IMG/VR virus record: IMGVR_UViG_2627853766_000003
DNA: 64,000 nucleotides
DNA from: a virus
Taxonomy: Duplodnaviria; Caudoviricetes
Strand: one strand, 5' to 3'
Shown piece after piece: positions 1-64,000 of the stretch. Position 1 is the first letter of the stretch, and every line of letters begins with the position of its first letter. The notes under the pieces were generated by a model. It did not search any database, was not told the DNA's origin, and saw nothing but the letters and a program-made list of their open reading frames with translations. The position numbers and the translations under genes are program-made.

Positions 1-3000
1 ATGAACAAGCTTTCCTACCGCGTCATTTTCAATAAGAACCGGGGCATGTTGATGGCCGTAGCGGAGGACGTAGCGAGTCAGGGTAAAAGCGCAGGCAGCC
101 AATCCGGTAGCGCGGCGACGACAACCTCGCCGCTGATGCGCCTGGCGTATCTGGGCGTGGCCGTTGCCGCACTCTTCGGCGGCGTCTCCGTTGTCTCGGC
201 CCAGATTGTCGCCGACCCGAATGCCGGTTCGCGCCGTCCGACGGTAACAAGTACCGCTAATGGAATTCCGCTCGTCAACATTGTCGCGCCTTCCGCTTCA
301 GGGCTGAGCCATAATCAGTACACAACCTTTGGGGTCGGGAGCCAAGGAGCGATTCTCAATAACTCCTCTACAGTCGTTTCCACTCAGCAAGCAGGTTTCG
401 TGGCTGGCAATCCCAATTTGGGAAATGGCCCCGCAAAAATTATTCTCAACGAGGTGACGGGAACCGGCATCAGTCAGTTGAACGGTTATCTGGAAGTCGC
501 CGGGCAGAGGGCTCAGGTCATTATTGCCAATCCGAACGGAATCCTGGTGGGCGGAACCAATGGCGCGGGCTTCATTAATACCAGCCGGGCAGTGCTGACC
601 ACTGGGACGCCAGTCTTCGGCGGCGACGGTAGCTTGAACGCGTTTCGTGTCACTGGCGGTAATATCCAGATCGGCAGCGCTGGCCTTAACGCCAGCAACG
701 TAGATCAGTTAGATTTAATTTCCAGAAGCGTTGCGGTTAACGGTCAGCTATGGGCCAACAACCTGAATGCCATCACTGGAACAAATCAGGTTAATTATGG
801 CGACCTCGGGGTAACCGTCATCCAGGGCGACAATAACAAGCCGACCGTGAGCATTGATCTTGCCGCTCTCGGATCAATGTATGCCAATAAAATTAAGCTG
901 GTCGGCACCGAAGCCGGCGTTGGGGTTGCCTCTTACGGCACCATGGCAGCGCAATCCGGTGACCTCAACATCGACAGTTCGGGCAAAGTGACTCTCGGTG
1001 GGAGCACCACGGCAACGGGCCTGCTACGCGTTGTCGGCAACGATGGCGTGACCAACACCGGCACTACCTACGGCCAGCAGGCGGTGAGCATCTATAGCGC
1101 TGGCCAGATCGCCAACAGTGGTACGGTCGCCAGTCAAAGCGATGTGACGTTGTTCGGTGGTAGCGTCGCTTCAACCGGTGCGGTCGGCGCTGGCGTCAAT
1201 GCCAACGGCCAGGTCACGCAAGGCGGTAATGTGAATCTGGTGGCATCGGGCGCTATTGTTGCCACCGGCCAGAATACCGCTGGTAGCAACATTGCCGCGA
1301 ACGGCGCAAGCATCGATCTATCGCACTCGCAGACGAACGCTGCCGGCAGCATCGGCCTGGCGACGCACAGCGGCGATGTCAATCTTGCAGGGAGCACGCT
1401 GCAAGCTACCGGCCCAATGAACATCAATGCAGCAGGCGCTGTCATCAATGACCAGGGCAAAATCAACGTGTCGCAGTTGACCAGCACCTCGGCCAGCTTA
1501 TCGAACGTCGGCGGCACGATCACCCAATCGGGCAGCGGTGATGCCAGTATCACGACGACCGGTGCCATCAACAACAATGGTGGGAATTTGACCACCAATG
1601 CGCAGAACTTGACGATCCAGTCGGCAAGTCTGAACAACGCGGGAGGCCAAATTAATCATGCCGGCTCCGGTACGGCGACGATCCAGAGCGGAGCCATCAG
1701 CAACGCGCAAGGTGTTATCGGTACCAATGGCCAGCTTGCCTTGACGGCTGCCAGCTTGAATAATCAGGCAGGTCGCCTTACATCAGGAGGAGCGGCTAAC
1801 GTCCATGTGACCGGCGACGTGACGAATGCGCAGGGCGTTATGCAGTCGGGCGGCGCATTGTCTCTGACCGGCAACAATATCGATAACTCCGCCGGTAGCA
1901 TAACTTCCTTGAATGCCGACGGCTTGTCAATCAGTGCAGCGGGTCAGCTCACGAATGGGGCGGCAGGTGCCATTGGCGGCAATGGTGACGCTAGTATTTC
2001 AGCGGGTTCACTGGTCAACAGTGGCAAGATCACTGCGAGCAATAACCTGACCAGCACAGTCGCTGGCAGCGACGACAACAGCAACGGCCTGCTGGCCGCC
2101 GGCAAGAATTTGAACGCCAGTACTACCAGTCTCAAGAATGTGAACGGCACGATTGACGCCACCAACGTGGCATTGAGCATTGCGCAGTTAGATAACAGCA
2201 GCGGTAAAATTACCGCCGACCAGCTTGCGATCACCAGCACCAATTTGACCAATGAACATGGTCAAATCAGTCAATTCGGCAGCAACGCGACGACCATCGC
2301 CGTTGCCGGCACCTTGGATAACAGCAACGGCGGCGCGCTGCAAACCAACGGCACCGATCTGAAAATTACAGCGGGGGCCATTCAGAATAACAGCGGCACG
2401 ATTGCCCATGCCGGCACCGGGACGCTGACGATCAATGATGCAGGAGCGTTGTCCGACCAAAACGGTGTCATCGGCACCAACGGCCAACTGGCTTTGACTG
2501 CCAACAGCTTGAATAATCAAGCCGGCAGCATCACGGCAAAGAATCAGGCGAACGTGCATGTCACCAACGATATCGCCAACGCGCAAGGAACGATTCAATC
2601 GGGCGGCGCATTAGCGGTCTCCGGGGCGAACATCGATAATACAGCCGGGAACATCACGTCATTGAATGCCGATGGCTTGACCCTCAATGCAGCCGGCCAG
2701 CTCACGAACGCCAATGCCGGTGTCATCGGTGGCAACGGCGACGTGGCAGTCACTGCAGCGAACGCCATCAATAGCGGCAAGATCACCGCCACGCACAATC
2801 TCACAACGACAATTGCCAACAGTTTCGATAACAGCGGCGGTCGTCTTGCCGCTGGTAATAATTTGACCGCAAGTGCGGTGTCCTTGAAGAACGCCAACGG
2901 CGCAGTAGATGCCGCCAACGTCGCACTGACAGCGCAGCAACTCGATAACAGTAGCGGCAAAATTACGGCAGATCAATTAAGCATCGCCAGCAGCAATTTG

Positions 3001-6000
3001 ACCAACGAGCACGGCCAAATCATCCAGTACGGCAGCAATCCGACCCAGATTGGCGTTACAGGCACGCTCGACAACAGCAATGGTGGCCTGATCCAGACCA
3101 ACAGCGCCGACTTGTCATTGACGCCGCAAGTGTTGAACAATAACGGCGGCACAATAGCCTTGGCTGGTAGCGGCACCTTGACCGTGAACGTCGGGAACGG
3201 CGCAGGTACTCTGTCGAATGCCGGCGGCACACTGGGCAGCAATGGGCAAGCGGCCATCACTGCTGCATCGATTGCTAACCAGGGCGGCGCATTGTTCGCC
3301 CAGCAGCAGCTTGGTGTGACAGCCACGCAAGGCGGTGTCGACAATAGCGCAGGCGGGTACATCGGCGGCAGCAGCCTGAACCTGAACGCCGCGAACGGTC
3401 AAATCAACAATACAAACGGCAAGATCGAAGGAACGCAGCAAGCCGTCAATGTCAGCGCCCAAAGTTTGAATAACGCTGGCGGCACGGTACAAAGTATCGG
3501 CGCAGCACCGTTGAATGTCTCCATTGCCCAAGCCATCAGCAATACCGTGGCGAACGGTATCGGCGGCTTCATTGGTGGTAGCGGTACAGTGAATCTGAAC
3601 GCTGGTTCGTTCGATAATAGCGGCGGCACTGTCTACAGCAAAGACAACCTGGCGCTGCAATCGAACAGTACCCTAACCAACACCAATGGCGTAATTCAGG
3701 GCGCGGCGAATGTCAGCACCAGTGCTGCCGGCGCGTTGAGTAACGCCAATGGCCGCATCGAAGCCAACGGCAGCACGGCAACCTTGACGGTCTCCGGCAA
3801 TGGCATCGACAATTCGACAGGTCGCATTGCCAATACCGGCACCGGCCTGACCCAGATCAACGGCGGTAGCCAGGTCACGAATCATCAAGGAACTATCGGC
3901 GGCAACGGGGAGGTCGATATCAATGCGTCTAATCTGGACAACAGCCAGCAAGGACAAATCATTGCTGCCGGCAATCTGATGTTGAATACTGGCGGCATCG
4001 TCAACAATAACGCCGGTGCACTCTATTCGGCGCAAAACCTTCAACTGAATCAGGGTGGCGCTGCGCTGACGAACGTCGGTGGTACGGTTGGCGCAGCCGG
4101 TAATATCAATCTGAATGTCGCCAGTATCGACAATATATTCGGACTCATCGGTAGCACCACCGGCGCTGGCGGCGATATCGGTATTGCCACTGGCAGTTTT
4201 ACTAACGCGGCCGGTACGGTCGCCAGCGGCCACGATCTGAGTTTGACCGCCCCGACCATCGTCGGCAACGGCGTTGTCGTGGCCGGACATGATGGCACTA
4301 TCAATCTACAAGGCGACTACACGAATACGGCAGGCAATGTTCTGACGGCCAATAACAACTTGACCTTGAACACGACCGGCAATTTGACCAATACTGGCAC
4401 TCTAACTGCGGTCAACGGTTTAACGCTGAATGCGGCCAACGTCGACAATCAATCCACCGGTCTGATCAATGCCAGCGCCACGACGATTCAGGCTGGCAAT
4501 GCGATTACCAATACGGGTCGTATCTACGGCGACGATATTGCTCTTGGCGCGCAAACGCTGACCAATGATGTCGATCCGGTTAGCGGCCAGGCTGGTGCGA
4601 TTGCGGCCCGTAACAGTATCAATATCGGTGCAGTCACTACCGTCAATCGTGAGAACGCCATTATCCAGAGCTTGGGCGATATGACCTTTGCCCGCTCGCT
4701 CGATGCCAATCATCTGGCCGTTGGCACTTCCGACAGCATCACCAATAGCTCGGCGACCATCGATGCCGGCGGCAATCTGGTATTCCAGACGGCGCAACTG
4801 AACAACACCAACGCGCACTTTACAACGGCCCAGCAGGTCGATCCTACCCAGACCACGCAAGTTACCCAATATGCAGAATGGGCTGCTCCGACGACGTGGT
4901 ATAACCCGAATCAAGTGACCTGGGGCGATAGCGGCAACGGCGGGATTGTACTGATTATCCCGGATGGCAACCGTTTCGAGCAGTTCTATAAAAAGGACTA
5001 TACGCAAACCGTCTCGAACACGGTGGTGACTTCCAGCGCTCCAGGCACGATCAGTTCCGGTAACGGTATGGTCCTGTCCGGGAATATCACCAACGATAAA
5101 AGTACCATTATTGCTGGCGGCACTTTGTCGGGCACAACAGGTAACATCAACAATATTGGCGCGACGGGTACAACCGATACGGTCGACCACATGACCGCCG
5201 GACAGAATTACTATCACTGGGTCAGCGGTCACCCGCACCAAAATTACTATACCTATGACAACAATGGTGCAGCTTACGATGTCACGTTGCCCTCGACGCC
5301 GCTGGCCTTGCAGGTCTGGAGCGTGCAACAGAACACCGCACCGAATAGCAGCACCAACCCAGCTCTCGGCCAAGGCGTAGGCTCTTCTGCTGTACCGAGC
5401 GTCGGCGGCCTCAGTTTGGCGGCGAATCAGGGAACGCAAACGGTCTCGGGCGCGAACGGTCACGGCATCGCTGCTGTGGGCGGCATTATAGGCTCAGGCA
5501 CAGGTATCGGCGGCAGTGGTCATACCGTTGCCACAACGGGAGGCACAGCTGGCGGCGGCACCAGTACCGCCGGCAGCAACCAGACCATTGGCAGCGCAGG
5601 CAATCCGTTGCCGAATCTGGCCTTGCCGAACAACCATCTGTTCACGATTCAAACCAGCCCCGGCCAGCAATACCTGGTTGCCACCGATCCGGTATTTACC
5701 AATTATGGTAGTTTCCTCTCAAGCAACTATATGTTGAATCTGTTGGGGATCAATCCGGCAACGACAGAAAAGCGCTTAGGCGACGGCTTCTACGAAGAAA
5801 AATTAGTCACCGATCAGGTGATGCAGTTGACCGGCAAACGTTTCCTGGGCGGCTACGCCAGCAATGAAGACGAATTCAAGGCGCTGATGGACTCCGGCGT
5901 TGCAAGCGCCAAGCAGTTCAATATGGTGCCCGGCATGGCCTTGAGCGATGCGCAGATGGCTGCGCTGACTTCCGATATCGTCTGGATGGTCAATCAAACG

Positions 6001-9000
6001 GTGACGCTGCCGGATGGTACGCAGACGCAGGTATTAGCGCCAGTCGTTTATCTGGCCCGCGCGGATGCTAGCGATTTAAAACCGACCGGTGCGTTGATTT
6101 CCGGACAGAATATCGATTTGAAGATCAACGGCACCCTGGCAAACGGCGGTACGCTGCAAGCGTCCAACAATATGATCGTTCAGGCCACGGATATCACCAA
6201 TACCGGTAACATCCGTAATACAGGTACCGATGGTACGACCGTGCTGGTCGCACAGAACGATATTTTGAACAATGGCGGCAGCATTTCGGGTCATCGTGTC
6301 GGCATTCTCGCTGGGCGTGATGTCACCTTGGCGACCGATACGGTATCGGCGTCTAGTAGGCAGGGTACGAATATCGGCCTGAGTACTGTCGCCAGCGTCA
6401 CCGCTGATCAACTCTCCATTTCTGCGGGGAGGGATTTGACGGTGCAGGCGGCACAGATCAACACTACCGGCGATGCGCAACTGTCGGCGGGACGCGATTT
6501 GAATCTGACGGCGGTCAATACGCAACGCAGCTATAACGTCACCTACAACGGTGACAATCATCTGTACGAAAACCAGACGCAGGTGAATGGCGCCGCCATC
6601 AATGCTGGTGGCAACCTGACGATGACATCAGGTCGTGACCTGACCACCAGCGCGGCCAACGTCAATGCTGTTGGTCAACTGACGGCAGTGGCTGTACGCG
6701 ATGTTAATCTCGGTACGGCGCAACAAGGTAGCAGTCTCGATCAGGCAATTTACACGACGTCGCATGGCTTCCTGTCGTCGTCCTCCAGCCGTATACAGAG
6801 CAACGCCAGCGCCACGAGCGCCATCGGCAGTACCTTGTCGGGCGACAGCGTAAGTGTGCAGGCTGGCCGGGATATCAATGTCGCCGGCAGCAATGTGATC
6901 GGAACAAACGATGTTTCACTGAACGCCGCCAATAACGTCTCTGTCACCGCGTCGCAGAACACCAGCAACAGTAGCTTTAGCCGCGACGAAAAGAAATCCG
7001 GTTTCACAGGCGGTTTCTCTGCCGGCGTCGCTAGCATCGGCTATGGCAAATCCAGTGCCGACAGTCAAAGTAGTATGGAGACGGTGACCCAGCAGAGTTC
7101 GAGCATTGCCTCGATCAATGGCAATACACAGATTCAGGCTGGGAATAAACTGAATGTGGTGGCTTCGGATATCAGCGCCGGCCAGAACCTGACGCTGATC
7201 GGTAAAAGCGTCGATCTCAGCGCAGCACAAAACACGAGCGTGGAACATGGTGCACAACAATCCAGCTCTAGTGGTTTCTCGGTGGGGGTGACGTACAACC
7301 CTGCCGGAGCGTTTAAGAGCGCCTATCAGCAAAGCGCCAGCAGCAACCCTAGTACCAGCTTACTGGGTAAAGCCACCAAGATGGGCGATGCGATTGGAGA
7401 CGGTACGCTGGCAGCTATTACCCCCATCGTGGTGCAAGCCGGTTCGCGTAGCGCTAGCGGCACTCAGGATCTTGCGACCAGCAATGCCCAGGTCAGCTCA
7501 CTTACGGCGGGTAATAATTTGACGGTGCTGGCCACAGGCGGCAGCATCACCAGCCAGGGCGCAAGTATGAGCGCAGGCGGTGACGCGTTGCTGCTTGCCC
7601 AAAACAACATTAATCTGGATGTGGCGCACAGCTACCAGACCCAGGGACAAACCAGTGCATCCAAAGGTTGGAGCACGGATAACCGCGGCAGTATGCCGGC
7701 AGGCGCATTTAACAGTAAAGGCAATGGTAACGGCAGCACCGACACCATCAGCGGCACGACCCTCTCGGCTGGCGGTAAGGCTACCCTGGCGACAACCAAT
7801 GGCGATATCACTCTGACGGCCGCCAATCTGGTCGCTAACAACGACTTGAGCATCAATGCTGCCAAGAATCTGACCATCCAAAGCGGACAGAATACGCTCA
7901 CCAACGCCAACCAGAGTAACAGCCAGGCCGTCGGTAAAGTGGTGATTTCCGATACGGAGCGCTTTGCAGGCTATAGCTCAGATAAAAGCCAGGATAACAA
8001 CACCGCCGTCACCCAGGTGGCGTCCAATGTCGGCAGCTTGCAAGGCAATGTCAACCTGACTGCCGGAGGCGCCTACACGCAGACCGCCAGCAACGTGCTG
8101 GCAAAGAACGATATCAACATTATTGGCAAGTCCATCGACATCAACACGGCCAACAACACCGGTAGCAGTGCCCAAAGTAGTTCTGACCTGAAGGTGGGAG
8201 CCTTTGCGACCGTGACTTCGCCGTTGATCGATCTTGGCAACAATATCGAGAATGCGAAGAAATCCGATGGTCGCCTGCAAGCCCTGCAAGGTCTGGCGGC
8301 GACATCGAATGCGTATCAAGTTGCTAGTGCCGCCAGTGCTGTCGCGGGTGGGGTGGGAAGCGGCGAGTTGCTGAAAGCCGAAGTCGGCGTCGGTTTCACG
8401 ACGGCCAATAGCCAGGATCGCAGCAATTACAGTCAGGCCCAGGGCAGCACGATTCAAGGCGGTAGGAATGTCAATCTCACCAGTACTGCGGGCGATATTC
8501 ACGCCACTGGCGCGACGATCGCCGCCGGCAATACGCCAGGCAGCACCTTGACGCTCGATTCAGCCCAGAACATCCTGCTCGATGCCGGACAAAGTACAGT
8601 GACCAGCAGCGGCAGCAACCACAGTGCCGGAGTACAAGTCGGCGTGGGGTATGAGGTAGGCGCGCAAACCGGAGCGTATGCCTTTGCCAGCGCCAACGTA
8701 GGCAATGGGAACTACAACAATACCGCAACGACCAATAGCAACACGCATTTAAGCGGCGACACCGTCACTTTGAAATCCAAGGGCGACACGACTTTACAAG
8801 GTGCCGATGTCAACGCCAATACGATTAATGCGGATGTTGCCGGCAAGTTGGCGATCACATCGGTGCAAGACACCAGCGTCCAGCATAATGAACAAAGCAA
8901 TATCGGTGGGCGGGTGCAGGTCTCCTTTGGCACGGCGTGGGAGGCATCGGGCAGCTTGTCGCAATCGAACGCCAATGGCAGTAGTCAGACTGTTAATCAA

Positions 9001-11064
9001 CAGTCGGGGCTGTTTGCCGGTAACGGTGGCTATCACGTCACCGCCGATTCGGTTGCCCTGAAGGGCGGTGCAATTACCAGCACCAATGCGGCCAATTCCG
9101 ATCTGACAGCCAATTCTCTCACGGTGCAAAACATCACCAACCAGATGAATTACTCGGCAAACACGGCGAGTGTGTCAGGTAGCTATGGCGGTAGCCTGAA
9201 TCAAGGTGCTGCTCCGGATCAAACGAGTACTGGCACCCCCAGTCCCAACGTTATCCCTGGGGTGGTGGTGCAGAACAAGGGTAACGCCACATCCACTACG
9301 TATGGCACGCTCACTGATGGCAACATCAATGTGGGCGGCCAGCACATGACTAGTGCCGCCGGGTTGGGAGCACACACCGATCTGGCGACGGCCAATGGTG
9401 CCATCGCGGCTTTGCCCAATCTGCAGAATGTGATGAGCAATCAACAGGCGATAGCAACTGCGGCCAACACGGTGATCAGCACTAGCCTGCAAATAGCTGG
9501 CGATAGACGCCAGGGAGCAGGACAGCAAGTCGCTCAAGCACAAGGGGACGTCAACACCGCCAATGCAAATATAGCGCAGGCACAAGCGGTTCTTGACAAT
9601 CCGAGCAGCACGGACGCACAAAAGGCGCAAGCTCAGCAAAACCTCGATCTTGCCACGCAAAATCTGAATAGCGCCCAGCAAGCTGTCAGCAACGCAGAAA
9701 CGACGGCCAAAAACTGGGGACCGACAGGCGATTACACGCGTGCCTTGAACATTGTGACCGGATTATTGACCGGCGGTCTTGCCGGTCAGAGTGTGGGGCA
9801 GCTTGCCGCCAATGCCAGCGCTCCGTCTGCGGCGCAGGCCATCGGCGACTATTTCGCGCAACCGGGTAACGCCAATCAGACGGAGCAAGTATTGACGCAT
9901 GCCGTGCTTGGTGCTGTTCTCGCTGTGGCGAATGGTAGCAGTGCAGCAGTTGGCGCTAGTGCGGGTGCATCGGGTGAGTTGGCAGCGCAAGTGTTGACTC
10001 GTGAGCTATATCCGAATGCGTATGATGCCAATGGTAATTTCCACCCCGAGCAGCTCAGTGCTGATCAGCTCAATAACGTGATTGCCTTGTCGACTGCAGT
10101 GGGCGCACTAGTGGGAGGGGCAACAGGTGGCTCGTTGATGGATGCCAGCGTAGGTGGGAATATTGCGGCGAATGCGGCGACGAACAATCACTTACTGCAT
10201 CAAACTCAATATGATTTGGCTAAAACATATGCAAGCTTAGTTGCTAAGAAACTCGGTATCTCCGTCGATGCGGCGGAAGGTCGAATTGTGGCTGAAGAAC
10301 TGCGTAACTCAGATGCACAGACTGCCCAGGCTGAAGGAGGTATTCACGACTACCAAGTGAGGTCAATTCTCGGATGTCAACTGTTGAACTGCAGTGGGTC
10401 AACAACCGATTTTAATTACCTGAATCATGGATTCAATTCGCAATACGTCGCGGCCAATCAGCAGGCATATACTCTTGGAATTTGGCAATCTACTACGGGG
10501 CAGACTTACGATCAACTTGTTACGAGTAATATCCAAAAAGACCCTGTAGGTGCCACGTTAGCTGGCGCTGGTATGCTTGGACTGGGACTTGCAACGGCGG
10601 GAGGAATTCCTGCATTGGGCGGTATGGTGACAGGTGGGGTACTTGGTGGGACTGCAAATGCATCTATGCAAGCATTATTTAATAAAGGTCAAGTTAATTT
10701 TCTCGACGTGGGTATGGGTACTTTGACCGGTGCGCTCACATTCGGAACGGGGTTAGTACCAGCCCTTCTAGTTAACACCGGAGGGGCCTTAGCTGGGTCC
10801 GGAATTAAAGGAGAAAATCCAAATCTCAGCATGGGTGGGGCGGCATTAGGGACAACCATCGGTTACGGCTTAGGCACTCTAGCAGAAAAGGGTTTGAATA
10901 CTGTATTAAATCCTTGGTATCGTCAACAATGGCAAGATTTAGGGTATGGAGTATCTACTGCCATTCCGAAAAATTCTATTCCATCAGTATCGGGAAGTGC
11001 TGTAGGTGCAGTACTACAGGAGCTAACAGGTAATACAACAAATACTGTTGTAAACAAAAAATAA
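1..11064 (+). CDS. cdiA: CdiA-like filamentous haemagglutinin / TpsA exoprotein with C-terminal toxin domain
   Basis: ESPR-type N-terminus (MNKLSYRVIFNKNRGMLMAVAE), TPS motifs (NPNL, IIANPNGI), long FHA-type beta-helix repeats, RLGDGFYEEKLV block, pre-toxin region ending in VENN-like AATNN, then a variable low-GC C-terminus. CdiB/TpsB is not in the window. Confidence 0.92.
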   Translation: MNKLSYRVIFNKNRGMLMAVAEDVASQGKSAGSQSGSAATTTSPLMRLAYLGVAVAALFGGVSVVSAQIVADPNAGSRRPTVTSTANGIPLVNIVAPSASGLSHNQYTTFGVGSQGAILNNSSTVVSTQQAGFVAGNPNLGNGPAKIILNEVTGTGISQLNGYLEVAGQRAQVIIANPNGILVGGTNGAGFINTSRAVLTTGTPVFGGDGSLNAFRVTGGNIQIGSAGLNASNVDQLDLISRSVAVNGQLWANNLNAITGTNQVNYGDLGVTVIQGDNNKPTVSIDLAALGSMYANKIKLVGTEAGVGVASYGTMAAQSGDLNIDSSGKVTLGGSTTATGLLRVVGNDGVTNTGTTYGQQAVSIYSAGQIANSGTVASQSDVTLFGGSVASTGAVGAGVNANGQVTQGGNVNLVASGAIVATGQNTAGSNIAANGASIDLSHSQTNAAGSIGLATHSGDVNLAGSTLQATGPMNINAAGAVINDQGKINVSQLTSTSASLSNVGGTITQSGSGDASITTTGAINNNGGNLTTNAQNLTIQSASLNNAGGQINHAGSGTATIQSGAISNAQGVIGTNGQLALTAASLNNQAGRLTSGGAANVHVTGDVTNAQGVMQSGGALSLTGNNIDNSAGSITSLNADGLSISAAGQLTNGAAGAIGGNGDASISAGSLVNSGKITASNNLTSTVAGSDDNSNGLLAAGKNLNASTTSLKNVNGTIDATNVALSIAQLDNSSGKITADQLAITSTNLTNEHGQISQFGSNATTIAVAGTLDNSNGGALQTNGTDLKITAGAIQNNSGTIAHAGTGTLTINDAGALSDQNGVIGTNGQLALTANSLNNQAGSITAKNQANVHVTNDIANAQGTIQSGGALAVSGANIDNTAGNITSLNADGLTLNAAGQLTNANAGVIGGNGDVAVTAANAINSGKITATHNLTTTIANSFDNSGGRLAAGNNLTASAVSLKNANGAVDAANVALTAQQLDNSSGKITADQLSIASSNLTNEHGQIIQYGSNPTQIGVTGTLDNSNGGLIQTNSADLSLTPQVLNNNGGTIALAGSGTLTVNVGNGAGTLSNAGGTLGSNGQAAITAASIANQGGALFAQQQLGVTATQGGVDNSAGGYIGGSSLNLNAANGQINNTNGKIEGTQQAVNVSAQSLNNAGGTVQSIGAAPLNVSIAQAISNTVANGIGGFIGGSGTVNLNAGSFDNSGGTVYSKDNLALQSNSTLTNTNGVIQGAANVSTSAAGALSNANGRIEANGSTATLTVSGNGIDNSTGRIANTGTGLTQINGGSQVTNHQGTIGGNGEVDINASNLDNSQQGQIIAAGNLMLNTGGIVNNNAGALYSAQNLQLNQGGAALTNVGGTVGAAGNINLNVASIDNIFGLIGSTTGAGGDIGIATGSFTNAAGTVASGHDLSLTAPTIVGNGVVVAGHDGTINLQGDYTNTAGNVLTANNNLTLNTTGNLTNTGTLTAVNGLTLNAANVDNQSTGLINASATTIQAGNAITNTGRIYGDDIALGAQTLTNDVDPVSGQAGAIAARNSINIGAVTTVNRENAIIQSLGDMTFARSLDANHLAVGTSDSITNSSATIDAGGNLVFQTAQLNNTNAHFTTAQQVDPTQTTQVTQYAEWAAPTTWYNPNQVTWGDSGNGGIVLIIPDGNRFEQFYKKDYTQTVSNTVVTSSAPGTISSGNGMVLSGNITNDKSTIIAGGTLSGTTGNINNIGATGTTDTVDHMTAGQNYYHWVSGHPHQNYYTYDNNGAAYDVTLPSTPLALQVWSVQQNTAPNSSTNPALGQGVGSSAVPSVGGLSLAANQGTQTVSGANGHGIAAVGGIIGSGTGIGGSGHTVATTGGTAGGGTSTAGSNQTIGSAGNPLPNLALPNNHLFTIQTSPGQQYLVATDPVFTNYGSFLSSNYMLNLLGINPATTEKRLGDGFYEEKLVTDQVMQLTGKRFLGGYASNEDEFKALMDSGVASAKQFNMVPGMALSDAQMAALTSDIVWMVNQTVTLPDGTQTQVLAPVVYLARADASDLKPTGALISGQNIDLKINGTLANGGTLQASNNMIVQATDITNTGNIRNTGTDGTTVLVAQNDILNNGGSISGHRVGILAGRDVTLATDTVSASSRQGTNIGLSTVASVTADQLSISAGRDLTVQAAQINTTGDAQLSAGRDLNLTAVNTQRSYNVTYNGDNHLYENQTQVNGAAINAGGNLTMTSGRDLTTSAANVNAVGQLTAVAVRDVNLGTAQQGSSLDQAIYTTSHGFLSSSSSRIQSNASATSAIGSTLSGDSVSVQAGRDINVAGSNVIGTNDVSLNAANNVSVTASQNTSNSSFSRDEKKSGFTGGFSAGVASIGYGKSSADSQSSMETVTQQSSSIASINGNTQIQAGNKLNVVASDISAGQNLTLIGKSVDLSAAQNTSVEHGAQQSSSSGFSVGVTYNPAGAFKSAYQQSASSNPSTSLLGKATKMGDAIGDGTLAAITPIVVQAGSRSASGTQDLATSNAQVSSLTAGNNLTVLATGGSITSQGASMSAGGDALLLAQNNINLDVAHSYQTQGQTSASKGWSTDNRGSMPAGAFNSKGNGNGSTDTISGTTLSAGGKATLATTNGDITLTAANLVANNDLSINAAKNLTIQSGQNTLTNANQSNSQAVGKVVISDTERFAGYSSDKSQDNNTAVTQVASNVGSLQGNVNLTAGGAYTQTASNVLAKNDINIIGKSIDINTANNTGSSAQSSSDLKVGAFATVTSPLIDLGNNIENAKKSDGRLQALQGLAATSNAYQVASAASAVAGGVGSGELLKAEVGVGFTTANSQDRSNYSQAQGSTIQGGRNVNLTSTAGDIHATGATIAAGNTPGSTLTLDSAQNILLDAGQSTVTSSGSNHSAGVQVGVGYEVGAQTGAYAFASANVGNGNYNNTATTNSNTHLSGDTVTLKSKGDTTLQGADVNANTINADVAGKLAITSVQDTSVQHNEQSNIGGRVQVSFGTAWEASGSLSQSNANGSSQTVNQQSGLFAGNGGYHVTADSVALKGGAITSTNAANSDLTANSLTVQNITNQMNYSANTASVSGSYGGSLNQGAAPDQTSTGTPSPNVIPGVVVQNKGNATSTTYGTLTDGNINVGGQHMTSAAGLGAHTDLATANGAIAALPNLQNVMSNQQAIATAANTVISTSLQIAGDRRQGAGQQVAQAQGDVNTANANIAQAQAVLDNPSSTDAQKAQAQQNLDLATQNLNSAQQAVSNAETTAKNWGPTGDYTRALNIVTGLLTGGLAGQSVGQLAANASAPSAAQAIGDYFAQPGNANQTEQVLTHAVLGAVLAVANGSSAAVGASAGASGELAAQVLTRELYPNAYDANGNFHPEQLSADQLNNVIALSTAVGALVGGATGGSLMDASVGGNIAANAATNNHLLHQTQYDLAKTYASLVAKKLGISVDAAEGRIVAEELRNSDAQTAQAEGGIHDYQVRSILGCQLLNCSGSTTDFNYLNHGFNSQYVAANQQAYTLGIWQSTTGQTYDQLVTSNIQKDPVGATLAGAGMLGLGLATAGGIPALGGMVTGGVLGGTANASMQALFNKGQVNFLDVGMGTLTGALTFGTGLVPALLVNTGGALAGSGIKGENPNLSMGGAALGTTIGYGLGTLAEKGLNTVLNPWYRQQWQDLGYGVSTAIPKNSIPSVSGSAVGAVLQELTGNTTNTVVNKK
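1711..3120 (+). repeat. Internal tandem duplication in cdiA, period 753 nt (251 aa)
   Basis: GVIGTNGQLALTA..LNNQAG starts at 1711 and again at 2464; ITSLNADGL, QLDNSSGKITADQL, NLTNEHGQI and GTLDNSNGG recur at the same offset. Confidence 0.85.
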
Positions 11065-11081
11065 AGTGGTGGAAATAAATA

Positions 11082-11330
11082 ATGTCGCAATTAAAACGAA
11101 ATATTGGATCTTTTTTATATATATTTTTGCTATTTTTCACAGTGTATTTTTTAGCGTTTGTATTTATTTTATTGTTGTACATACCATTTCTTCGTTGGAT
11201 AAAAACTGATGCTGTGTATGCGTTACCGGGCATATCTGAGCTATATCTATACGGAAAGGCTGTAGGTGTGCTGACATTAATATCTTCTATCGGATTGTGG
11301 TTCTATCAAAAAATATTATCGCGTCGTTAA
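11082..11330 (+). CDS. cdiI: Putative CdiI immunity protein, two transmembrane helices
   Basis: Immediately downstream of cdiA, very low GC, 82 aa with two hydrophobic segments, as expected for immunity to a membrane-acting CT. Confidence 0.7.
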   Translation: MSQLKRNIGSFLYIFLLFFTVYFLAFVFILLLYIPFLRWIKTDAVYALPGISELYLYGKAVGVLTLISSIGLWFYQKILSRR

Positions 11331-11387
11331 TGAATTAATTTCTTCATCAAGAGGAAAGTGACGTGGGAACGCTAAGGCTATGTAGGT

Positions 11388-11724
11388 GTGTCAATTATTC
11401 AAATAATTTCAAATGCTGCTCTATGCATTTTGGCTTTGCCGATATGTCGAGGGATGGGTTTTACGTTTGGATTTTGGTGCCATATATTTTATATACATCG
11501 GATTATTGTTCACATTTGCAGAGGCTGTTTTCCTCTATTCTTTGCTGGTCATTCAACCATAATTTATAACCAAAAATATAGAGGGAAAAATGGTTGTCAC
11601 AGATGGTCAAAATGAAGGTATATGGGGAAGAATAAGTCCGCTAGCGCGAAAAATTTATTGGATATATGCAGCGTTAGTTTTAGGAATTATTGGCAGCGCA
11701 TTGCTATTTAAATTTTTTCACTAA
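11388..11724 (+). pseudogene. Degraded orphan immunity-like membrane protein(s)
   Basis: AT-rich; hydrophobic peptide pieces in different frames (LDFGAIYFIYIGLLFTFAEAVFLYSLLVIQP*, KFYWIYAALVLGIIGSALLFKFFH*). Confidence 0.4.
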
Positions 11725-11845
11725 TTATGGTTTCGACGGATTTTTCTGCAAAATTTAGCTTTTATTTGTACCCTCACTTTTACTGCAAGACAGTTGTTTT
11801 TTTCAATCCTCTGCGCTCATCAATCAACAGGTAAAGGAATCAAAC

Positions 11846-12160
11846 GTGGTAACGACCAAGGCTACTGTAGACACATCAACCGGCGACAAGCTCTCTGAAC
11901 AGATCACGTATGATCCAAATCATCTGCTTGACGCTTTGATTGAAAAATTAAAACTGAAAAACGATGCCGCGCTATCACGCGCGCTCGAAGTCGCGCCGCC
12001 GGTCATAAGCAAAATCCGGCATCATCGTTTGCCGGTTGGTGCGTCGTTGCTGATTCGCATGTACGAAGTCACAGACCTAACTATCAGTGAGCTACGCGAA
12101 TTGATGGGCGACCGTCGCAGGAAATTCCGCATCAGCGACAAGCAGTTCAAGCCTCGCTGA
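11846..12160 (+). CDS. Small HTH DNA-binding protein (Oxalobacteraceae-type)
   Basis: DPNHLLDALIEKLKLKNDAALSRALEVAPPVISKIRHHRLPVGASLLIRM; RBS AAGGA upstream of GTG. Family recognised from memory. Confidence 0.8.
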   Translation: MVTTKATVDTSTGDKLSEQITYDPNHLLDALIEKLKLKNDAALSRALEVAPPVISKIRHHRLPVGASLLIRMYEVTDLTISELRELMGDRRRKFRISDKQFKPR

Positions 12161-12179
12161 AAATTGAACATTCAGAATA

Positions 12180-12398
12180 ATGAAAGCACCTGATCCAACC
12201 GGTCTGCGTGGCGTCAATTCCTTTTCCTATAATTCGCTTCAGAGGTCTACGAAAGAAAATGAAAACCGTAGCTCTTCGCCGAGGCGAAATATCCGCATTG
12301 CTGTTGTTGCGATACTGCTGTCCGCGCTCTTTACCTATGGTTTTTTGCGTGTCATTCTGAGTTATCCAATCCAGCATCGCGTCGTGATTAGCAAGTAA
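12180..12398 (+). CDS. Small single-TM hypothetical protein
   Basis: 72-aa ORF with a C-terminal hydrophobic helix (IAVVAILLSALFTYGFL), co-oriented with the upstream gene. Confidence 0.4.
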   Translation: MKAPDPTGLRGVNSFSYNSLQRSTKENENRSSSPRRNIRIAVVAILLSALFTYGFLRVILSYPIQHRVVISK

Positions 12399-12589
12399 CC
12401 AATCTACCGCGCTGATACTAAATCCGTAAACTATTTATCGTCTTGCGACCTGTCTAAAGTGGATCACTAAGATACAGGTATCAAAGAAGGAAGCGACGCC
12501 TCGTGTAAATCGCGGGCTTTCGTATTCACAACCAGACTTCCGTATATAAGAATTTGCGCAACAGGTGTTTTACTAATTTCTAAGGGTAA

Positions 12590-13147
12590 GTGAATATGTC
12601 ATATGGAATTGAGTTTGGTCAAGCAATGCAGAGAACGTCAGCGTGGAGTCTGAAGCATGAGAATATTCCGCGCACCGATAAGCGTTATCTAACGCCAGAA
12701 ATGATGTGTAAAGTGACGGCATGTTTGCAAGAATGTATGGGCCATTTTGATGCGGAAAAAATAGCTGTTCAGTGTTTCGCATTCAGTGGGTTCGTACAGG
12801 ATGCGCTTGAAGAGGTGCTGGATGTGCCGCTGACCTATACGCTCGGTTTCGTGAAGTTGGGAAATAAGCCCATTTTTTATACATCGATGGAGGGATTGAA
12901 AGAAATGCTGGATGCTGGCCGACCAGCAACGGCAACATTGAACCTGCATGCGTGGCTGACGTTGCCGAGCGACGAAATCATCGACGTGACGTTCGGAACA
13001 ACGCTTGGCGTACTCAGAAATGAGCCGGAAATGATAGGTCGAATCGCCACCATTCACCCTGACGATATGGTTGGTGAGCATTCTTATCATCCTCAGTTGT
13101 TGGGCGATGATTTTTTACGGCGTATTGGTGTTCTGGTTGAGCTTTAG
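12590..13147 (+). CDS. Hypothetical protein (island cargo)
   Basis: 185-aa ORF with a C...H(AW)...D arrangement (QCFAFS / LHAWLTL / IIDVT) reminiscent of transglutaminase/papain-like folds. Confidence 0.65.
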   Translation: MNMSYGIEFGQAMQRTSAWSLKHENIPRTDKRYLTPEMMCKVTACLQECMGHFDAEKIAVQCFAFSGFVQDALEEVLDVPLTYTLGFVKLGNKPIFYTSMEGLKEMLDAGRPATATLNLHAWLTLPSDEIIDVTFGTTLGVLRNEPEMIGRIATIHPDDMVGEHSYHPQLLGDDFLRRIGVLVEL

Positions 13148-13175
13148 TATCCGCAACTTTGGCATTTCACAGGGC

Positions 13176-13203
13176 TTGTGCATTGCTGTTTTGGTTGTAT
13201 AGT
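13176..13203 (+). promoter_or_regulatory. Candidate sigma70 promoter for the downstream ncRNA
   Basis: TTGTGC (13176-81), 16-nt spacer, TATAGT (13198-13203). Confidence 0.45.
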
Positions 13204-13210
13204 GTGAGCA

Positions 13211-13374
13211 CTGCGGCACATTGAGTTTTCAATTTTCCGCATAATTTAGGCGAAAGCACGGCACTAGCTTACGTGAAGCTGCATCCTCGGATGGACCTGC
13301 TTGCCTGAAATTCGTTCACTGCGCACAATAGCCGCAGGAGCGACACCAAAGCCACCCTTGAGGTGGTTTTTTTT
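13211..13374 (+). ncRNA. Candidate structured small RNA
   Basis: CTGCGGC (13211-17) pairs with GCCGCAG (13331-37); AATTTAGGC..AGCA pairs with TGCT.GCCTGAAATT; two apical hairpins; promoter upstream and intrinsic terminator downstream. Confidence 0.55.
13348..13374 (+). terminator. Rho-independent terminator
   Basis: GCCACC-cttga-GGTGGT followed by a T run. Confidence 0.8.
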
Positions 13375-13665
13375 GTGTGCGCAGAATTTTCGGGACGTAA
13401 GACTGAAAGACAAAATCCCTATACCCACCTTCGGGTATATAGGAGCGGGACGCACAAGAGAATGAGTTGCGCAGTGTTTGCTCTGCGAAATGAGCAAAGC
13501 ACTTAAGCGCCTGACGACGAAAAAAGAGGGGGAGTTTAATTCGTACTCCCTGGTGGCACGTGGGTTATGATACCGAGGATCTCCAGAAATTTGGGACCCT
13601 TATTGCTGGTGTCCGCCGTCGATAACCGATGTTTCGAGCATAGCTGGCGCTGTTCAACTCAAGCC

Positions 13666-16035
13666 TCAGAGATTTACGCCGATCCCACCAGACATGCCCC
13701 CAGTAGCGATGTGAGCAATGCGCCGGTCACTCAAGTCTTGACCCACAGTGTCATTGCTACCTGCCACCTGTACCACAAGCGGCTTTGATGATCCAAACCT
13801 TTGCACAGATTGCACTGTCGGCGCATCTGGAATAGCCGGAACCGCGCTTATCGAAGTCACGTTCGGCATGGTCGGAATAATAGATGCCGACTGCACGGAC
13901 GACGGTATCTGCGATGCAGGCGCGATATTGATGCCTCCAACAGCCGAAGACGCTACAGCCGTCGCGCCCCCGCCTGCCAGCGCAGCCAACTTGTCCTTGT
14001 CAGCGGCCTGAATCGTACTGACCTTGCCTACCTTAAACCCCTCCATTTTACCCATGCCGTCGAGCAGCATATTCATTTCATCGCTCGACAGGTCTCCTAT
14101 TTTCTTGCCGCGTAAATCTAATCCCTTTGCATCAGCTGTTTTGTAAATTCTGTCAGCATACGCCTTAACATCTGCCTTGCCGGAGTAGTCGGAAATCGCA
14201 TACTTCGGCAGCATTTCCTCAATGGTTTTTTTCCCATGAGAAGACTTCAAAAGCTGTGCTTGAGCATCGCGACCAGATTCTGCTGAATCGAATACGGCAT
14301 TGCCCCATTGGTCAAGGTCGACAATTCCAGTGCCATAACGTTTCTGAGCCGCCGCGAGCGCGGCCTCCTTCGTCCGCTTGGTCTTGACAGTCTTGTCTGC
14401 GCTACCGGCATATTCAAATTTCAAATTTCCGGGATTATTGTTCCGCCATGCAGCCGTGCCGCCATCACGCTGCTCAACAGAGCCATCCTGATGTTCAAAA
14501 ATTCGAGTCATCCCAACCGCTTTAACCAGCCGCACAATGGGACTCGCCATTTTCTCAGCGCGCCCTTTCACGTAACCGCCAGCCGCACTAGCACCAGTCT
14601 TAACAGCGTCACCGACTACAGCAGCACCTTTCTTTACATCCTCGACTACCGGAGCGACGGCAGCCTTGGCTTTGTCAATGATAGGTGCCACTACAGCTTT
14701 TGTCTTTTCAACAGTGACAGCGGCCACTTCTTTAACCTTAGCTACTGTCGCATTGACATCAATACCTAGTTTGCTTTTCAAGAAGGCCTTTGCCCCATTA
14801 ATGACGGAATCCCAGGCTGCACCAACCGTCTTCGAGATATCGGATAGTTTGTCGGTTGCCGCCTTCCAGGAATCCTTGATGAACGCAACGGATGTGTCCC
14901 AAGCACCAGTGATCTGCGCGCCAATCTTTTCCCAGTCGAGGGTAGAAAGCCATGCGCCGACCAGCTCACCAACCTTGTCACCGACCATGCCACCAATGAC
15001 AGTACCTATAGGCCCACCGAGCAATGTACCGATACCGCCGCCGATAAGTGCGCCAACGCCGGAGCCTACGCCTGTAAAGCGACCTTTGCGATTTTCCTCC
15101 GGTGTTTTATCTGGATCGTCAGGACCAAATGCGCTGGTCGCCGCAGAGATGCCGGCGAATGCCGCTCCGATAAGCGGGATGCGACGGAATAATCCCTTCC
15201 CTAATCCGCCCATCAGACGACCGCCCCCCCTGAGCAGACCACCAAGCAGGCCGTCCCCACCTTTAAGCAGACCTCCGAGCGCGCCAAGACCAGGAATTTT
15301 AGTAAAAAGCCCACCGAGCATCGATAGGATACCGCCAGATTTTTCTCCAGCGCTATCCTTATGCTTATTCTCGCCTGCACGCCTGGCTTCGGCTAAATGG
15401 TAGGCAGAGTCTTCCTGACGCAAACCCCGTAGCTCATTCCATAAGCGCTTGTACCAGACAACCTTTTTGTCGTCAGCGCCTTTGCCGAATAACTTCGCCC
15501 AGCCACGACCAAGCGGTGCAACAATGGAGTGAAGTTCTTTCGCGGCTGCGATAGCAGGGGCAACATCTGGAGCCTTTACGACTGCCGCACCTACCACGCC
15601 ATGTACCGCCCCCATCGCTTTTTTTAGTGGATTGCGAATATCGAGTTCTTCATCGTCTTCTTGTGGCTCAGACGCCACCTTCTTTTTATTTGGACTGTTC
15701 TCTTTTTTCGTCTTTTCTTCTGGCTTACTTACCTTGGCGTTGGCCGGCAGGAATCGCCCATTCGCGCCGCGCTTAGCGGGCGTGGCTGGCGTAACCCTCA
15801 ACCTGGTCGCTCGTTCTGCGTTGACTGTAGCTGCTTTGGATTTTGGCGTGGCTATAACATTCTTAACTGCTACGTCATTTTTTTTCGCGGTTATTCTGGT
15901 CTGCACAGCCGCAGTAGACAACGATTCACGCAGGCTATGAACTTCGTTCCTGATCTCTGTCCAGAGTTTGAGCGCTCGTGCCCACTGCACCGGCTCTCCC
16001 TGGAGAAATCCCTTATCGTCGCTTTTCAATGCCAT
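13666..16035 (-). CDS. Tape-measure-like protein with C-terminal muralytic-type domain
   Basis: Gly/Leu-rich hydrophobic core (GGGIGTLLGGPIGTVIGGMVG), Trp-periodic helical repeats (W..S....K..W), and the AWRNNNPGNLK motif seen in virion-associated cell-wall hydrolase domains. Confidence 0.7.
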   Translation of the reverse strand: MALKSDDKGFLQGEPVQWARALKLWTEIRNEVHSLRESLSTAAVQTRITAKKNDVAVKNVIATPKSKAATVNAERATRLRVTPATPAKRGANGRFLPANAKVSKPEEKTKKENSPNKKKVASEPQEDDEELDIRNPLKKAMGAVHGVVGAAVVKAPDVAPAIAAAKELHSIVAPLGRGWAKLFGKGADDKKVVWYKRLWNELRGLRQEDSAYHLAEARRAGENKHKDSAGEKSGGILSMLGGLFTKIPGLGALGGLLKGGDGLLGGLLRGGGRLMGGLGKGLFRRIPLIGAAFAGISAATSAFGPDDPDKTPEENRKGRFTGVGSGVGALIGGGIGTLLGGPIGTVIGGMVGDKVGELVGAWLSTLDWEKIGAQITGAWDTSVAFIKDSWKAATDKLSDISKTVGAAWDSVINGAKAFLKSKLGIDVNATVAKVKEVAAVTVEKTKAVVAPIIDKAKAAVAPVVEDVKKGAAVVGDAVKTGASAAGGYVKGRAEKMASPIVRLVKAVGMTRIFEHQDGSVEQRDGGTAAWRNNNPGNLKFEYAGSADKTVKTKRTKEAALAAAQKRYGTGIVDLDQWGNAVFDSAESGRDAQAQLLKSSHGKKTIEEMLPKYAISDYSGKADVKAYADRIYKTADAKGLDLRGKKIGDLSSDEMNMLLDGMGKMEGFKVGKVSTIQAADKDKLAALAGGGATAVASSAVGGINIAPASQIPSSVQSASIIPTMPNVTSISAVPAIPDAPTVQSVQRFGSSKPLVVQVAGSNDTVGQDLSDRRIAHIATGGMSGGIGVNL

Positions 16036-16063
16036 GTTATATCACCGGTTGAAAGATTTGTGG

Positions 16064-16804
16064 CTAGGCAGACGCCATCGTGACACCCTGTAGACTAGTC
16101 TCGTGCGCTGCTGCTCGCGCCAGCATAAGGTCGGCACGACGGTTCAGAAATTTTCTTGTCGTCATCAGCGTAGCTTGAACATCATCGATTGCCCGCTGGA
16201 GGTTAGCGCCTCCCAGGATATCGTTCTGGAAATGCTTGTTTTGCCGGCACGACGTGTCGAACGCTTCAACCACGCGCTTCGCCTGAGCGAGCAAAGCGGT
16301 TAAATGTCCCTCCATTGGGGTCATATCGCTGGCATTTTTCAGGAGGATCGAGGCGAGGGACTGGCTTTGCTGCAAGATTTGCGCACGCACCGTGCGGATT
16401 ATCGCCATCTGTTCGGCAATCTTCGGGTCACGCTCCGGCTCGTCGGACAAACCCATAAGGTAGTCGGAACTGACGCCGTATGCCAGCGCGGCCCGGACAA
16501 TTGCCTTCCTGGAAATTGGGCTGTAGCCGCTCTCCATTTTAGAAAGCGCTGATGAGTTTTGATAGCCCAGCAGTTTGGCTGCTGCTATTTGCTCCAGATT
16601 GTTCAATCTGCGGGCGTTAATGAGGCGTATGCGAAGTGTTTCATCGAGCGGTCGACCAACGATAAACTCTCGCGCCTTCTGTCCCGAAAAATCCGCGATG
16701 GCTTTTGAAGTCAGCCATCTGCGGCAAGATTCAGTGTCTTGAATTTCTTCAATATCGTGGGCGTCCTCGATATCTATCTCGGAATCGGCGTCAAGATTGT
16801 TCAT
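16064..16804 (-). CDS. XRE-family HTH regulator
   Basis: RLINARRLNNLEQIAAAKLLGYQNSSALSKMESG...YGVSSDYLMGLSD. Confidence 0.85.
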   Translation of the reverse strand: MNNLDADSEIDIEDAHDIEEIQDTESCRRWLTSKAIADFSGQKAREFIVGRPLDETLRIRLINARRLNNLEQIAAAKLLGYQNSSALSKMESGYSPISRKAIVRAALAYGVSSDYLMGLSDEPERDPKIAEQMAIIRTVRAQILQQSQSLASILLKNASDMTPMEGHLTALLAQAKRVVEAFDTSCRQNKHFQNDILGGANLQRAIDDVQATLMTTRKFLNRRADLMLARAAAHETSLQGVTMASA

Positions 16805-16876
16805 TTATTTGGTCCTGTTGTGGAAATTAATTGTCGGTCAACCACCGCCAGGTGCTGCCGCTGGCGGCTCTGTGGC

Positions 16877-17668
16877 TTAGGTCGGCGTCATGAAGCGGCG
16901 CATATCGTCTTTGTCGTGCGCAGTCAGAGAGCAGAGGGTCATTGGGATGAGGATTTCCGTGTAGAAGCCGTTCGACTCTATTGGAGAAGACAGCGGCTCT
17001 CCAATCGACTCAATGACCATGGGCGCATACGTGCGGCGCTTGTAGGTGAAGCCGATCATCTGCGGAGCCTTAGAAGGAAGTAGGGCCGTGACGTAATCGG
17101 AGATACCGCTCTTTTTTGACATCACCCTCGCTACAAGACTGTCCTTGCTCAACTGCTGCGGAAGCGCCCAAAACCACAACTGCTGAAGCGGCGCTTCAAC
17201 TTCTGATTGCGCATCGAAATGCGCTCGGAAAAGCATAGTTAGGGTGATTTTCAGGGGGGGCATTCCGCTGAAAATCTGAGTGGAGTTCATCTTCGTAATG
17301 CCAGTGCGGCCCTGAACATCCTGAAGCGTTTTCGTTACGACGCCTGGATCGGAGGGGGATTGCGAAGACGAAGCAGTCTTACCGCCGCTCGGGGCTGCAC
17401 GAACATCATTCATAGCCCCGAGTAGCGCTCCCGATTGAAGCATCGCGACCAGTGCTGGAGCTTTTGTGTCAGGGCTACTATTCTCAAATGGCGACTGCCA
17501 ATTCAGCGTTGCGTCTAGATTCACCTCTGTCAGCGGTGCTTGCACTTCAATCATCTCTTGACCATCTCGAAGCCCATCTTTGTTCACTGGGTAGAAGCTG
17601 GCTATCAGTAATGGGTTCAAGCCCATCCAGTCGCTGCTCAAAATCGTGTTGTCGCTGGTGCTCTTCAT
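16877..17668 (-). CDS. Baseplate/tail-tube initiator-like protein (phage P1 PmgG / T4 gp48-like)
   Basis: Motifs LNWQSPFE, NSTQIFSGMPP.KITL...F...D...EV and SPIESNGFY match my recollection of the P1-type protein (NWEAPF, NS..VWEGG.PP, APRDSNGHF); not verified by search. Confidence 0.55.
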   Translation of the reverse strand: MKSTSDNTILSSDWMGLNPLLIASFYPVNKDGLRDGQEMIEVQAPLTEVNLDATLNWQSPFENSSPDTKAPALVAMLQSGALLGAMNDVRAAPSGGKTASSSQSPSDPGVVTKTLQDVQGRTGITKMNSTQIFSGMPPLKITLTMLFRAHFDAQSEVEAPLQQLWFWALPQQLSKDSLVARVMSKKSGISDYVTALLPSKAPQMIGFTYKRRTYAPMVIESIGEPLSSPIESNGFYTEILIPMTLCSLTAHDKDDMRRFMTPT

Positions 17669-17688
17669 AAGTGCGGCTCCAGTTAGAA

Positions 17689-18408
17689 TTATTTCAGGCG
17701 CTTGTTTTGCTCAGTCAATTGAGATTGACGAACTAACAGCGTAGGCAATTCGACTCCCTGAAGTCTCTCCATCCGAAACCGAGGAAAATCTTCTGTAAAC
17801 GACTGGAGCAACCGCTGCTTTGTTTCGAGTCCCTTGATTAGAAAGCGCCACGATTCAATTTGCTCAAAAGTTGGCTCAATCTTTATATCCAGCATTTGCT
17901 GTTTGCTCAGGCCCGCCGCTCGGTATTTTCCCTCGGCTTGATGCCGCGTTGTCTCGGCCGTCAAGATGCTATGGCGAAGCCGCTTAAGTTCTTTACCAAT
18001 TTCAAATTGACTGTCTCCGGCTGCGAGTAGCGCGGGTGTTACCTGGTTGCGGCGCTGCTTTGTGTAAGCATCCCATTGCTTCAAATCTGTTTTTGCCTGA
18101 GCGAGTTCACGGGACACGGCAGTATTAAAGTTGCGCAGAGTCGTTTCAATCGGCGTCGCATCAGCTTGCTCCGCCTGTACCGCGATTTGCAAAAAATGAA
18201 CTCGACCAACTGTTTGAAAAAGCTCAGTGAAAGATTGTTCAAGCTGCGAGAGCGCTCGGCTGACGACAGGGTCTTTGCCATTCGCGTTCGCTTCCGCCGT
18301 TTCCATGTCGAAAGTGAACTCTGGATCGGTTCCCGACTGTCCGGCGAGAATTGGCAAGAACACTGAAATAAATTCGGTTGTTGAGGGGAGTGCTTCAGAT
18401 TGTTTCAT
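17689..18408 (-). CDS. Hypothetical coiled-coil protein
   Basis: 239-aa ORF with RBS AGGAGG, first gene of the leftward operon containing the tail-like genes. Confidence 0.7.
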   Translation of the reverse strand: MKQSEALPSTTEFISVFLPILAGQSGTDPEFTFDMETAEANANGKDPVVSRALSQLEQSFTELFQTVGRVHFLQIAVQAEQADATPIETTLRNFNTAVSRELAQAKTDLKQWDAYTKQRRNQVTPALLAAGDSQFEIGKELKRLRHSILTAETTRHQAEGKYRAAGLSKQQMLDIKIEPTFEQIESWRFLIKGLETKQRLLQSFTEDFPRFRMERLQGVELPTLLVRQSQLTEQNKRLK

Positions 18409-19275
18409 GGGACCTCCTGTGGTGATGAGAGCAAAGTCTGTCTCACCGATGAAGCTGGCTAGCTCTAGGTTTTACGGAAATCGCTATTTTTAAGCTGGTT
18501 CGGCGTGAAGTCCAAGAAAACCAAAGCAAATGCGGCTGAACATCGGAAAATTCGCTAACCAGGTGAGTCCCGCCACGGGGCAACCTAGGATGCTGCGATA
18601 GGTAGCGTGCTGCCGGCCAAGCGACTTGATTCCGAGACAAATAGACCGGAAGCGCCCTGCATCACTGTTAAGGTGTTTTGCTGACGTCCTGCAAGTCTCT
18701 CGCGCACGCATAAGCATAAGAAAATTCAGGCCTACGCCGTAGCGTCCTGTCTCTAATTATGGAATTTCACGCAAGAAATAACCCGTCAGAAGTTGATTCC
18801 TTCATCAGGCATTTACAACGAAGATTTAAGGGCACCGGTTGAATTTGATTCTACCGGCGTCTCTTTTGGCACCCGAGGGGCGAGAAAGGTGCTCTAGATG
18901 GGACAACGAGTGTGACTTCAAGTCTTGATGGCTTGACGTTGGACGATCCCGCCTCTACTTCCAATCCCATACAGAGCACACGCAACAAATATAGCCACTC
19001 CGCAAACCCGCGTCAATGAAGGGCGCTGTAGATGCGCATCGGCGGCTTGTTTGACACTAAGTTTTGCGCTTCGATTTCACCATAAGTTTTGATAAGAGTT
19101 GCGATGCTTGCTCCTGTTTCAACTGTCGTGGGGCGTGCAACCGTTAGATGGCACTATGTTCGTGATTGTCCGAATATGGCTAAATATACCCATATGGAGC
19201 TATTTTATTAAAATATTGCACCATATGTTATTTTCCGTTAGCATCAATGGCATTGACACATTAATAGGAGAGCGC

Positions 19276-19515
19276 GTGACGCCGGATATCTTTAAGGGAA
19301 TGTTGGATGAACTAGGTTGGAAGTCTTCGGATTTTTGTCGCCAGGCTGGCGTTGGACGTAATACACCCAGCCGATGGTTAAATGGAGTTGTTCCTATACC
19401 CGCATGGGCCGGACGATTTCTTGAGCTAACGATTGAAATCAAACGGCTACATGAAAAGTACGTGGTTCCGCCAAAAATTTACGGCTTGGCTGAAACTGAC
19501 ACGGAAGAACTCTAG
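19276..19515 (+). CDS. Small HTH (Cro/XRE-like) regulator
   Basis: GTG at 19276 after AGGAG; LGWKSSDFCRQAGVGRNTPSRWLNG..PIP.W. Confidence 0.7.
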   Translation: MTPDIFKGMLDELGWKSSDFCRQAGVGRNTPSRWLNGVVPIPAWAGRFLELTIEIKRLHEKYVVPPKIYGLAETDTEEL

Positions 19516-19575
19516 AAAATTCTAGCAATTCAGACCAAAAGTCTGCACGACACATAGCACATAAGGAGCAATAAA

Positions 19576-20127
19576 TTGAGTTCACCAAAGCTGACGAATG
19601 AAAACAAATCCAGTCTTGCCGCTGGAGCACAGGTCGCAAAACGTATGCTGGCCGGCATTGAAGACTTAGTGCTTCACGCCAAAAAAACTCACTCGGACTT
19701 TGACATCCAGGCTGTCGTCGACCTTATCGACCACAGCTTGAATTGTCAGGGCGATATGCGGCGTGGCCTTATATTCGGACTGGCTGACTTCGTGGCGAGT
19801 TCAGTCGAGGGATGCGCCCCGGGAGCGAGCACTTGGGACCCGACTGAGCGGTTTTCTGCCATGCGCGACACTGGACCTGATGTAGTTGGGGGGCAGTTTG
19901 CTCCGGGTACAACAATGAACGCAACGTCCCTCATCAACAAAAAGAAACTGCTGACAATGATTCCGCTGGCCGACCGCACAATTTTTGACATGGAAAAACG
20001 CGGAGATTTCCCAACGCGCATCACCTTGAATAGTCGGAATGTGGCGTGGGATTTAGCCGAAGTGGAAGCTTGGATAGGTGCAAAAAAAACATCTAGCGAA
20101 CGAGCGCGACGCCCATTTGCAGCGTAA
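19576..20127 (+). CDS. alpA: AlpA-family regulator with N-terminal extension
   Basis: C-terminal ~70 aa: LINKKKLLTMIPLADRTIFDMEKRGDFPTRITLNSRNVAWDLAEVEAWI. Confidence 0.8.
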   Translation: MSSPKLTNENKSSLAAGAQVAKRMLAGIEDLVLHAKKTHSDFDIQAVVDLIDHSLNCQGDMRRGLIFGLADFVASSVEGCAPGASTWDPTERFSAMRDTGPDVVGGQFAPGTTMNATSLINKKKLLTMIPLADRTIFDMEKRGDFPTRITLNSRNVAWDLAEVEAWIGAKKTSSERARRPFAA

Positions 20128-20168
20128 AACGGGGTCAGGCGGCTTTGGTACGGAATAAAGGTAAAACG

Positions 20169-20393
20169 ATGAACACAGAATTCATGCTGCTGGCGATTTA
20201 CAACAAACCACGGCTAAGTATTGACGAGGTATGCGAAGCACTAGGTATCAGCAAGGCAACTGGTTACACGCACCGGTCGCTAGGAAAATTTGCCGTACCC
20301 ATGGCGGGCAATCCACTATCCGCCGACATACGGGACGTTGCCGAGGCGATTGATCGGCTAAGGGAAGCAGGGAAAGACGCTGCTGCGCACTAG
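20169..20393 (+). CDS. PrtN-like (pyocin activator / excisionase-type) DNA-binding protein
   Basis: MNTEFMLLAIYNKPRLSIDEVCEALG...ADIRDVAEAID. Confidence 0.7.
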   Translation: MNTEFMLLAIYNKPRLSIDEVCEALGISKATGYTHRSLGKFAVPMAGNPLSADIRDVAEAIDRLREAGKDAAAH

Positions 20394-20411
20394 ATGGTAG
20401 TCGCTCATACC

Positions 20412-20445
20412 AAGCCGGGAAGACCGAAATTTTCCCGGCTTTTTG
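20412..20445 (+). terminator. Intrinsic terminator
   Basis: AAGCCGGGAA...TTCCCGGCTT followed by Ts. Confidence 0.65.
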
Positions 20446-20711
20446 CCTGTCGTTACAGATAAATTACGGGAAACTTCTCTGGCGTCGATCAGATATTGAC
20501 ATAGAAGCCCTGGAAAAAACATCACTTGTATTAGTTCAAACTCGAACTGACACGTCATGTCCGATGCGATCGACTGCAAACGACCCATTGCAGAAATTGG
20601 CAATCTCGACTTGCCTAGCACCAGGCCGACGTTCACACCTTATAGAAGCTGCTCGCTACCCCATCCAAGTGTCCATGGACCGAACTCCGCCAACCACCTC
20701 ATTGTCCAAAG

Positions 20712-23700
20712 CTATCCATGCTGGTTCACCGCCGCAATTTGCGTCGGGCGGACCAAGTCCAAATATCCGGACTGCCCGATCGAGGCCAGGAAACTCACGA
20801 GTTCCTCCACACGTTTGACTGTTGCGGTTGTGCCACGTGATTGGCCAGCCGTTAGGAGCGCTCGAATTGATTGATCTTGACCTACGTAGACCCACGGTTC
20901 AACGTTTTGATTCGTGAGCAACTTCTCTAGGACCTCGACAGCGCGATCCACATGTGTTTCACAAACCTTGGCAAGCCACGCCACAACGTTGTATGCCGGC
21001 TCCGGGACGAACCCTGAGCGCAACATCCTGAGTAGTCGGTCAAAGAGCCAAGTGAGGTCGATTTGATGGTTCTCGCACCACAGCCCGATTGAACCGAGTT
21101 CTCCCTCAAAGTGGGCACGCTCGGTTGCAACCTCGCTAGCGGCAAGCCGACTGTCCCAAAAGGCCAGCACCCGCGTCCGCTGCAAATCCGGGAAGTCAGT
21201 GGCAGGTTTCTGCAAGTTCCTACCTAGCGCCCACATGACATGTTGGCGAACCTTCCCTGGTGCCTTGATCAGGAAGGAGTCAAGCAACCCGCCAGATTGA
21301 AGATCGAGATATTCGTTCAGATAGAGAATAACCAGGTACTCGCCAAGGCGATTCTGTCGGTACCCTTTGCGATCGTTGGGCGTGTCAGCAATGAGTCCTA
21401 TCTCATGCACATAGTCGCTGCGCAGATCGTCAAGCTTTGAACCAAGTGGCCCACCGTCATGAAGAAGGTGGCTAAGCCATGCAGCGCGCCGCAACTGCTG
21501 ATCGGATCGTGCAAACATTGGCACCATGTTTTCGGTGAGCCAGCTCTCTCCAAAATAAAACAGCCACCCTAGATAGCGCCCCATGATCGACCGCGGGATG
21601 CGACCGTTTGGTGAGCAATCCCGAAGTTCAGTCTCTAATGCAGCCATGACCGGCGGCGTCAGTGCGAGAGCTTCGCGCGGCGTGCTCGCATGCGTCGATC
21701 CCGCTTCCTTGCTCAGCCAAAAGATCAACAGTATGCAAAGTTCAATGGCAGCCCCTCGCAAAGTTGTTTCCGAAGCGAAGTACGGGTCCCTCTCAAATCG
21801 CTCTTCAAAGTCGTCAACCTCGGGCGCCTGAGGTGCGTGACGATGAAGTGTTAAGAGCAGGTCCTGAACTGTTTCCTTGTGTTCAAAACCTATCCCAGCG
21901 GCGCCACGCCGCAAGCCTGCCTTCAGGAGCTCGCCCCCGGCTGCGCAGGCCCAATGCCATGTCGGATCGTCGCCTTCGGCAATCGAGGCCGAAGCAATTG
22001 GCTCATTCAGGCGGGAAAATGTTAGACCGAGCAACTGTAGAACCGAGGTCCATGGGAAATCGCGCTGATTTCTTGTCGCATCGCTCAACCCATCAAGCAA
22101 TCGATGAACGTAGACGGCAGGAAGGTCGGCAAACTGCATGGCCTCTTGCGCATACTTCACCGGGTTCTGGGTCGCGACCCTCATTAGCTCCTGAGCAAGA
22201 GCTGTTATAGTCTGACGCCGCGGCTCATGGCGGGGCTGCCAGTCACGCAGGAATGCGACGATCTCTGCGATGGGCTGCGACGCGAAATCTGCTGTTGCCA
22301 GCGGGCTTTCTTCCTGTCCAGTCCAATATGCGTTCCGCCAAGCCTCAGGATCGCCAAACTCTGCGACGATTGCATCGACCGAGCGCTGTCGATCTGTCGG
22401 CAGTACAGCCCGCCAATACCAAAGTGCATCGCGCAACACGTGGGCCGAGAAGATACGCACCTCTTCAGCATTCGGTGGCTGCTTCGCGCGCTCTTCAAAG
22501 CGTGCCTTCCAGCCGTCCATATAGCGCCCTGAAATAGCATCTGCTTGCCCGAGGACTGTCTGCTGATCCGTGGGTGTCAGCGATGGAAACCAAGCAAGCG
22601 CAAGGAGCGCGTACTCGTGCGTGCACCATGGCGCTTCGAGAAGCTCGGCATCCAAGAGCAATGACCTTGCCCGCTCGGACGCAGCGGCCGGGTGCTGTGA
22701 AAGCAAGAACATTTCCAAGCGGCGAAAGAGCTTTGGCGTATGCTTTCCAAGCACTTCCAAGACAGCCGGCATCTGCAGTGCGTCGCCGTGGATGATCTGC
22801 TCGGCAGAATATCGCACTTGGCACTTCAACGCGTCGTAGATGCTGTAGTTAGCGTTCGAGTCATCCGTAATCAGTCCTTGATCGTATGACGTAGGATCGA
22901 ACGCCGGATCATCGCCAGCCTTGCGACTGACCACCGCTTGGTTCAAGAGATCGCTGAACAGTTCTAGGGCTGCCACGCCAAATGCCGCCGTCAGCACGGG
23001 CGTCAACTGCGGCAAGCTGTGCTCATACATGTGCTGTGCATAGAGGCTTGTGGTGTTGCCGTCGTCGCCGAACACCTGCAGGAGGCGGGCTGCCACCGCT
23101 AGCGCCGCAGCGCGCTGCCCCCCGTTTGCGAGTCGCTTTACCAATTGCTCAGCCGGCTGAAGCGTCATGGAGTTGGCATCGCGGTCAAGCCATCCGACCG
23201 CGACCTCTGCAAGAGACGCGGCTTCGGCGGCCGGAAAGGCGGCGATGATCTCCATACCGCTGCGCCTGACATCGGGGTGTTTTGAGGGTGCAACATTTCT
23301 GACAGCCATCGCAACCTGGTCTCTGACAGTTGCGTCCTCAGACTCCGCCATGCGCCGCAGATAGCTTCCTGCTGGCCATTCTCCAAACCGTCCGACGTTG
23401 ACGCCTGCGCCCGTGAGCTCTGGCAGCGGCGGCCCGATGAGTTTCTGCTGGGCCAGAAAAGGCAACCAATCTGCGGTTTGCAGTCTGTGGAAGAAATGCC
23501 ACTGCAGCGGCATTGCGCTGGGCACTTCTGCTCCGAATAATTTGGCCGCTTGACTTTTGTCGGACATCGCAGCAAGTTCCTCGACCCGTCGCATGAGCAC
23601 GCTGTAGCGCCTTTGTAGTGCTACAGCGACGGCGCGGATCACCATCTCGAATGGTTGCTGGGACTTCTTCCGAAAATCTTCGTCGACCAACAATGACTCG

Positions 23701-24161
23701 TGGAACGAGTGCTCATGCGCTCTGCCAGCCGTCTTGGACAGCGAAATCCAGGCTTCAGCAACGTCACCGTCAGGTGCAAGTCCGAGGCTCGCAGCGATTT
23801 GACGAATTTGGTTCGCTTGGTTGGTCCGAGGCTTAAGTGCTTCAATCGCTCTTTCGATTGCGGTGTTGTCGAGTCCGAGTCTTGACAGTTCTTCCCTGGC
23901 TTTGATGTGCAGTGGATCGATTGACTCTTCAGCGGGGCGTATCTCCAATGAAGCTTTTAGTGAACGACGCAGTATCCCTTCAAGCTCACGCAATGCATGA
24001 GCGGCGATTGGCCGCGATACGCGCAGCTCGAAGACTCCCAATGCCAAACGGCAAAAGTCGACGTAGCGGTCCGAGATCGCGCGGCCGAGCAAGCGCTCCA
24101 GCAAGTTGGCGGTGTCTTGCTGTTCGGCGCTCAGCTCACTGCTCTCATCAGATTCCGTCAT
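20712..24161 (-). CDS. Large alpha-helical protein, putative anti-phage defence, possible N-terminal HEPN-like domain
   Basis: 1149 aa; N-terminal AAHALRELE...GRAH motifs, then a long Trp/Leu-rich helical-repeat region; occupies the cargo position; no Walker A seen. Confidence 0.55.
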   Translation of the reverse strand: MTESDESSELSAEQQDTANLLERLLGRAISDRYVDFCRLALGVFELRVSRPIAAHALRELEGILRRSLKASLEIRPAEESIDPLHIKAREELSRLGLDNTAIERAIEALKPRTNQANQIRQIAASLGLAPDGDVAEAWISLSKTAGRAHEHSFHESLLVDEDFRKKSQQPFEMVIRAVAVALQRRYSVLMRRVEELAAMSDKSQAAKLFGAEVPSAMPLQWHFFHRLQTADWLPFLAQQKLIGPPLPELTGAGVNVGRFGEWPAGSYLRRMAESEDATVRDQVAMAVRNVAPSKHPDVRRSGMEIIAAFPAAEAASLAEVAVGWLDRDANSMTLQPAEQLVKRLANGGQRAAALAVAARLLQVFGDDGNTTSLYAQHMYEHSLPQLTPVLTAAFGVAALELFSDLLNQAVVSRKAGDDPAFDPTSYDQGLITDDSNANYSIYDALKCQVRYSAEQIIHGDALQMPAVLEVLGKHTPKLFRRLEMFLLSQHPAAASERARSLLLDAELLEAPWCTHEYALLALAWFPSLTPTDQQTVLGQADAISGRYMDGWKARFEERAKQPPNAEEVRIFSAHVLRDALWYWRAVLPTDRQRSVDAIVAEFGDPEAWRNAYWTGQEESPLATADFASQPIAEIVAFLRDWQPRHEPRRQTITALAQELMRVATQNPVKYAQEAMQFADLPAVYVHRLLDGLSDATRNQRDFPWTSVLQLLGLTFSRLNEPIASASIAEGDDPTWHWACAAGGELLKAGLRRGAAGIGFEHKETVQDLLLTLHRHAPQAPEVDDFEERFERDPYFASETTLRGAAIELCILLIFWLSKEAGSTHASTPREALALTPPVMAALETELRDCSPNGRIPRSIMGRYLGWLFYFGESWLTENMVPMFARSDQQLRRAAWLSHLLHDGGPLGSKLDDLRSDYVHEIGLIADTPNDRKGYRQNRLGEYLVILYLNEYLDLQSGGLLDSFLIKAPGKVRQHVMWALGRNLQKPATDFPDLQRTRVLAFWDSRLAASEVATERAHFEGELGSIGLWCENHQIDLTWLFDRLLRMLRSGFVPEPAYNVVAWLAKVCETHVDRAVEVLEKLLTNQNVEPWVYVGQDQSIRALLTAGQSRGTTATVKRVEELVSFLASIGQSGYLDLVRPTQIAAVNQHG

Positions 24162-24441
24162 CGATTTGGCCTTGATTCGGTAGAACTGTCCTGCCGGTGC
24201 GATGCCTACACACGTACTTTACAGACGGCCGGCGTTTAAGGATCCTAAAAGCAGTCTAACAACGATGGCTGGTTGTGGCCGATTACGGACTGGCGGTTAG
24301 ACGCCCCAAGAATACCCCTTGGATTAGAGTCTGTCTGACATGTAGTGTCAGGTCAAGTCTGAGTTATTACACATCACTGCATCATATTTGCATCAAATAC
24401 GGTGAAAATCCGCATGAAATAACACTTGTCCCTCCAATCCA

Positions 24442-24657
24442 TCACTTGAGAATGAAATCCAGGGTTTCGCGAAGGCCTTTCAGCACGCCCTGAATTCTAT
24501 CCTTGGTCTCTCTTGAATATGCGCCATGGGTTTGGGCGTTAAAGCTTACGCGCTCTTTTCCCTCTGCCGTTTTCGGACCGCTTGATTGCTCCCATGGCTT
24601 CCATCTCTGAATCAATTCTGACTGCCTCAACCGTTCTTCCTGTGTCCATTTCCGCAT
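24442..24657 (-). CDS. HGGxSTG-like small protein
   Basis: WKPWEQSSGPKTAEGKERVSFNAQTHG; overlaps the 3' end of the upstream gene. Confidence 0.7.
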   Translation of the reverse strand: MRKWTQEERLRQSELIQRWKPWEQSSGPKTAEGKERVSFNAQTHGAYSRETKDRIQGVLKGLRETLDFILK

Positions 24658-25189
24658 AACTTCCATCTCCTTCAGTTAATAGTTTGTTTTGGATTTCTTG
24701 ATTTTCTCGTGCGGGCGCGCGCGTCCGGGTAGCACCATTGCCGCCATTGTTGACCTGCACGTTCTGCCCAACATTGGCTTGCTTGATAAACGTCGCCGCA
24801 GCACGAGGGGACTTGATTTCGGAAAGTGCTTCCACTGTCGTGCGACACTGTGACTGTGCCTTCAATGCCAAACGCAGATAAACATCCATTGCCCCAGTGT
24901 TGGTTCCAATATTTGCTTGCGCTCGCTTCGCTAAATTGTTGAAAATTGCGTTCAATGCGAACGCTTGAGCCCCAAGCATTGACTCAAGGCACGATAAATC
25001 ACCTTTTTCTATACGGGCGGAATACTGATTAGCGACGGCGAACACTTCGTCGAGAGCAATCGGCCCCCACGCGTCCCCCGAAAATTCTCGTGTAGTCATG
25101 GCATTAGAGTCAACAGGATCAAGGCAAATTACGGCAGCCTTGTGGTCACGACTGACGTTTTTATATGCATCAGCGTTGAGTTTTTTCAT
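24539..25189 (-). CDS. Conserved satellite hypothetical protein
   Basis: ATG at 25189 in ATGA overlap; LRLALKAQSQCRTTVEALSEIKSP..FIKQANV..VQVNNG. Confidence 0.75.
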   Translation of the reverse strand: MKKLNADAYKNVSRDHKAAVICLDPVDSNAMTTREFSGDAWGPIALDEVFAVANQYSARIEKGDLSCLESMLGAQAFALNAIFNNLAKRAQANIGTNTGAMDVYLRLALKAQSQCRTTVEALSEIKSPRAAATFIKQANVGQNVQVNNGGNGATRTRAPARENQEIQNKLLTEGDGSYAEMDTGRTVEAVRIDSEMEAMGAIKRSENGRGKRARKL

Positions 25190-25410
25190 AACGACTTCAC
25201 TTTCTGCCCGGCAGCCGGGAATTTTTGTTTGATTTGATGCATGGCGGCACGCACTGCGTCGAACGCTTGCGCACGCCTCGATCCTTTGAGCGATGACTTG
25301 GGGATGACAAACTCTCCACAGTCGGTGTTCCAATACTCGGCCGATAAGTCGGAGTCACGCTGGCGCTGATAGTCACCATTAGCATTGCGGGAGTGTAGCG
25401 ATTCGCTCAT
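25186..25410 (-). CDS. Hypothetical protein
   Basis: Translationally coupled by 4-nt overlaps on both sides. Confidence 0.6.
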   Translation of the reverse strand: MSESLHSRNANGDYQRQRDSDLSAEYWNTDCGEFVIPKSSLKGSRRAQAFDAVRAAMHQIKQKFPAAGQKVKSL

Positions 25411-26141
25411 ATCGATCTACTGGCTACGTAGTTGGCAACCTTCTTTGCTAGTTCTGCACGCTGCTGGCGAGCAATCTCAGCATCAGTCGGTATTGCGGCC
25501 CGATTGGCTTGGCGTTGAGCATCCAGATCAGCCAGCAGTTTTTTAACCTTCCCTAGTTGCTCGCGTACGCTAGGATCATCTCCTTGCACTTTCTGCTCAG
25601 GTGGGGCCAGAAGCGCGGCGACGACAGAAGCAGGCAACCGGCTGGTGCGCTCGGCCGCTTGTAACGCCAGGACTTTGCGGCTCTTATCATGCCCCTCAGA
25701 GACGATCCAAGCTGGGGCGCGCATCTGGAACCTGGCGACGTCAATCAAGCGTTGATACGCCTCAATGAATGCCTTGCGAGCGCTGATTGCGCCGCTGCTG
25801 TCAAGCACCGGCCTGGCAATGGCGAAGGCTTCTGCCATTTCCTGCGTCCAGACAATCGTTTCATTCTCATCGGTGCTCAATAAGGACAGCGCCCAAGCTT
25901 CTTCCGCAGCCGGACGGCCATCGAGCAGCTTGCAGCGCTTGACGATACCAGCAGGCTTCGGCTCGAACGTGCCTTCGTCGTTGATGTAGGACGCGAATCC
26001 AGCAGCCACAACGCGTAACGGGTAGGGCGAGAGGGATTTCCACCACGTTGCTAGCATCGACGTCTCAGGTAACGGCTTTGCGTATTGCGCCATGCAGTCC
26101 TTGAGTAGCTCAAAAAACTGAGTCTTCTCGTCATCAAGCAT
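25407..26141 (-). CDS. Replication accessory / helicase-loader-like phage protein
   Basis: P.PA.I....DGRPAAEEAWA...DE.ETIVWT.EMAEAF..AR...AR.AF.EAY.RL pattern typical of genes that follow phage replication initiators. Confidence 0.65.
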   Translation of the reverse strand: MLDDEKTQFFELLKDCMAQYAKPLPETSMLATWWKSLSPYPLRVVAAGFASYINDEGTFEPKPAGIVKRCKLLDGRPAAEEAWALSLLSTDENETIVWTQEMAEAFAIARPVLDSSGAISARKAFIEAYQRLIDVARFQMRAPAWIVSEGHDKSRKVLALQAAERTSRLPASVVAALLAPPEQKVQGDDPSVREQLGKVKKLLADLDAQRQANRAAIPTDAEIARQQRAELAKKVANYVASRSI

Positions 26142-27105
26142 GACTTGGCTCCATGTCGATGGTCATCCCATCATCAAGCGGTCTGCAGCCAATAGCCAAA
26201 AATTCAGCCATGACGCGAGCGTTGGTTTGCTCGATGGTTTCGCCAATGGGGCGTGTCACAGATAACGTACCTTGATCGCGTTGGATAACCAACGTGCCCC
26301 ACTTTTCACGGAGTTTTCCCGGCGATAGAATGTTGGCACACCAGAACGAACTCTGCTTCGACCACTGGAACAGTTCGCAGATGTCGCGGTGGCTGCGATT
26401 ATCGATTTCACGCATCAGACGTACATCGTTCGCCCATGTTTCCCAATTCGGTTCCTTCGTCGTCGCGTCGACCTTGAGCACCAACTTAAACATCCAGCGT
26501 GCTGCACTATGATCTTCTTCGGTCCCGTGTTTTTTCTTCGATGGCACGGCGACCGTTGGCGCGGTAGTGTCGACGTTTCTCTGCTCTTGCTCTTGTTTCT
26601 GCTCCTGCTCCTGTTCTTGGCTTACAAGGGGCTTGTAGGGGGCTTCTAATGCGGCATTGATGGGACTTTCTAAATCGCGCATTTCACTCATATTAAAAAT
26701 CCCCGCGTACTTCTCGTAAAACCCGCGTAAATGCTGGTTCTTGGGTAGATCGTTATAGTCATTCTGAACACCCAAACACCGCTTATCCTCGGGCTTTAAT
26801 GGCTTTAATTTCTCGGAAATCTGATATGCGGCCATCTCGTAGACCCATACCATCTCAGCCTGATGATCGTAGGCGCAAAATCCGGCTTGCATGGCGCATT
26901 CAAGTCCCTTGGTAGCCCCCTCTAAGCCCAGGCCAGTCTCGTGAGCAATAATGTTAATGGGAAGATAGTAGAGGCCAAGCATGTTTGCGTTCGGGGCCGT
27001 CATGAGATACATGCCGACAATAAGCGCCTCCACGCCTTGCTTACGTAAAGCTTTGCCAGTCGTTCCTATCCAAAACTTAGGGCTAACTTTTGAGTAGTTA
27101 CGCAT
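26134..27105 (-). CDS. Phage replication initiator (O-like)
   Basis: MRNYSKVSPKFWIG.TGK N-terminus, QEQEQEQ linker, C-terminal WANDVRLMRE.D...FWCANILSP.KLREKW. Confidence 0.85.
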   Translation of the reverse strand: MRNYSKVSPKFWIGTTGKALRKQGVEALIVGMYLMTAPNANMLGLYYLPINIIAHETGLGLEGATKGLECAMQAGFCAYDHQAEMVWVYEMAAYQISEKLKPLKPEDKRCLGVQNDYNDLPKNQHLRGFYEKYAGIFNMSEMRDLESPINAALEAPYKPLVSQEQEQEQKQEQEQRNVDTTAPTVAVPSKKKHGTEEDHSAARWMFKLVLKVDATTKEPNWETWANDVRLMREIDNRSHRDICELFQWSKQSSFWCANILSPGKLREKWGTLVIQRDQGTLSVTRPIGETIEQTNARVMAEFLAIGCRPLDDGMTIDMEPSHA

Positions 27106-27541
27106 CTACGACTTTGTCCATGGCGGCATTAGTTGCGAACATGTCGGCCTGCATCAGATTAATGCCCGCCTTTTCCAGCACATACAATGCGACGCTGGCA
27201 TGTAAATACCCGTCGGAGTCCACAGCAGTTACGCGTGCAGTGGAAATTGAATGCCCAAGCTTGCGAAGCTCCTTAACACGAGCGCCGCTATGTGATATGT
27301 CTTTGGCGCGAAGGTTGTAGGTCGTTTGTCGACATATCCCCAGTAACTCCAATACGCGAGTGCGCCGGTCTTCTGCGCTGTTGGACCGTCTCCACAAAAT
27401 ACAGGAGGCTGTACTGGCGGCGGATAACGAGGTATGATTTAGAGATGCTGTGTTCTTGGAAGCCGTGTTCTCTTGGTCGGGGGCGACGGCTTTTATTTTT
27501 TTACTCGGTGGATTCCTATTCATGCGGAGACTCCGGCGCAC
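27098..27541 (-). CDS. Winged HTH protein
   Basis: RVLELL...TTYNLR...SGARVKELRKLGHSIST...VALYVL. Confidence 0.7.
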   Translation of the reverse strand: MRRSLRMNRNPPSKKIKAVAPDQENTASKNTASLNHTSLSAASTASCILWRRSNSAEDRRTRVLELLGICRQTTYNLRAKDISHSGARVKELRKLGHSISTARVTAVDSDGYLHASVALYVLEKAGINLMQADMFATNAAMDKVVDA

Positions 27542-27738
27542 CGTGCGATAAATGCATCGATCTCATCCGCATCCCACGCCGTGACCCCTTCACTCAACTT
27601 GAACGGTTTTGGAAATCCGTTTTTTTCCTCTCGCAACCAGCGCCAGATTGTTGCAGGACTCACGGGAAGTTTACCTGGTTTGCCTTTTGTGCTTGCCAGT
27701 TCACTGAGTCGGATAAATTTACATTTTCGTTTTGACAC
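27520..27738 (-). CDS. alpA: AlpA-family excisionase/regulator
   Basis: LPVSPATIWRW...FPKPFKLSEGVTAWDADEIDAF. Confidence 0.9.
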   Translation of the reverse strand: MSKRKCKFIRLSELASTKGKPGKLPVSPATIWRWLREEKNGFPKPFKLSEGVTAWDADEIDAFIARCAGVSA

Positions 27739-27794
27739 AATTCAATCCTTGAAAACACGCCTTAGCGCAACGGATTGAACTATGATTTGACTCA

Positions 27795-28427
27795 CTAATT
27801 TTGTGAATGCTTTCTGCCCGCAGGGTGTAATTTGTCCCAAGACAATATTTTGCGGTAAATCACTATATATGTAAGTATGCTCATTCTCTGATCAAGCACA
27901 GCGCGGGCAGCTGAAGCGGCATTTTTAAATTTTAGCCTATGTAATTTATACCATGCGTACAAATCATCTTCGAGCGCATGATTCTCTTGGTGGGACGCGT
28001 ATGCGGCTCGTGCCGAAGAAGCAGAATTAGAGAATTTTTTGTTGCCTGCATAGATTGCTCCCTGCAATAGACCTAGCATACGATTGGCCTCGGCAGCATT
28101 GCGCCAAGACTCGTAACTGTTTTCTCTTCCCTTAATGGCCTGCACGGCAAATGCACATGACGCTACTAGTAGCCCCAGTCGTATGGCTGCGATTCTGATT
28201 TTAACTGGCTTAGATTTGCAGCTTTCCTCAATATCTAGCATTACTTCCAGCTGAGATTCGCCGGTTATGTCATCAGCCAAACAACGTTGTACAAACAATT
28301 CGTAAAAATTTTGAGATTCGTCAAGTTTCAATGTTTGATGAAACGAATCCAGTGTACCTAAGATGGCTGCTGCGAATGTTTTTGACGACTGCTCGTCATT
28401 TGGTTTTTGACTTCTGAGCTCTTCCAT
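27795..28427 (-). CDS. Hypothetical protein between integrase and alpA
   Basis: Low-GC ORF; start placed at MEELRSQK, uncertain. Confidence 0.6.
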   Translation of the reverse strand: MEELRSQKPNDEQSSKTFAAAILGTLDSFHQTLKLDESQNFYELFVQRCLADDITGESQLEVMLDIEESCKSKPVKIRIAAIRLGLLVASCAFAVQAIKGRENSYESWRNAAEANRMLGLLQGAIYAGNKKFSNSASSARAAYASHQENHALEDDLYAWYKLHRLKFKNAASAARAVLDQRMSILTYIVIYRKILSWDKLHPAGRKHSQN

Positions 28428-28458
28428 ATTTTTCTCGATAATTGCCACCGAACTGTTA

Positions 28459-29679
28459 TTAGTTCGCAGCTCGAAGTGACAGAACATCTGCACCCATACG
28501 CAATTTGTCGAGGTAATTTGACCATCGTTGCATCATTTCTCGTCGGGCCGGTAAATGCGCCGTGCGATTGTAGGCGCGACCGTTCGGGTCTTTTACCGCG
28601 TGTGCTAATTGATGTTCTATCAAATCTATCCGTTCGCCCAGCACTTCATCCATGATTGTGCGAGCCATTGCCCGGAATCCATGTCCCGTCATAACTTCTT
28701 TGCTGTAGCCCATGCTACGTAATGCCGCGTTGACGGTGTTTTCGCTCATGCAGCGTTCGCCGGTGCGAATGCTTGGGAAAACGTACTTGCCGTGTCCGGT
28801 CATAGCTTGCATGTCACGCAGTATCTCGACCGCCTGCGTCGATAGCGGCACCAGGTGGTCGATTTTCATTTTCATTTTTTCGCCTGGTATGCGCCACTCT
28901 GCTGCATCCAGGTCAATTTCCATCCACACTGCTGACCGCAGTTCTCCTGGACGCACAAACAGCAGCGGGGATAATTTCAGGGCTGCTACGGCATAAGGAT
29001 GTCCGGTATAGGCATGGATCGAACGCATCAACTCTCCAGCCTGTTTCGGCTCTGTAATGGCAGCATAGTGGGCTTTCGGAACAGCGGACAACGCGCCGCG
29101 TAGGTCTGCCGTAACGTCGCGTTCTGCTAGACCAGTGGCAACGCCGAACCTAAACACTTGGCCGCATATCTGCTTGATCTTGTGCGCCGACTCAATAGCT
29201 CCGCGTGCCTCTATCTTGCTTAGCGCCGCCAGCACGTCCTTTGGCTTGATATCGGAGATTGGCATGGAACCGATGAAGGGGAAGATGTTCCGTTCCAGCC
29301 AAGCCGTATTTTTTTCTTGGGTGCTTTCGGCGCGATTTGCCGCCGTCTTGCCAAGCCACGTGCGCGCCACTGTTTCAAAAGTGAATGCGGCCGCCGCGAT
29401 CTTGGCTTGTTTATCGTCGCGCTTGGCTTTGCCAGGATCGATACCTTCCGCCAGCAACTCGCGGGCCTCATCGCGTCGTTTTCTGGCCTTGGCAAGCGAC
29501 ACAGCAGGGTAGACGCCCAGCGCCAGCGTTTTTTGCTTGCCGGTGAAGCGGAAGTTCATGCGCCAGTATTTCCCGCTCGCGTTCACTAGCAGATATAGCG
29601 CTTGCCCGTCGGCGTGTTTGTCGCCAGCCGGTGCACCGCTGTGTTTTACCTGTCGAATGAATGTGTCTGTCAGTGCCAT
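28459..29679 (-). CDS. int: P4-family tyrosine integrase
   Basis: MALTD...DG..LYL.V..SGKYWR..FRF.GKQKTLALGVYP arm-binding domain; catalytic RPGELR, HGFR, QLAH, AYNR. Confidence 0.95.
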   Translation of the reverse strand: MALTDTFIRQVKHSGAPAGDKHADGQALYLLVNASGKYWRMNFRFTGKQKTLALGVYPAVSLAKARKRRDEARELLAEGIDPGKAKRDDKQAKIAAAAFTFETVARTWLGKTAANRAESTQEKNTAWLERNIFPFIGSMPISDIKPKDVLAALSKIEARGAIESAHKIKQICGQVFRFGVATGLAERDVTADLRGALSAVPKAHYAAITEPKQAGELMRSIHAYTGHPYAVAALKLSPLLFVRPGELRSAVWMEIDLDAAEWRIPGEKMKMKIDHLVPLSTQAVEILRDMQAMTGHGKYVFPSIRTGERCMSENTVNAALRSMGYSKEVMTGHGFRAMARTIMDEVLGERIDLIEHQLAHAVKDPNGRAYNRTAHLPARREMMQRWSNYLDKLRMGADVLSLRAAN

Positions 29680-29690
29680 GAAACCCTCGG

Positions 29691-29751
29691 TGTTGGTATG
29701 TCGTTTAGCACTTTTGAAAGGTACCAACAAAAATACCTATAAATTGTTGGT
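29691..29751. repeat. Integrase arm-type sites (TGTTGGTA / TACCAACA)
   Basis: TGTTGGTA at 29691 and 29744, inverted TACCAACA at 29722, all between int and att. Confidence 0.55.
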
Positions 29752-29786
29752 ATCTCATGGTATCGGGTGAAACGGCTTGAGACAAC

Positions 29787-29821
29787 AAAAAACCCGCCAT
29801 GCTTGGGAGCATGCGGGTTTT
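29787..29821 (-). terminator. Terminator downstream of the tRNA 3' end
   Basis: AAAAAACCCGC-CATGCT..AGCATG-CGGGTTTT hairpin with A and T tails. Confidence 0.7.
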
Positions 29822-29853
29822 GAGAGTGCTTGATACTGCATGAAACGTGTTCC

Positions 29854-29870
29854 TGGTGCCGAGAGCCGGA
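29854..29870 (-). other. att core: 3'-terminal 17 nt of a tRNA (probably tRNA-Leu)
   Basis: Minus strand TCCGGCTCTCGGCACCA = T-stem half, acceptor half and ACCA; no 5' tRNA half adjacent; lies at the satellite/prophage junction. Confidence 0.8.
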
Positions 29871-29931
29871 AACTCGGATTGAGCATCTGAGCGGCTCTCG
29901 GTGGTGTTGGTGTAAATGAGGTGTAGTGCGG

Positions 29932-30153
29932 TCACTTCACCAGCAGCTTGCGGTCAATCTCCGAGATCGGGATCATGCCCAAGCCATTGAGGGATAGCCG
30001 GCCTTCGCGCACCATGCGGCCGACGGTCTGCGCGCTGATGCCTAGCATCTGCGCCGCCTGAACCTGCGTGACCTGCGAAGGCCGTGGATGCCGCTCTGCG
30101 TAGATTTGAGCGCCCCGTGCAGCGCATTCTATCAAGGTTTGTTGGTCGGTCAT
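29932..30153 (-). CDS. Excisionase-like HTH protein
   Basis: VTQVQAAQMLGISAQTVGRMVREGRL; last gene of the leftward operon next to att. Confidence 0.7.
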   Translation of the reverse strand: MTDQQTLIECAARGAQIYAERHPRPSQVTQVQAAQMLGISAQTVGRMVREGRLSLNGLGMIPISEIDRKLLVK

Positions 30154-30154
30154 T

Positions 30155-30760
30155 TTACTCTCCGTCAATGCGTTTAAATTCCACCACCCACACCCAAGGA
30201 TTCGCCATCCAGTCGCCACCAGTTGATTCCCATAAGTCGCACCATTGGTTTTGAAGATCTTTCTCGGCGTCATGCTCGCGCAATGTCGTAGACAAACCTT
30301 CGGCAATGATGTCTTCGGTATTGATGCTCTGCAGACGCTCGACGCGCACCGCGGTGATTTCCAGCAGGATCCGGCTGCAATCGCGCGGCATGTGGATTGA
30401 CGGGATCCGTCCGAACTTGCGCGCCCATGGCCGAGCCTCTGCTGGCTGGTATTCCTTGCCGCGCCATTCGTCGTCGTAGACCACGCATGGCTGATCGCCG
30501 AAGCCTGGTAAGTCGCAGCCCCAGAAAGACTCGCGTACCCAGAGTCGGTCGCCTGGCTGGCCGTAAGGGCAGTGAATTGCGATATCTTGCAGTTTCGGCA
30601 GCAGTAGCCCGTCGAGTGGACGGCGAAGCCATTCGCCAGTCAGGTTACCGGCACTCGATACTGCCGGCTGCGGCTTCACGATCCGGCGCGTCTGGGTCTT
30701 GTCGCCGGCGAGCAGCGCGCGCACCATGGCGCCGGTAAATAAGATTGGGCGTTCTTTCAT
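30155..30760 (-). CDS. ASCH/PUA-like conserved phage protein
   Basis: MKERPILF...MVRALLAG.KTQTRR...CPYG.PGDRLWVRE...PSIHMPR..SRI.LEI..VRVERLQ...NPWVWVVEF. Confidence 0.85.
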   Translation of the reverse strand: MKERPILFTGAMVRALLAGDKTQTRRIVKPQPAVSSAGNLTGEWLRRPLDGLLLPKLQDIAIHCPYGQPGDRLWVRESFWGCDLPGFGDQPCVVYDDEWRGKEYQPAEARPWARKFGRIPSIHMPRDCSRILLEITAVRVERLQSINTEDIIAEGLSTTLREHDAEKDLQNQWCDLWESTGGDWMANPWVWVVEFKRIDGE

Positions 30761-30870
30761 CGCGCTCTCCATTGTTCAATAAAATTCTTCGATACCGAGC
30801 GCCAAGGACACTCCGCTGGCCGATGCCCTGTGCGCCCGCAGAGGGTGCAGATGTCGTCATGGTCGCTCAT
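30757..30870 (-). CDS. 37-aa CCHC zinc-knuckle microprotein (not in ORF track)
   Basis: MSDHDDICTLCGRTGHRPAECPWRSVSKNFIEQWRAR*, with ATGA overlaps to both neighbours. Confidence 0.75.
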   Translation of the reverse strand: MSDHDDICTLCGRTGHRPAECPWRSVSKNFIEQWRAR

Positions 30871-31319
30871 GATGTGCTCCGATTCTCGATCTGCAATAGG
30901 CCGGCGTCTATTACGTGCTCGACTACCGTTTTCCCGTTTTGCAGCATGATCTGACCAAGAAAGGCACCTTCGAAGCTCAGCACACCGGTTTCTATAGCCA
31001 TGATCTGGCCTTTGATCCAGTCACGCAGGATGCTGCAGACACTGATTTCGGCCTGCGCAAGGGCTTTCTTTTCATGATCGGTCTTCGAGCTGCGTGTGCG
31101 CTGGCCGTATGGATGCTCCCGCAACCAGGCCGCAGCGTAGCCGCGATAGCTGGCGCGTGCAGTGACATCCCGGCCGCGATGGCTGAATTGCACTAGAAGC
31201 TCACCCGCTTCGCTGTCGGTCATGGTGCCGAATCTGCTGCAGCCGAACTTCATTAGTAACTTGCGGATTTCCTCCAGTGCTGTGCCGCCGCTGGTCGCAT
31301 TTTCGTATGGCAGGCTCAT
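30867..31319 (-). CDS. Conserved phage hypothetical protein
   Basis: MSLPYENATSG..ALEEIRKLL.KFGC...ILRDWIKGQ.MAIETG..SFE.AFL. Confidence 0.8.
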   Translation of the reverse strand: MSLPYENATSGGTALEEIRKLLMKFGCSRFGTMTDSEAGELLVQFSHRGRDVTARASYRGYAAAWLREHPYGQRTRSSKTDHEKKALAQAEISVCSILRDWIKGQIMAIETGVLSFEGAFLGQIMLQNGKTVVEHVIDAGLLQIENRSTS

Positions 31320-31525
31320 GACTTTGGCTCCCAATATTTGCCATCTTTCCCGCATTGTTCTTCCCAGGCACGGTCTTGATCTGTCCAGCGCCTATTTATT
31401 TTTCCAGAGACAGGATCAATCCCGACGCTTGGGCGCCGGCAGAGCGGGGCATAGCCAAGGATGAAATTCAAAAGATTGAAGTGCTTGTGTTTACAAGTTG
31501 CGCAAATCTTGATGGCTTCGCTCAT
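31316..31525 (-). CDS. Small Cys-containing hypothetical protein
   Basis: CATCKH...C...CG.DG.YWEPK; coupled overlaps. Confidence 0.7.
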   Translation of the reverse strand: MSEAIKICATCKHKHFNLLNFILGYAPLCRRPSVGIDPVSGKINRRWTDQDRAWEEQCGKDGKYWEPKS

Positions 31526-31725
31526 GATTTTCCCTCCGACTTCTGAAAAACTTCTTCAAGCATCTGATGCGCTGCCTTTTCCATATCCGGAGCGATGCAG
31601 TAGGCGATGATTTTGCGGCATTCATCGCGCCAAATTTGGTTCTGTAGTGAATTCCACTCGGCGCGGATTTCTCGCGTCTGTTCGGGCGTGTAGCAATTCT
31701 TCATGTCGGTGAATTTCATCGTCAT
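31522..31725 (-). CDS. Hypothetical protein
   Basis: Coupled ORF in the leftward operon. Confidence 0.6.
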   Translation of the reverse strand: MTMKFTDMKNCYTPEQTREIRAEWNSLQNQIWRDECRKIIAYCIAPDMEKAAHQMLEEVFQKSEGKS

Positions 31726-32240
31726 TCCTTCGGAAGAATTGCGTCGATGCGCGCGATGACCTCACGGGCTTCTTCCAAATCGCAAAGTTCGGCTCGACAT
31801 CCCACCTGGCCTAGATATTCCTTGGCGTCCTTCAACAGCTGGATCATCTCATCACTCAGCGCCGGAGCTGCTGGCGGTGGCGGGGCGCTCCGTAGATATT
31901 TCACCGTATCGTCTATGCAAGTAAGAGTCGCAGGTGAAAATTCCCCGTTCACTTTGAGTAGTTTTAGCAGACGTGCGATCTCTTCGCGTTTATTCTCCGC
32001 CACTGGCTCCTGCTGCGGCGCGGCCACCACCCTATATTCAGCACTGGCGTGGCTTTCTGGCTGAATGTCGATAGATTGACCACCAGCCTGCTGCGGCGCG
32101 ACCATTGCGGCGCGAGCTGCCTTCCAAATCTCAAAAGCGTTAGCTGGCACATCGACAAACCACCAGTTAGCTTCTGCCCATACCTCAAACAGCTTCCGCT
32201 CTGCTTCAATATCGATAGCCATAATCACCTCAGAATTCAA
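31722..32240 (-). CDS. Hypothetical protein (modular early-region type)
   Basis: ER..FE.W...WKAARAA...QQEPVA...APPPPAAP..SDE patchwork. Confidence 0.65.
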   Translation of the reverse strand: MNSEVIMAIDIEAERKLFEVWAEANWWFVDVPANAFEIWKAARAAMVAPQQAGGQSIDIQPESHASAEYRVVAAPQQEPVAENKREEIARLLKLLKVNGEFSPATLTCIDDTVKYLRSAPPPPAAPALSDEMIQLLKDAKEYLGQVGCRAELCDLEEAREVIARIDAILPKE

Positions 32241-32327
32241 GAAACATGTATGCGGCCAGCGTCAGGCCGGCGGCGAAGAGAAGCGCGTAGAACGAGTTCT
32301 CGGATAGGGTTTTTAGTTGGCGGGAGG

Positions 32328-33266
32328 TCATATGATTTCCATCACGGTTTCGATAAAGATTTTTGCTTGCTCAGCGTTGATCGCGTTGCCGTAGGCGCGC
32401 AGTCGTCCCACTCTTGCGGTAGCCCCATGAGCCAGCGGGAATGTGCCGGGTTCAACTGGCCGGAATTTTCCATCCCTGCATCCAAGCCAGTCAGCAGCAC
32501 GCCAGTAACCGTTAGTCGGACCGGCTGCGTTTTCAGAAATCCAATATGTGTTTGCGATGCAAGCCCCATGTTGACCTTGCGGCCGCTGGGGTGTCGCCCC
32601 GTCATTGATGTCTCTGGATGTGGGCGTTTTCCCCCATTGCCGTCCGATGAGCACGGGGTGTTCCAACCCGCTAGAGATGCTGCTTCCTGCATCATCATTC
32701 CGCCGGCGTTGCGGGCTTCCCGGTTTTCGGCCGTATCGACCCCTGACTTGTAATCTCGTCGCGTAGGAGTCGGCCACCCAGTACGTTCTGTCTCGGATGT
32801 GCGGCGCACCGACGCCCGCAGACGGAAACGGGACCGCCCCGAAGGGGTAACCCAAGGCTTCCATGTCATCTTGTACAAGGTCGATCCAAGCATCTGCGTC
32901 TTTGCTCGCAACCTGCTCTCCAAGGATGATTGGAGGCTTGCACTCGCTGATGAGGTGATACCAGGCCGGCCAGAGGTGCCGCTCGTCATCAAAGCCAGCT
33001 CCTTTGCCTGCCGCGCTGAAAGGTTGGCAAGGACAGGAACCGGTCCAAACAGGTCGATCGTCGGTCCAGCCGGCGCGCCGAAGGGCGTATGCCCAGACTC
33101 CGACGCCGGCGAAGAAGTGGCATTGTGTGTATCCGCGAATATCTTCTGGTCTAACATCTTCAATGCTCCGTTCATCGACATCACCGGGGGCGATGTGCCC
33201 CCCCCCAATCAGGTTACGCAGCCACTGTGCTGCGTAGGGATCAATTTCGTTGTAGTAGGCGGCCAT
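32328..33266 (-). CDS. C5-cytosine DNA methyltransferase, alpha subunit (M.EcoHK31I-like)
   Basis: Motif I FFAGVG, IV SCPCQPFS, VI EQV, VIII HIRDRTY, X GRLRAYGNAI; motif IX is missing from this frame. Confidence 0.9.
   Translation of the reverse strand: MAAYYNEIDPYAAQWLRNLIGGGHIAPGDVDERSIEDVRPEDIRGYTQCHFFAGVGVWAYALRRAGWTDDRPVWTGSCPCQPFSAAGKGAGFDDERHLWPAWYHLISECKPPIILGEQVASKDADAWIDLVQDDMEALGYPFGAVPFPSAGVGAPHIRDRTYWVADSYATRLQVRGRYGRKPGSPQRRRNDDAGSSISSGLEHPVLIGRQWGKTPTSRDINDGATPQRPQGQHGACIANTYWISENAAGPTNGYWRAADWLGCRDGKFRPVEPGTFPLAHGATARVGRLRAYGNAINAEQAKIFIETVMEII
32342..33208 (-). CDS. C5-MTase beta subunit in a nested alternative frame (true start probably internal)
   Basis: Open for 288 codons inside the alpha gene; WPTP..RD.K and motif IX-like GQLNPAHSRWLMGLP.EW. 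Confidence 0.75.
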   Translation of the reverse strand: MGGGTSPPVMSMNGALKMLDQKIFADTHNATSSPASESGHTPFGAPAGPTIDLFGPVPVLANLSARQAKELALMTSGTSGRPGITSSASASLQSSLESRLRAKTQMLGSTLYKMTWKPWVTPSGRSRFRLRASVRRTSETERTGWPTPTRRDYKSGVDTAENREARNAGGMMMQEAASLAGWNTPCSSDGNGGKRPHPETSMTGRHPSGRKVNMGLASQTHIGFLKTQPVRLTVTGVLLTGLDAGMENSGQLNPAHSRWLMGLPQEWDDCAPTATRSTLSKQKSLSKP

Positions 33267-33272
33267 TGGCGG

Positions 33273-33443
33273 TCACGCTGCCTTGAGATGCTGCGCCACC
33301 TCAACCCGCTCCACCAGCGCAATGATGGCCTCTGGCACCGCAAACAGTTCCAGCTCGGCGACGATCCTGTCGCGCATCTCCTGGGCGCCGAACCTGACGC
33401 CCTCGCGGTTCGCCTGCATGATCTTCTGGGCTTCGGTGGTCAT
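33273..33443 (-). CDS. 56-aa hypothetical protein (not in ORF track)
   Basis: MTTEAQKIMQANREGVRFGAQEMRDRIVAEL...HLKAA*, RBS AAGGA. Confidence 0.65.
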   Translation of the reverse strand: MTTEAQKIMQANREGVRFGAQEMRDRIVAELELFAVPEAIIALVERVEVAQHLKAA

Positions 33444-33599
33444 AATTTTTCCTTAGCAAGTAGGACACGTTCTTTTTCTGCGCGCTGGATAAGAACGCAT
33501 TCAGCGTGGATAGTGCGCCATCCCCCGGCATGTCTCTCAAAGTGCCCGGCACCTTTGGCAACCTGCTGTTGGCAGCGATAGCAAATGCCGGGAAATTTA

Positions 33600-33986
33600 T
33601 TACGCATCGCTGTCTTTGGCGGCCAACCTCGCAGAGGAACTCATGTTCTCGTCCGTAAGTTCTACGCGTCGCGCCCATACCCAATAAGGTCCGTCTTCGG
33701 TGTCTTGAATCCAGATAGTGAACCAACCGTCACCAGCCGGTGACGCTGGTTCCCATGCGCTGATGTCAGGGTTACCATGCTCAAAATAGCTGTCAAATGC
33801 AGGATGGGTGTCATTCTCTCCTTCGAGCATTTTGTACTTGGTGAGTAGTCCTTGGCTATTCAACCAAGCTTTGTATTGAGCATCCTCACCCTCATCAAAA
33901 TCTGGCATGTCTGGGTGTGTCCAGTAGCCGTACCCATCTCGTTTTACTTCTACTGCTTGGATAACTGTCGTCATGCTCATCTCCAT
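33600..33986 (-). CDS. Conserved phage hypothetical protein
   Basis: V.RD.YGYWTHPD...WEP..P.GDGWF...I.DTEDGP...W. Confidence 0.75.
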   Translation of the reverse strand: MEMSMTTVIQAVEVKRDGYGYWTHPDMPDFDEGEDAQYKAWLNSQGLLTKYKMLEGENDTHPAFDSYFEHGNPDISAWEPASPAGDGWFTIWIQDTEDGPYWVWARRVELTDENMSSSARLAAKDSDA

Positions 33987-34001
33987 AAAATTGGTGTTGC
34001 T

Positions 34002-34140
34002 GCCAATGCGACTGCGGTCTGGAATCGAACCAAAGTCTTACGTCTTTCGCTACTCTGGATAGTCGCCGTGGCCTTTGGCGTAGTTTCCATTTCACTACTT
34101 CGCATATGCTCTACCACTGAGCTACCGCATGCGTATTGGC
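34002..34140 (-). ncRNA. tRNA-like RNA with D and T arms, a 73-nt insert in place of the anticodon arm, and no CCA
   Basis: Minus strand TGCGG-TA-GCTCAGTGGTAGAGC...TTTGG-TTCGATT-CCAGA-CCGCA, closed further by GCCAAT/ATTGGC. Confidence 0.7.
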
Positions 34141-34170
34141 TCCGCGCGCACCCGGCGCGGATCGGGGTGG

Positions 34171-34683
34171 TTATTTCGGTAGAAATAGTTCAGCAGTTGT
34201 TGTCGGTGCCGGCGGCTCAATGGTGATCTCGATGTCCTGCTGGATCCGGTCGCAGAGTAGGCCGACCACATCGGTATCCGGGTGCGCGATGATGCGGAAG
34301 CCGGTCACCACGGTGCCGCCGTTCTGTGGGTCGAACACGAACTTGTCGACCTTGCAGTCGTGCAGCACGATGTCGCTATCGCCGCCCAGGCCATAGTCGA
34401 CCGTGACCTTGTAGCCGGTGCCTTCGAAATCCCATTTGATCGCGCCCATCTTTGGAAAGCGTGGCTGTGTCGGCGATTCCGGATCGGCCTGCTCGGCCAG
34501 GTCGGGATCGTCCGGCGCCTTGTAAAGGAAGTCGCGCAGCTCGGCGCTGAACTGTTTCAGGATCTCGCCGCTCAGGTTCGCCCGGATGGACAGGTCGACG
34601 GCAATCTGATGCTCGTCGCCGTGCAGTTCTGCGCGCGGATTGACATTAGTCAGGCCGACCTGCGTTTTCGTCAATTCAAACAT
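34171..34683 (-). CDS. Conserved phage hypothetical protein
   Basis: NVNPRAELHGDE..IAVDL...DYGLGG; 170 aa with good codon usage. Confidence 0.8.
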   Translation of the reverse strand: MFELTKTQVGLTNVNPRAELHGDEHQIAVDLSIRANLSGEILKQFSAELRDFLYKAPDDPDLAEQADPESPTQPRFPKMGAIKWDFEGTGYKVTVDYGLGGDSDIVLHDCKVDKFVFDPQNGGTVVTGFRIIAHPDTDVVGLLCDRIQQDIEITIEPPAPTTTAELFLPK

Positions 34684-34906
34684 GGTGTTCCTTTCTGGTC
34701 ATAAATTCAAAGTAGGGCCTACGGATAAACTGGTGGAACCTGGTGGCAGCGCTCTCGTCGCGGTCGATATCTCCGCGCGAGGTTACATGGCAGATCGAGC
34801 GCACTGCCCGGGTGGCTTCGACCTCGCTGTCGACGTGCAGAAATGCCTGGAAATCGGGCTCGCGGCAGCGGAGGGCGAGCCAGGTCGATAAACGTTGGGC
34901 GGTCAT
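34676..34906 (-). CDS. Hypothetical protein
   Basis: C.EP.FQ.FL....E..A...VR.IC.V.SR..ID; coupled overlaps. Confidence 0.7.
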   Translation of the reverse strand: MTAQRLSTWLALRCREPDFQAFLHVDSEVEATRAVRSICHVTSRGDIDRDESAATRFHQFIRRPYFEFMTRKEHHV

Positions 34907-35532
34907 TGCACTACCTCATATTTTTCAAGCAAGCGCGCCACGTTATCGTTTATTTCCTTGATTGCGCTGACGATGTGCGCTTCCATGGCATCGATAAATT
35001 TCTGGTCGCGCTCGATGCGCTGAATGTAGAGCTTCATTCCTTCGGGGAAGGCCGGATGCCAGGAAACAAAATCCCACCACTGGCGACCGGTCACGAACAT
35101 ACCGCCTTGGCACTGGGCCATATGATCGGCAGGCATGCCGTAGAGCAGCGTGGCCATGTGAACCGCTGGCGTGTATGGCGACTTCGCCTCAAAGCCGCCA
35201 TCGGCGTCTATCAGGCCATCCGGCGATGCGCCACATTGCAAGATGGTAGGGTGGTCAATGAATCCGACTTCTTCAACGAATGCGCCTGTAGCTGTTTCGT
35301 ATGCCATGCGCGCGAACGGCTCTTGCTCATTGCCCCAATCAGTAGCCTTGCTGGTCCACATTGGTCCAGGCTGGCCGGTCAACAATTCAAGCGTGATTTC
35401 AGTGATCGCAGTCTCGCGCGATTTTAGAAAATTACCATTCTTGCCCATGGCAATGACATCACCAAAACGCGATCCGGTGACCTTGCCAAGCCTGCTCAAG
35501 AACCATTCTTCGTTTTGTTGAGTGCGTTCCAT
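34903..35532 (-). CDS. YqaJ / lambda-exonuclease family protein
   Basis: EW...RLGKVTGS, WG.E.EP.AR..YE, GASPDGL, EAKSP, Q.QG.M.VTGR.WWDFVS. Confidence 0.92.
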   Translation of the reverse strand: MERTQQNEEWFLSRLGKVTGSRFGDVIAMGKNGNFLKSRETAITEITLELLTGQPGPMWTSKATDWGNEQEPFARMAYETATGAFVEEVGFIDHPTILQCGASPDGLIDADGGFEAKSPYTPAVHMATLLYGMPADHMAQCQGGMFVTGRQWWDFVSWHPAFPEGMKLYIQRIERDQKFIDAMEAHIVSAIKEINDNVARLLEKYEVVQ

Positions 35533-35534
35533 GA

Positions 35535-36524
35535 TCAGTCGCCGCCTTGAACATAGCCGCCGGCTTCATCCATAGCCGCCACGAAGTCAGGATCAGCCGC
35601 AGGAGCTGCGCTGGTGGTGCTAGCTGGCATATCTACAGTCCGAGCTTCGTCGGCGCTGCGTAGGGCCGCACGATGCCGCGCAACGGCTTCTTTCAGCTTG
35701 GTATGGTCGGCAGGCTGCTTACCGAGCTTGGCATTGTTGGATTTCCAGTAGGCGAGAGCGTCGGCATCGGTCTTGGTGCGCGTGGCCTCAACTATCATCG
35801 GCTCGACGTCAATCCAGTTCGCGCCGCGCTCCTGGGCATTGAAGTCGATACCTTCGCCGCTCTCGGTGTTGAGCATGTGAATGGCTTGCGCCAGGCGTTC
35901 GGTCTTCGGCCACATCTTGTAGGCCCTTTTGATGACCGTCTTCTTTGCCATCTCGTTGTAGTCGGTCTTCCAAGGTCCAGAACCCTTCTTGCCGGATTCG
36001 GAACGCTGCTTGATGGCATCGACCTCGGCCAGGGTCATGGTGGTGGTCAGGTAGTCGCCGATGTTCGTCTTGACGACCACATACACGCCGACCATATCGC
36101 CGCGGTCCATGCCGAACGGATCATAGGCATGCTCTGGCTCTTTATCGAAGCCGTTCAACGTGAAACGGTCACTCGAATAAACCACCTCGGACCGGCCCCA
36201 CATGATCGAGCCGGAATCGATAGCCAGGTCGAGCAAGCCCATATAGCTGATGTCGAGGCAAATCTTGCCCCCGCGCGGCACCAGATATGCCTGCTTCTTC
36301 GCTGGGTTCAAGCTGATCCCGATGGCGGCAATGTTCGTCACGGCGTCGACAACGGACTGGCGATTCTTGGCCGCCGTGCTGAGCGCATAATCGTTGCCAC
36401 CCAATACCTGAATGGCGAAACCGGCTTCACGTTCGAAATTGAGCGACTTGTCGGCCAGCACCGTCGAGAACTTGTCCCGAGTGCCGTAGATGTCTTCCGT
36501 GATAAGTGTAAGTGCGTTTGACAT
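35535..36524 (-). CDS. recT: RecT-family ssDNA annealing protein
   Basis: GISLNPAKKQAYLVP, ISYMGL..LA..SG, PWKTDYNEMAKKTVIKRA.K.WP. Confidence 0.92.
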   Translation of the reverse strand: MSNALTLITEDIYGTRDKFSTVLADKSLNFEREAGFAIQVLGGNDYALSTAAKNRQSVVDAVTNIAAIGISLNPAKKQAYLVPRGGKICLDISYMGLLDLAIDSGSIMWGRSEVVYSSDRFTLNGFDKEPEHAYDPFGMDRGDMVGVYVVVKTNIGDYLTTTMTLAEVDAIKQRSESGKKGSGPWKTDYNEMAKKTVIKRAYKMWPKTERLAQAIHMLNTESGEGIDFNAQERGANWIDVEPMIVEATRTKTDADALAYWKSNNAKLGKQPADHTKLKEAVARHRAALRSADEARTVDMPASTTSAAPAADPDFVAAMDEAGGYVQGGD

Positions 36525-36538
36525 GATTTTCCTGTGGG

Positions 36539-36838
36539 TCAGTTAATTTGTGGGCGGCGCAGCTCGCCCTTGCAAGCGCGCTCAAATGCGATCTTGGAAT
36601 CTTCCGGCCAGCCATCGGCTTGACAGAGATGCGCCACCTGCCGCTGGACATCAATCTCTTCGGCGGTCGGCGCGGCGTAGTCACCCGCATTCGTGCAAAC
36701 AGCATTCGCAAAGCCGATGCCGGTGATGACGGCCATGGCGCAGAGGAAGTCACGTATCTTAAGAAACCTGCTTGACGTGATCTTGTGGCCGAAAATAGCG
36801 ACGTAATCTTCGCCGTAGGTTTCTTCGTAGTTTTTCAT
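36539..36838 (-). CDS. Hypothetical single-TM protein
   Basis: 99 aa with hydrophobic segment FLCAMAVITGIGFANAV. Confidence 0.6.
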   Translation of the reverse strand: MKNYEETYGEDYVAIFGHKITSSRFLKIRDFLCAMAVITGIGFANAVCTNAGDYAAPTAEEIDVQRQVAHLCQADGWPEDSKIAFERACKGELRRPQIN

Positions 36839-36847
36839 GATCTATTC

Positions 36848-36997
36848 CTATTTCGCGTTCAAAAACATCTTCATCTGCCGCAGGACTTGGCTCGTCTCGC
36901 TGCGCACTACATCGTCCGGCTTCGGCGCATCTTTCGGCCGGCGCGCTATCTTCATCGCTATGCGCTTCGAGAGCAGGCGGTGGGAAGTGTTGGTCAT
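36848..36997 (-). CDS. Small basic hypothetical protein
   Basis: MTNTSHRLLSKRIAMK..., start in ATGA overlap with the upstream stop. Confidence 0.5.
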   Translation of the reverse strand: MTNTSHRLLSKRIAMKIARRPKDAPKPDDVVRSETSQVLRQMKMFLNAK

Positions 36998-37377
36998 GGA
37001 TGGATCCCGATTGGTGCTTTCGGCAATGGCATCCAATAAGTAACATGCGAAAATTTTCTCAATGGATGTCCACTAGAAAGCTGCCCTTGCTGCCAGTCCG
37101 CATATCCTTCACTGTCAATGCTTCGTAGACTGGCGGCAGTAATAATAGTCACTGGAATAGTCTGCTGATCGAACCAGTCGCCAGTGCGAAGGTCGATAAA
37201 AACTGCGCACCATTCTCCAATCTTGGGGAGGCGGTCATCAACGCTAACCCAACCATCCGAATCGCACGAATTTTCATCAATTCCAAAGAGGTCAGCATCG
37301 CGCTTCATCTCCGCAAACTCAGCAGCCTCGACGCCAAGGGCCGCGTAGTGCACTAACTGCTCGGGGGTGGCGGTCAT
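36994..37377 (-). CDS. DUF551-domain phage protein
   Basis: WVSVDDRLP...VTYWMPLPKAP. Confidence 0.8.
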   Translation of the reverse strand: MTATPEQLVHYAALGVEAAEFAEMKRDADLFGIDENSCDSDGWVSVDDRLPKIGEWCAVFIDLRTGDWFDQQTIPVTIITAASLRSIDSEGYADWQQGQLSSGHPLRKFSHVTYWMPLPKAPIGIHP

Positions 37378-37937
37378 GCTGCCTCCGCTTTGGCGAGGGC
37401 GGCGCGGACTTTAGCTCTTGCCATAAATTGTTTGAGCGCTTGTTTTGATACCCCATATTGAGCACTCACAAAACTAAGAGATTGACCGCTTGCAATGCGC
37501 ACCTCTATTTCAGGAATATCTGAATGAGGAATAATTGACTTGCCTTCACACCCAGCAGACCAAGTATTCAGGCGACCATTGCGACGGCCATTTTCAATGC
37601 AAATTTCTGGCTTGGTTTGCGATGTATGACGTCCTTTACGGACTGCATCTTGCTGGTTATCTTTGTGCGTTCCGAGAAACAAGTGGCTTGGATTGACGCA
37701 CACCCCAATATCGCAGGTATGGCAGACAAGGAAACCTTCTGGGATTGGGCCTTTAAAAAGCTCATAAGAAACTCGATAAGCCAATCGCGAAGTTGCCTTG
37801 TCGCGTATTTGTGGCCGCTCATCTCCATTTCTTCCGCGCTTTACTGAGCCGATCCAAATCCAGCAACCAGCGATAGGAACTGGAGTCCATTTGGCGTTAA
37901 AACGATCAGTCAATGACGTGTACTGATTACTCATCAC
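37374..37937 (-). CDS. HNH homing endonuclease
   Basis: CWIW.G...AYRVSYELFKGPIPEG..VCHTCD...CVNPSHLFLGT.KDN..D..RKGR. Confidence 0.9.
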   Translation of the reverse strand: MMSNQYTSLTDRFNAKWTPVPIAGCWIWIGSVKRGRNGDERPQIRDKATSRLAYRVSYELFKGPIPEGFLVCHTCDIGVCVNPSHLFLGTHKDNQQDAVRKGRHTSQTKPEICIENGRRNGRLNTWSAGCEGKSIIPHSDIPEIEVRIASGQSLSFVSAQYGVSKQALKQFMARAKVRAALAKAEAA

Positions 37938-37965
37938 ATCTCCTTAGAATTAGTTGCTGATTTAT

Positions 37966-38175
37966 TTAATCGATTGCGGAAACAGTCCAGCAAAACGATT
38001 CCCAGCGATGCACTGTTGGATAGCGGTCACTCAGCAACTTGATGTAGCGAATTTCTCGATTGCCTGGAGCAATAGCTTCTGCATCGGCCGGCTGATCTGG
38101 CCAGCATTCGTCATACCGAAGCATGTCGATAGGAAAGTCGCCAGAACCCTTAACCGTGTAGATGTGCTTTGCCAT
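37966..38175 (-). CDS. Hypothetical protein, first gene of the PL operon
   Basis: YTVKGSGDFPIDMLRYDECWP...RWESFCW; RBS AAGGA. Confidence 0.75.
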   Translation of the reverse strand: MAKHIYTVKGSGDFPIDMLRYDECWPDQPADAEAIAPGNREIRYIKLLSDRYPTVHRWESFCWTVSAID

Positions 38176-38306
38176 TTCGATTTCCTTGTTGAATTAGGGG
38201 GCCGGACCACCGTGGATAATTCCGGCACTTCGTTTCTGCTGCCGCAGCCGATGAAGGAAACACCCAACTCTCACAACACATGGCCTACGCGGTACTTGGT
38301 ATCGAA

Positions 38307-38368
38307 TAAGGCGCTTCCTTAGTTCGTATAGTAGGCAATACCTTAGTCCGTGTCAAGGCATTGCCTTA
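38307..38368 (-). promoter_or_regulatory. PL promoter with three operators (TAAGG-N5-CCTTA)
   Basis: Operators at 38307, 38331 and 38354; minus-strand TTGACA (38356-51), 17 nt, TACTAT (38333-28). Confidence 0.85.
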
Positions 38369-38445
38369 ATTATTTATTTTAAATAAGGTGGAGGGATAGA
38401 AAACTATCTGGAACAGCAGGAAGGATAGGGAAGTATGCGGATAAC

Positions 38446-38469
38446 AAAAACCCACCGCGAAGGGTGGGC
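38446..38469 (-). terminator. cI terminator
   Basis: Minus strand CCCACC-cttcgc-GGTGGG-TTTTT. Confidence 0.75.
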
Positions 38470-38491
38470 CGGCTTCAAAAGTTGGCGATTA

Positions 38492-39154
38492 TTACTCGGG
38501 AACCCATTTCCCAATGACGACGCCAACAATTCTTGAGCCTTCCGGTATGGTCATGATTCTTGGTACATGTGATGGATTCAGCGCCTGCAGCATCATTGTG
38601 CCCTCTGAATCGATTAACAACTGCTTGAATGTGGCTTTTTCCTCGTGGTCAATCCGCACCACTACCATCGATTTGTTGATCGCTTCTTTCTTCGGGTCCA
38701 CGGCGATGTATTCACCTGGGGCATATGACTTTTCCCCGCCCGGGTTGTACATGCTGTGGCCCACTACCTGTAAGACGAAAGACTGTTCGCTATGCTTGAA
38801 AGGGCAGGCAATCCAGTCTTCTGCGTCGCCAGGATGGAAGTTGTCAACGATGTCCGACCACTCCCCCGCTTGAACCCATGATATCAATGGAAGTTTCCCC
38901 CTATTCTCAACAGCAACAGCGTTGTAATCGAGCTTGCGCTCGGTGGCATTGACGTCTTCAACCCCTGTCAATAAGTGATTTACTGTTGTTTTTAAGAGAC
39001 GAGCAAGTCCCGGTAGTTTATCCTGCTCTGGCTTTCCAAGGGCGCGCTCCCATTCGGAAACGCTGACGCTACTGATGTCGAAGTAGTCTCCGACATCTTT
39101 TTGAGTGAGGCCGAGGGCCTTCCGGCGCGCTCTGATTATTTGACCAATTTCCAT
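38492..39154 (-). CDS. cI: CI-type repressor (HTH plus S24 autopeptidase)
   Basis: HTH LTQKDVG..F.ISSVSVSEWE; cleavage site VQAG; catalytic V.GHSM and ATFKQL. Confidence 0.95.
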   Translation of the reverse strand: MEIGQIIRARRKALGLTQKDVGDYFDISSVSVSEWERALGKPEQDKLPGLARLLKTTVNHLLTGVEDVNATERKLDYNAVAVENRGKLPLISWVQAGEWSDIVDNFHPGDAEDWIACPFKHSEQSFVLQVVGHSMYNPGGEKSYAPGEYIAVDPKKEAINKSMVVVRIDHEEKATFKQLLIDSEGTMMLQALNPSHVPRIMTIPEGSRIVGVVIGKWVPE

Positions 39155-39218
39155 AAGGCGTAGCCTAACATTTGCAATTAAGGTATTCCCTGCTACAATC
39201 AACTAAGGCAACTCCTTA
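39154..39218. promoter_or_regulatory. OR region with three operators, PR and PRM
   Basis: TAAGG-N5-CCT(AA/GC/TA) at 39154, 39179 and 39204; PR TTGCAA..TGc-TACAAT; PRM on minus strand TGt-TAGGCT 7 nt before the cI ATG. Confidence 0.8.
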
Positions 39219-39229
39219 ATGAGTGAAAT

Positions 39230-39478
39230 ATGACACCCGAAAACGAAGTAAAAAAAGCAGTTGACGAAGCAGGCGGCGCAGCTGTTGTCGCTAAATTCTT
39301 CGGAATACACCCAGTTTCTGTCTATGAGTGGATCGAAAAAGGGCGCGTTCCAGCTGATCGAGCACCTGATCTCGAAAAGCTCTGCAACGGCGCCGTTCTG
39401 TGTGAAGTGCTGGCGCCTGGGACGAACTGGCAATATTTGCGCAGCACTCACGCTGAAACTGAAAAGGTGTCGCTGTGA
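39230..39478 (+). CDS. cro: Cro-like repressor (YdaS type)
   Basis: AGGAAVVAKFFGIHPVSVYEW...VPA.R...LE; divergent from cI. Confidence 0.9.
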   Translation: MTPENEVKKAVDEAGGAAVVAKFFGIHPVSVYEWIEKGRVPADRAPDLEKLCNGAVLCEVLAPGTNWQYLRSTHAETEKVSL

Positions 39479-39783
39479 GCACAGAAACAGTTTCTACCGA
39501 TCCGGTTGAAAACACCCGCAAGACGGCTGCAAAGATTGAGTCCGAACTTTTGCGCAGGATTTCACAGGTCACGCAGGAGCATGCAGCCGCTTGCATGGGC
39601 ACTAGCGCCAGCACGATCAGCCGGTTCAAACAGGAGCACTTGCTGACCTTCTGCAACCTCCTGGCGGCCATCGGCCTGCAGGTAGCGGCGACCGACTCCG
39701 TGGTGGTGGACAAAGACGATCAGCGCGCGCTCAAGCGCATGGCCTTCAACTGGCTCAAGGCTGACCTCGAAAACGACGCTTAA
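39475..39783 (+). CDS. cII: CII-like activator
   Basis: A.KIES.LL..I....QE..A..MG.SASTISRFK; follows cro. Confidence 0.85.
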   Translation: MSTETVSTDPVENTRKTAAKIESELLRRISQVTQEHAAACMGTSASTISRFKQEHLLTFCNLLAAIGLQVAATDSVVVDKDDQRALKRMAFNWLKADLENDA

Positions 39784-39792
39784 GGATTCTCC

Positions 39793-39981
39793 ATGAACAT
39801 TCCAACCATCCAGCGCGACGCGCACCTGGCCGCTGAAGCAGGCCGCCCAATTACCGCTTGCCCATACACCGACGAGCTGGCCGTGCATCACTGGCGCAAG
39901 GCGTATGCCGATCGTATGGCTGAGTTCACCGGTGAGTCCGTGGTGGCCAACCTGTTTGCGCGTGCCTGGGCGACTGCCTAA
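39793..39981 (+). CDS. Small Rmf/CrpP-like protein
   Basis: AAEAGRPITACPY......HWRKAY pattern; RBS AAGGA. Confidence 0.55.
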   Translation: MNIPTIQRDAHLAAEAGRPITACPYTDELAVHHWRKAYADRMAEFTGESVVANLFARAWATA

Positions 39982-40052
39982 TGTTCCCGCTCGTCATCAT
40001 CGCCATCACGGTGCTCATGCTGTGGGCGATCGCCAATCATCCTAAGGAATAG
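39981..40052 (+). CDS. 23-aa transmembrane micropeptide (not in ORF track)
   Basis: MFPLVIIAITVLMLWAIANHPKE*, TAATG-coupled, fills the gap exactly. Confidence 0.55.
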   Translation: MFPLVIIAITVLMLWAIANHPKE

Positions 40053-40054
40053 CT

Positions 40055-40489
40055 ATGAGCCAGCCACTTACAAAGCGCAACGAGATGCGCGAAATTCGCA
40101 CCGCCATCAAAACTGTTTTGCGCAGCGCACCGCAGGGCATGGGGCTGAATGACTTGGCAGAAAACGTCTATACCATACTGCCCGATGCCACTTACGAACA
40201 GATCAAGCGCTCCGTTTTCATCATGCAGGGCAACGGCATCACCGCCAATCGCTCCCACGCCCGCAACATCTATTTCCTGGATGGTGCCGTGATCGAGCCG
40301 CCAGAGCCTGAGCATTTGACGTACAAGCCGCGGGCGGTCGTCAAACCACCGCTGGAGAGCAAAAGGGAAGTCATGCCGGTGAAGCAGAAAACAGTTCCTG
40401 CTCGGGCCGGCCTGTTCACTGCTGAGCGCCGTACGCCGATGCAATGGTGCGTCGATACGCTGGCTTTGATGTCGATGGCGGGGGCTTAA
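40055..40489 (+). CDS. Hypothetical protein (wHTH-like N-terminus)
   Basis: 144 aa, RBS AAGGA, abuts the replication gene. Confidence 0.7.
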   Translation: MSQPLTKRNEMREIRTAIKTVLRSAPQGMGLNDLAENVYTILPDATYEQIKRSVFIMQGNGITANRSHARNIYFLDGAVIEPPEPEHLTYKPRAVVKPPLESKREVMPVKQKTVPARAGLFTAERRTPMQWCVDTLALMSMAGA

Positions 40490-41188
40490 ATGGCCAGAAT
40501 TCGCACAATCAAGCCTGAATTTTGGGCCAACGAACAGGTAATGGATTGCTCGCCGATGGCTCGGCTGCTGTTTATCGGTCTCTGGAACTTTTGTGATGAC
40601 GGTGGCAACCACCCGGCCAGCTCGAAGACGCTCAAGGCTGAAATCTTCCCAGGTGACGATATTACCTCGACAGATGTTCAGGTATTACTCGACGAGTTGG
40701 AGTCGAATCGTCTGATAGCTCTGTACACCGCACAGGATAAGGCTTTCTGGCATGTAACTGGCTGGAATCACCAGAAAATCGACAAGCCAACACTCAAATA
40801 TCCACCGTTTCCTGATGAAAAGCCTGCACAGGCTCGACTAGAACTCTCCGAGTCCTCACCCCCGGAAGGGAAGGGGAAGGGAAGGGTAAGGGAAGTAAAG
40901 ACATTGTCGGGAGAACCCGACGCAATCGAAATTCTGAACCACCTCAACGAAAAAACCGGAAGGTCGTACAAACCTGTCGAGGCGAATATTCGATTGATCG
41001 TTGCCAGGCTCAACGAGTCCAGCATCGAGGAATGTAAAGCCGTCATCGATGTGAAGGTCGAGGAATGGTTGGAAAACGCCACGATGTCGCAATACCTGCG
41101 CCCTGAAACGCTTTTCGGAGCAACCAAATTCGCGCAATACGTGGGTCAGCTGGGTAGCTCTGGAGGCGGGTCTAACCCGTTCGTCTGA
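40490..41188 (+). CDS. Phage replication initiator
   Basis: MARIRTIKPEFW...ARLLFIGLWNFCDD.G; C-terminal LNEKTGR.Y...YLRPETLFG.TKF..Y. Confidence 0.9.
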   Translation: MARIRTIKPEFWANEQVMDCSPMARLLFIGLWNFCDDGGNHPASSKTLKAEIFPGDDITSTDVQVLLDELESNRLIALYTAQDKAFWHVTGWNHQKIDKPTLKYPPFPDEKPAQARLELSESSPPEGKGKGRVREVKTLSGEPDAIEILNHLNEKTGRSYKPVEANIRLIVARLNESSIEECKAVIDVKVEEWLENATMSQYLRPETLFGATKFAQYVGQLGSSGGGSNPFV

Positions 41189-41541
41189 TGCGCGGCGACC
41201 GGCAAATCCTGCGCGAACGAGTGGCCGGCTACATGCCGAAGGCTGTTTTTGTGAATGCTGGGTATGCCGATCTGCCGATCACGAACAAGTACGACGACCC
41301 GGAAAACGGGATGCAGTTTGGCTTGCTGCCGACTGTGGAAATTCCCGCCAACGAGATGCACCGGGCGCATGATTTCCGGTTCCTGGTGAACTGCCGTGTG
41401 CATGTGCATGGTCCAGCGATGGATGAAGGCTTCTGCAGGATCGTGGAACAGATAGCCGAGAAAGCCGCGCATGTCATCGCATGCGCCGGCGACGAGATGA
41501 TGGAATTCAAAAAAGGGGAGTGGACAGCATGGAGCTTCTGA
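41188..41541 (+). CDS. Hypothetical protein
   Basis: Coupled between the initiator and helicase genes. Confidence 0.7.
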   Translation: MRGDRQILRERVAGYMPKAVFVNAGYADLPITNKYDDPENGMQFGLLPTVEIPANEMHRAHDFRFLVNCRVHVHGPAMDEGFCRIVEQIAEKAAHVIACAGDEMMEFKKGEWTAWSF

Positions 41542-42446
41542 CCGAAGACATGATCGATTTTGAAGGCTACCTGGCCGAGACAGAGCCGCAGGAGCGTGTG
41601 CGCAGCGTGGCGATGTATGCGGACGAAGTAATTGCCGAGCTGGCGCCGGATGTGCTGGGAAGCGCGCCGAAATATCCTAAGATGCCGTTTGCTAACTGCT
41701 GGCTGTATTTCGCGCCAGGCGAGGTCACGCTGTGGGGTGGCTTCAACGGTTCCGGCAAGTCGATGCTGCAGGGCCAGGTCCTTTCTACCCTGGCGCAAGA
41801 CGGGCATAAGTCCTGTACTGCGAGCTTCGAAATGAAGCCGCCAAAGACCATTTCGCGCATGATTCGTCAGCATACCGGCCTGCGTCATCCGACCCCCGAG
41901 CAGGTGCGCAACTTCATCCAGAAAACAGAAAAAAGCATGTGGGTGTACGACCAGCAAGGATCGGTTCACCCGAAGCGCTTGTTTGCGGTTATCCGGCATT
42001 GCGCTGAAAAGCTGGGTTGCACACATATTGCCGTCGACTCGCTCATGAAGTGCGTGAAAGGCACTGACGACTACAACGGCCAGAAGGAATTTGTCGATCA
42101 GCTCACCATCATTGCGCGCGATCTCAACATCCACATTCACCTTGTCGTTCACCTGAAAAAGGGCGAAGGCGACGAGAAGATGCCGACGCGCATGGACATC
42201 AGCGGCTCCGGCGCCATCGCCGACCTGGTCGACAACGTGGTGCTGGTCTACCGCAACAAGCGCAAGGAGCGCGATGTCGACGCCGGCAAGACACCTCCGG
42301 ACGACATGGCTGATACGTTGCTGATCTGCGACAAGTCACGTAACGGCGAATGGGAAGGGCGCGTCAAGCTGTGGTTTGACCCGCAATCCCAGAAATTCAC
42401 CGACTTCAACAAGAACGCTCGCCGCGGCCTCGCGCGCGTTTTGTGA
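41529..42446 (+). CDS. DnaB/SF4-type replicative helicase
   Basis: Walker A GFNGSGKS, SFEM, AVDSL, HLVVHLKK, DISGSGAI.DL.DNV. Confidence 0.9.
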   Translation: MELLTEDMIDFEGYLAETEPQERVRSVAMYADEVIAELAPDVLGSAPKYPKMPFANCWLYFAPGEVTLWGGFNGSGKSMLQGQVLSTLAQDGHKSCTASFEMKPPKTISRMIRQHTGLRHPTPEQVRNFIQKTEKSMWVYDQQGSVHPKRLFAVIRHCAEKLGCTHIAVDSLMKCVKGTDDYNGQKEFVDQLTIIARDLNIHIHLVVHLKKGEGDEKMPTRMDISGSGAIADLVDNVVLVYRNKRKERDVDAGKTPPDDMADTLLICDKSRNGEWEGRVKLWFDPQSQKFTDFNKNARRGLARVL

Positions 42447-42461
42447 CGCATAAGGAAAACC

Positions 42462-42956
42462 ATGAAACCAATCACCCTCACACTGCCATACCCGATATCG
42501 GCAAACCGATATTGGAACTCGTTCCCACTTGGCGGGCGCACGATGACCGCGCCATCGTCCGAGGCCAAGAAGTACAAAAAGACCGTGGCACTCCTGGCAA
42601 TGGCCGCCGGCATCCGCGCGCCGATCACCGGCCGGGTGCAGATCGACATCAAGCTCTACCCGCACCGGCCGCTCGACTGGCAAAAGCGTATGAAGCGTGA
42701 TGGCGCCGCCTGGGATGATACCGTGCAATGCCTGGATCTGGACAACGCCAGGAAGGTTCTCTACGACTCACTCAAGGGCGTGGCAATCGAGGATGACAAA
42801 TGGGTGCGGCGCGACACCGGCGAGCGCATGGAGCCGGACGGCGAGGCCAGGGTGGTGGTGACGATAACGCCGATTGCGACAGAACAGCCACAGCTTGGCT
42901 TGGACATCACCACCGCCTGCCCAGCGCTGTGGCCGTCGACTGAGGGGGCGTTTTGA
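42462..42956 (+). CDS. rusA: RusA-family Holliday junction resolvase
   Basis: LPYPISANRYW...DLDNARKVLYDSL.GVAIEDDKWV. Confidence 0.9.
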   Translation: MKPITLTLPYPISANRYWNSFPLGGRTMTAPSSEAKKYKKTVALLAMAAGIRAPITGRVQIDIKLYPHRPLDWQKRMKRDGAAWDDTVQCLDLDNARKVLYDSLKGVAIEDDKWVRRDTGERMEPDGEARVVVTITPIATEQPQLGLDITTACPALWPSTEGAF

Positions 42957-42959
42957 TCT

Positions 42960-43298
42960 ATGCTGATGCCGGTTAAACACGATCCGATCGACTGGTCCCG
43001 CGTAATTGCAGATTTAGTGCAACGCGGGTTCACAGTCGCGTCAATCGCTGCTAGCATCGCAGTTCCACCTACGACCGTGGGCGGCTGGCGCAACGCCGAT
43101 GCCGAACCACACTACGACAGCGGGGAGCGCTTGGTGCTCCTGTGGTGCAATGCAACACGCCTGGAACGTAGCGAATTACCCACAACGACTAAGCCTAGAA
43201 AACCCACAGGATTCCGTCGGACGACATGGATACAGTTGACCCTTATCGAAGGCAACGAAATGTATCCAAGTGACCAAACCTGCAAATTCAACTGTTGA
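42960..43298 (+). CDS. Small HTH protein, possible late regulator
   Basis: IDWSRVIADL..RG.TV.SIA..I.VP.TTV.GWRN..AEP....GERL..LW. Confidence 0.65.
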   Translation: MLMPVKHDPIDWSRVIADLVQRGFTVASIAASIAVPPTTVGGWRNADAEPHYDSGERLVLLWCNATRLERSELPTTTKPRKPTGFRRTTWIQLTLIEGNEMYPSDQTCKFNC

Positions 43299-43899
43299 TT
43301 GGGAACGCATTGAGGCCGATTACCGGGCCGGTTTGCTTTCGCTTCGCGAGATTTCCTCAGCTAATCCTGGCGCGAACCATGTAGCTATCGCGCGCCGTGC
43401 CAAAAAAGAAGGATGGATCCGCGACCTATCTGCCAAGATCAAAGCGCAGGCCGATAACCTTGTAACAAAGCAAGCTGTTACAGAAGAGGTTACACAACAG
43501 CGCGCTGTTACAGATCGGCAGATCGTTGAGGTCAATGCCCAGGTCATTGCCAACATCCGTATTGCTCATCGCAAAGATATTCAGCGCTTTCGCGCCTTGG
43601 CGATCTCGCTGCTGAGCGAGTTAGAAGCTGAGACCGGCAGCCTTGACCTATTCATCGAACTGGGTGAGCTGCTGCGCAAGGAAGACGACAAGGGGGTCGA
43701 CAAGCGTAATGACCTCTACATGAAGGTCATCTCCAGCGCCAGCCGCGTGGACAGCGCCAAGAAGCTGGCCGAGACATTGAAGATACTGGTCGGGCTGGAG
43801 CGTGAAGCCTATGGCTTAGTCGACAGCCAGAGCAAAGAGATTGCCGCCGATAACCTGGCCAGCGTGCTGGAGCAGGCGCGCAAGAGGGTTTATCCATGA
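43270..43899 (+). CDS. Terminase small subunit
   Basis: DWERIEADYRAG.LSLREI...I.RRAKKEGW.RDL; directly upstream of TerL. Confidence 0.85.
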   Translation: MTKPANSTVDWERIEADYRAGLLSLREISSANPGANHVAIARRAKKEGWIRDLSAKIKAQADNLVTKQAVTEEVTQQRAVTDRQIVEVNAQVIANIRIAHRKDIQRFRALAISLLSELEAETGSLDLFIELGELLRKEDDKGVDKRNDLYMKVISSASRVDSAKKLAETLKILVGLEREAYGLVDSQSKEIAADNLASVLEQARKRVYP

Positions 43900-45440
43900 C
43901 CCCCGAACAACAACTTATTGAGGAAATGGCCCTGTGCAGCCTTGACCCGTTGCGCTTCGTGCTGTTCGCCTTCCCATGGGGATCTGGTGAGTTGGCTGAT
44001 GAGCCGGGGCCGGACGAGTGGCAGATCAGCGTGCTGTGCGATATTCGCGATCGGCTGAAGTCTGGCGCTGCGACCACCACCGAAGCCATCCAGATCGCTG
44101 TTGCATCCGGCCACGGTATCGGTAAATCCTGCCTGGTGGCCTGGGTTATTGAGTGGGCTATGTGCACCCACGAAGACACCCGCGGCGTGGTCACGGCGAA
44201 TACAGAAGCGCAACTAAAGTCCAAGACCTGGGCAGAGCTGGCCAAGTGGCACCGCCTGTGCATCTGTGCCCACTGGTTTGAGCTGACAGCCACAGCGTTG
44301 TTCAGCCGCCAGGAGCAGCATGAGAAGACTTGGCGCATTGACATGTCGCCATGGTCCGAGCGCAACACTGAGGCGTTCGCCGGCCTGCACAACAGCGGCA
44401 AGCGCGTGCTGATGGTGTTCGACGAGGGTTCAGCCATCCCAGACGTGATATGGGAAGTGGCTGAAGGTGCGCTGACGGACGCCAACACGCAGATCATCTG
44501 GTGCGCCTTCGGCAATCCAACACGCAACAGCGGTCGCTTCCGTGAATGCTTTGGGCGGTTCAAGCACCGCTGGATCACGCGCCAGATCGACAGCCGCACC
44601 GCGCGTAAGGCCAACAAGGCCCAACTCGACCAATGGGTGAAAGACTATGGTGAAGATTCTGACTTTGTGCGTGTACGTGTGCGCGGGGTGTTCCCTCGCG
44701 CTGGCTCTACTCAATTCATTGGTTCGGACATCGTCCAGGCTGCGGCTAAACGTGAGGCCCATGCAGGTATCTACGATGCTCTTGTGCTTGGCGTTGATCC
44801 TGCTCGCTTTGGCGACGACGAATCGGTTATCTACATCCGCAAAGGGCGAGACGGTTCAACCCACGTGCCGCTCAAGTTCCGTGGTTTAGACACGATGCAG
44901 CTGGCCGCCCGCGTGGCCGAGCAATACGAGTTCTACCGCGCTGATGCCATCTTCGTCGACGAGGGTGGCCTGGGCGGCGGCGTGGTTGATCGCCTGCGCC
45001 AGATGCGCATTCCCTGCATCGGCGTGAACAATGGGTCAACACCCGATCGCAGCACACCAGGCCAAGAGCAGGTCGTCTACAACAATAAGGCAGCCGAGAT
45101 GTGGGGCGTCATGCGTGAATGGCTCAAGACTGGCGGCTCGATCCCACCGGATGATATTGATCTGCATGCCCAGTTGGAAGGCCGGGAATACGGCTATGTC
45201 ATGCGCGACGGCCGGGACGCCATCATCCTCGAAAAGAAATCCGACATGAAGAAGCGCGGCCTGTCGTCGCCAGACATCGCTGACGCTCTCGCATTGACCT
45301 TTGCCTATCCAGTGCAACCCAATGCGAATGCAGGACGTGCAGCAGGGCATTTGACACCGACCGTGCAGCATGAGTACGACCCCTTCAACTCTCAACCGCA
45401 GCGCGTGTCGAGAGAATATGACCCGATGAATGAAAGGTAA
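43896..45440 (+). CDS. Terminase large subunit
   Basis: ASGHGIGKS, VFDEGS, GNPTRNSG, GVDPARFGDD, SPDIADAL. Confidence 0.95.
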   Translation: MTPEQQLIEEMALCSLDPLRFVLFAFPWGSGELADEPGPDEWQISVLCDIRDRLKSGAATTTEAIQIAVASGHGIGKSCLVAWVIEWAMCTHEDTRGVVTANTEAQLKSKTWAELAKWHRLCICAHWFELTATALFSRQEQHEKTWRIDMSPWSERNTEAFAGLHNSGKRVLMVFDEGSAIPDVIWEVAEGALTDANTQIIWCAFGNPTRNSGRFRECFGRFKHRWITRQIDSRTARKANKAQLDQWVKDYGEDSDFVRVRVRGVFPRAGSTQFIGSDIVQAAAKREAHAGIYDALVLGVDPARFGDDESVIYIRKGRDGSTHVPLKFRGLDTMQLAARVAEQYEFYRADAIFVDEGGLGGGVVDRLRQMRIPCIGVNNGSTPDRSTPGQEQVVYNNKAAEMWGVMREWLKTGGSIPPDDIDLHAQLEGREYGYVMRDGRDAIILEKKSDMKKRGLSSPDIADALALTFAYPVQPNANAGRAAGHLTPTVQHEYDPFNSQPQRVSREYDPMNER

Positions 45441-45445
45441 CGATC

Positions 45446-45649
45446 ATGGGCGGCTCCGCACCAACACCACCATCAGTAACCGTACCACCACCTATCCCGA
45501 TGATGCAGTCGCCGACCGGCGCCGCAGCATCAGCAGCAGTCACGCAGCGCGCTAGCGCTGCAATTGGCCCGGCCGCAACCATCATGACCGGCCCGGAAGG
45601 ATTGACCCAGCCGGCCACCACCAGCAATAAAACCTTACTCGGGAGTTGA
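45446..45649 (+). CDS. Small virion-assembly protein preceding the portal
   Basis: MGG..P.PP...TI.TGP.GL.....KTLLG, typical of this phage type. Confidence 0.7.
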   Translation: MGGSAPTPPSVTVPPPIPMMQSPTGAAASAAVTQRASAAIGPAATIMTGPEGLTQPATTSNKTLLGS

Positions 45650-46056
45650 ACATGAGCAAAGTAACTGACGCATTCGCAGCAATTAAGGCCAAGGTCGAGG
45701 GAGCCATGCAACTGGCTGACCCTGAAACAGCGCTGAAGGAAGCCGAGCATGCCTTCATGGATGTGCTGGCCGCCGCGCATGAAGAGCTGGATCAGCGTGT
45801 TGCTGCACTGGAAGCGATGGCCAAGCCCGCAGTGGCTGAGGTTGAAGCAGTGGCCAAGACTGGCGCCGGCGAGGCGGAAGGCATCCTAGGTAAGATCGGC
45901 GATTTTGTCGAGCATCTAGTCCATCCCGATGCCGTGCCAGTAGCACCAGCAGAACCTGTGAGTACAGCGGTATGGGGGACTGCTGCTGCGCCTGCCACGG
46001 CTACTGAAACAGCGCCAGCGGCCGCTATTGAAGCTCCTGGTACGCCCATCATCTAA
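45646..46056 (+). CDS. Ala-rich hypothetical protein
   Basis: Coupled 136-aa ORF. Confidence 0.7.
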   Translation: MNMSKVTDAFAAIKAKVEGAMQLADPETALKEAEHAFMDVLAAAHEELDQRVAALEAMAKPAVAEVEAVAKTGAGEAEGILGKIGDFVEHLVHPDAVPVAPAEPVSTAVWGTAAAPATATETAPAAAIEAPGTPII

Positions 46057-46065
46057 GGCTGACTA

Positions 46066-47799
46066 ATGACCACCATGGCCACATCAGCAGAACTGAAGCC
46101 GTCGCAGAAGGGCGCAGGCGATAATGTCACGCCCGATACTATGCGGCTGCGCGAGCATTGCGACCAGCTCTTGATCGGGCTACGCAATGACCGCATGAGC
46201 TGGTGGACCCATTGGCGCGAGATCGCCGACTATCTAATCCCGCGCCGGTACAAGTGGCTGATCACACCGAACCAGGGCAACCGTGGCTCACCGATTAACC
46301 AGCGCATCATCGACAACACCGGAACGATCGCGCTGCGGGTGCTGCAGGCCGGCATGATGTCAGGTATCACATCACCTGGCCGGCCATGGTTCAAGATGGC
46401 CACCGACAACGATGAACTGAACGCGCTCGGTCCTGTAAAGCTGTGGCTGGACGAATGCCAGAAGCGCTTGGCGCGAGTCTTCGCCGAGTCAAATTTCTAC
46501 ACATCGCTGGCTACGATCTATGGCGACCTGGGTGCATTCGGCACTGGGGTGATGATCATCTATCAAGACTACGACGACATCATCCGCTGTTTCAACACCT
46601 GCGCTGGCGAATACTTCCTGGCCAACGATGACCGCCAAGACGTCAGCACACTGGGCCGTGAGTTCGTCCTGACCGTCAAACAGGTTGCTGAGCAGTTCGG
46701 CTTGGAGAATTGCAGCCAGACCATTAAGGGCGCGATCCAGACCGGCGGCGCCATGCTCACCCGCGAGGTCAAGGTAGGCCACCTGATCGAGCGTAACAGT
46801 GATCTGGTCCCTGGCGCCCCAGGCGTCAAGGGTATGGAGTGGCGCGAGATCTACTGGGAGATGGGCACCGGACAGAACCTGCTGTTGCGCGTTCGCGGCT
46901 TCCACGAAAAGCCATTCATCGCCCCTCGCTGGGATATCGTGGGCAACGATGCCTACGGCCGCAGTCCTGGCATGGACGCCCTGGGCGACATCAAGATGCT
47001 GCAGGTAGAGCAGAAGCGCAAGGCACAGGCGATCGACAAGCACGTCAACCCGCCGATGATTGCGGACATATCGCTTAAGAACGAGCCGGCCAGCATGCTC
47101 CCAGGCGGTGTGACCTATATCGCTGGAAACCTCAACGGCGTCGGCTTCAAACCAGCCTATGAGATCGCACCAGATTTCAGCGGCCTGTCGAACGACATCA
47201 AGGATGTGCAGGGCCGTATCAAGGTCACGTTCTTCAACGACCTGTTCATGATGATCAGCCAGCTGGACACCGTGCGCACCGCAACTGAGATCGATGCTCG
47301 CAAGGAAGAAAAGCTGATCCAGCTCGGGCCGGTGCTGGAGCGTTTCGAGAACGAAGCACTGGACCCGGCCATCAACTGCGCATTCAACATCATGTTGCGC
47401 ACCGGCCAGCTGCCGCCGATCCCGCAGGAGCTGTCTGGCATCCACATCAAGATAGAATACATCTCAATGCTGGCCGAGGCTCAGCGTGCTGCCAGTACTG
47501 CCGGCATCGAGCGGCTGGCCGGCTTCGTCGGCAACATCGCTGCAGTCAAGCCTGAGGTGCTGGATAACCTGGACTTCGACGAGATCATCGACACCTACGC
47601 TGACATGCTGGGCGTAACACCCAAGGCCATCGTGCCTATCGTCAAGGTCATGCAGATCCGCGCCGCGCGCAGCCAGCAGATGCAGCAGCAACAGGCACTG
47701 CAGAACAGCACAGCCGCCGCACAGGGCGCACAGACACTCAGCCAGACAGACACCGGCGGCGGTATCTCTGCGCTTCAGAAGATGTTGGGGAACGGGTGA
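46066..47799 (+). CDS. Portal / head-tail connector (T7 gp8, BPP-1 type)
   Basis: GMMSGITSPGRPWF, YGRSPGMDALGD, RTATEI..RKEEKL..LGPVLER. Confidence 0.95.
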   Translation: MTTMATSAELKPSQKGAGDNVTPDTMRLREHCDQLLIGLRNDRMSWWTHWREIADYLIPRRYKWLITPNQGNRGSPINQRIIDNTGTIALRVLQAGMMSGITSPGRPWFKMATDNDELNALGPVKLWLDECQKRLARVFAESNFYTSLATIYGDLGAFGTGVMIIYQDYDDIIRCFNTCAGEYFLANDDRQDVSTLGREFVLTVKQVAEQFGLENCSQTIKGAIQTGGAMLTREVKVGHLIERNSDLVPGAPGVKGMEWREIYWEMGTGQNLLLRVRGFHEKPFIAPRWDIVGNDAYGRSPGMDALGDIKMLQVEQKRKAQAIDKHVNPPMIADISLKNEPASMLPGGVTYIAGNLNGVGFKPAYEIAPDFSGLSNDIKDVQGRIKVTFFNDLFMMISQLDTVRTATEIDARKEEKLIQLGPVLERFENEALDPAINCAFNIMLRTGQLPPIPQELSGIHIKIEYISMLAEAQRAASTAGIERLAGFVGNIAAVKPEVLDNLDFDEIIDTYADMLGVTPKAIVPIVKVMQIRAARSQQMQQQQALQNSTAAAQGAQTLSQTDTGGGISALQKMLGNG

Positions 47800-48167
47800 T
47801 GAGCGACAAGATATTCAACCTCAAGGATCTGGAGAAGATGCTACGGCCTGGTGCTGATCCTCTGGCGCGCAAGTTGTTCGAGCAGCGCATGGAAGAGGAA
47901 GCGGCTGAGGATGTGCGTGAAGCAGCAGCGGGCGGACTGAAGTTTGGTCCACCGCCTGTTCCTGACGCCCAGCTGGTCTACAGCCCAGCCTCAAACAAAG
48001 TCGGGGTGGCCATCCGGGGCGCCCAGCGTATCTGTGAGCTGCCGAAGGAATACACCGGCACCGGCATGGAGCTGGCGCTGATCCCCGGCAATCGTTTGAT
48101 CGTGACTCACCCGAACCACTCGCCACTGTTGATCGATCCACAGACCGGCACAACAAGGAAACTGTGA
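47796..48167 (+). CDS. Hypothetical protein
   Basis: Coupled 123-aa ORF. Confidence 0.7.
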   Translation: MMSDKIFNLKDLEKMLRPGADPLARKLFEQRMEEEAAEDVREAAAGGLKFGPPPVPDAQLVYSPASNKVGVAIRGAQRICELPKEYTGTGMELALIPGNRLIVTHPNHSPLLIDPQTGTTRKL

Positions 48168-48331
48168 TGCCTGAAATCAATCCACAGATCATGCAGCAAG
48201 TGGCGCAAGGTCAGCAGCCAGGACCAGTGCAGCCACCGGTTGCAACGAAGCCAGTGAAGAAGGGCAAGAAGGGCGCTCAAGCCAATCCTGCCCAGACCGT
48301 TTATCCCAACCTACCTACACAGGGGCAATGA
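48167..48331 (+). CDS. 54-aa Q/P/K-rich protein ending PAQTVYPNL (not in ORF track)
   Basis: Start overlaps the upstream TGA, stop overlaps the next ATG. Confidence 0.7.
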   Translation: MPEINPQIMQQVAQGQQPGPVQPPVATKPVKKGKKGAQANPAQTVYPNLPTQGQ

Positions 48332-48675
48332 TGGCTACTACTGCACACAAAGCACCAGTCGGGCCAAACGGCCCTGTATCTCCAGGAAGCACCGTCACGC
48401 CGCCGATGTCTGGCAACGCTGGCGCGCCGTCGCAGAAGCGCGACACGTCAGATCCATGGCTCGGCACCAAGGGTGGCACGCCATCCAGTCCAGATGTGAG
48501 CAAGGGCAGCATGGGCGAAGTCAAGAAGACCGATGCTAAGGATAGCAAGGTGACCAAGGGCATTGCCGACAACAAGGGCGCGCCCAAGGAATCCGTGATC
48601 AGCAAGACAGCGCTGAAGCACAAGACGCCGGCGCAGAAGATGTATCCGTCGCTCAAGACGCAGGACGGGGACTGA
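48328..48675 (+). CDS. Disordered Lys-rich protein ending PAQKMYPSL
   Basis: 115 aa, coupled. Confidence 0.75.
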   Translation: MMATTAHKAPVGPNGPVSPGSTVTPPMSGNAGAPSQKRDTSDPWLGTKGGTPSSPDVSKGSMGEVKKTDAKDSKVTKGIADNKGAPKESVISKTALKHKTPAQKMYPSLKTQDGD

Positions 48676-48676
48676 T

Positions 48677-48925
48677 ATGGCCAAGCTCACCGCTGCCGAT
48701 CGCAAGAAGATTCCCGCCAGTCAGTTTGGCGAACCCGGGAAGAAGAAGTATCCGATGCCTGACGCCAGCCACGCCGCGAACGCAAAGAGCCGCGCCAGCC
48801 AGGCGGTCAACGCAGGCCGCATGTCTAAGGCCGAAGAAGAGAAGATCGACAGCAAGGCTGATGCCGTGCTGGGCAAGAAGAAGTCCGCAGCAAAAACGCT
48901 GTACCCAAACCTCAAAGGAGATTGA
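48677..48925 (+). CDS. Basic DUF6582-like protein ending AAKTLYPNL
   Basis: KLTAADRKKIPASQFG.PG.KKYPMPD.SHA.NA.SR. Confidence 0.8.
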   Translation: MAKLTAADRKKIPASQFGEPGKKKYPMPDASHAANAKSRASQAVNAGRMSKAEEEKIDSKADAVLGKKKSAAKTLYPNLKGD

Positions 48926-49158
48926 CCGTGGAACAAACAGAAGCCCAAGCCATCAACGACGGGCACATCATCGAACGCTTGGAAAGCGGACTACCGGTCT
49001 ATTTCAGCGTGAAGATCGGGCGCGACTTCGGTCAGCCCGCCGGCGGATGGACCGATGACCGGACCGTCGCCACGGTCTACAAGGAATCTGACGCTCTCAA
49101 TCTCTTATCGAATGGGCTTGCCAGCTTGGCACCGTTCTGCAAGGTGGTGGCCAAATGA
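48922..49158 (+). CDS. Hypothetical protein
   Basis: Coupled ORF with RBS AAGGAG. Confidence 0.65.
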   Translation: MTVEQTEAQAINDGHIIERLESGLPVYFSVKIGRDFGQPAGGWTDDRTVATVYKESDALNLLSNGLASLAPFCKVVAK

Positions 49159-49826
49159 AAAAAGTTTGCATAGCCGTCCCATCCGGCGACATGGTGCACG
49201 CTGACTTTGCTATGGCACTGGCAGCCGTGGCGTACATGTGCGGCCCACAGCATGGGACAGAAACAATTCCGCTGGCGATCACCAACGCCAAGGGTTCGCT
49301 GGTTGTCAATAACCGTAACAGGATGGTGGCCGAGGCACAGAAGCTGGATGTCGACTACATATTCTTCGTAGATAGCGATGTGGTGCTGCCGAATTGGGCA
49401 CTGCACCGGCTGCTGGCTGCTGACAAGGATATCGTCGGCGGCACCTATGTGCAGCGCGAAGAGCCGCATTTGATCCTGGGCAAGACATTGGATGGCACTC
49501 TCATTCATGACTCGATGCAGGGAATGGAGATCAAGCCGAACGAGCTGATGGAAGTCGGTGCGCTGCCAGGTGGTTGCATGCTGGTCAAGATGTCGGTGTT
49601 CGAGAAGATCGGGGCCGCAGAGTCGCCAATTTTCCAAACTCCAGCACGTCGTGAAGACGACGGTACTTGGTGGATTGAAGGCGAGGATTATTACTTCTGC
49701 CGCTGGGCTCGGCAAAGTGGTTATTCAATCTTCCTCGACTGGGGCTTGTCGGTGCACCTTAAACACGTCGGCCAGCAGCACAACACCATCCCATTCAAGG
49801 AGGCACCAAATGCGCTCGTCAACTGA
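49155..49826 (+). CDS. GT-A fold glycosyltransferase-like protein
   Basis: V.IAVP, RN..V, YIFFVDSD (DxD), GCMLV...VF, GEDYYFC, HVG. Confidence 0.85.
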   Translation: MKKVCIAVPSGDMVHADFAMALAAVAYMCGPQHGTETIPLAITNAKGSLVVNNRNRMVAEAQKLDVDYIFFVDSDVVLPNWALHRLLAADKDIVGGTYVQREEPHLILGKTLDGTLIHDSMQGMEIKPNELMEVGALPGGCMLVKMSVFEKIGAAESPIFQTPARREDDGTWWIEGEDYYFCRWARQSGYSIFLDWGLSVHLKHVGQQHNTIPFKEAPNALVN

Positions 49827-50133
49827 AGAAACTGCAGCAGACAACTATGACACTGGAGACCGTAAAGCCGTCGCCGATCGTGAGAAGCTGGCCAAGGTGC
49901 GCGAAGAGAAGCGCATCAACGGCCTGAAGCTGACCATGGCAACGAGCGACGGGCGGCGCTGGATGTGGGCTTTTCTGTCCAACTGTGGCCTGTTCTCTGT
50001 CGAATTCAACGGCAACAGCAAGGACTACTACAACCTCGGCCGCCGCGGCGCTGGCATGCCAGTCATGGCAGAGATCCAGAAGCACTGCATGGACGAATAC
50101 ATCTTGATGGCTCGGGAGAATGCAAATGTTTAA
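49810..50133 (+). CDS. Bbp19-like head protein
   Basis: M.T.DGRRWMW..L..CG.F.....N.GRR..G; precedes the scaffold gene. Confidence 0.75.
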   Translation: MRSSTEETAADNYDTGDRKAVADREKLAKVREEKRINGLKLTMATSDGRRWMWAFLSNCGLFSVEFNGNSKDYYNLGRRGAGMPVMAEIQKHCMDEYILMARENANV

Positions 50134-50887
50134 TCTGTTCAAATTCAATCACCGCCTCCTGGAAGGCGACGACGGCAGCGGTGCAGCAGCCAGCGCAGCA
50201 CCTGCTGGTACACCAGCTGCGCCTGCAGCTGCTCCGGCCGCATCGGCACCAGCAGCTGCTCCAGCTGCCGCAGCACCGGCTGATCCTGGCCTGACGCCAC
50301 CAGCGAGCATGCTGGATGGTGTTCCAGCACCGGACGGCGCCAAGCCACTAGAAGGCGAAGCACCAAAGCCAGAAGGCGAAACCAAGCCGCTTGAACCTGT
50401 CGAGTACAAGGATTTCGCGCTGCCTGAGGGTATCCACGTACAGCCGGACCGCATGAATGCGTTCAAGGAAGAGGCCGCCAAGTCTGGCCTTTCCCAAGAC
50501 GTAGCACAGAAGTTCGTCGACATGTACGCAGAAAATTTCAAGCAACTCAGCGAAGCGCCAATGCGCGCCTGGACTGAGCTGCAGAACAAGTGGCAGGCAG
50601 AAGTCAAGGCAGACCCCGAAATCGGTGGCGCGAACCTCGACAAGAACCTAGCCACGATCAAAAGCGGGTTGAGCAATCTTCTCGGTGAAGGTGCATCAAA
50701 GTTCTACGAGGCGCTTAACTTGACCGGCGCCGGCAACAATCCAGAAATTATCCGTGGACTCCTCAAGGCGGCAGCACCTCACGCACCCGCCAGTCCGGTA
50801 GAAGGTCGACCAGGCGGCAGCAGCAAGTCGGCAGGTTCGATCATGTACCCCACGATGGCAGGGCTGGGCAACGGGCACGAAACTTAA
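50120..50887 (+). CDS. Capsid scaffolding protein
   Basis: Ala/Pro-rich N-terminus, Y.DF.LPEG, GLSQ..AQK.VD, W..EVK.DPEIGG, TG.GN.PE.IR; directly before the MCP. Confidence 0.85.
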   Translation: MQMFNLFKFNHRLLEGDDGSGAAASAAPAGTPAAPAAAPAASAPAAAPAAAAPADPGLTPPASMLDGVPAPDGAKPLEGEAPKPEGETKPLEPVEYKDFALPEGIHVQPDRMNAFKEEAAKSGLSQDVAQKFVDMYAENFKQLSEAPMRAWTELQNKWQAEVKADPEIGGANLDKNLATIKSGLSNLLGEGASKFYEALNLTGAGNNPEIIRGLLKAAAPHAPASPVEGRPGGSSKSAGSIMYPTMAGLGNGHET

Positions 50888-50986
50888 TCACTCTACGTTC
50901 TGACTCGCACGGCCCCACCTTTACACGGCCACCCGATGAAGACTCAAGACAAGGAGAACCACAAATGAACCACTAAGGAGCTTCAC

Positions 50987-52030
50987 ATGGCTATTCTCGG
51001 CGGCACCGCACTCACGTATGCGGACTGGGCGAAACGCGTAGACGACGATGGCAAGATCGCCACCATCATCAATCTGCTTTCCCAAACTAATGAAATCCTG
51101 GACGACATGCTTGTCGTAGAGGGTAATCTTCCAACCGGTCACAAGACCACCGTTCGTACTGGCTTGCCGTCTGCAACATGGCGCCTGCTGAACTACGGTG
51201 TCATCAAGACCAAATCCACCACCGCACAGATCACCGACAACTGCGGCATGCTGGAATGCTACTCGGAAATCGATAAGGATCTGGCTGACTTGAACGGTAA
51301 CACCGCCGAGTTCCGCTTGTCCGAAGATATGGCTTTCCTCGAAGGCATGAACCAGCAGATGGCGCAAACACTGTTCTACGGGAACACTCTGGTGAACCCC
51401 GAGCGCTTCATGGGACTGTCGGCACGCTTCAACACTTCCACCCTGGCCAATGCGCAAACAGCAGCCAACGTCATCAGCGCTGGCGGCGCCGCATCGACCA
51501 ACACGTCGATCTGGATCACCTGCTGGGGTCCGAACACGGTGCACGGTATTTTCCCGAAAGGCAAAATCTCCGGACTTCAGCATCGTGACCTTGGCGAATG
51601 GCCGCTGACAGACTCGAACGGCAACATGTATCAGGGCTACCGGACTCACTTCAAGTGGGATATGGGCCTGACCGTTCGCGACTGGCGTTACGTGGTGCGC
51701 ATCGCCAACATCGACGTGACACTCTTGTCTGGTGGCTCTGCTGCCAACTTGATTAACGCGCTGATCCGTGGTGTTCACCGTCTGCCGACTGCCCCTGTGC
51801 GTGTATCGACAGAGCAGAAATCCGACGCACCAGACGGCGGCATGATGCAGATGGGCCGTCTTGCCATCTACTGCAACCGCACCATTCGCACCTACCTCGA
51901 CATCCAAGCTGTCAACAAGACCAACGTCCTGCTGCGCCTGGAAGAGTGGGAAGGCAAAGCCATCACCACGTTCCGGGGGATTCCAGTTCGCACAGTCGAT
52001 GCGATTCTGTCCACCGAATCGGCCATCTAA
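50987..52030 (+). CDS. Major capsid protein (BPP-1 Bbp17-like)
   Basis: LSQTNEILDDM..VEGN.PTGH.TTVRTGLP..TWR, RDWRYVVRIANID, FRGIPVR.VDAI. Confidence 0.92.
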   Translation: MAILGGTALTYADWAKRVDDDGKIATIINLLSQTNEILDDMLVVEGNLPTGHKTTVRTGLPSATWRLLNYGVIKTKSTTAQITDNCGMLECYSEIDKDLADLNGNTAEFRLSEDMAFLEGMNQQMAQTLFYGNTLVNPERFMGLSARFNTSTLANAQTAANVISAGGAASTNTSIWITCWGPNTVHGIFPKGKISGLQHRDLGEWPLTDSNGNMYQGYRTHFKWDMGLTVRDWRYVVRIANIDVTLLSGGSAANLINALIRGVHRLPTAPVRVSTEQKSDAPDGGMMQMGRLAIYCNRTIRTYLDIQAVNKTNVLLRLEEWEGKAITTFRGIPVRTVDAILSTESAI

Positions 52031-52042
52031 AAGGAGATCGAC

Positions 52043-52522
52043 ATGCTTATCGATGCATTTTTGGTTTTTGACCAAGGCACTTACAGCGCTACCACCGGCA
52101 TGACCGGCGCTGCGCAGTTCGCCAGCGGCGCGACCACGACCAGCACCAACACGCTGGACATGATCAACGCTCGCGATATGGGTGATGCGCCTTCTGGTCC
52201 TGGCGAGCTGTCCGTGAACTTTCAAATCACGGCGGCTTATGTGGGGGGCACTTCTGTCAACTTCCAGCTTCAGGGTTCCACGGATAACACCACGTGGACA
52301 ACCTACAGCGAAACCGGCGCGGTGCCGGTCGCCAGCCTGGGCGTAGGTGCGCTGCTTTCATTGCCGCTGCCACCGGTCAATCCTGATGCCGGCGCCATTC
52401 CTCGCTACTACCGGACCGCGTATGTCAACGTCGGCGCCAACACGGCCGGCTCGGTGATCGCTTGGCTGGGTGCTCGCACGTACAGCCAGTACTACAAGCC
52501 TGGCATCGTCGTCAATAACTAA
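52043..52522 (+). CDS. Capsid cement protein (Bbp16-like)
   Basis: MLID..L.F...STNT.D....D.G, LQ.S.DN.TW, RY.R..Y. Confidence 0.8.
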   Translation: MLIDAFLVFDQGTYSATTGMTGAAQFASGATTTSTNTLDMINARDMGDAPSGPGELSVNFQITAAYVGGTSVNFQLQGSTDNTTWTTYSETGAVPVASLGVGALLSLPLPPVNPDAGAIPRYYRTAYVNVGANTAGSVIAWLGARTYSQYYKPGIVVNN

Positions 52523-52528
52523 CCAATA

Positions 52529-52552
52529 GGGCCGAGGAAACTCGGCCCTTCA
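52529..52552 (+). terminator. Hairpin / weak terminator after the capsid genes
   Basis: GGGCCGAG-gaaa-CTCGGCCC-TT. Confidence 0.55.
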
Positions 52553-52568
52553 CCGAAAGGTATTCATC

Positions 52569-52790
52569 ATGGCAACTGAAAACATTCAAGCAGCACCTGG
52601 CGCAGCCCGTTATGAACTGACGGAAGCCGCTTACATCGACGACAAGCTGCTGGTCGCCGGTCAACAAATCGAGTATGCCGGCATGCCAGGCTATCACATG
52701 GTTCCTTTGAACGACGCCGCCAAGGCCATGTTCAAGAAGCACGGCAAGGAATTTGTCGACCCGATCCTGGCTTTGACGGCAATCAACTAA
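52569..52790 (+). CDS. Small virion-associated protein
   Basis: Y......YIDD.L...G..IEY.G.PG....PLN.AA. Confidence 0.7.
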   Translation: MATENIQAAPGAARYELTEAAYIDDKLLVAGQQIEYAGMPGYHMVPLNDAAKAMFKKHGKEFVDPILALTAIN

Positions 52791-52800
52791 GGAGCCTGAC

Positions 52801-53160
52801 ATGGGCATTTTCGCAACTGGCGGAATAGAGCAGGCTGGCTATGTGCTGACAGGCGCGTTGTCGTCTGCCGTCGCTGGCGCGCAAGCGCCCTTGCTTGGCG
52901 ACTTCAATATCGCTGTGTGGGGAACCTTCGTTGGCACGCTGACGCTGGAAAACTCCTATGACGCCGGCACAACCTGGATCCCGGTGATCAACAAGCACAC
53001 CGGCAACAACATCACCTGGACGACGCCCGGAGCGCTGCAAGAGGATGAGGTTGAAGCCGGCGTCTACTACCGCCTGCGCATGACCGCATTCACAAGTGGC
53101 ACTGCGAACTGGCGGATTTCGCAAGGAATGAATACTGGAGATCATCGGAGACTCACATGA
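52801..53160 (+). CDS. Beta-sandwich virion decoration-like protein
   Basis: WGTFVGTLTLE.S.D.G.TW...E.GVYYRLR.TAFTSGT. Confidence 0.7.
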   Translation: MGIFATGGIEQAGYVLTGALSSAVAGAQAPLLGDFNIAVWGTFVGTLTLENSYDAGTTWIPVINKHTGNNITWTTPGALQEDEVEAGVYYRLRMTAFTSGTANWRISQGMNTGDHRRLT

Positions 53161-53942
53161 AAAAATTACTTCTGCTTCTGGCTGTTCTTGTTGCGTCTAC
53201 GGCATTCGCCGGCGGCATCTACAACCCCATCAGCGCTACCGATACGATTCAAGTCAACCAGAACGGATATCTCGTCCCGGTTCCAGTAACTGTTGTTGGT
53301 GCATCTGCATCATCGCCAATTGCCGCTATTACGTCGGGGTCCATCAGTGGGTTGTCGCCGCCATTGCCAATTGCCAGCGGTGGGACTTCCAGCGCTACAG
53401 CAACCGGTACTGGCTCAGTTGTCCTGCAAACCTCTCCGACTCTGACCACTCCAGTTATTGGCGCTGCGACAGGCACATCCCTGTCGCTATCTGGGGTTCT
53501 TACGCCATCCACAACAGCCGGCATTGTTGGTACGACATTAGGCGATAGTGCCCAAGCAGGCAGTGTGGGCGAGGTGATTACTAGCTCGATTGCAAGCGGG
53601 TCGGCGGTAGCACTCACCACTGGCACATCGGCAACCATAACTTCCATTTCGCTGACACCCGGCGACTGGGATGTAACCGGCTTGGTTGTGACTGGACCAG
53701 CTGGAACGACTACACAGACTAATACCGTTGGCGGCATCTCATCCGTGACGAATGCATTTTCTATGGCACAGAGCACTGTATATTTGCCATTTGCTGCATC
53801 GGCTGGTAATAGCATCGGTATGTCGGTGACGACTAGGATAAATATTTCTTCAACAGCGACCTATTACTTGGTGGTGCAATCCACATTCGCCGTGTCTACC
53901 AACGGTGGCTACGGCACTATCTTTGCTCGCCGTCGGCGCTAG
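53157..53942 (+). CDS. Thr/Ser-rich fibre-like protein with an apparent Sec signal peptide
   Basis: MKKLLLLLAVLVASTAFA|GG; LPIASGGT, SPTLTTP; C-terminal SISLTPGDWDV...TYYLV...IFARRRR. Confidence 0.7.
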   Translation: MKKLLLLLAVLVASTAFAGGIYNPISATDTIQVNQNGYLVPVPVTVVGASASSPIAAITSGSISGLSPPLPIASGGTSSATATGTGSVVLQTSPTLTTPVIGAATGTSLSLSGVLTPSTTAGIVGTTLGDSAQAGSVGEVITSSIASGSAVALTTGTSATITSISLTPGDWDVTGLVVTGPAGTTTQTNTVGGISSVTNAFSMAQSTVYLPFAASAGNSIGMSVTTRINISSTATYYLVVQSTFAVSTNGGYGTIFARRRR

Positions 53943-53951
53943 GAGACGGTC

Positions 53952-54296
53952 ATGAAGATAGTCGACATGGCACGTAAAGACGATGGCCAGGATGCAATGG
54001 TATCTGAACCATCACCATACCCTTGTGGGTTACGCATCAGCCTGAACAAGGAAGATCTGGGAAAACTCGGCATCGACGAGCTGCCAGACCTGGGTACTCA
54101 GGTTGCCTTCTACGTTTGCGGTGAGGTCGTCAGCACCAGCGAGTCTAGTGAGTATGGTGATTCGCAATGTCTTGGCGTTCAGATCCAATGCATGGCGCAG
54201 GAGGAACTTCCTGCAGACGAGGAAGAGGAAGCCCAGGACGCGATCAAGGGTGGTTTCAAGGAAGCAGCCAGCAAACTCTACAGTAAGCAGAAATAG
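53952..54296 (+). CDS. Capsid staple-like protein
   Basis: YPCGLRISL..EDL.KLGI.ELP..G...QI..M...AASKLY. Confidence 0.7.
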   Translation: MKIVDMARKDDGQDAMVSEPSPYPCGLRISLNKEDLGKLGIDELPDLGTQVAFYVCGEVVSTSESSEYGDSQCLGVQIQCMAQEELPADEEEEAQDAIKGGFKEAASKLYSKQK

Positions 54297-54298
54297 CC

Positions 54299-55036
54299 AT
54301 GGCCAGCCAAATCGACATCTGCAACATGGCCATGTCTGTCATCGGCACGCGGTCGAGCATTGCCAGCATGACCGAGGGCAGCGCTGAGTCTAACCAGATC
54401 AGCCTGCAATACCCGACGGCCATTGATGCTGTGCTGCGCGCCGCTCATTGGAATTTCGCGCGCAAGCAGATTGCAATGACGCTCTTGCAGGATGGAACGC
54501 AAGGGCAGCCGGTTCCTTCGCCCTGGCTCTATGAATACGCTGTGCCGAGCGACTGCGTGCTGGCGCGTTTCGTAATGCCGACGATTCAGGCAGCTGTACC
54601 TAGTTCTACCCCTGGTATTCCATCGCAGGTTACCGCGATGAACCAACCTGTCCGATTCGTGCTAAGTACCGATCTTGACCCGACCGGCAATCCGATCAAC
54701 GTAATCCTCACCAATCAGCCGCAGGCCACGCTGGTCTATACCTTCCGCAACCTGAACCCAGCAATGTACGATGCGCGGTTTGTCGAGGCGCTGGCAGCAT
54801 TCCTTGGCGCCAAGATCTGCATTCCGCTGACTGGCGACAAAGCCATGATGAAGATGGCTCTTGCAATGGCTCAGCAGTACACCATGGATGCACAGGCATC
54901 CAACGGTAATGAAGGCCTCACCGTAATCGATCATGCGCCTGACTGGATACGCGTACGTGGCTATGCATCTGATTACGCCTATCCAGATGGAGGCCTGTTT
55001 ATCTACGGCCCCCAAGCTTTGACATTGCTCTCCTGA
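54299..55036 (+). CDS. Tail tubular protein A / adaptor
   Basis: S.IDICNMA...IG....I.S..E.S, LRA.HWNFA, YEY..PSDC, F.EALA..L. Confidence 0.85.
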   Translation: MASQIDICNMAMSVIGTRSSIASMTEGSAESNQISLQYPTAIDAVLRAAHWNFARKQIAMTLLQDGTQGQPVPSPWLYEYAVPSDCVLARFVMPTIQAAVPSSTPGIPSQVTAMNQPVRFVLSTDLDPTGNPINVILTNQPQATLVYTFRNLNPAMYDARFVEALAAFLGAKICIPLTGDKAMMKMALAMAQQYTMDAQASNGNEGLTVIDHAPDWIRVRGYASDYAYPDGGLFIYGPQALTLLS

Positions 55037-55038
55037 CC

Positions 55039-57855
55039 ATGGCACAAGAAACCATCCAGCCAAGTTTTGCTGCCGGCGAGATTGCGCCGTCCATGTATGG
55101 GCGCGTCGATCTGGCTAAGTACCATTCCGGTGCGGCCATCTTGCGCAACTTCTTTGTCGACTACCGGGGCGGAGCATCGTCACGACAAGGTAAGAAATTT
55201 GTAGGGCAATGTAAAGACAGCGCTACGCCGAACCGCCTTATTCCTTTTACATTCAATACGCTGCAGACTTACGCCCTGGTATTCGGGAATCTCACCATGC
55301 GCGTGGTGATGAATGGAGGCTATGTGCTGGAGCCGGCTACGGCCATCACCGGTATATCGCAAGCATTCCCCGGGGTCATCACTGATCCTGCTCACGGCTA
55401 TAACAATGGCGACCTAGTGTATCTCACTGGCATCGTCGGCATGACGCAGCTGAATGGGCGCTTCGGTGTTGTCACAGGTGCTACGACAAATACCTTTTAC
55501 CTGACAGACATGTATGGCGTAGTCATTTCGACCAGTGGCTATTCGGCCTATGTATCAGGCGGCACTGTTGGCCGAGTATTTACTTTGACGACACCATATG
55601 CAGGAAGCGATCTAGCATTGCTGAAGTTCGCGCAATCTGCCGATGTGATGACGCTGGTTCATCCAAATTACACGCCGCAGAAGCTGACACGCACTCAGCA
55701 CTGGGCATGGACGATTACGCCGATTACTTTCACGCCATCGGTGTCCCCGCCATCAGGACCAACAATTAGCAATAATGCGGTTGGCACCGTGTATCCAACT
55801 ACCGTATATTCCTACGTAATCACTGCTGTTGTGGGCGGCGTCGAGAGTCTACCTTCTGCTGTGGTATCGACCGTCGGTGTGCATGCATTGAGCCAGAATG
55901 TAGGGGCGCAAAATACTGTTGGCTGGAATGCGGTGACCGGCGCAGAAATCTACAATATTTATCGCACACAGGAAAATCTCAACACGATGCCCCCGCAGGG
56001 CGCGCTGTTCGGATTTGTCGGATCGACTAATCCGGCTGCTTCTAATACCTTCATCGACAACAATATCCTGCCGGACTTCACGAATGTGCCACCGCAGGGG
56101 TACAACCCTTTCACGGTGGCCGGCAATCCTTCCTGCGTCACCTATTACCAGCAGCGCCAGGTTTTCGGCGGCATGGCCAATGCACCCGAGCAGATCGACT
56201 TTTCGAAGACTGGCGACTTCTTCAACATGAATTTCGCCATCCCCTCGAAACCAGACGACAATATCGAAATCACGATCGCCAGCCAGCAGGTGAATGCGAT
56301 CAAGCACATGATCCCGATGCAAAGCCTGATCGTGCTGACCTCCAGCGGTGCATGGAAGGTCGACGGCGGCGCCAGCGGCACGGTGACACCAACTTCTATC
56401 GAAGCCGTACCACAGGCTTATAACGGCTGCGGAGATGTGCCACCGCTGACGATCAACTACGACATCCTGTACGTCCAGGCAAAAGGATCAATCGTCCGCG
56501 ACTTGGCCTATAACTTCTACGTCAACATCTACACAGGCACTGACATATCACTATTGTCGAATCATCTTTTCTATGGTCACCAGATCACAGAGTGGTGCTG
56601 GGCAGATGAGCCGTTCAAGCAAGCACTGGCCGTGCGCGATGACGGCATCATGCTGTCGCTGACCTACTTGAAAGAACAGGAGGTCTACGCGTGGACCCAC
56701 TACGACACAAACGGCCTGTACAAGAGCGTTTGCTCTATCTCTGAAGGTAACGAGAACGCTGTATATACAATCGTTGAGCGTTTCATCAATGGCCAGTACC
56801 TACAATATATCGAGCGCTTCGCCAGCCGGCAGATGGGCGGCGATCCAACTATCGGGCTTCCGGCCGATGTCAGCCGCGCATGGTGCGTTGATGCTGGTCT
56901 GCAGTACCCACTGACATATCCAGCTGCCACGCTGATCCCAACTGAAGAATTCAACATCCCTGTCATTTCAGGCGTCGACGTAATTGCTGGTGGCCAGAAC
57001 TACAGCAACTTGACCACGGCGACCGTCATTGATCCGAATGGCACCGGAGCAACGTTTTCGGTAACCATCGTCGGGGGCATCATCACAGCGATCACGCCGC
57101 TGGCAGTCGGCGGAAACTACACGCGCCCGATTCTGAATATCTTCGATCCTACTGGCGCCGGCTCCGGCGCAGTGGCTCAGCCGATTGTCACTAGCCCTGT
57201 ACCCATGAACGCCAGCGCTGCGATATTTTCAAGCGCCAACATCGGCAACGTGGTGCGGATAAATAACGGCATGGGGATTGTGACATCAGTGCCGAGCTCG
57301 ACGCAGATCATTGTCAACGTGCTACAGAACCTCACCAGCATCTGGCCGGCGGCAAGCGGCGCATGGTCAATGACGGCACCAGTTACGCAAGTGTTCGGGC
57401 TTGACCATCTGAATGGGCAAACGGTATCGATCCTGGCCGATGGCAATGTCCAGCCTAATCAGTTAGTCACCGCTGGCTCAATTACCTTACAGCGGCCAGC
57501 TACGCTGATCACCATCGGGTTGCCATATATCTGCCAACTGCAGACCTTGTATCTGGACGTGCAGGGAGATGGCACGATCCAAGGCAAGCGCAAGAAAATC
57601 AATGCCGTCACGTTGCGACTGCAGGATTCGCGCGGCCTGAAAGTTGGGCCGAACTTCAACCAGCTAACAGAAATCAAGGACCGCACCACACAGCCTATGG
57701 GTATGCCCGTCACGCTATTTACTGGCGACGAGCGCGTGAACATCGAGCCGAACTGGACGGTGCCAGGCCAGATCGCAGTGCAACAGGACTGGCCGCTCCC
57801 TTGCACGATCCTGGCATGTATCCCTGAAGTCACGATAGGAGATACCCCGCAATGA
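55039..57855 (+). CDS. Tail tubular protein B / nozzle with inserted domains
   Basis: SFAAGEIAP..YGRVDL.KY, RLIPF.F, AQSADV..LVHP, YYQQR..FGG, EQEV.AW, QD.PLP.TI. Confidence 0.9.
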   Translation: MAQETIQPSFAAGEIAPSMYGRVDLAKYHSGAAILRNFFVDYRGGASSRQGKKFVGQCKDSATPNRLIPFTFNTLQTYALVFGNLTMRVVMNGGYVLEPATAITGISQAFPGVITDPAHGYNNGDLVYLTGIVGMTQLNGRFGVVTGATTNTFYLTDMYGVVISTSGYSAYVSGGTVGRVFTLTTPYAGSDLALLKFAQSADVMTLVHPNYTPQKLTRTQHWAWTITPITFTPSVSPPSGPTISNNAVGTVYPTTVYSYVITAVVGGVESLPSAVVSTVGVHALSQNVGAQNTVGWNAVTGAEIYNIYRTQENLNTMPPQGALFGFVGSTNPAASNTFIDNNILPDFTNVPPQGYNPFTVAGNPSCVTYYQQRQVFGGMANAPEQIDFSKTGDFFNMNFAIPSKPDDNIEITIASQQVNAIKHMIPMQSLIVLTSSGAWKVDGGASGTVTPTSIEAVPQAYNGCGDVPPLTINYDILYVQAKGSIVRDLAYNFYVNIYTGTDISLLSNHLFYGHQITEWCWADEPFKQALAVRDDGIMLSLTYLKEQEVYAWTHYDTNGLYKSVCSISEGNENAVYTIVERFINGQYLQYIERFASRQMGGDPTIGLPADVSRAWCVDAGLQYPLTYPAATLIPTEEFNIPVISGVDVIAGGQNYSNLTTATVIDPNGTGATFSVTIVGGIITAITPLAVGGNYTRPILNIFDPTGAGSGAVAQPIVTSPVPMNASAAIFSSANIGNVVRINNGMGIVTSVPSSTQIIVNVLQNLTSIWPAASGAWSMTAPVTQVFGLDHLNGQTVSILADGNVQPNQLVTAGSITLQRPATLITIGLPYICQLQTLYLDVQGDGTIQGKRKKINAVTLRLQDSRGLKVGPNFNQLTEIKDRTTQPMGMPVTLFTGDERVNIEPNWTVPGQIAVQQDWPLPCTILACIPEVTIGDTPQ

Positions 57856-58331
57856 TCGGCCACGTGATCCCAGCTACCTACGCACACGCCTACAACATGG
57901 CGCCGCGGATGCGCACCGCCGAAGTCGCCGAGGTATGGGCGTCTGACCGGCGGTTGCCACTGGAGGCGCTGGTGCATGAGCTGGACAACAGCGCGCTGTC
58001 TTGGTCCTGGGTGATCGATGGACAGGTGGCATGCATGTTTGGTTTCGTCCTTCACAACCTGTTGGATTCGACTGCATACCCATGGTTTCTGACTTCCGAC
58101 CTGGTCGAGACACATTCACGCAGCTTCATCAGGGCTTGCAAATCTGGGCTGCCTGGTGTGCTGGCGCAGTACCCAGACCTGAAAGGAATGGTCGATGCCA
58201 GATATGTGCTGTCCATCCGCTGGCTTGAATGGCTTGGCTTTGTGGTAGGAGATCCAGTTGAGCGTGGACCTGACCACACGTTGTTCCGTCCTTTTTATAG
58301 TGAGAAAAAGCATGCAAGTGCAAGCGCCTAA
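57852..58331 (+). CDS. T7 gp13-like acetyltransferase-fold protein
   Basis: MR.AE..EVWA, CMFG, PW.L, VD.R...SIRWLEWLGF. Confidence 0.75.
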   Translation: MIGHVIPATYAHAYNMAPRMRTAEVAEVWASDRRLPLEALVHELDNSALSWSWVIDGQVACMFGFVLHNLLDSTAYPWFLTSDLVETHSRSFIRACKSGLPGVLAQYPDLKGMVDARYVLSIRWLEWLGFVVGDPVERGPDHTLFRPFYSEKKHASASA

Positions 58332-58755
58332 TCCGGACCTGATCGAGTACGTCAATCGGCTTGAGGCCGAGATGTGCCAGCTGCCACAGGTTAATTGCCC
58401 ACACTGGGATTATTTTGCACCAGGGCTTTACGCACGCCAGATGTTCATCAATAAAGGGGTAGCTTTGACCGGTGCCGTACATCGCACTGAGCATCTTTGC
58501 ATTATCTCTGGTGACATCAGTGTCACTGCTGACGAAGGTGTCAAGCGCATCACGCACCTGCAGAAGATCATCAGTTCCAAGCCTGGCACGAAGCGTGCCG
58601 GCTATGCGCACCTGGATACCTACTGGACAACGGTACACGCGACCACCGAGACAGACCTGGAAAAGCTGGTGCTGGAACTGGTCGAGGCCAGCAGCGCGGA
58701 ACTGCTCGGCGGCGCCGAAAACAAGCAATTGCTGCATAACCGCTTGAAAGGGTAA
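58312..58755 (+). CDS. Cupin-like phage protein
   Basis: FAPGLYARQM.I.KG..LTGAVH..EH, PGTKRAGYAH.DT.WTTVH. Confidence 0.75.
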   Translation: MQVQAPNPDLIEYVNRLEAEMCQLPQVNCPHWDYFAPGLYARQMFINKGVALTGAVHRTEHLCIISGDISVTADEGVKRITHLQKIISSKPGTKRAGYAHLDTYWTTVHATTETDLEKLVLELVEASSAELLGGAENKQLLHNRLKG

Positions 58756-58757
58756 TC

Positions 58758-59294
58758 ATGTCATTCGGATTTACAGCTGCTGAAATTGGGGTTGGCATTG
58801 CTGCAGTGGGTGCTGCTGTTAGCGTCTACAGCGCAGTCTCCACGGCGAACGCGCAGAAGGCTGCTGCCGACTATCAAGCACAGGTCAATCAGAACAATGA
58901 AAAGATCGCCGCTGATAATGCCAACATGGCTACCAGCCAAGGGAACCAGCAGCTGCAGGCAGAGCAAGAACAGGCCGCCCAGCAGCAAGGAATGATACGC
59001 GCTGTGATGGGGGCATCCGGCGTCGACATCAACAGCGGCAGCGCGTTGCGCACGCAGCAGGGCGTTGCGCAAGTCAATTCCCTGAACGAAGCAACCATCA
59101 CCAGCAATGCCGCACGCTCAGCCTGGAACTATACAAACCAGGGCGCAGACTATAGCGCCCAGAGCAATCTAGAAATCCTGAAAGGCGAGAATTCTCAGAC
59201 GGCCGGGTATCTGAGTGGCCTGTCGTCACTGATTGGTAGCGCTGGTCAGACATATAAGAACTACAACAACAATGCGCAAGTTGGAGCTACCTAA
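58758..59294 (+). CDS. Internal virion (ejection) protein, T7 gp14-like
   Basis: Hydrophobic N-terminus, Q/A-rich helices, GASGVDINSGSA. Confidence 0.8.
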   Translation: MSFGFTAAEIGVGIAAVGAAVSVYSAVSTANAQKAAADYQAQVNQNNEKIAADNANMATSQGNQQLQAEQEQAAQQQGMIRAVMGASGVDINSGSALRTQQGVAQVNSLNEATITSNAARSAWNYTNQGADYSAQSNLEILKGENSQTAGYLSGLSSLIGSAGQTYKNYNNNAQVGAT

Positions 59295-61585
59295 TGCCTA
59301 CCCTGCCAAATATTCAGACTTCGCAAAGTGTCTTCAGCTCAGGCGCTCTACAGTCGCAGCAGATCCAATCTGATCCCAATGACTTCGGCGCGCAGGTAGG
59401 GCAGGCCGCAGGTCAGTTGGGAACAGCAGTGCAAAATGCTGGCCAGACGGTCACGGATGTGGCGCAGAAATGGCAGGCGATCCAGAACGAAACGGATGTC
59501 AACCACACTTATGCCAATGATTACATGCCCGGCATGCGTGACCTGCAGCAGCAGTATTTGCAGCTGGGCGGCAAGGATGCGACGGACCAGTACCCGACCT
59601 ACCAGCAGAAAATGCAGGAGCTGCATGATACTGTCCGGACGAACCTGAATCCTGCTGCGCAGCGCATGTTTGACGACATATCCAACCGCACAAGCCAGAT
59701 GATGCTTGATGGGATGTCGCGCTACGCCGGCCAACAGAACGTGGTGTATCAGGATCAGACCAGCCGCGGCATGATCAACAACAGCGTGACGAAAGCCGTC
59801 ACCGCCTGGAATGACCCGATCGTCTTCGATGCCGCCAAGAACGAGATTGTCTCGGAGGATATGCAGCATGGCCAGTTCCGTGGCCAGCCTATCGAATACA
59901 TCAACGCCCAGATCCAGAAGGACTTGAGCACGGCCACCACCTCGCGCCTGCGTACCATGGCGAACACCGACCCAGTCGGCGCGTATGACTTGCTGAAGAA
60001 CGGCGAGAACTGGACTGATTCCAGCGGTGTCTCGCACCACAATAACATCGGCGCCATGGTCGACCCGACCGAATATGCCAGCATCGAGCACCAGCTGATG
60101 CAGGGTGCCAAGGAAGTGTCGGCCGACCGTACCGCCAGCAATGCCATCACGCCGCCGCCAGCCGGCGCCACGGCACCTGTCCCAGCGCTGCAAGCTGCGA
60201 TCATGAAGAACGAGAGCAACGGCAAAGATGTAGATGCCAGCGGCAATGTGCTGACGTCGCCAGCCGGTGCCCAGGGCAACATGCAGGTGATGCCATCCAC
60301 AAACCTGAACCCTGGGTACGGCGTCACGCCCGCACGCGACAACAGTGCCGCCGAACGTACCCGGGTGGGGAATGACTACGTTGGTGCCATGTCGGCGCGC
60401 TACGGCAACAATCCGGCTCTGGTAGCTGCTTCCTATAATGCCGGCCCCGGGATGGTTGACGACTGGCTGAACGGCACCAACAAGACCGGCAAGAATCCGA
60501 GCATGACCCAGCTGCCTGATCCGAGCAAGGGCCAGATCAGCAACGCCGACTTCATTGCCAAGATCCCATTTACTGAAACCAAGGCCTACGCTGGCAAGGT
60601 GCTGGCCAGTCTTCCAGCGCAGACCAACGGTCCGACCACGTTGCCAAATGCCCAGGATCTGGAAACATCGTTGCCAGACAAGGCCGCAGCTGCCAAGGTG
60701 CAGGCGCAGCAGCAATTCCCGAATGATCCCGCCTATGCCGAAAACGTCTACAACCGGGTGATGCAGAAGGGCAACCAGATCACGGCCGGCATCAAGGCCC
60801 AGCAGAGCGCTGCCACGCAGACGTTGTATAACGCCATCGCCGGTAGCAAGCCCGACGGCAGCGACAAGATCAGCTCGATGAATGACATTACGTCCAATCC
60901 TAACCTGAACAGCGCTTACCAGAACGCCACGCCAGAAGTTCGTCTGGCAGTGCAGAGCCGGCTGGCCAAGGGTGACCAGCAGTTCGACAGCACCAGTGCT
61001 GCCAGCTATTACCAGCTCAAGGGCATGGCAGCCAACGATCCGGCCAACTTTGCCAAGCTGGATTTAGGTGCCATGTACGGCACGATGCCGGACAGCGCTT
61101 GGAAGCAGCTAATTGACCTGCAGACCTCGACCAGCAAGAACGATGCTGCTCAGGCCAGCAAGAATCTGAACTGGGCGCGCACGAAGGGCGATGTCGAAGA
61201 CATGCTGAAGCCGCTGGGTCTTGGCACATCGGCCAAGCCGAACACCACCCAGGCCGACACCACCACGCAGTTCTACGGCAAGTTGAACGATGCGCTGGAG
61301 GATTACCACAACCAGAACCAGAAGTATCCAGACACGACCACCACCCGGAAGATCGCCGGAAGCCTGCTGGTGCAGGGTACGCAGCAGTCCGGTCACTGGT
61401 ATTCGATGGATAGCAAGATGCCAGCGTTCCAATCGCCAGACCTGACGCAGTTCTCAGTGCCGGTGCCGCAGGCACAGAAAGCGCAGCTTGCCCAATCGTT
61501 TCAGAAAGTCATGGGCAGGCCGGCCAGCGACCAGGAGCTACAACAGTGGTACACCAAATTCACGCTGGCCAACAAAGGTAAATGA
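59294..61585 (+). CDS. Internal virion protein with lytic transglycosylase (SLT) domain
   Basis: IMKNESNG, SPAGAQGNMQVMP, ASYNAGPG, IPFTETKAY. Confidence 0.88.
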   Translation: MPTLPNIQTSQSVFSSGALQSQQIQSDPNDFGAQVGQAAGQLGTAVQNAGQTVTDVAQKWQAIQNETDVNHTYANDYMPGMRDLQQQYLQLGGKDATDQYPTYQQKMQELHDTVRTNLNPAAQRMFDDISNRTSQMMLDGMSRYAGQQNVVYQDQTSRGMINNSVTKAVTAWNDPIVFDAAKNEIVSEDMQHGQFRGQPIEYINAQIQKDLSTATTSRLRTMANTDPVGAYDLLKNGENWTDSSGVSHHNNIGAMVDPTEYASIEHQLMQGAKEVSADRTASNAITPPPAGATAPVPALQAAIMKNESNGKDVDASGNVLTSPAGAQGNMQVMPSTNLNPGYGVTPARDNSAAERTRVGNDYVGAMSARYGNNPALVAASYNAGPGMVDDWLNGTNKTGKNPSMTQLPDPSKGQISNADFIAKIPFTETKAYAGKVLASLPAQTNGPTTLPNAQDLETSLPDKAAAAKVQAQQQFPNDPAYAENVYNRVMQKGNQITAGIKAQQSAATQTLYNAIAGSKPDGSDKISSMNDITSNPNLNSAYQNATPEVRLAVQSRLAKGDQQFDSTSAASYYQLKGMAANDPANFAKLDLGAMYGTMPDSAWKQLIDLQTSTSKNDAAQASKNLNWARTKGDVEDMLKPLGLGTSAKPNTTQADTTTQFYGKLNDALEDYHNQNQKYPDTTTTRKIAGSLLVQGTQQSGHWYSMDSKMPAFQSPDLTQFSVPVPQAQKAQLAQSFQKVMGRPASDQELQQWYTKFTLANKGK

Positions 61586-64000
61586 TGGCTGATACCGATT
61601 TCGAGTCGTTCCTGCAACAGTCGCAAGCACCAGCGCAACCAGGCGCTGCGCCCGCGGCCCCTGCTATTGCCGCTCCAGCGCCGGCTACCGCAGCGAAGGC
61701 CGACCCGTTCGAGTCCTTCCTGGCTAGCCAAAAGCAGCAGACTGATGCCCAGACGCTGCAGCAAGCGCAAGCGGTGGCCGTCACCAACAGCACCGCCAGC
61801 AGCGATACCGCCGCGCGCGCCGCCAAGATCGCGCCACAGGTCAATGCGCCGCAGGCCGCCATAGAGACGGATCTGCCGCGCTATGAAGCCCAGGCCAAGG
61901 CGCAAGACAATGCTGCGGTGATGGCGCAGAGCCCGCAAATGGCAAAGTGGGCTGTTGCCAATCCCGACGCCGCCAGGGTAGCGCAGGATGATCTGGGTAA
62001 GATGAGCACCATGGAAACGTTGCTGGGAGCAGCCTCAGATTCCGGCGCCAACTTTGTCAAGCAGTTGGGCAATTCCTTCAACAGCGCAGCCATGGGCATC
62101 AACCGCCTTGTCGGCTACACGATCACTGCCAGCGATATGGCGCAGGGCACGAACACGGCAGCATGGTGGAACCAGCACATGATCGCGCCGCTGGAGCAAG
62201 CACAACCAGCTTTCGCTGAAGCGCCCGGGCTGCCATTCGGCGCCAAGGCAGCCGGCGTCCTGGGTAACCTGACCGGCATGCTGTCGCAGATAACATTAAC
62301 TGGCGGTGGTGGTGCTGTTGCTGGTCCAGCTGCTGAGGCTGCAAGCGTGGCCGGCCGTGTAGGACAAGCAGTAGGCCATGGCGCCAAGGCAATGGCATTC
62401 CCGGCGCTGACCGCTGCCGTCAACACTGGCCATGACGTCTACGCCCAGACTGGCGACATAGGCAAAGCCATCGAAGCCAGCCAGATGCAGTATGCGACAT
62501 CGACCCTTGGCGGCATCGTGCCGCTGGGCATGGCCGGCAATCTTGCTGCGCGCGTAGCTTCCGGTTTCATATCGGGCGCCGCGACCGGCGAGGTATCGCG
62601 CCAAGCCATGAATCTTGTATTGCCACAGAAGCAGGAGTTTGACCCTGAGCAGATGTTGCTGTCTGGACTGAGCGGCGCCGTGCTGGGTGGCGCTATGGGG
62701 CCGCGCGCCGGCGATACCGGCATGCATGAGGCAGTGCGCCAGGTGTACCAAGATGCCGTGCAAGCCGAGACGGCAGAGCAGGGCGGCCAGAAGATGGAGC
62801 AGCTGGGCCAGCTCGCCGGCGGCATGAAGCTGCGCGAAGCAGACCCGGCCGCGTTCAAGCAGTTCGTCCAGCAGATCAGCGAGAACAGTTCCCTGCAGGA
62901 TGTCTATGTTGACGGCCGCACCTTTGCTGATGCGCTGCAACAATCAAAAGTAGACGTCAACGAGATGCCCGGCATGGCCGACCAGCTGGAAGAAGCGGCG
63001 CGTACCGGCGGTGATGTGCAGATCCCGGTATCCGATTACCTGACGCATATCGCCGGCACCGATCTGGAGCCGCAGCTGCTGCCAAACCTGAAGGCCGAGG
63101 CCGGCGGCGTCACTTATGCGGAAGGCCAGCAGTATTATGCAGATACTGCCAATGGCATGCAGGACAAGGCCAACGAGATCGTGGCCCAGAAGCAGACTAG
63201 CCTGGATACGCAGACCGACGTCAACAGCATCGGCGACAAGCTTTTCGAGCAGATGAAAGCGACGGGCCGTTTCCCCGACGACGTCAGCCGCGCCAGCGTG
63301 GTGCCGGTGCAAGAGTTCTACCGCACTATGGCTGATCGGATGGGCGTGAAGCCCAGCGAGCTGTATGAGCAATATCCGCTCACGATAAAGGGTGAGGATA
63401 TTGGTGGACAATCGCTCAGGCAGAGCGAGCCACCCGCCAGCCTAGACGACCTCACAAAGCAATTTTCGGATGCCGGGCTTAATGCCTCTATTTCCGAGAA
63501 GAACGGGATTATCACACTTTCTAAGATCATCGTCCCAGAGGGAGAGCGTGGAGAAGGGAAAGGTACAGCTGCGATGCAGGCGCTTGTCGATTATGCAGAT
63601 AGGACAGGCCAACACGTGACACTATCGCCGTCGGCTGATTTCGGTGGCAACAAAAAGCAGTTGACCGATTTCTACAAGCGATTTGGGTTCGTAGAGAATA
63701 AAGGGAAGAATCGCGCTTTTTCAACTTCGGAAAGCATGTATCGGGAAGCGCCAGGAAAGGTTCTACATCAGGCATCCCGCGGCGCCTTCGATCCAGACAC
63801 GAACACCGTGGCGCTGCTGAAGGACGCCGACTTGTCGACCTTCTTGCACGAAAGTTCACACTTCTACCTGTCTACCCTGGGCGATCTTGCCGGCCGCGAA
63901 GGCGCGCCGCAGGAGCTTAAGGACGACATGCACACCGCGCTGACGTGGATGGGCGGCAAGGATCTGACAGACTGGCAGGGGCGCACGTTGGAACAGCAAC
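61582..64000 (+). CDS. Large polyvalent internal virion protein with GNAT and HExxH domains (truncated by window end, not in ORF track)
   Basis: Frame starts MMADTDFESFL; ERGEGKGTAAM...FYKRFGF at ~63.5-63.7 kb; ADLSTFLHESSHFYL at ~63.83-63.87 kb. Confidence 0.85.
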   Translation, partial: MMADTDFESFLQQSQAPAQPGAAPAAPAIAAPAPATAAKADPFESFLASQKQQTDAQTLQQAQAVAVTNSTASSDTAARAAKIAPQVNAPQAAIETDLPRYEAQAKAQDNAAVMAQSPQMAKWAVANPDAARVAQDDLGKMSTMETLLGAASDSGANFVKQLGNSFNSAAMGINRLVGYTITASDMAQGTNTAAWWNQHMIAPLEQAQPAFAEAPGLPFGAKAAGVLGNLTGMLSQITLTGGGGAVAGPAAEAASVAGRVGQAVGHGAKAMAFPALTAAVNTGHDVYAQTGDIGKAIEASQMQYATSTLGGIVPLGMAGNLAARVASGFISGAATGEVSRQAMNLVLPQKQEFDPEQMLLSGLSGAVLGGAMGPRAGDTGMHEAVRQVYQDAVQAETAEQGGQKMEQLGQLAGGMKLREADPAAFKQFVQQISENSSLQDVYVDGRTFADALQQSKVDVNEMPGMADQLEEAARTGGDVQIPVSDYLTHIAGTDLEPQLLPNLKAEAGGVTYAEGQQYYADTANGMQDKANEIVAQKQTSLDTQTDVNSIGDKLFEQMKATGRFPDDVSRASVVPVQEFYRTMADRMGVKPSELYEQYPLTIKGEDIGGQSLRQSEPPASLDDLTKQFSDAGLNASISEKNGIITLSKIIVPEGERGEGKGTAAMQALVDYADRTGQHVTLSPSADFGGNKKQLTDFYKRFGFVENKGKNRAFSTSESMYREAPGKVLHQASRGAFDPDTNTVALLKDADLSTFLHESSHFYLSTLGDLAGREGAPQELKDDMHTALTWMGGKDLTDWQGRTLEQQ

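What the first reader, a model, noticed from the sequence alone, without database searches (positions are those of the whole stretch)
13666..18408. Satellite-like module carrying only a tape measure and its tube-initiator partner: possible tail-hijacking system
Seen: one leftward gene run of four intact ORFs (239-aa unknown, 263-aa, XRE, 789-aa). The 789-aa protein looks like a tape measure with a RNNNPGN muralytic motif, and the 263-aa protein resembles (from memory) the P1 PmgG / T4 gp48-type tube initiator. No sheath, tube, wedge, capsid or terminase gene is present, and the neighbours are satellite-type regulators. The adjacent prophage is a podovirus, so it cannot be the user of these genes. 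Known: in contractile tails the tape measure sits on the hub/tube-initiator layer, and characterised satellites mostly remodel capsids or packaging. Inference: keeping exactly this pair suggests the element substitutes its own tail core into a P1-like helper, either to re-tool particles or to poison tail assembly.
Basis: partly seen in the sequence, partly recalled or inferred. Interest (0 to 1): 0.8.

Follow-up and report, generated by a model that had tools for sequence, protein, structure and literature searches.

The report
Tail-core genes on a satellite-like island
A chromosomal island carries its own copies of just two inner tail parts of P1-like phages, the tape measure and the ring that starts the tail tube, which probably lets it build hybrid tails from a helper phage's parts, as was recently shown for a cholera phage satellite.

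Summary
Four tightly spaced, intact minus-strand genes (239 aa, 263 aa, 246-aa HTH, 789 aa) lie at 13666-18408.

- **The 263-aa protein** belongs to the P1 PmgG / T4 gp48 tube-initiator family by sequence profile and by fold.
- **The 789-aa protein** matches the tape measures of P1-like prophages of the same genus in length and at both ends. Its central wall-degrading domain is a different one.
- **Context:** the genes sit in a 34.7-kb tRNA-Leu island with a P4-type integrase, AlpA and replication genes. No sheath, tube, capsid or terminase gene was found in the scanned ORFs. The neighbouring podophage is a separate, later insertion.

This is not a one-off remnant. PmgG-like genes without a nearby sheath gene, mostly with a tape measure, a hub gene or both, recur in elements of Cupriavidus, Lysobacter, Azonexus and others. 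Three of these are 15-17 kb and bounded by att repeats. Most carry an XRE246-like regulator, which is nearly absent from phage-type loci.

My best reading (about 0.5) is a satellite-type module that builds chimeric tails with a P1-like helper, as published for Vibrio PLEs in 2026. Interference with phage tail assembly cannot be separated from this. It is a new variant of a known kind.

The parts
17689..18408 (-). First gene of the operon: 239-aa protein of no known family.
   Evidence: No hit in Pfam, PHROGs, NCBIfam or PADLOC. One homologue (50% identity) among 5.8 billion sequences. hhalign against the 225/260-aa proteins at the same position in the Cupriavidus elements gives probability 87%, E 4e-6, over 105 columns. 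An AGGAGG lies 6 nt before the ATG.
16877..17668 (-). PmgG-like tube initiator (T4 gp48 type), 263 aa.
   Evidence: phrog_1114 at E 1.2e-52. Profile hit to P1 PmgG 9ay5_G at E 1.9e-6. Top Foldseek matches are 9vzk_2 and 9ay5_G, with TM by target 0.73-0.79. 57-58% identity to copies in same-genus P1-like prophages.
16064..16804 (-). XRE-family HTH protein, 246 aa, with an uncharacterised C-terminal half. It marks the island-type loci.
   Evidence: HTH_3 at E 5e-6 and BetR at 8e-5; phrog_7396 at 5e-14. Homologues (27-39% identity) occur in 5 of the 6 island-type genome-contig loci. With the query set (several XRE queries, 40% coverage filter), they are seen in 1 of 85 sheath-positive loci and 11 of 20 sheath-negative loci.
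13666..16035 (-). Tape-measure-like protein, 789 aa. It has an N-terminal region, a glycine-zipper region (about residues 233-355), an Ala/Val-rich stretch, a central wall-degrading-type domain and a conserved C-terminus.
   Evidence: phrog_4067 at 1.8e-65, phrog_6922 at 3.3e-37, phrog_167 (tape measure) at 3.9e-5. 40% identity over residues 1-504 and 38-41% over 705-784 to 782-787-aa proteins next to the tube and portal genes of P1-like prophages.
13921..14553 (-). Central domain of the tape measure (residues 495-705) with the RNNNPGN motif (nt 14425-14445). It stands where the phage copies have weak SLT-type matches below Pfam's cut-offs.
   Evidence: 703 representatives at E <= 1e-3, no Pfam name. 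The AF2 model has pLDDT 89.5. [quoted passage not shown] Atlas structural neighbours are tape-measure, CHAP, LysM and PG_binding proteins.
13348..13370 (.). Terminator-like hairpin downstream of the operon. It is readable on both strands.
   Evidence: Consensus scan only. The number of such sites in the region is not above the shuffled expectation.
19099..20127 (+). Divergent regulator pair: a 138-aa HTH protein and a 183-aa AlpA-domain protein.
   Evidence: Phage_AlpA at E 1.5e-9. HTH hits in PHROGs. Homologues lie in island-type loci L045 (55%) and L053 (56%).
20712..24161 (-). Island cargo: 1149-aa protein with similarity to the C-terminal part of the defence protein Dsr1.
   Evidence: PADLOC PDLC04166 at E 5.9e-15, residues 616-899. 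No Pfam, PHROG or NCBIfam hit.
25407..27541 (-). Island replication module: helicase-loader-like (244 aa), RepO/DnaD-like (323 aa) and a winged-helix protein (147 aa).
   Evidence: phrog_6028, phrog_1701 and phrog_277; HTH_39.
28459..29730 (-). P4-type tyrosine integrase of the island, 423 aa.
   Evidence: Arm-DNA-bind_3, Phage_int_M and Phage_integrase. 50% identity to the integrase of the Lysobacter element L047.
29854..29871 (+). 18-bp copy of the 3' end of tRNA-Leu(CAA). It marks both the right end of the island and the left end of the podophage.
   Evidence: 100% match to window-equivalent 73942-73959 inside the tRNA. A 41-bp stretch holding the ancestral tRNA flank plus the tRNA 3' end lies at window-equivalent -4902..-4863, outside the window.

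Best explanation
The four genes are the tail module of a satellite-type integrative element that depends on P1-like myophages.

When such a phage grows in the cell, the island would supply two parts of its own:
- a tape measure (789 aa, with a lysozyme-fold-like domain where the phage copies have SLT-type matches);
- the hexameric PmgG/gp48-type ring that sits between the hub and the tube.

These would assemble with the helper's hub, wedges, tube and sheath into chimeric tails on particles that carry island DNA. The XRE-type protein inside the operon would be the element's own regulator.

**Shown here:**
- the family and fold of PmgG;
- the homology, equal length and conserved ends of the tape measure;
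- the island context, with an integrase, AlpA and a replicon;
- recurrence of the same cassette in small att-bounded elements;
- purifying selection between two island copies.

**Inferred:** induction by a helper, incorporation into tails, packaging and transfer, and any benefit of the swapped wall-degrading domain.
For: **(1) Identity of the parts.**
- PmgG family and fold.
- In P1, PmgG is the essential gp48-like ring between tube and hub, and Sit is the tape measure (PMC9024508 and bioRxiv 10.1101/2025.07.21.665459, passages read).
- The 789-aa protein aligns at both ends with 782-787-aa proteins of same-genus P1-like prophages, which carry sheath, tube, portal and baseplate genes.

**(2) The arrangement is not phage-like.**
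- In 85 sheath-positive loci, the tape measure, where it falls within the flank (20 loci), is 3.0-9.0 kb from PmgG. A major capsid gene is present in 70 of the 85.
- In the 20 sheath-negative loci no capsid gene was seen. In the 8 of them with an adjacent tape measure, it lies 37-1941 bp from PmgG. Here the gap is 841 bp.

**(3) Discrete elements.**
- L052 and L058 (Cupriavidus) have perfect 50- and 51-bp att repeats at tRNA-Met and measure 17.2 kb.
- L047 (Lysobacter) has a 21-bp repeat at tRNA-Pro and measures 15.3 kb.
- They encode an integrase, a primase/helicase or DnaB, then a 225/260-aa protein, PmgG, a small ORF, an XRE of 304 aa, a 132/134-aa protein and the tape measure. This is the same order as in the window.

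**(4) A shared backbone.** Integrase 50% (L047), AlpA 56% (L053), XRE138 55% (L045). XRE246-like genes occur in 11 of 20 sheath-negative loci against 1 of 85 sheath-positive loci.

**(5) Island copies track local phages.**
- The L047 proteins are 82% (PmgG), 65% (tape measure) and 51% (hub) identical to Xanthomonas phage Rb1.
- In the PmgG tree the island label needs at least 4 changes.

**(6) Selection.** dN/dS between the two Cupriavidus elements: PmgG 0.33, XRE 0.24, 132-aa 0.35, upstream gene 0.58, tape measure 0.62.

**(7) Precedent.** PLEs encode their own tape measure, chaperone and hub, and build chimeric tails with ICP1 parts (PMC12987554).
Against: - No experiment or expression data exist. 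No sequencing run was listed.
- The island here is 34.7 kb and also carries cdiBA(I), so it is larger than known satellites and than its 15-17-kb relatives. No internal att copy separates the CDI part.
- No intact P1-like prophage is in this genome. Only remnants lie near C1 3.15-3.17 Mb, so a helper would have to come from outside.
- This exact module was not seen in the other genomes of the genus: none of 19 and none of 13 has an island-type copy.
- No tape-measure chaperone and no hub gene were found in the window's island.
- No motif shared with prophage late regions was found upstream of the operon.
- The only relative of the 239-aa gene sits with a split XRE246-like gene and without PmgG or a tape measure. 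Part of the operon may therefore be regulatory baggage.
- Direct similarity to P1 Sit itself was not detected.
- The loci counted are kin of one another, so the association counts overstate independence.
Confidence: 0.5

Rival explanations
1. The module is an anti-phage device and not a transfer device. The island's tape measure and PmgG copies enter the tail assembly of an infecting P1-like phage and spoil it, acting as dominant-negative or mismatched core parts. This protects the population without the island being packaged.
For: Tail-assembly interference is common in PICIs, P4-like satellites and prophages (Tai systems; PMC11364771, abstract and outline seen). PLE11 also blocks phage tail assembly, through Rta (PMC12987554). 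The island carries other defence-type or competition cargo: a Dsr1-like 1149-aa protein and a CDI locus. No helper is resident. Identity to the local phage proteins is only 40-58%.
Against: Both ends and the length of the tape measure are kept (789 aa against 782-787 aa), and the invariant PmgG positions are kept. This is what a working part needs, although a poison would also need to be recruited. The related small elements have an integrase, att sites and a replicon, like mobile satellites. Known Tai and Rta proteins are not copies of structural proteins. The module gives no PADLOC hit.
Confidence: 0.2
2. The genes are inert leftovers. Two genes were captured from, or left behind by, a P1-like prophage through recombination, and they have no present function.
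For: The genome holds other P1-like debris: a baseplate gene at 88% identity read in two pieces, near C1 3.15 Mb. The module was not seen in other genomes of the genus. The 239-aa gene is almost an orphan.
Against: All four ORFs are intact, with ATG starts and ribosome-binding sites. The proteins are only 40-58% identical to local phage copies, so the separation is old, yet the frames are full length. A single deletion cannot give this order from the phage layout. The same cassette and order recur in distant bacteria, with dN/dS of 0.24-0.62.
Confidence: 0.12
3. The pair serves another machine or another task. For example, it might be a wall-degrading, membrane-inserting protein and its partner used for lysis or release, or for a tailocin-like particle encoded elsewhere.
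For: The central domain resembles an endolysin catalytic domain. The same domain occurs at the N-terminus of many non-tape-measure proteins. In the phages Rb1 and ABMM1, PmgG lies just upstream of lysis genes.
Against: PmgG has the tube-initiator fold, which is known only from contractile tails and injection systems. With the G016 P1-like prophage proteins as queries, no sheath or tube relative was found in the genome. Other contractile systems were not searched for. The protein's two ends are those of phage tape measures.
Confidence: 0.06

Closest known systems
PLE satellites of Vibrio cholerae (PLE11, PLE1, PLE4) and their chimeric tails (PMC12987554)
   Same: An integrative satellite without a full tail gene set encodes its own tape measure plus a part of the inner baseplate. 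It uses the helper myophage's tube, sheath and remaining baseplate. The satellite copies are strongly diverged from the helper's.
   Different: The helper family is different (P1-like temperate myophages against lytic ICP1), and so is the backbone (P4-type integrase, AlpA, XRE246-type regulator). The second part here is the gp48-type tube initiator, not the hub. A hub gene is present only in some relatives. No chaperone and no Rta-like gene were recognised. Nothing here has been tested at the bench. Sequence similarity to PLE proteins was not tested.
Bacteriophage P1 tail core: Sit (tape measure) and PmgG (gp48-like ring) (PMC9024508; bioRxiv 10.1101/2025.07.21.665459; PDB 9ay5, 9vzk)
   Same: The 263-aa protein is a member of the PmgG family by profile and fold. 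The 789-aa protein is homologous to the tape measures of P1-like prophages and has the same layout, with a wall-degrading-type domain inside.
   Different: In P1-like phages the two genes lie in different gene blocks with sheath, tube and head genes around them. Here they are 841 bp apart on an island with none of those genes. No direct match to P1 Sit was found. The central domain is not SLT.
P4-like satellites and PICIs of Gram-negative bacteria
   Same: A tRNA-linked tyrosine integrase, an AlpA-type regulator, its own replication genes, defence-type cargo, and very few morphogenesis genes.
   Different: Those satellites remodel capsids or packaging (Sid/Psu, small-capsid and terminase-small-subunit tricks), or encode whole capsids (cf-PICI). 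This element carries tail-core genes. No Sid, Psu, Delta or capsid gene was found. The size here is 34.7 kb.
EPIPs of Mycolicibacterium (PMC12822802)
   Same: Small satellites reported to carry a tape measure gene and to have tails of altered length.
   Different: These are actinobacterial with siphovirus-type helpers. They also encode capsid-related and connector proteins and have no tube-initiator gene. The relationship is one of concept only.

Membership tests
PmgG / T4 gp48-type baseplate-tube junction (tube initiator) | Sequence-profile membership | tested here: met
   phrog_1114 at E 1.2e-52 over residues 10-260. A profile of 43 homologues hits P1 PmgG (9ay5_G) at E 1.9e-6 in three colinear stretches.
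PmgG / T4 gp48-type baseplate-tube junction (tube initiator) | Tube-protein-like fold | tested here: met
   AF2 model with pLDDT 76. Foldseek ranks 1-2 are the P1 baseplate chains (TM by target 0.73-0.79). They are followed by the initiators of A-1(L), AFP and eCIS, and by T4 5iv5.
PmgG / T4 gp48-type baseplate-tube junction (tube initiator) | Hexameric ring between hub and tube in a virion | not testable with these tools
   Needs virion proteomics or cryo-EM.
PmgG / T4 gp48-type baseplate-tube junction (tube initiator) | Usual phage neighbourhood (sheath, gp21-like, PmgG, BplB-like) | tested here: not met
   Neither neighbour of the window's gene resembles the phage neighbours. The genome has no relative of the P1-like prophage sheath.
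P1 Sit-type tape measure protein | Homology to the tape measure of P1-like phages | tested here: met
   40% identity over residues 1-504 and 38-41% over 705-784 to 782-787-aa proteins lying beside the tube and portal genes of prophages with sheath and baseplate genes. phrog_167 (tape measure) is only weak, at 3.9e-5.
P1 Sit-type tape measure protein | Detectable similarity to P1 Sit itself | tested here: not met
   tblastn against 50,697 phage records at E 1e-5 gave one unrelated record and no P1. No PDB chain matched at E <= 1 apart from a designed protein.
P1 Sit-type tape measure protein | Internal wall-degrading (transglycosylase) domain | tested here: inconclusive
   No SLT domain was found. 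Phage copies have weak SLT matches, and island relatives have SLT or GH19 at the same place. The window's domain models well (pLDDT 89.5), and its best match is the Enc34 endolysin catalytic domain at E 1.5e-3 and TM about 0.5. Activity is untested.
P1 Sit-type tape measure protein | Sets tail length and is ejected on infection | not testable with these tools
   Its length equals that of the local phage proteins (789 against 782-787 aa), which is compatible but is not a test.
Phage satellite (P4-like / PICI-like in the broad sense) | Site-specific integration with an integrase and att repeats | tested here: met
   P4-type integrase. An 18-bp tRNA-Leu copy lies at 29854, and the ancestral flank plus tRNA end lies at -4902..-4863. 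The empty site is seen in G005.
Phage satellite (P4-like / PICI-like in the broad sense) | Own regulators and replicon, and no complete virion gene set | tested here: met
   AlpA, two XRE proteins, RepO/DnaD and a loader. No capsid, terminase, sheath or tube hit in the scanned ORFs.
Phage satellite (P4-like / PICI-like in the broad sense) | Small size (about 10-18 kb) | tested here: not met
   The island is 34.7 kb including cdiBA. Relatives L047, L052 and L058 are 15.3-17.2 kb.
Phage satellite (P4-like / PICI-like in the broad sense) | Helper-dependent induction, packaging and transfer | not testable with these tools
   No helper is resident in the genome. No sequencing run was listed.
PLE-type chimeric-tail system | Satellite-encoded tape measure together with a chaperone and/or a hub | tested here: inconclusive
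   A tape measure is present. No chaperone was recognised. There is no hub in the window, but a hub-like gene occurs in 8 of the 11 island-type relatives. The second part here is the tube initiator instead.
PLE-type chimeric-tail system | Satellite parts found in transducing particles | not testable with these tools
   A bench test is needed.

The most novel reading that the evidence does not exclude
The window holds one member of an undescribed, widespread family of tRNA-integrating satellites of P1-like myophages in Beta- and Gammaproteobacteria. The family is recognisable by an XRE246-type regulator plus a tail-core cassette: a tape measure, a gp48-type ring and sometimes a hub. These elements replace the part of the tail that enters the target cell. 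They repeatedly swap the wall-degrading domain of the tape measure (SLT, GH19 or Enc34-type). This may allow their DNA to enter cells that exclude or resist the helper's own tape measure.
Probability: 0.3. Interest if true: 0.8.

Novelty: new variant of a known kind. Interest (0 to 1): 0.62.

Why it matters
Until 2025-26, satellites were thought to tamper only with capsids and packaging. PLEs then showed chimeric tails in a single Vibrio-ICP1 system.

This locus and its relatives suggest that the same strategy evolved on a different backbone. The targets would be P1-like temperate myophages, which matter as transducing phages and phage-plasmids, and the replaced part is a different one, the tube initiator.

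If this holds, three things follow:
- It gives a marker set (XRE246-like regulator, PmgG and a tape measure, with no sheath gene) for finding such elements in genomes.
- It gives natural experiments on which tail-core contacts must co-vary.
- It offers a route to explain how islands carrying CDI and defence genes move between strains.

Tried and rejected
- **DNA similarity.** The 6-kb region found nothing in phage records (blastn) or plasmid records (megablast).
- **A left att copy for a smaller element.** I searched between 11 and 13.7 kb. Only 10-bp chance-level matches turned up.
- **A late-promoter or operator motif shared with prophages.** I compared 18381-19120 with the P1-like prophages. 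The only match was 26 bp at the start of the XRE138 gene, and nothing lay upstream of the operon. The promoter and terminator scans were not above the shuffled expectation.
- **A P1-type pac site.** I looked for it as a cluster of GATC-containing hexamers, a motif I recalled rather than took from a call. Such clusters are common everywhere, so the test was uninformative.
- **The 239-aa protein.** The Atlas feature and structure searches gave no lead (scores <= 0.77, TM < 0.5). The first metagenome scan found nothing. The second found one locus.
- **NCBIfam and PADLOC.** Neither added anything for the four proteins beyond HTH hits.
- **Sequencing runs.** None was listed for the stretch, and there was no RNA holder.
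- **Use by the adjacent podophage.** Rejected. The podophage has its own att repeats, integrase and T7-type tail and core genes.
- **Correspondence of the 239-aa and 246-aa genes to the phage genes flanking PmgG (gp21-like, BplB-like).** Rejected. No similarity was found at E <= 10 beyond noise.
- **Complex prediction** was not used. The relevant rings and trimers exceed what a 1:1 pair would test.

Full report
**1. What is there**

Four ORFs run leftward at 17689-18408 (239 aa), 16877-17668 (263 aa), 16064-16804 (246 aa) and 13666-16035 (789 aa). The gaps between them are 20, 72 and 28 nt. Each has an ATG start preceded by a purine-rich ribosome-binding site.

- **263 aa.** It matches phrog_1114 'PmgG-like' at E 1.2e-52.
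- **246 aa.** It has an HTH_3 domain above Pfam's cut-off.
- **789 aa.** It matches phrog_4067 (1.8e-65), phrog_6922 (3.3e-37) and, weakly, the tape-measure family phrog_167 (3.9e-5).
- **239 aa.** It matches nothing in four libraries. It has one homologue (50% identity) among 5.8 billion sequences.

**2. PmgG**

- A profile of 43 homologues (A1) hits the solved P1 PmgG chain at E 1.9e-6.
- An AF2 model (pLDDT 76) has the P1 baseplate chains 9vzk_2 and 9ay5_G as its best Foldseek matches (TM by target 0.73-0.79). Next come the tube initiators of cyanophage A-1(L), AFP and other injection systems, and T4.
- The P1 literature describes PmgG as an essential, virion-borne, gp48-like hexamer between the tube and the gp6 hub, and Sit as the tape measure (PMC9024508 and bioRxiv 10.1101/2025.07.21.665459; passages found by term search). 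Their supplementary HHpred tables were not available to me.

**3. The tape measure**

In 301 genomes of the family, 13 had a match at E <= 1e-5. Only three same-genus genomes (G009, G016, G017) had strong ones. These are proteins of 782-787 aa, about 40% identical over residues 1-504 and 38-41% over 705-784.

In G016 this gene lies beside tube-like and portal genes. The prophage around it has sheath, capsid-type, DarB-like and baseplate genes, so it is a P1-like myophage.

The middle of the protein differs between copies:
- The phage copies give weak SLT matches.
- Island relatives carry SLT or GH19 at that place.
- The window's residues 495-705 belong to an unnamed, widespread domain (703 representatives at E <= 1e-3).

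The domain models at pLDDT 89.5. [quoted passage not shown] That is a lysozyme-fold enzyme with shown wall-degrading activity (PMC8943055, passages read). Atlas neighbours are tape-measure, CHAP, LysM and PG-binding proteins. 'Muralytic' is therefore plausible but not proven.

No direct similarity to P1 Sit itself was found.

**4. Context**

- A tRNA-Leu(CAA) gene lies 10 kb to the right of the window.
- An 18-bp copy of its 3' end at 29854-29871 bounds a 44-kb podophage. The podophage has its own integrase, T7-type tail tubular proteins and internal virion proteins.
- At window-equivalent -4902..-4863 lies the ancestral flank plus the tRNA end. A same-genus genome, G005, has the empty site.
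- The stretch between these marks, 34.7 kb, is an older island.

The island carries:
- cdiB and cdiA, with TPS and PT-VENN domains;
- a multi-copy 104-aa HTH gene;
- the four-gene operon;
- a divergent XRE138-AlpA pair;
- a 1149-aa Dsr1-like protein;
- a helicase loader, a RepO/DnaD protein and a winged-helix protein;
- a P4-type integrase.

None of the scanned ORFs is a sheath, tube, capsid or terminase gene.

The genome has a single PmgG copy and no relative of the P1-like prophage sheath, capsid or portal. Only remnants lie elsewhere.

**5. Is it a one-off remnant?**

No. In the P1-like prophages and in Xanthomonas phage Rb1 the order is tape measure, then head genes, sheath, gp21-like, PmgG, BplB-like and lysis genes. 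The window's two flanking genes resemble neither phage neighbour.

*Scan of 185,579 species genomes (25 loci).*
- 17 loci have the sheath gene directly upstream of PmgG. One of them (L056) has it cut by the contig end.
- 2 loci are too short to judge (L060, L062).
- 6 loci have no sheath in at least 9.9 kb upstream: L045, L047, L052, L053, L058 and L064.
- Of these 6, four have a tape measure next to PmgG, three have a hub-like gene, five have an XRE246-like gene, and five have an integrase.

*Scan of IMG/VR (the best 80 of 195 loci).*
- 69 loci have the sheath.
- 6 loci are cut close to PmgG.
- 5 loci are island-type: L109, L132, L136, L138 and L139. Several of these look like kin of each other.

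*Both scans together.*

| Feature | Sheath-positive loci | Sheath-negative loci |
|---|---|---|
| XRE246-like gene | 1 of 85 | 11 of 20 |
| Major capsid gene | 70 of 85 | 0 of 20 |
| Distance from tape measure to PmgG, where both were seen | 3.0-9.0 kb (20 loci) | 37-1941 bp in the 8 island-type loci; 3.2 kb in the cut locus L118 |

In the window the distance is 841 bp.

*Boundaries.* L052 and L058 have perfect 50- and 51-bp repeats at tRNA-Met and measure 17.2 kb. L047 has a 21-bp repeat at tRNA-Pro and measures 15.3 kb.

*The Cupriavidus elements* read as follows: integrase, primase/helicase or DnaB, a 225/260-aa protein, PmgG, a small ORF, XRE (304 aa), a 132/134-aa protein, tape measure, cargo. 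This is the window's order. The 225/260-aa proteins align with the 239-aa family at 87% probability (E 4e-6, thin profiles).

**6. Evolution**

- In a PmgG tree of 32 rows, the seven island copies are scattered among phage copies. Well-supported branches force at least 4 changes, and the label is no more clustered than shuffled labels.
- Each island copy sits near phages of related hosts. The window's copy groups with the same-genus prophages and two Burkholderiales phages.
- The Lysobacter element is 82% (PmgG), 65% (tape measure) and 51% (hub) identical to phage Rb1.
- Between the two Cupriavidus elements, dN/dS is 0.24-0.62 for the five module genes. This used the NG86 method, the GC content is high, and the tape measure value is inflated by the swapped domain.

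**7. Reading**

The tape measure and the gp48-type ring touch each other and the hub at the centre of the baseplate. Together they form the part that starts the tube and later enters the target cell.

A mobile-looking element that keeps just these parts, in several lineages and under selection, most likely inserts them into a helper's tails. The ends and length of the tape measure match the local phages'.

This has been shown for PLEs, which encode a tape measure, a chaperone and a hub and make chimeric tails. PLE11 additionally blocks the phage's own tape measure (PMC12987554, passages). EPIPs also carry a tape measure (PMC12822802, passages).

Whether the window's module helps transfer, harms the phage, or does both cannot be told from sequence. 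Interference with tail assembly is common in satellites (PMC11364771, abstract).

**8. Weak points**

- The island is large and chimeric, and it carries a CDI locus.
- No helper is resident in the genome.
- No second copy of this exact module was found in the genus.
- No chaperone or hub gene is present.
- No expression data exist.
- The only relative of the 239-aa gene (L067) sits with a split XRE246-like gene and no tail genes.

**9. Novelty**

Six searches turned up no paper on satellites of P1-like phages or on satellite-borne PmgG/gp48-type genes. The PLE paper mentions tmp genes in other putative satellites in a figure I could not see. I therefore rate this a new variant of a known kind.

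Noticed in passing
window 1-11064 and 11082-11330; cdiB at window-equivalent -3018..-1198 (L017:8982-10802): A contact-dependent inhibition locus lies on the same tRNA-Leu island. It comprises CdiB (ShlB/POTRA domains), a 3687-aa CdiA (ESPR, TPS, haemagglutinin repeats, PT-VENN, then a C-terminal toxin region) and an 82-aa ORF at the position of an immunity gene. GC content drops to 36-48% just after it.
   Followed up: partly
window 20712-24161 (-): A 1149-aa protein has no Pfam, PHROG or NCBIfam family. Residues 616-899 match the PADLOC Dsr1 model at E 5.9e-15. No SIR2 domain was detected. It may be a defence gene with a new N-terminal effector.
   Followed up: partly
window 29854-64000 and beyond, to window-equivalent 73959: A 44-kb temperate podophage is integrated in tRNA-Leu with an 18-bp core. 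Its integrase is at 72791-73879, and a 388-aa multi-pass membrane protein (perhaps an O-antigen-type polymerase) lies next to it. It also has T7-type tail tubular A/B and internal virion proteins, and a 2003-aa protein at 61582-67593.
   Followed up: partly
window 11846-12160 (+): A 104-aa HTH gene is present in several copies in this genome. Related copies (about 72-82% DNA identity) occur in all 19 other genomes of the genus that were searched. One copy also lies inside the P1-like prophage of G016.
   Followed up: no
G000:C1 about 3,151,000-3,169,000 (outside the window): Remnants of a P1-like prophage lie here. A baseplate gene 88% identical to G016's is read in two pieces, and a 515-aa gene is 96% identical. 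No sheath, capsid or portal was found.
   Followed up: no
L067:9602-11246 (metagenome contig): The only relative of the 239-aa gene lies between two pieces of an XRE246-like gene. The N-terminal piece is on the opposite strand. There is no PmgG or tape measure here. The 239-aa gene and the XRE gene may therefore form a unit of their own.
   Followed up: partly
L001 (Xanthomonas phage Rb1, PQ569993.1): The deposited annotation looks wrong for three genes. The 'tail connector protein' (547 aa) is 55% identical to a protein that matches the sheath family phrog_1036. The 'transcriptional regulator MvaT' (359 aa) is hub-like. A 948-aa 'hypothetical protein' is the tape measure.
   Followed up: partly
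G006:C1 about 210 kb and 460 kb (L012, L013): One same-genus genome carries two copies of the P1-like late region. Their PmgG genes are nearly identical to each other.
   Followed up: no
window 18409-19098: A 690-bp gap lies between the operon and the divergent XRE138-AlpA pair. It holds one sigma-70-like site (19016 to 18988, minus strand) and two small minus-strand ORFs of 65 and 75 aa. This is a possible regulatory region or small gene.
   Followed up: no
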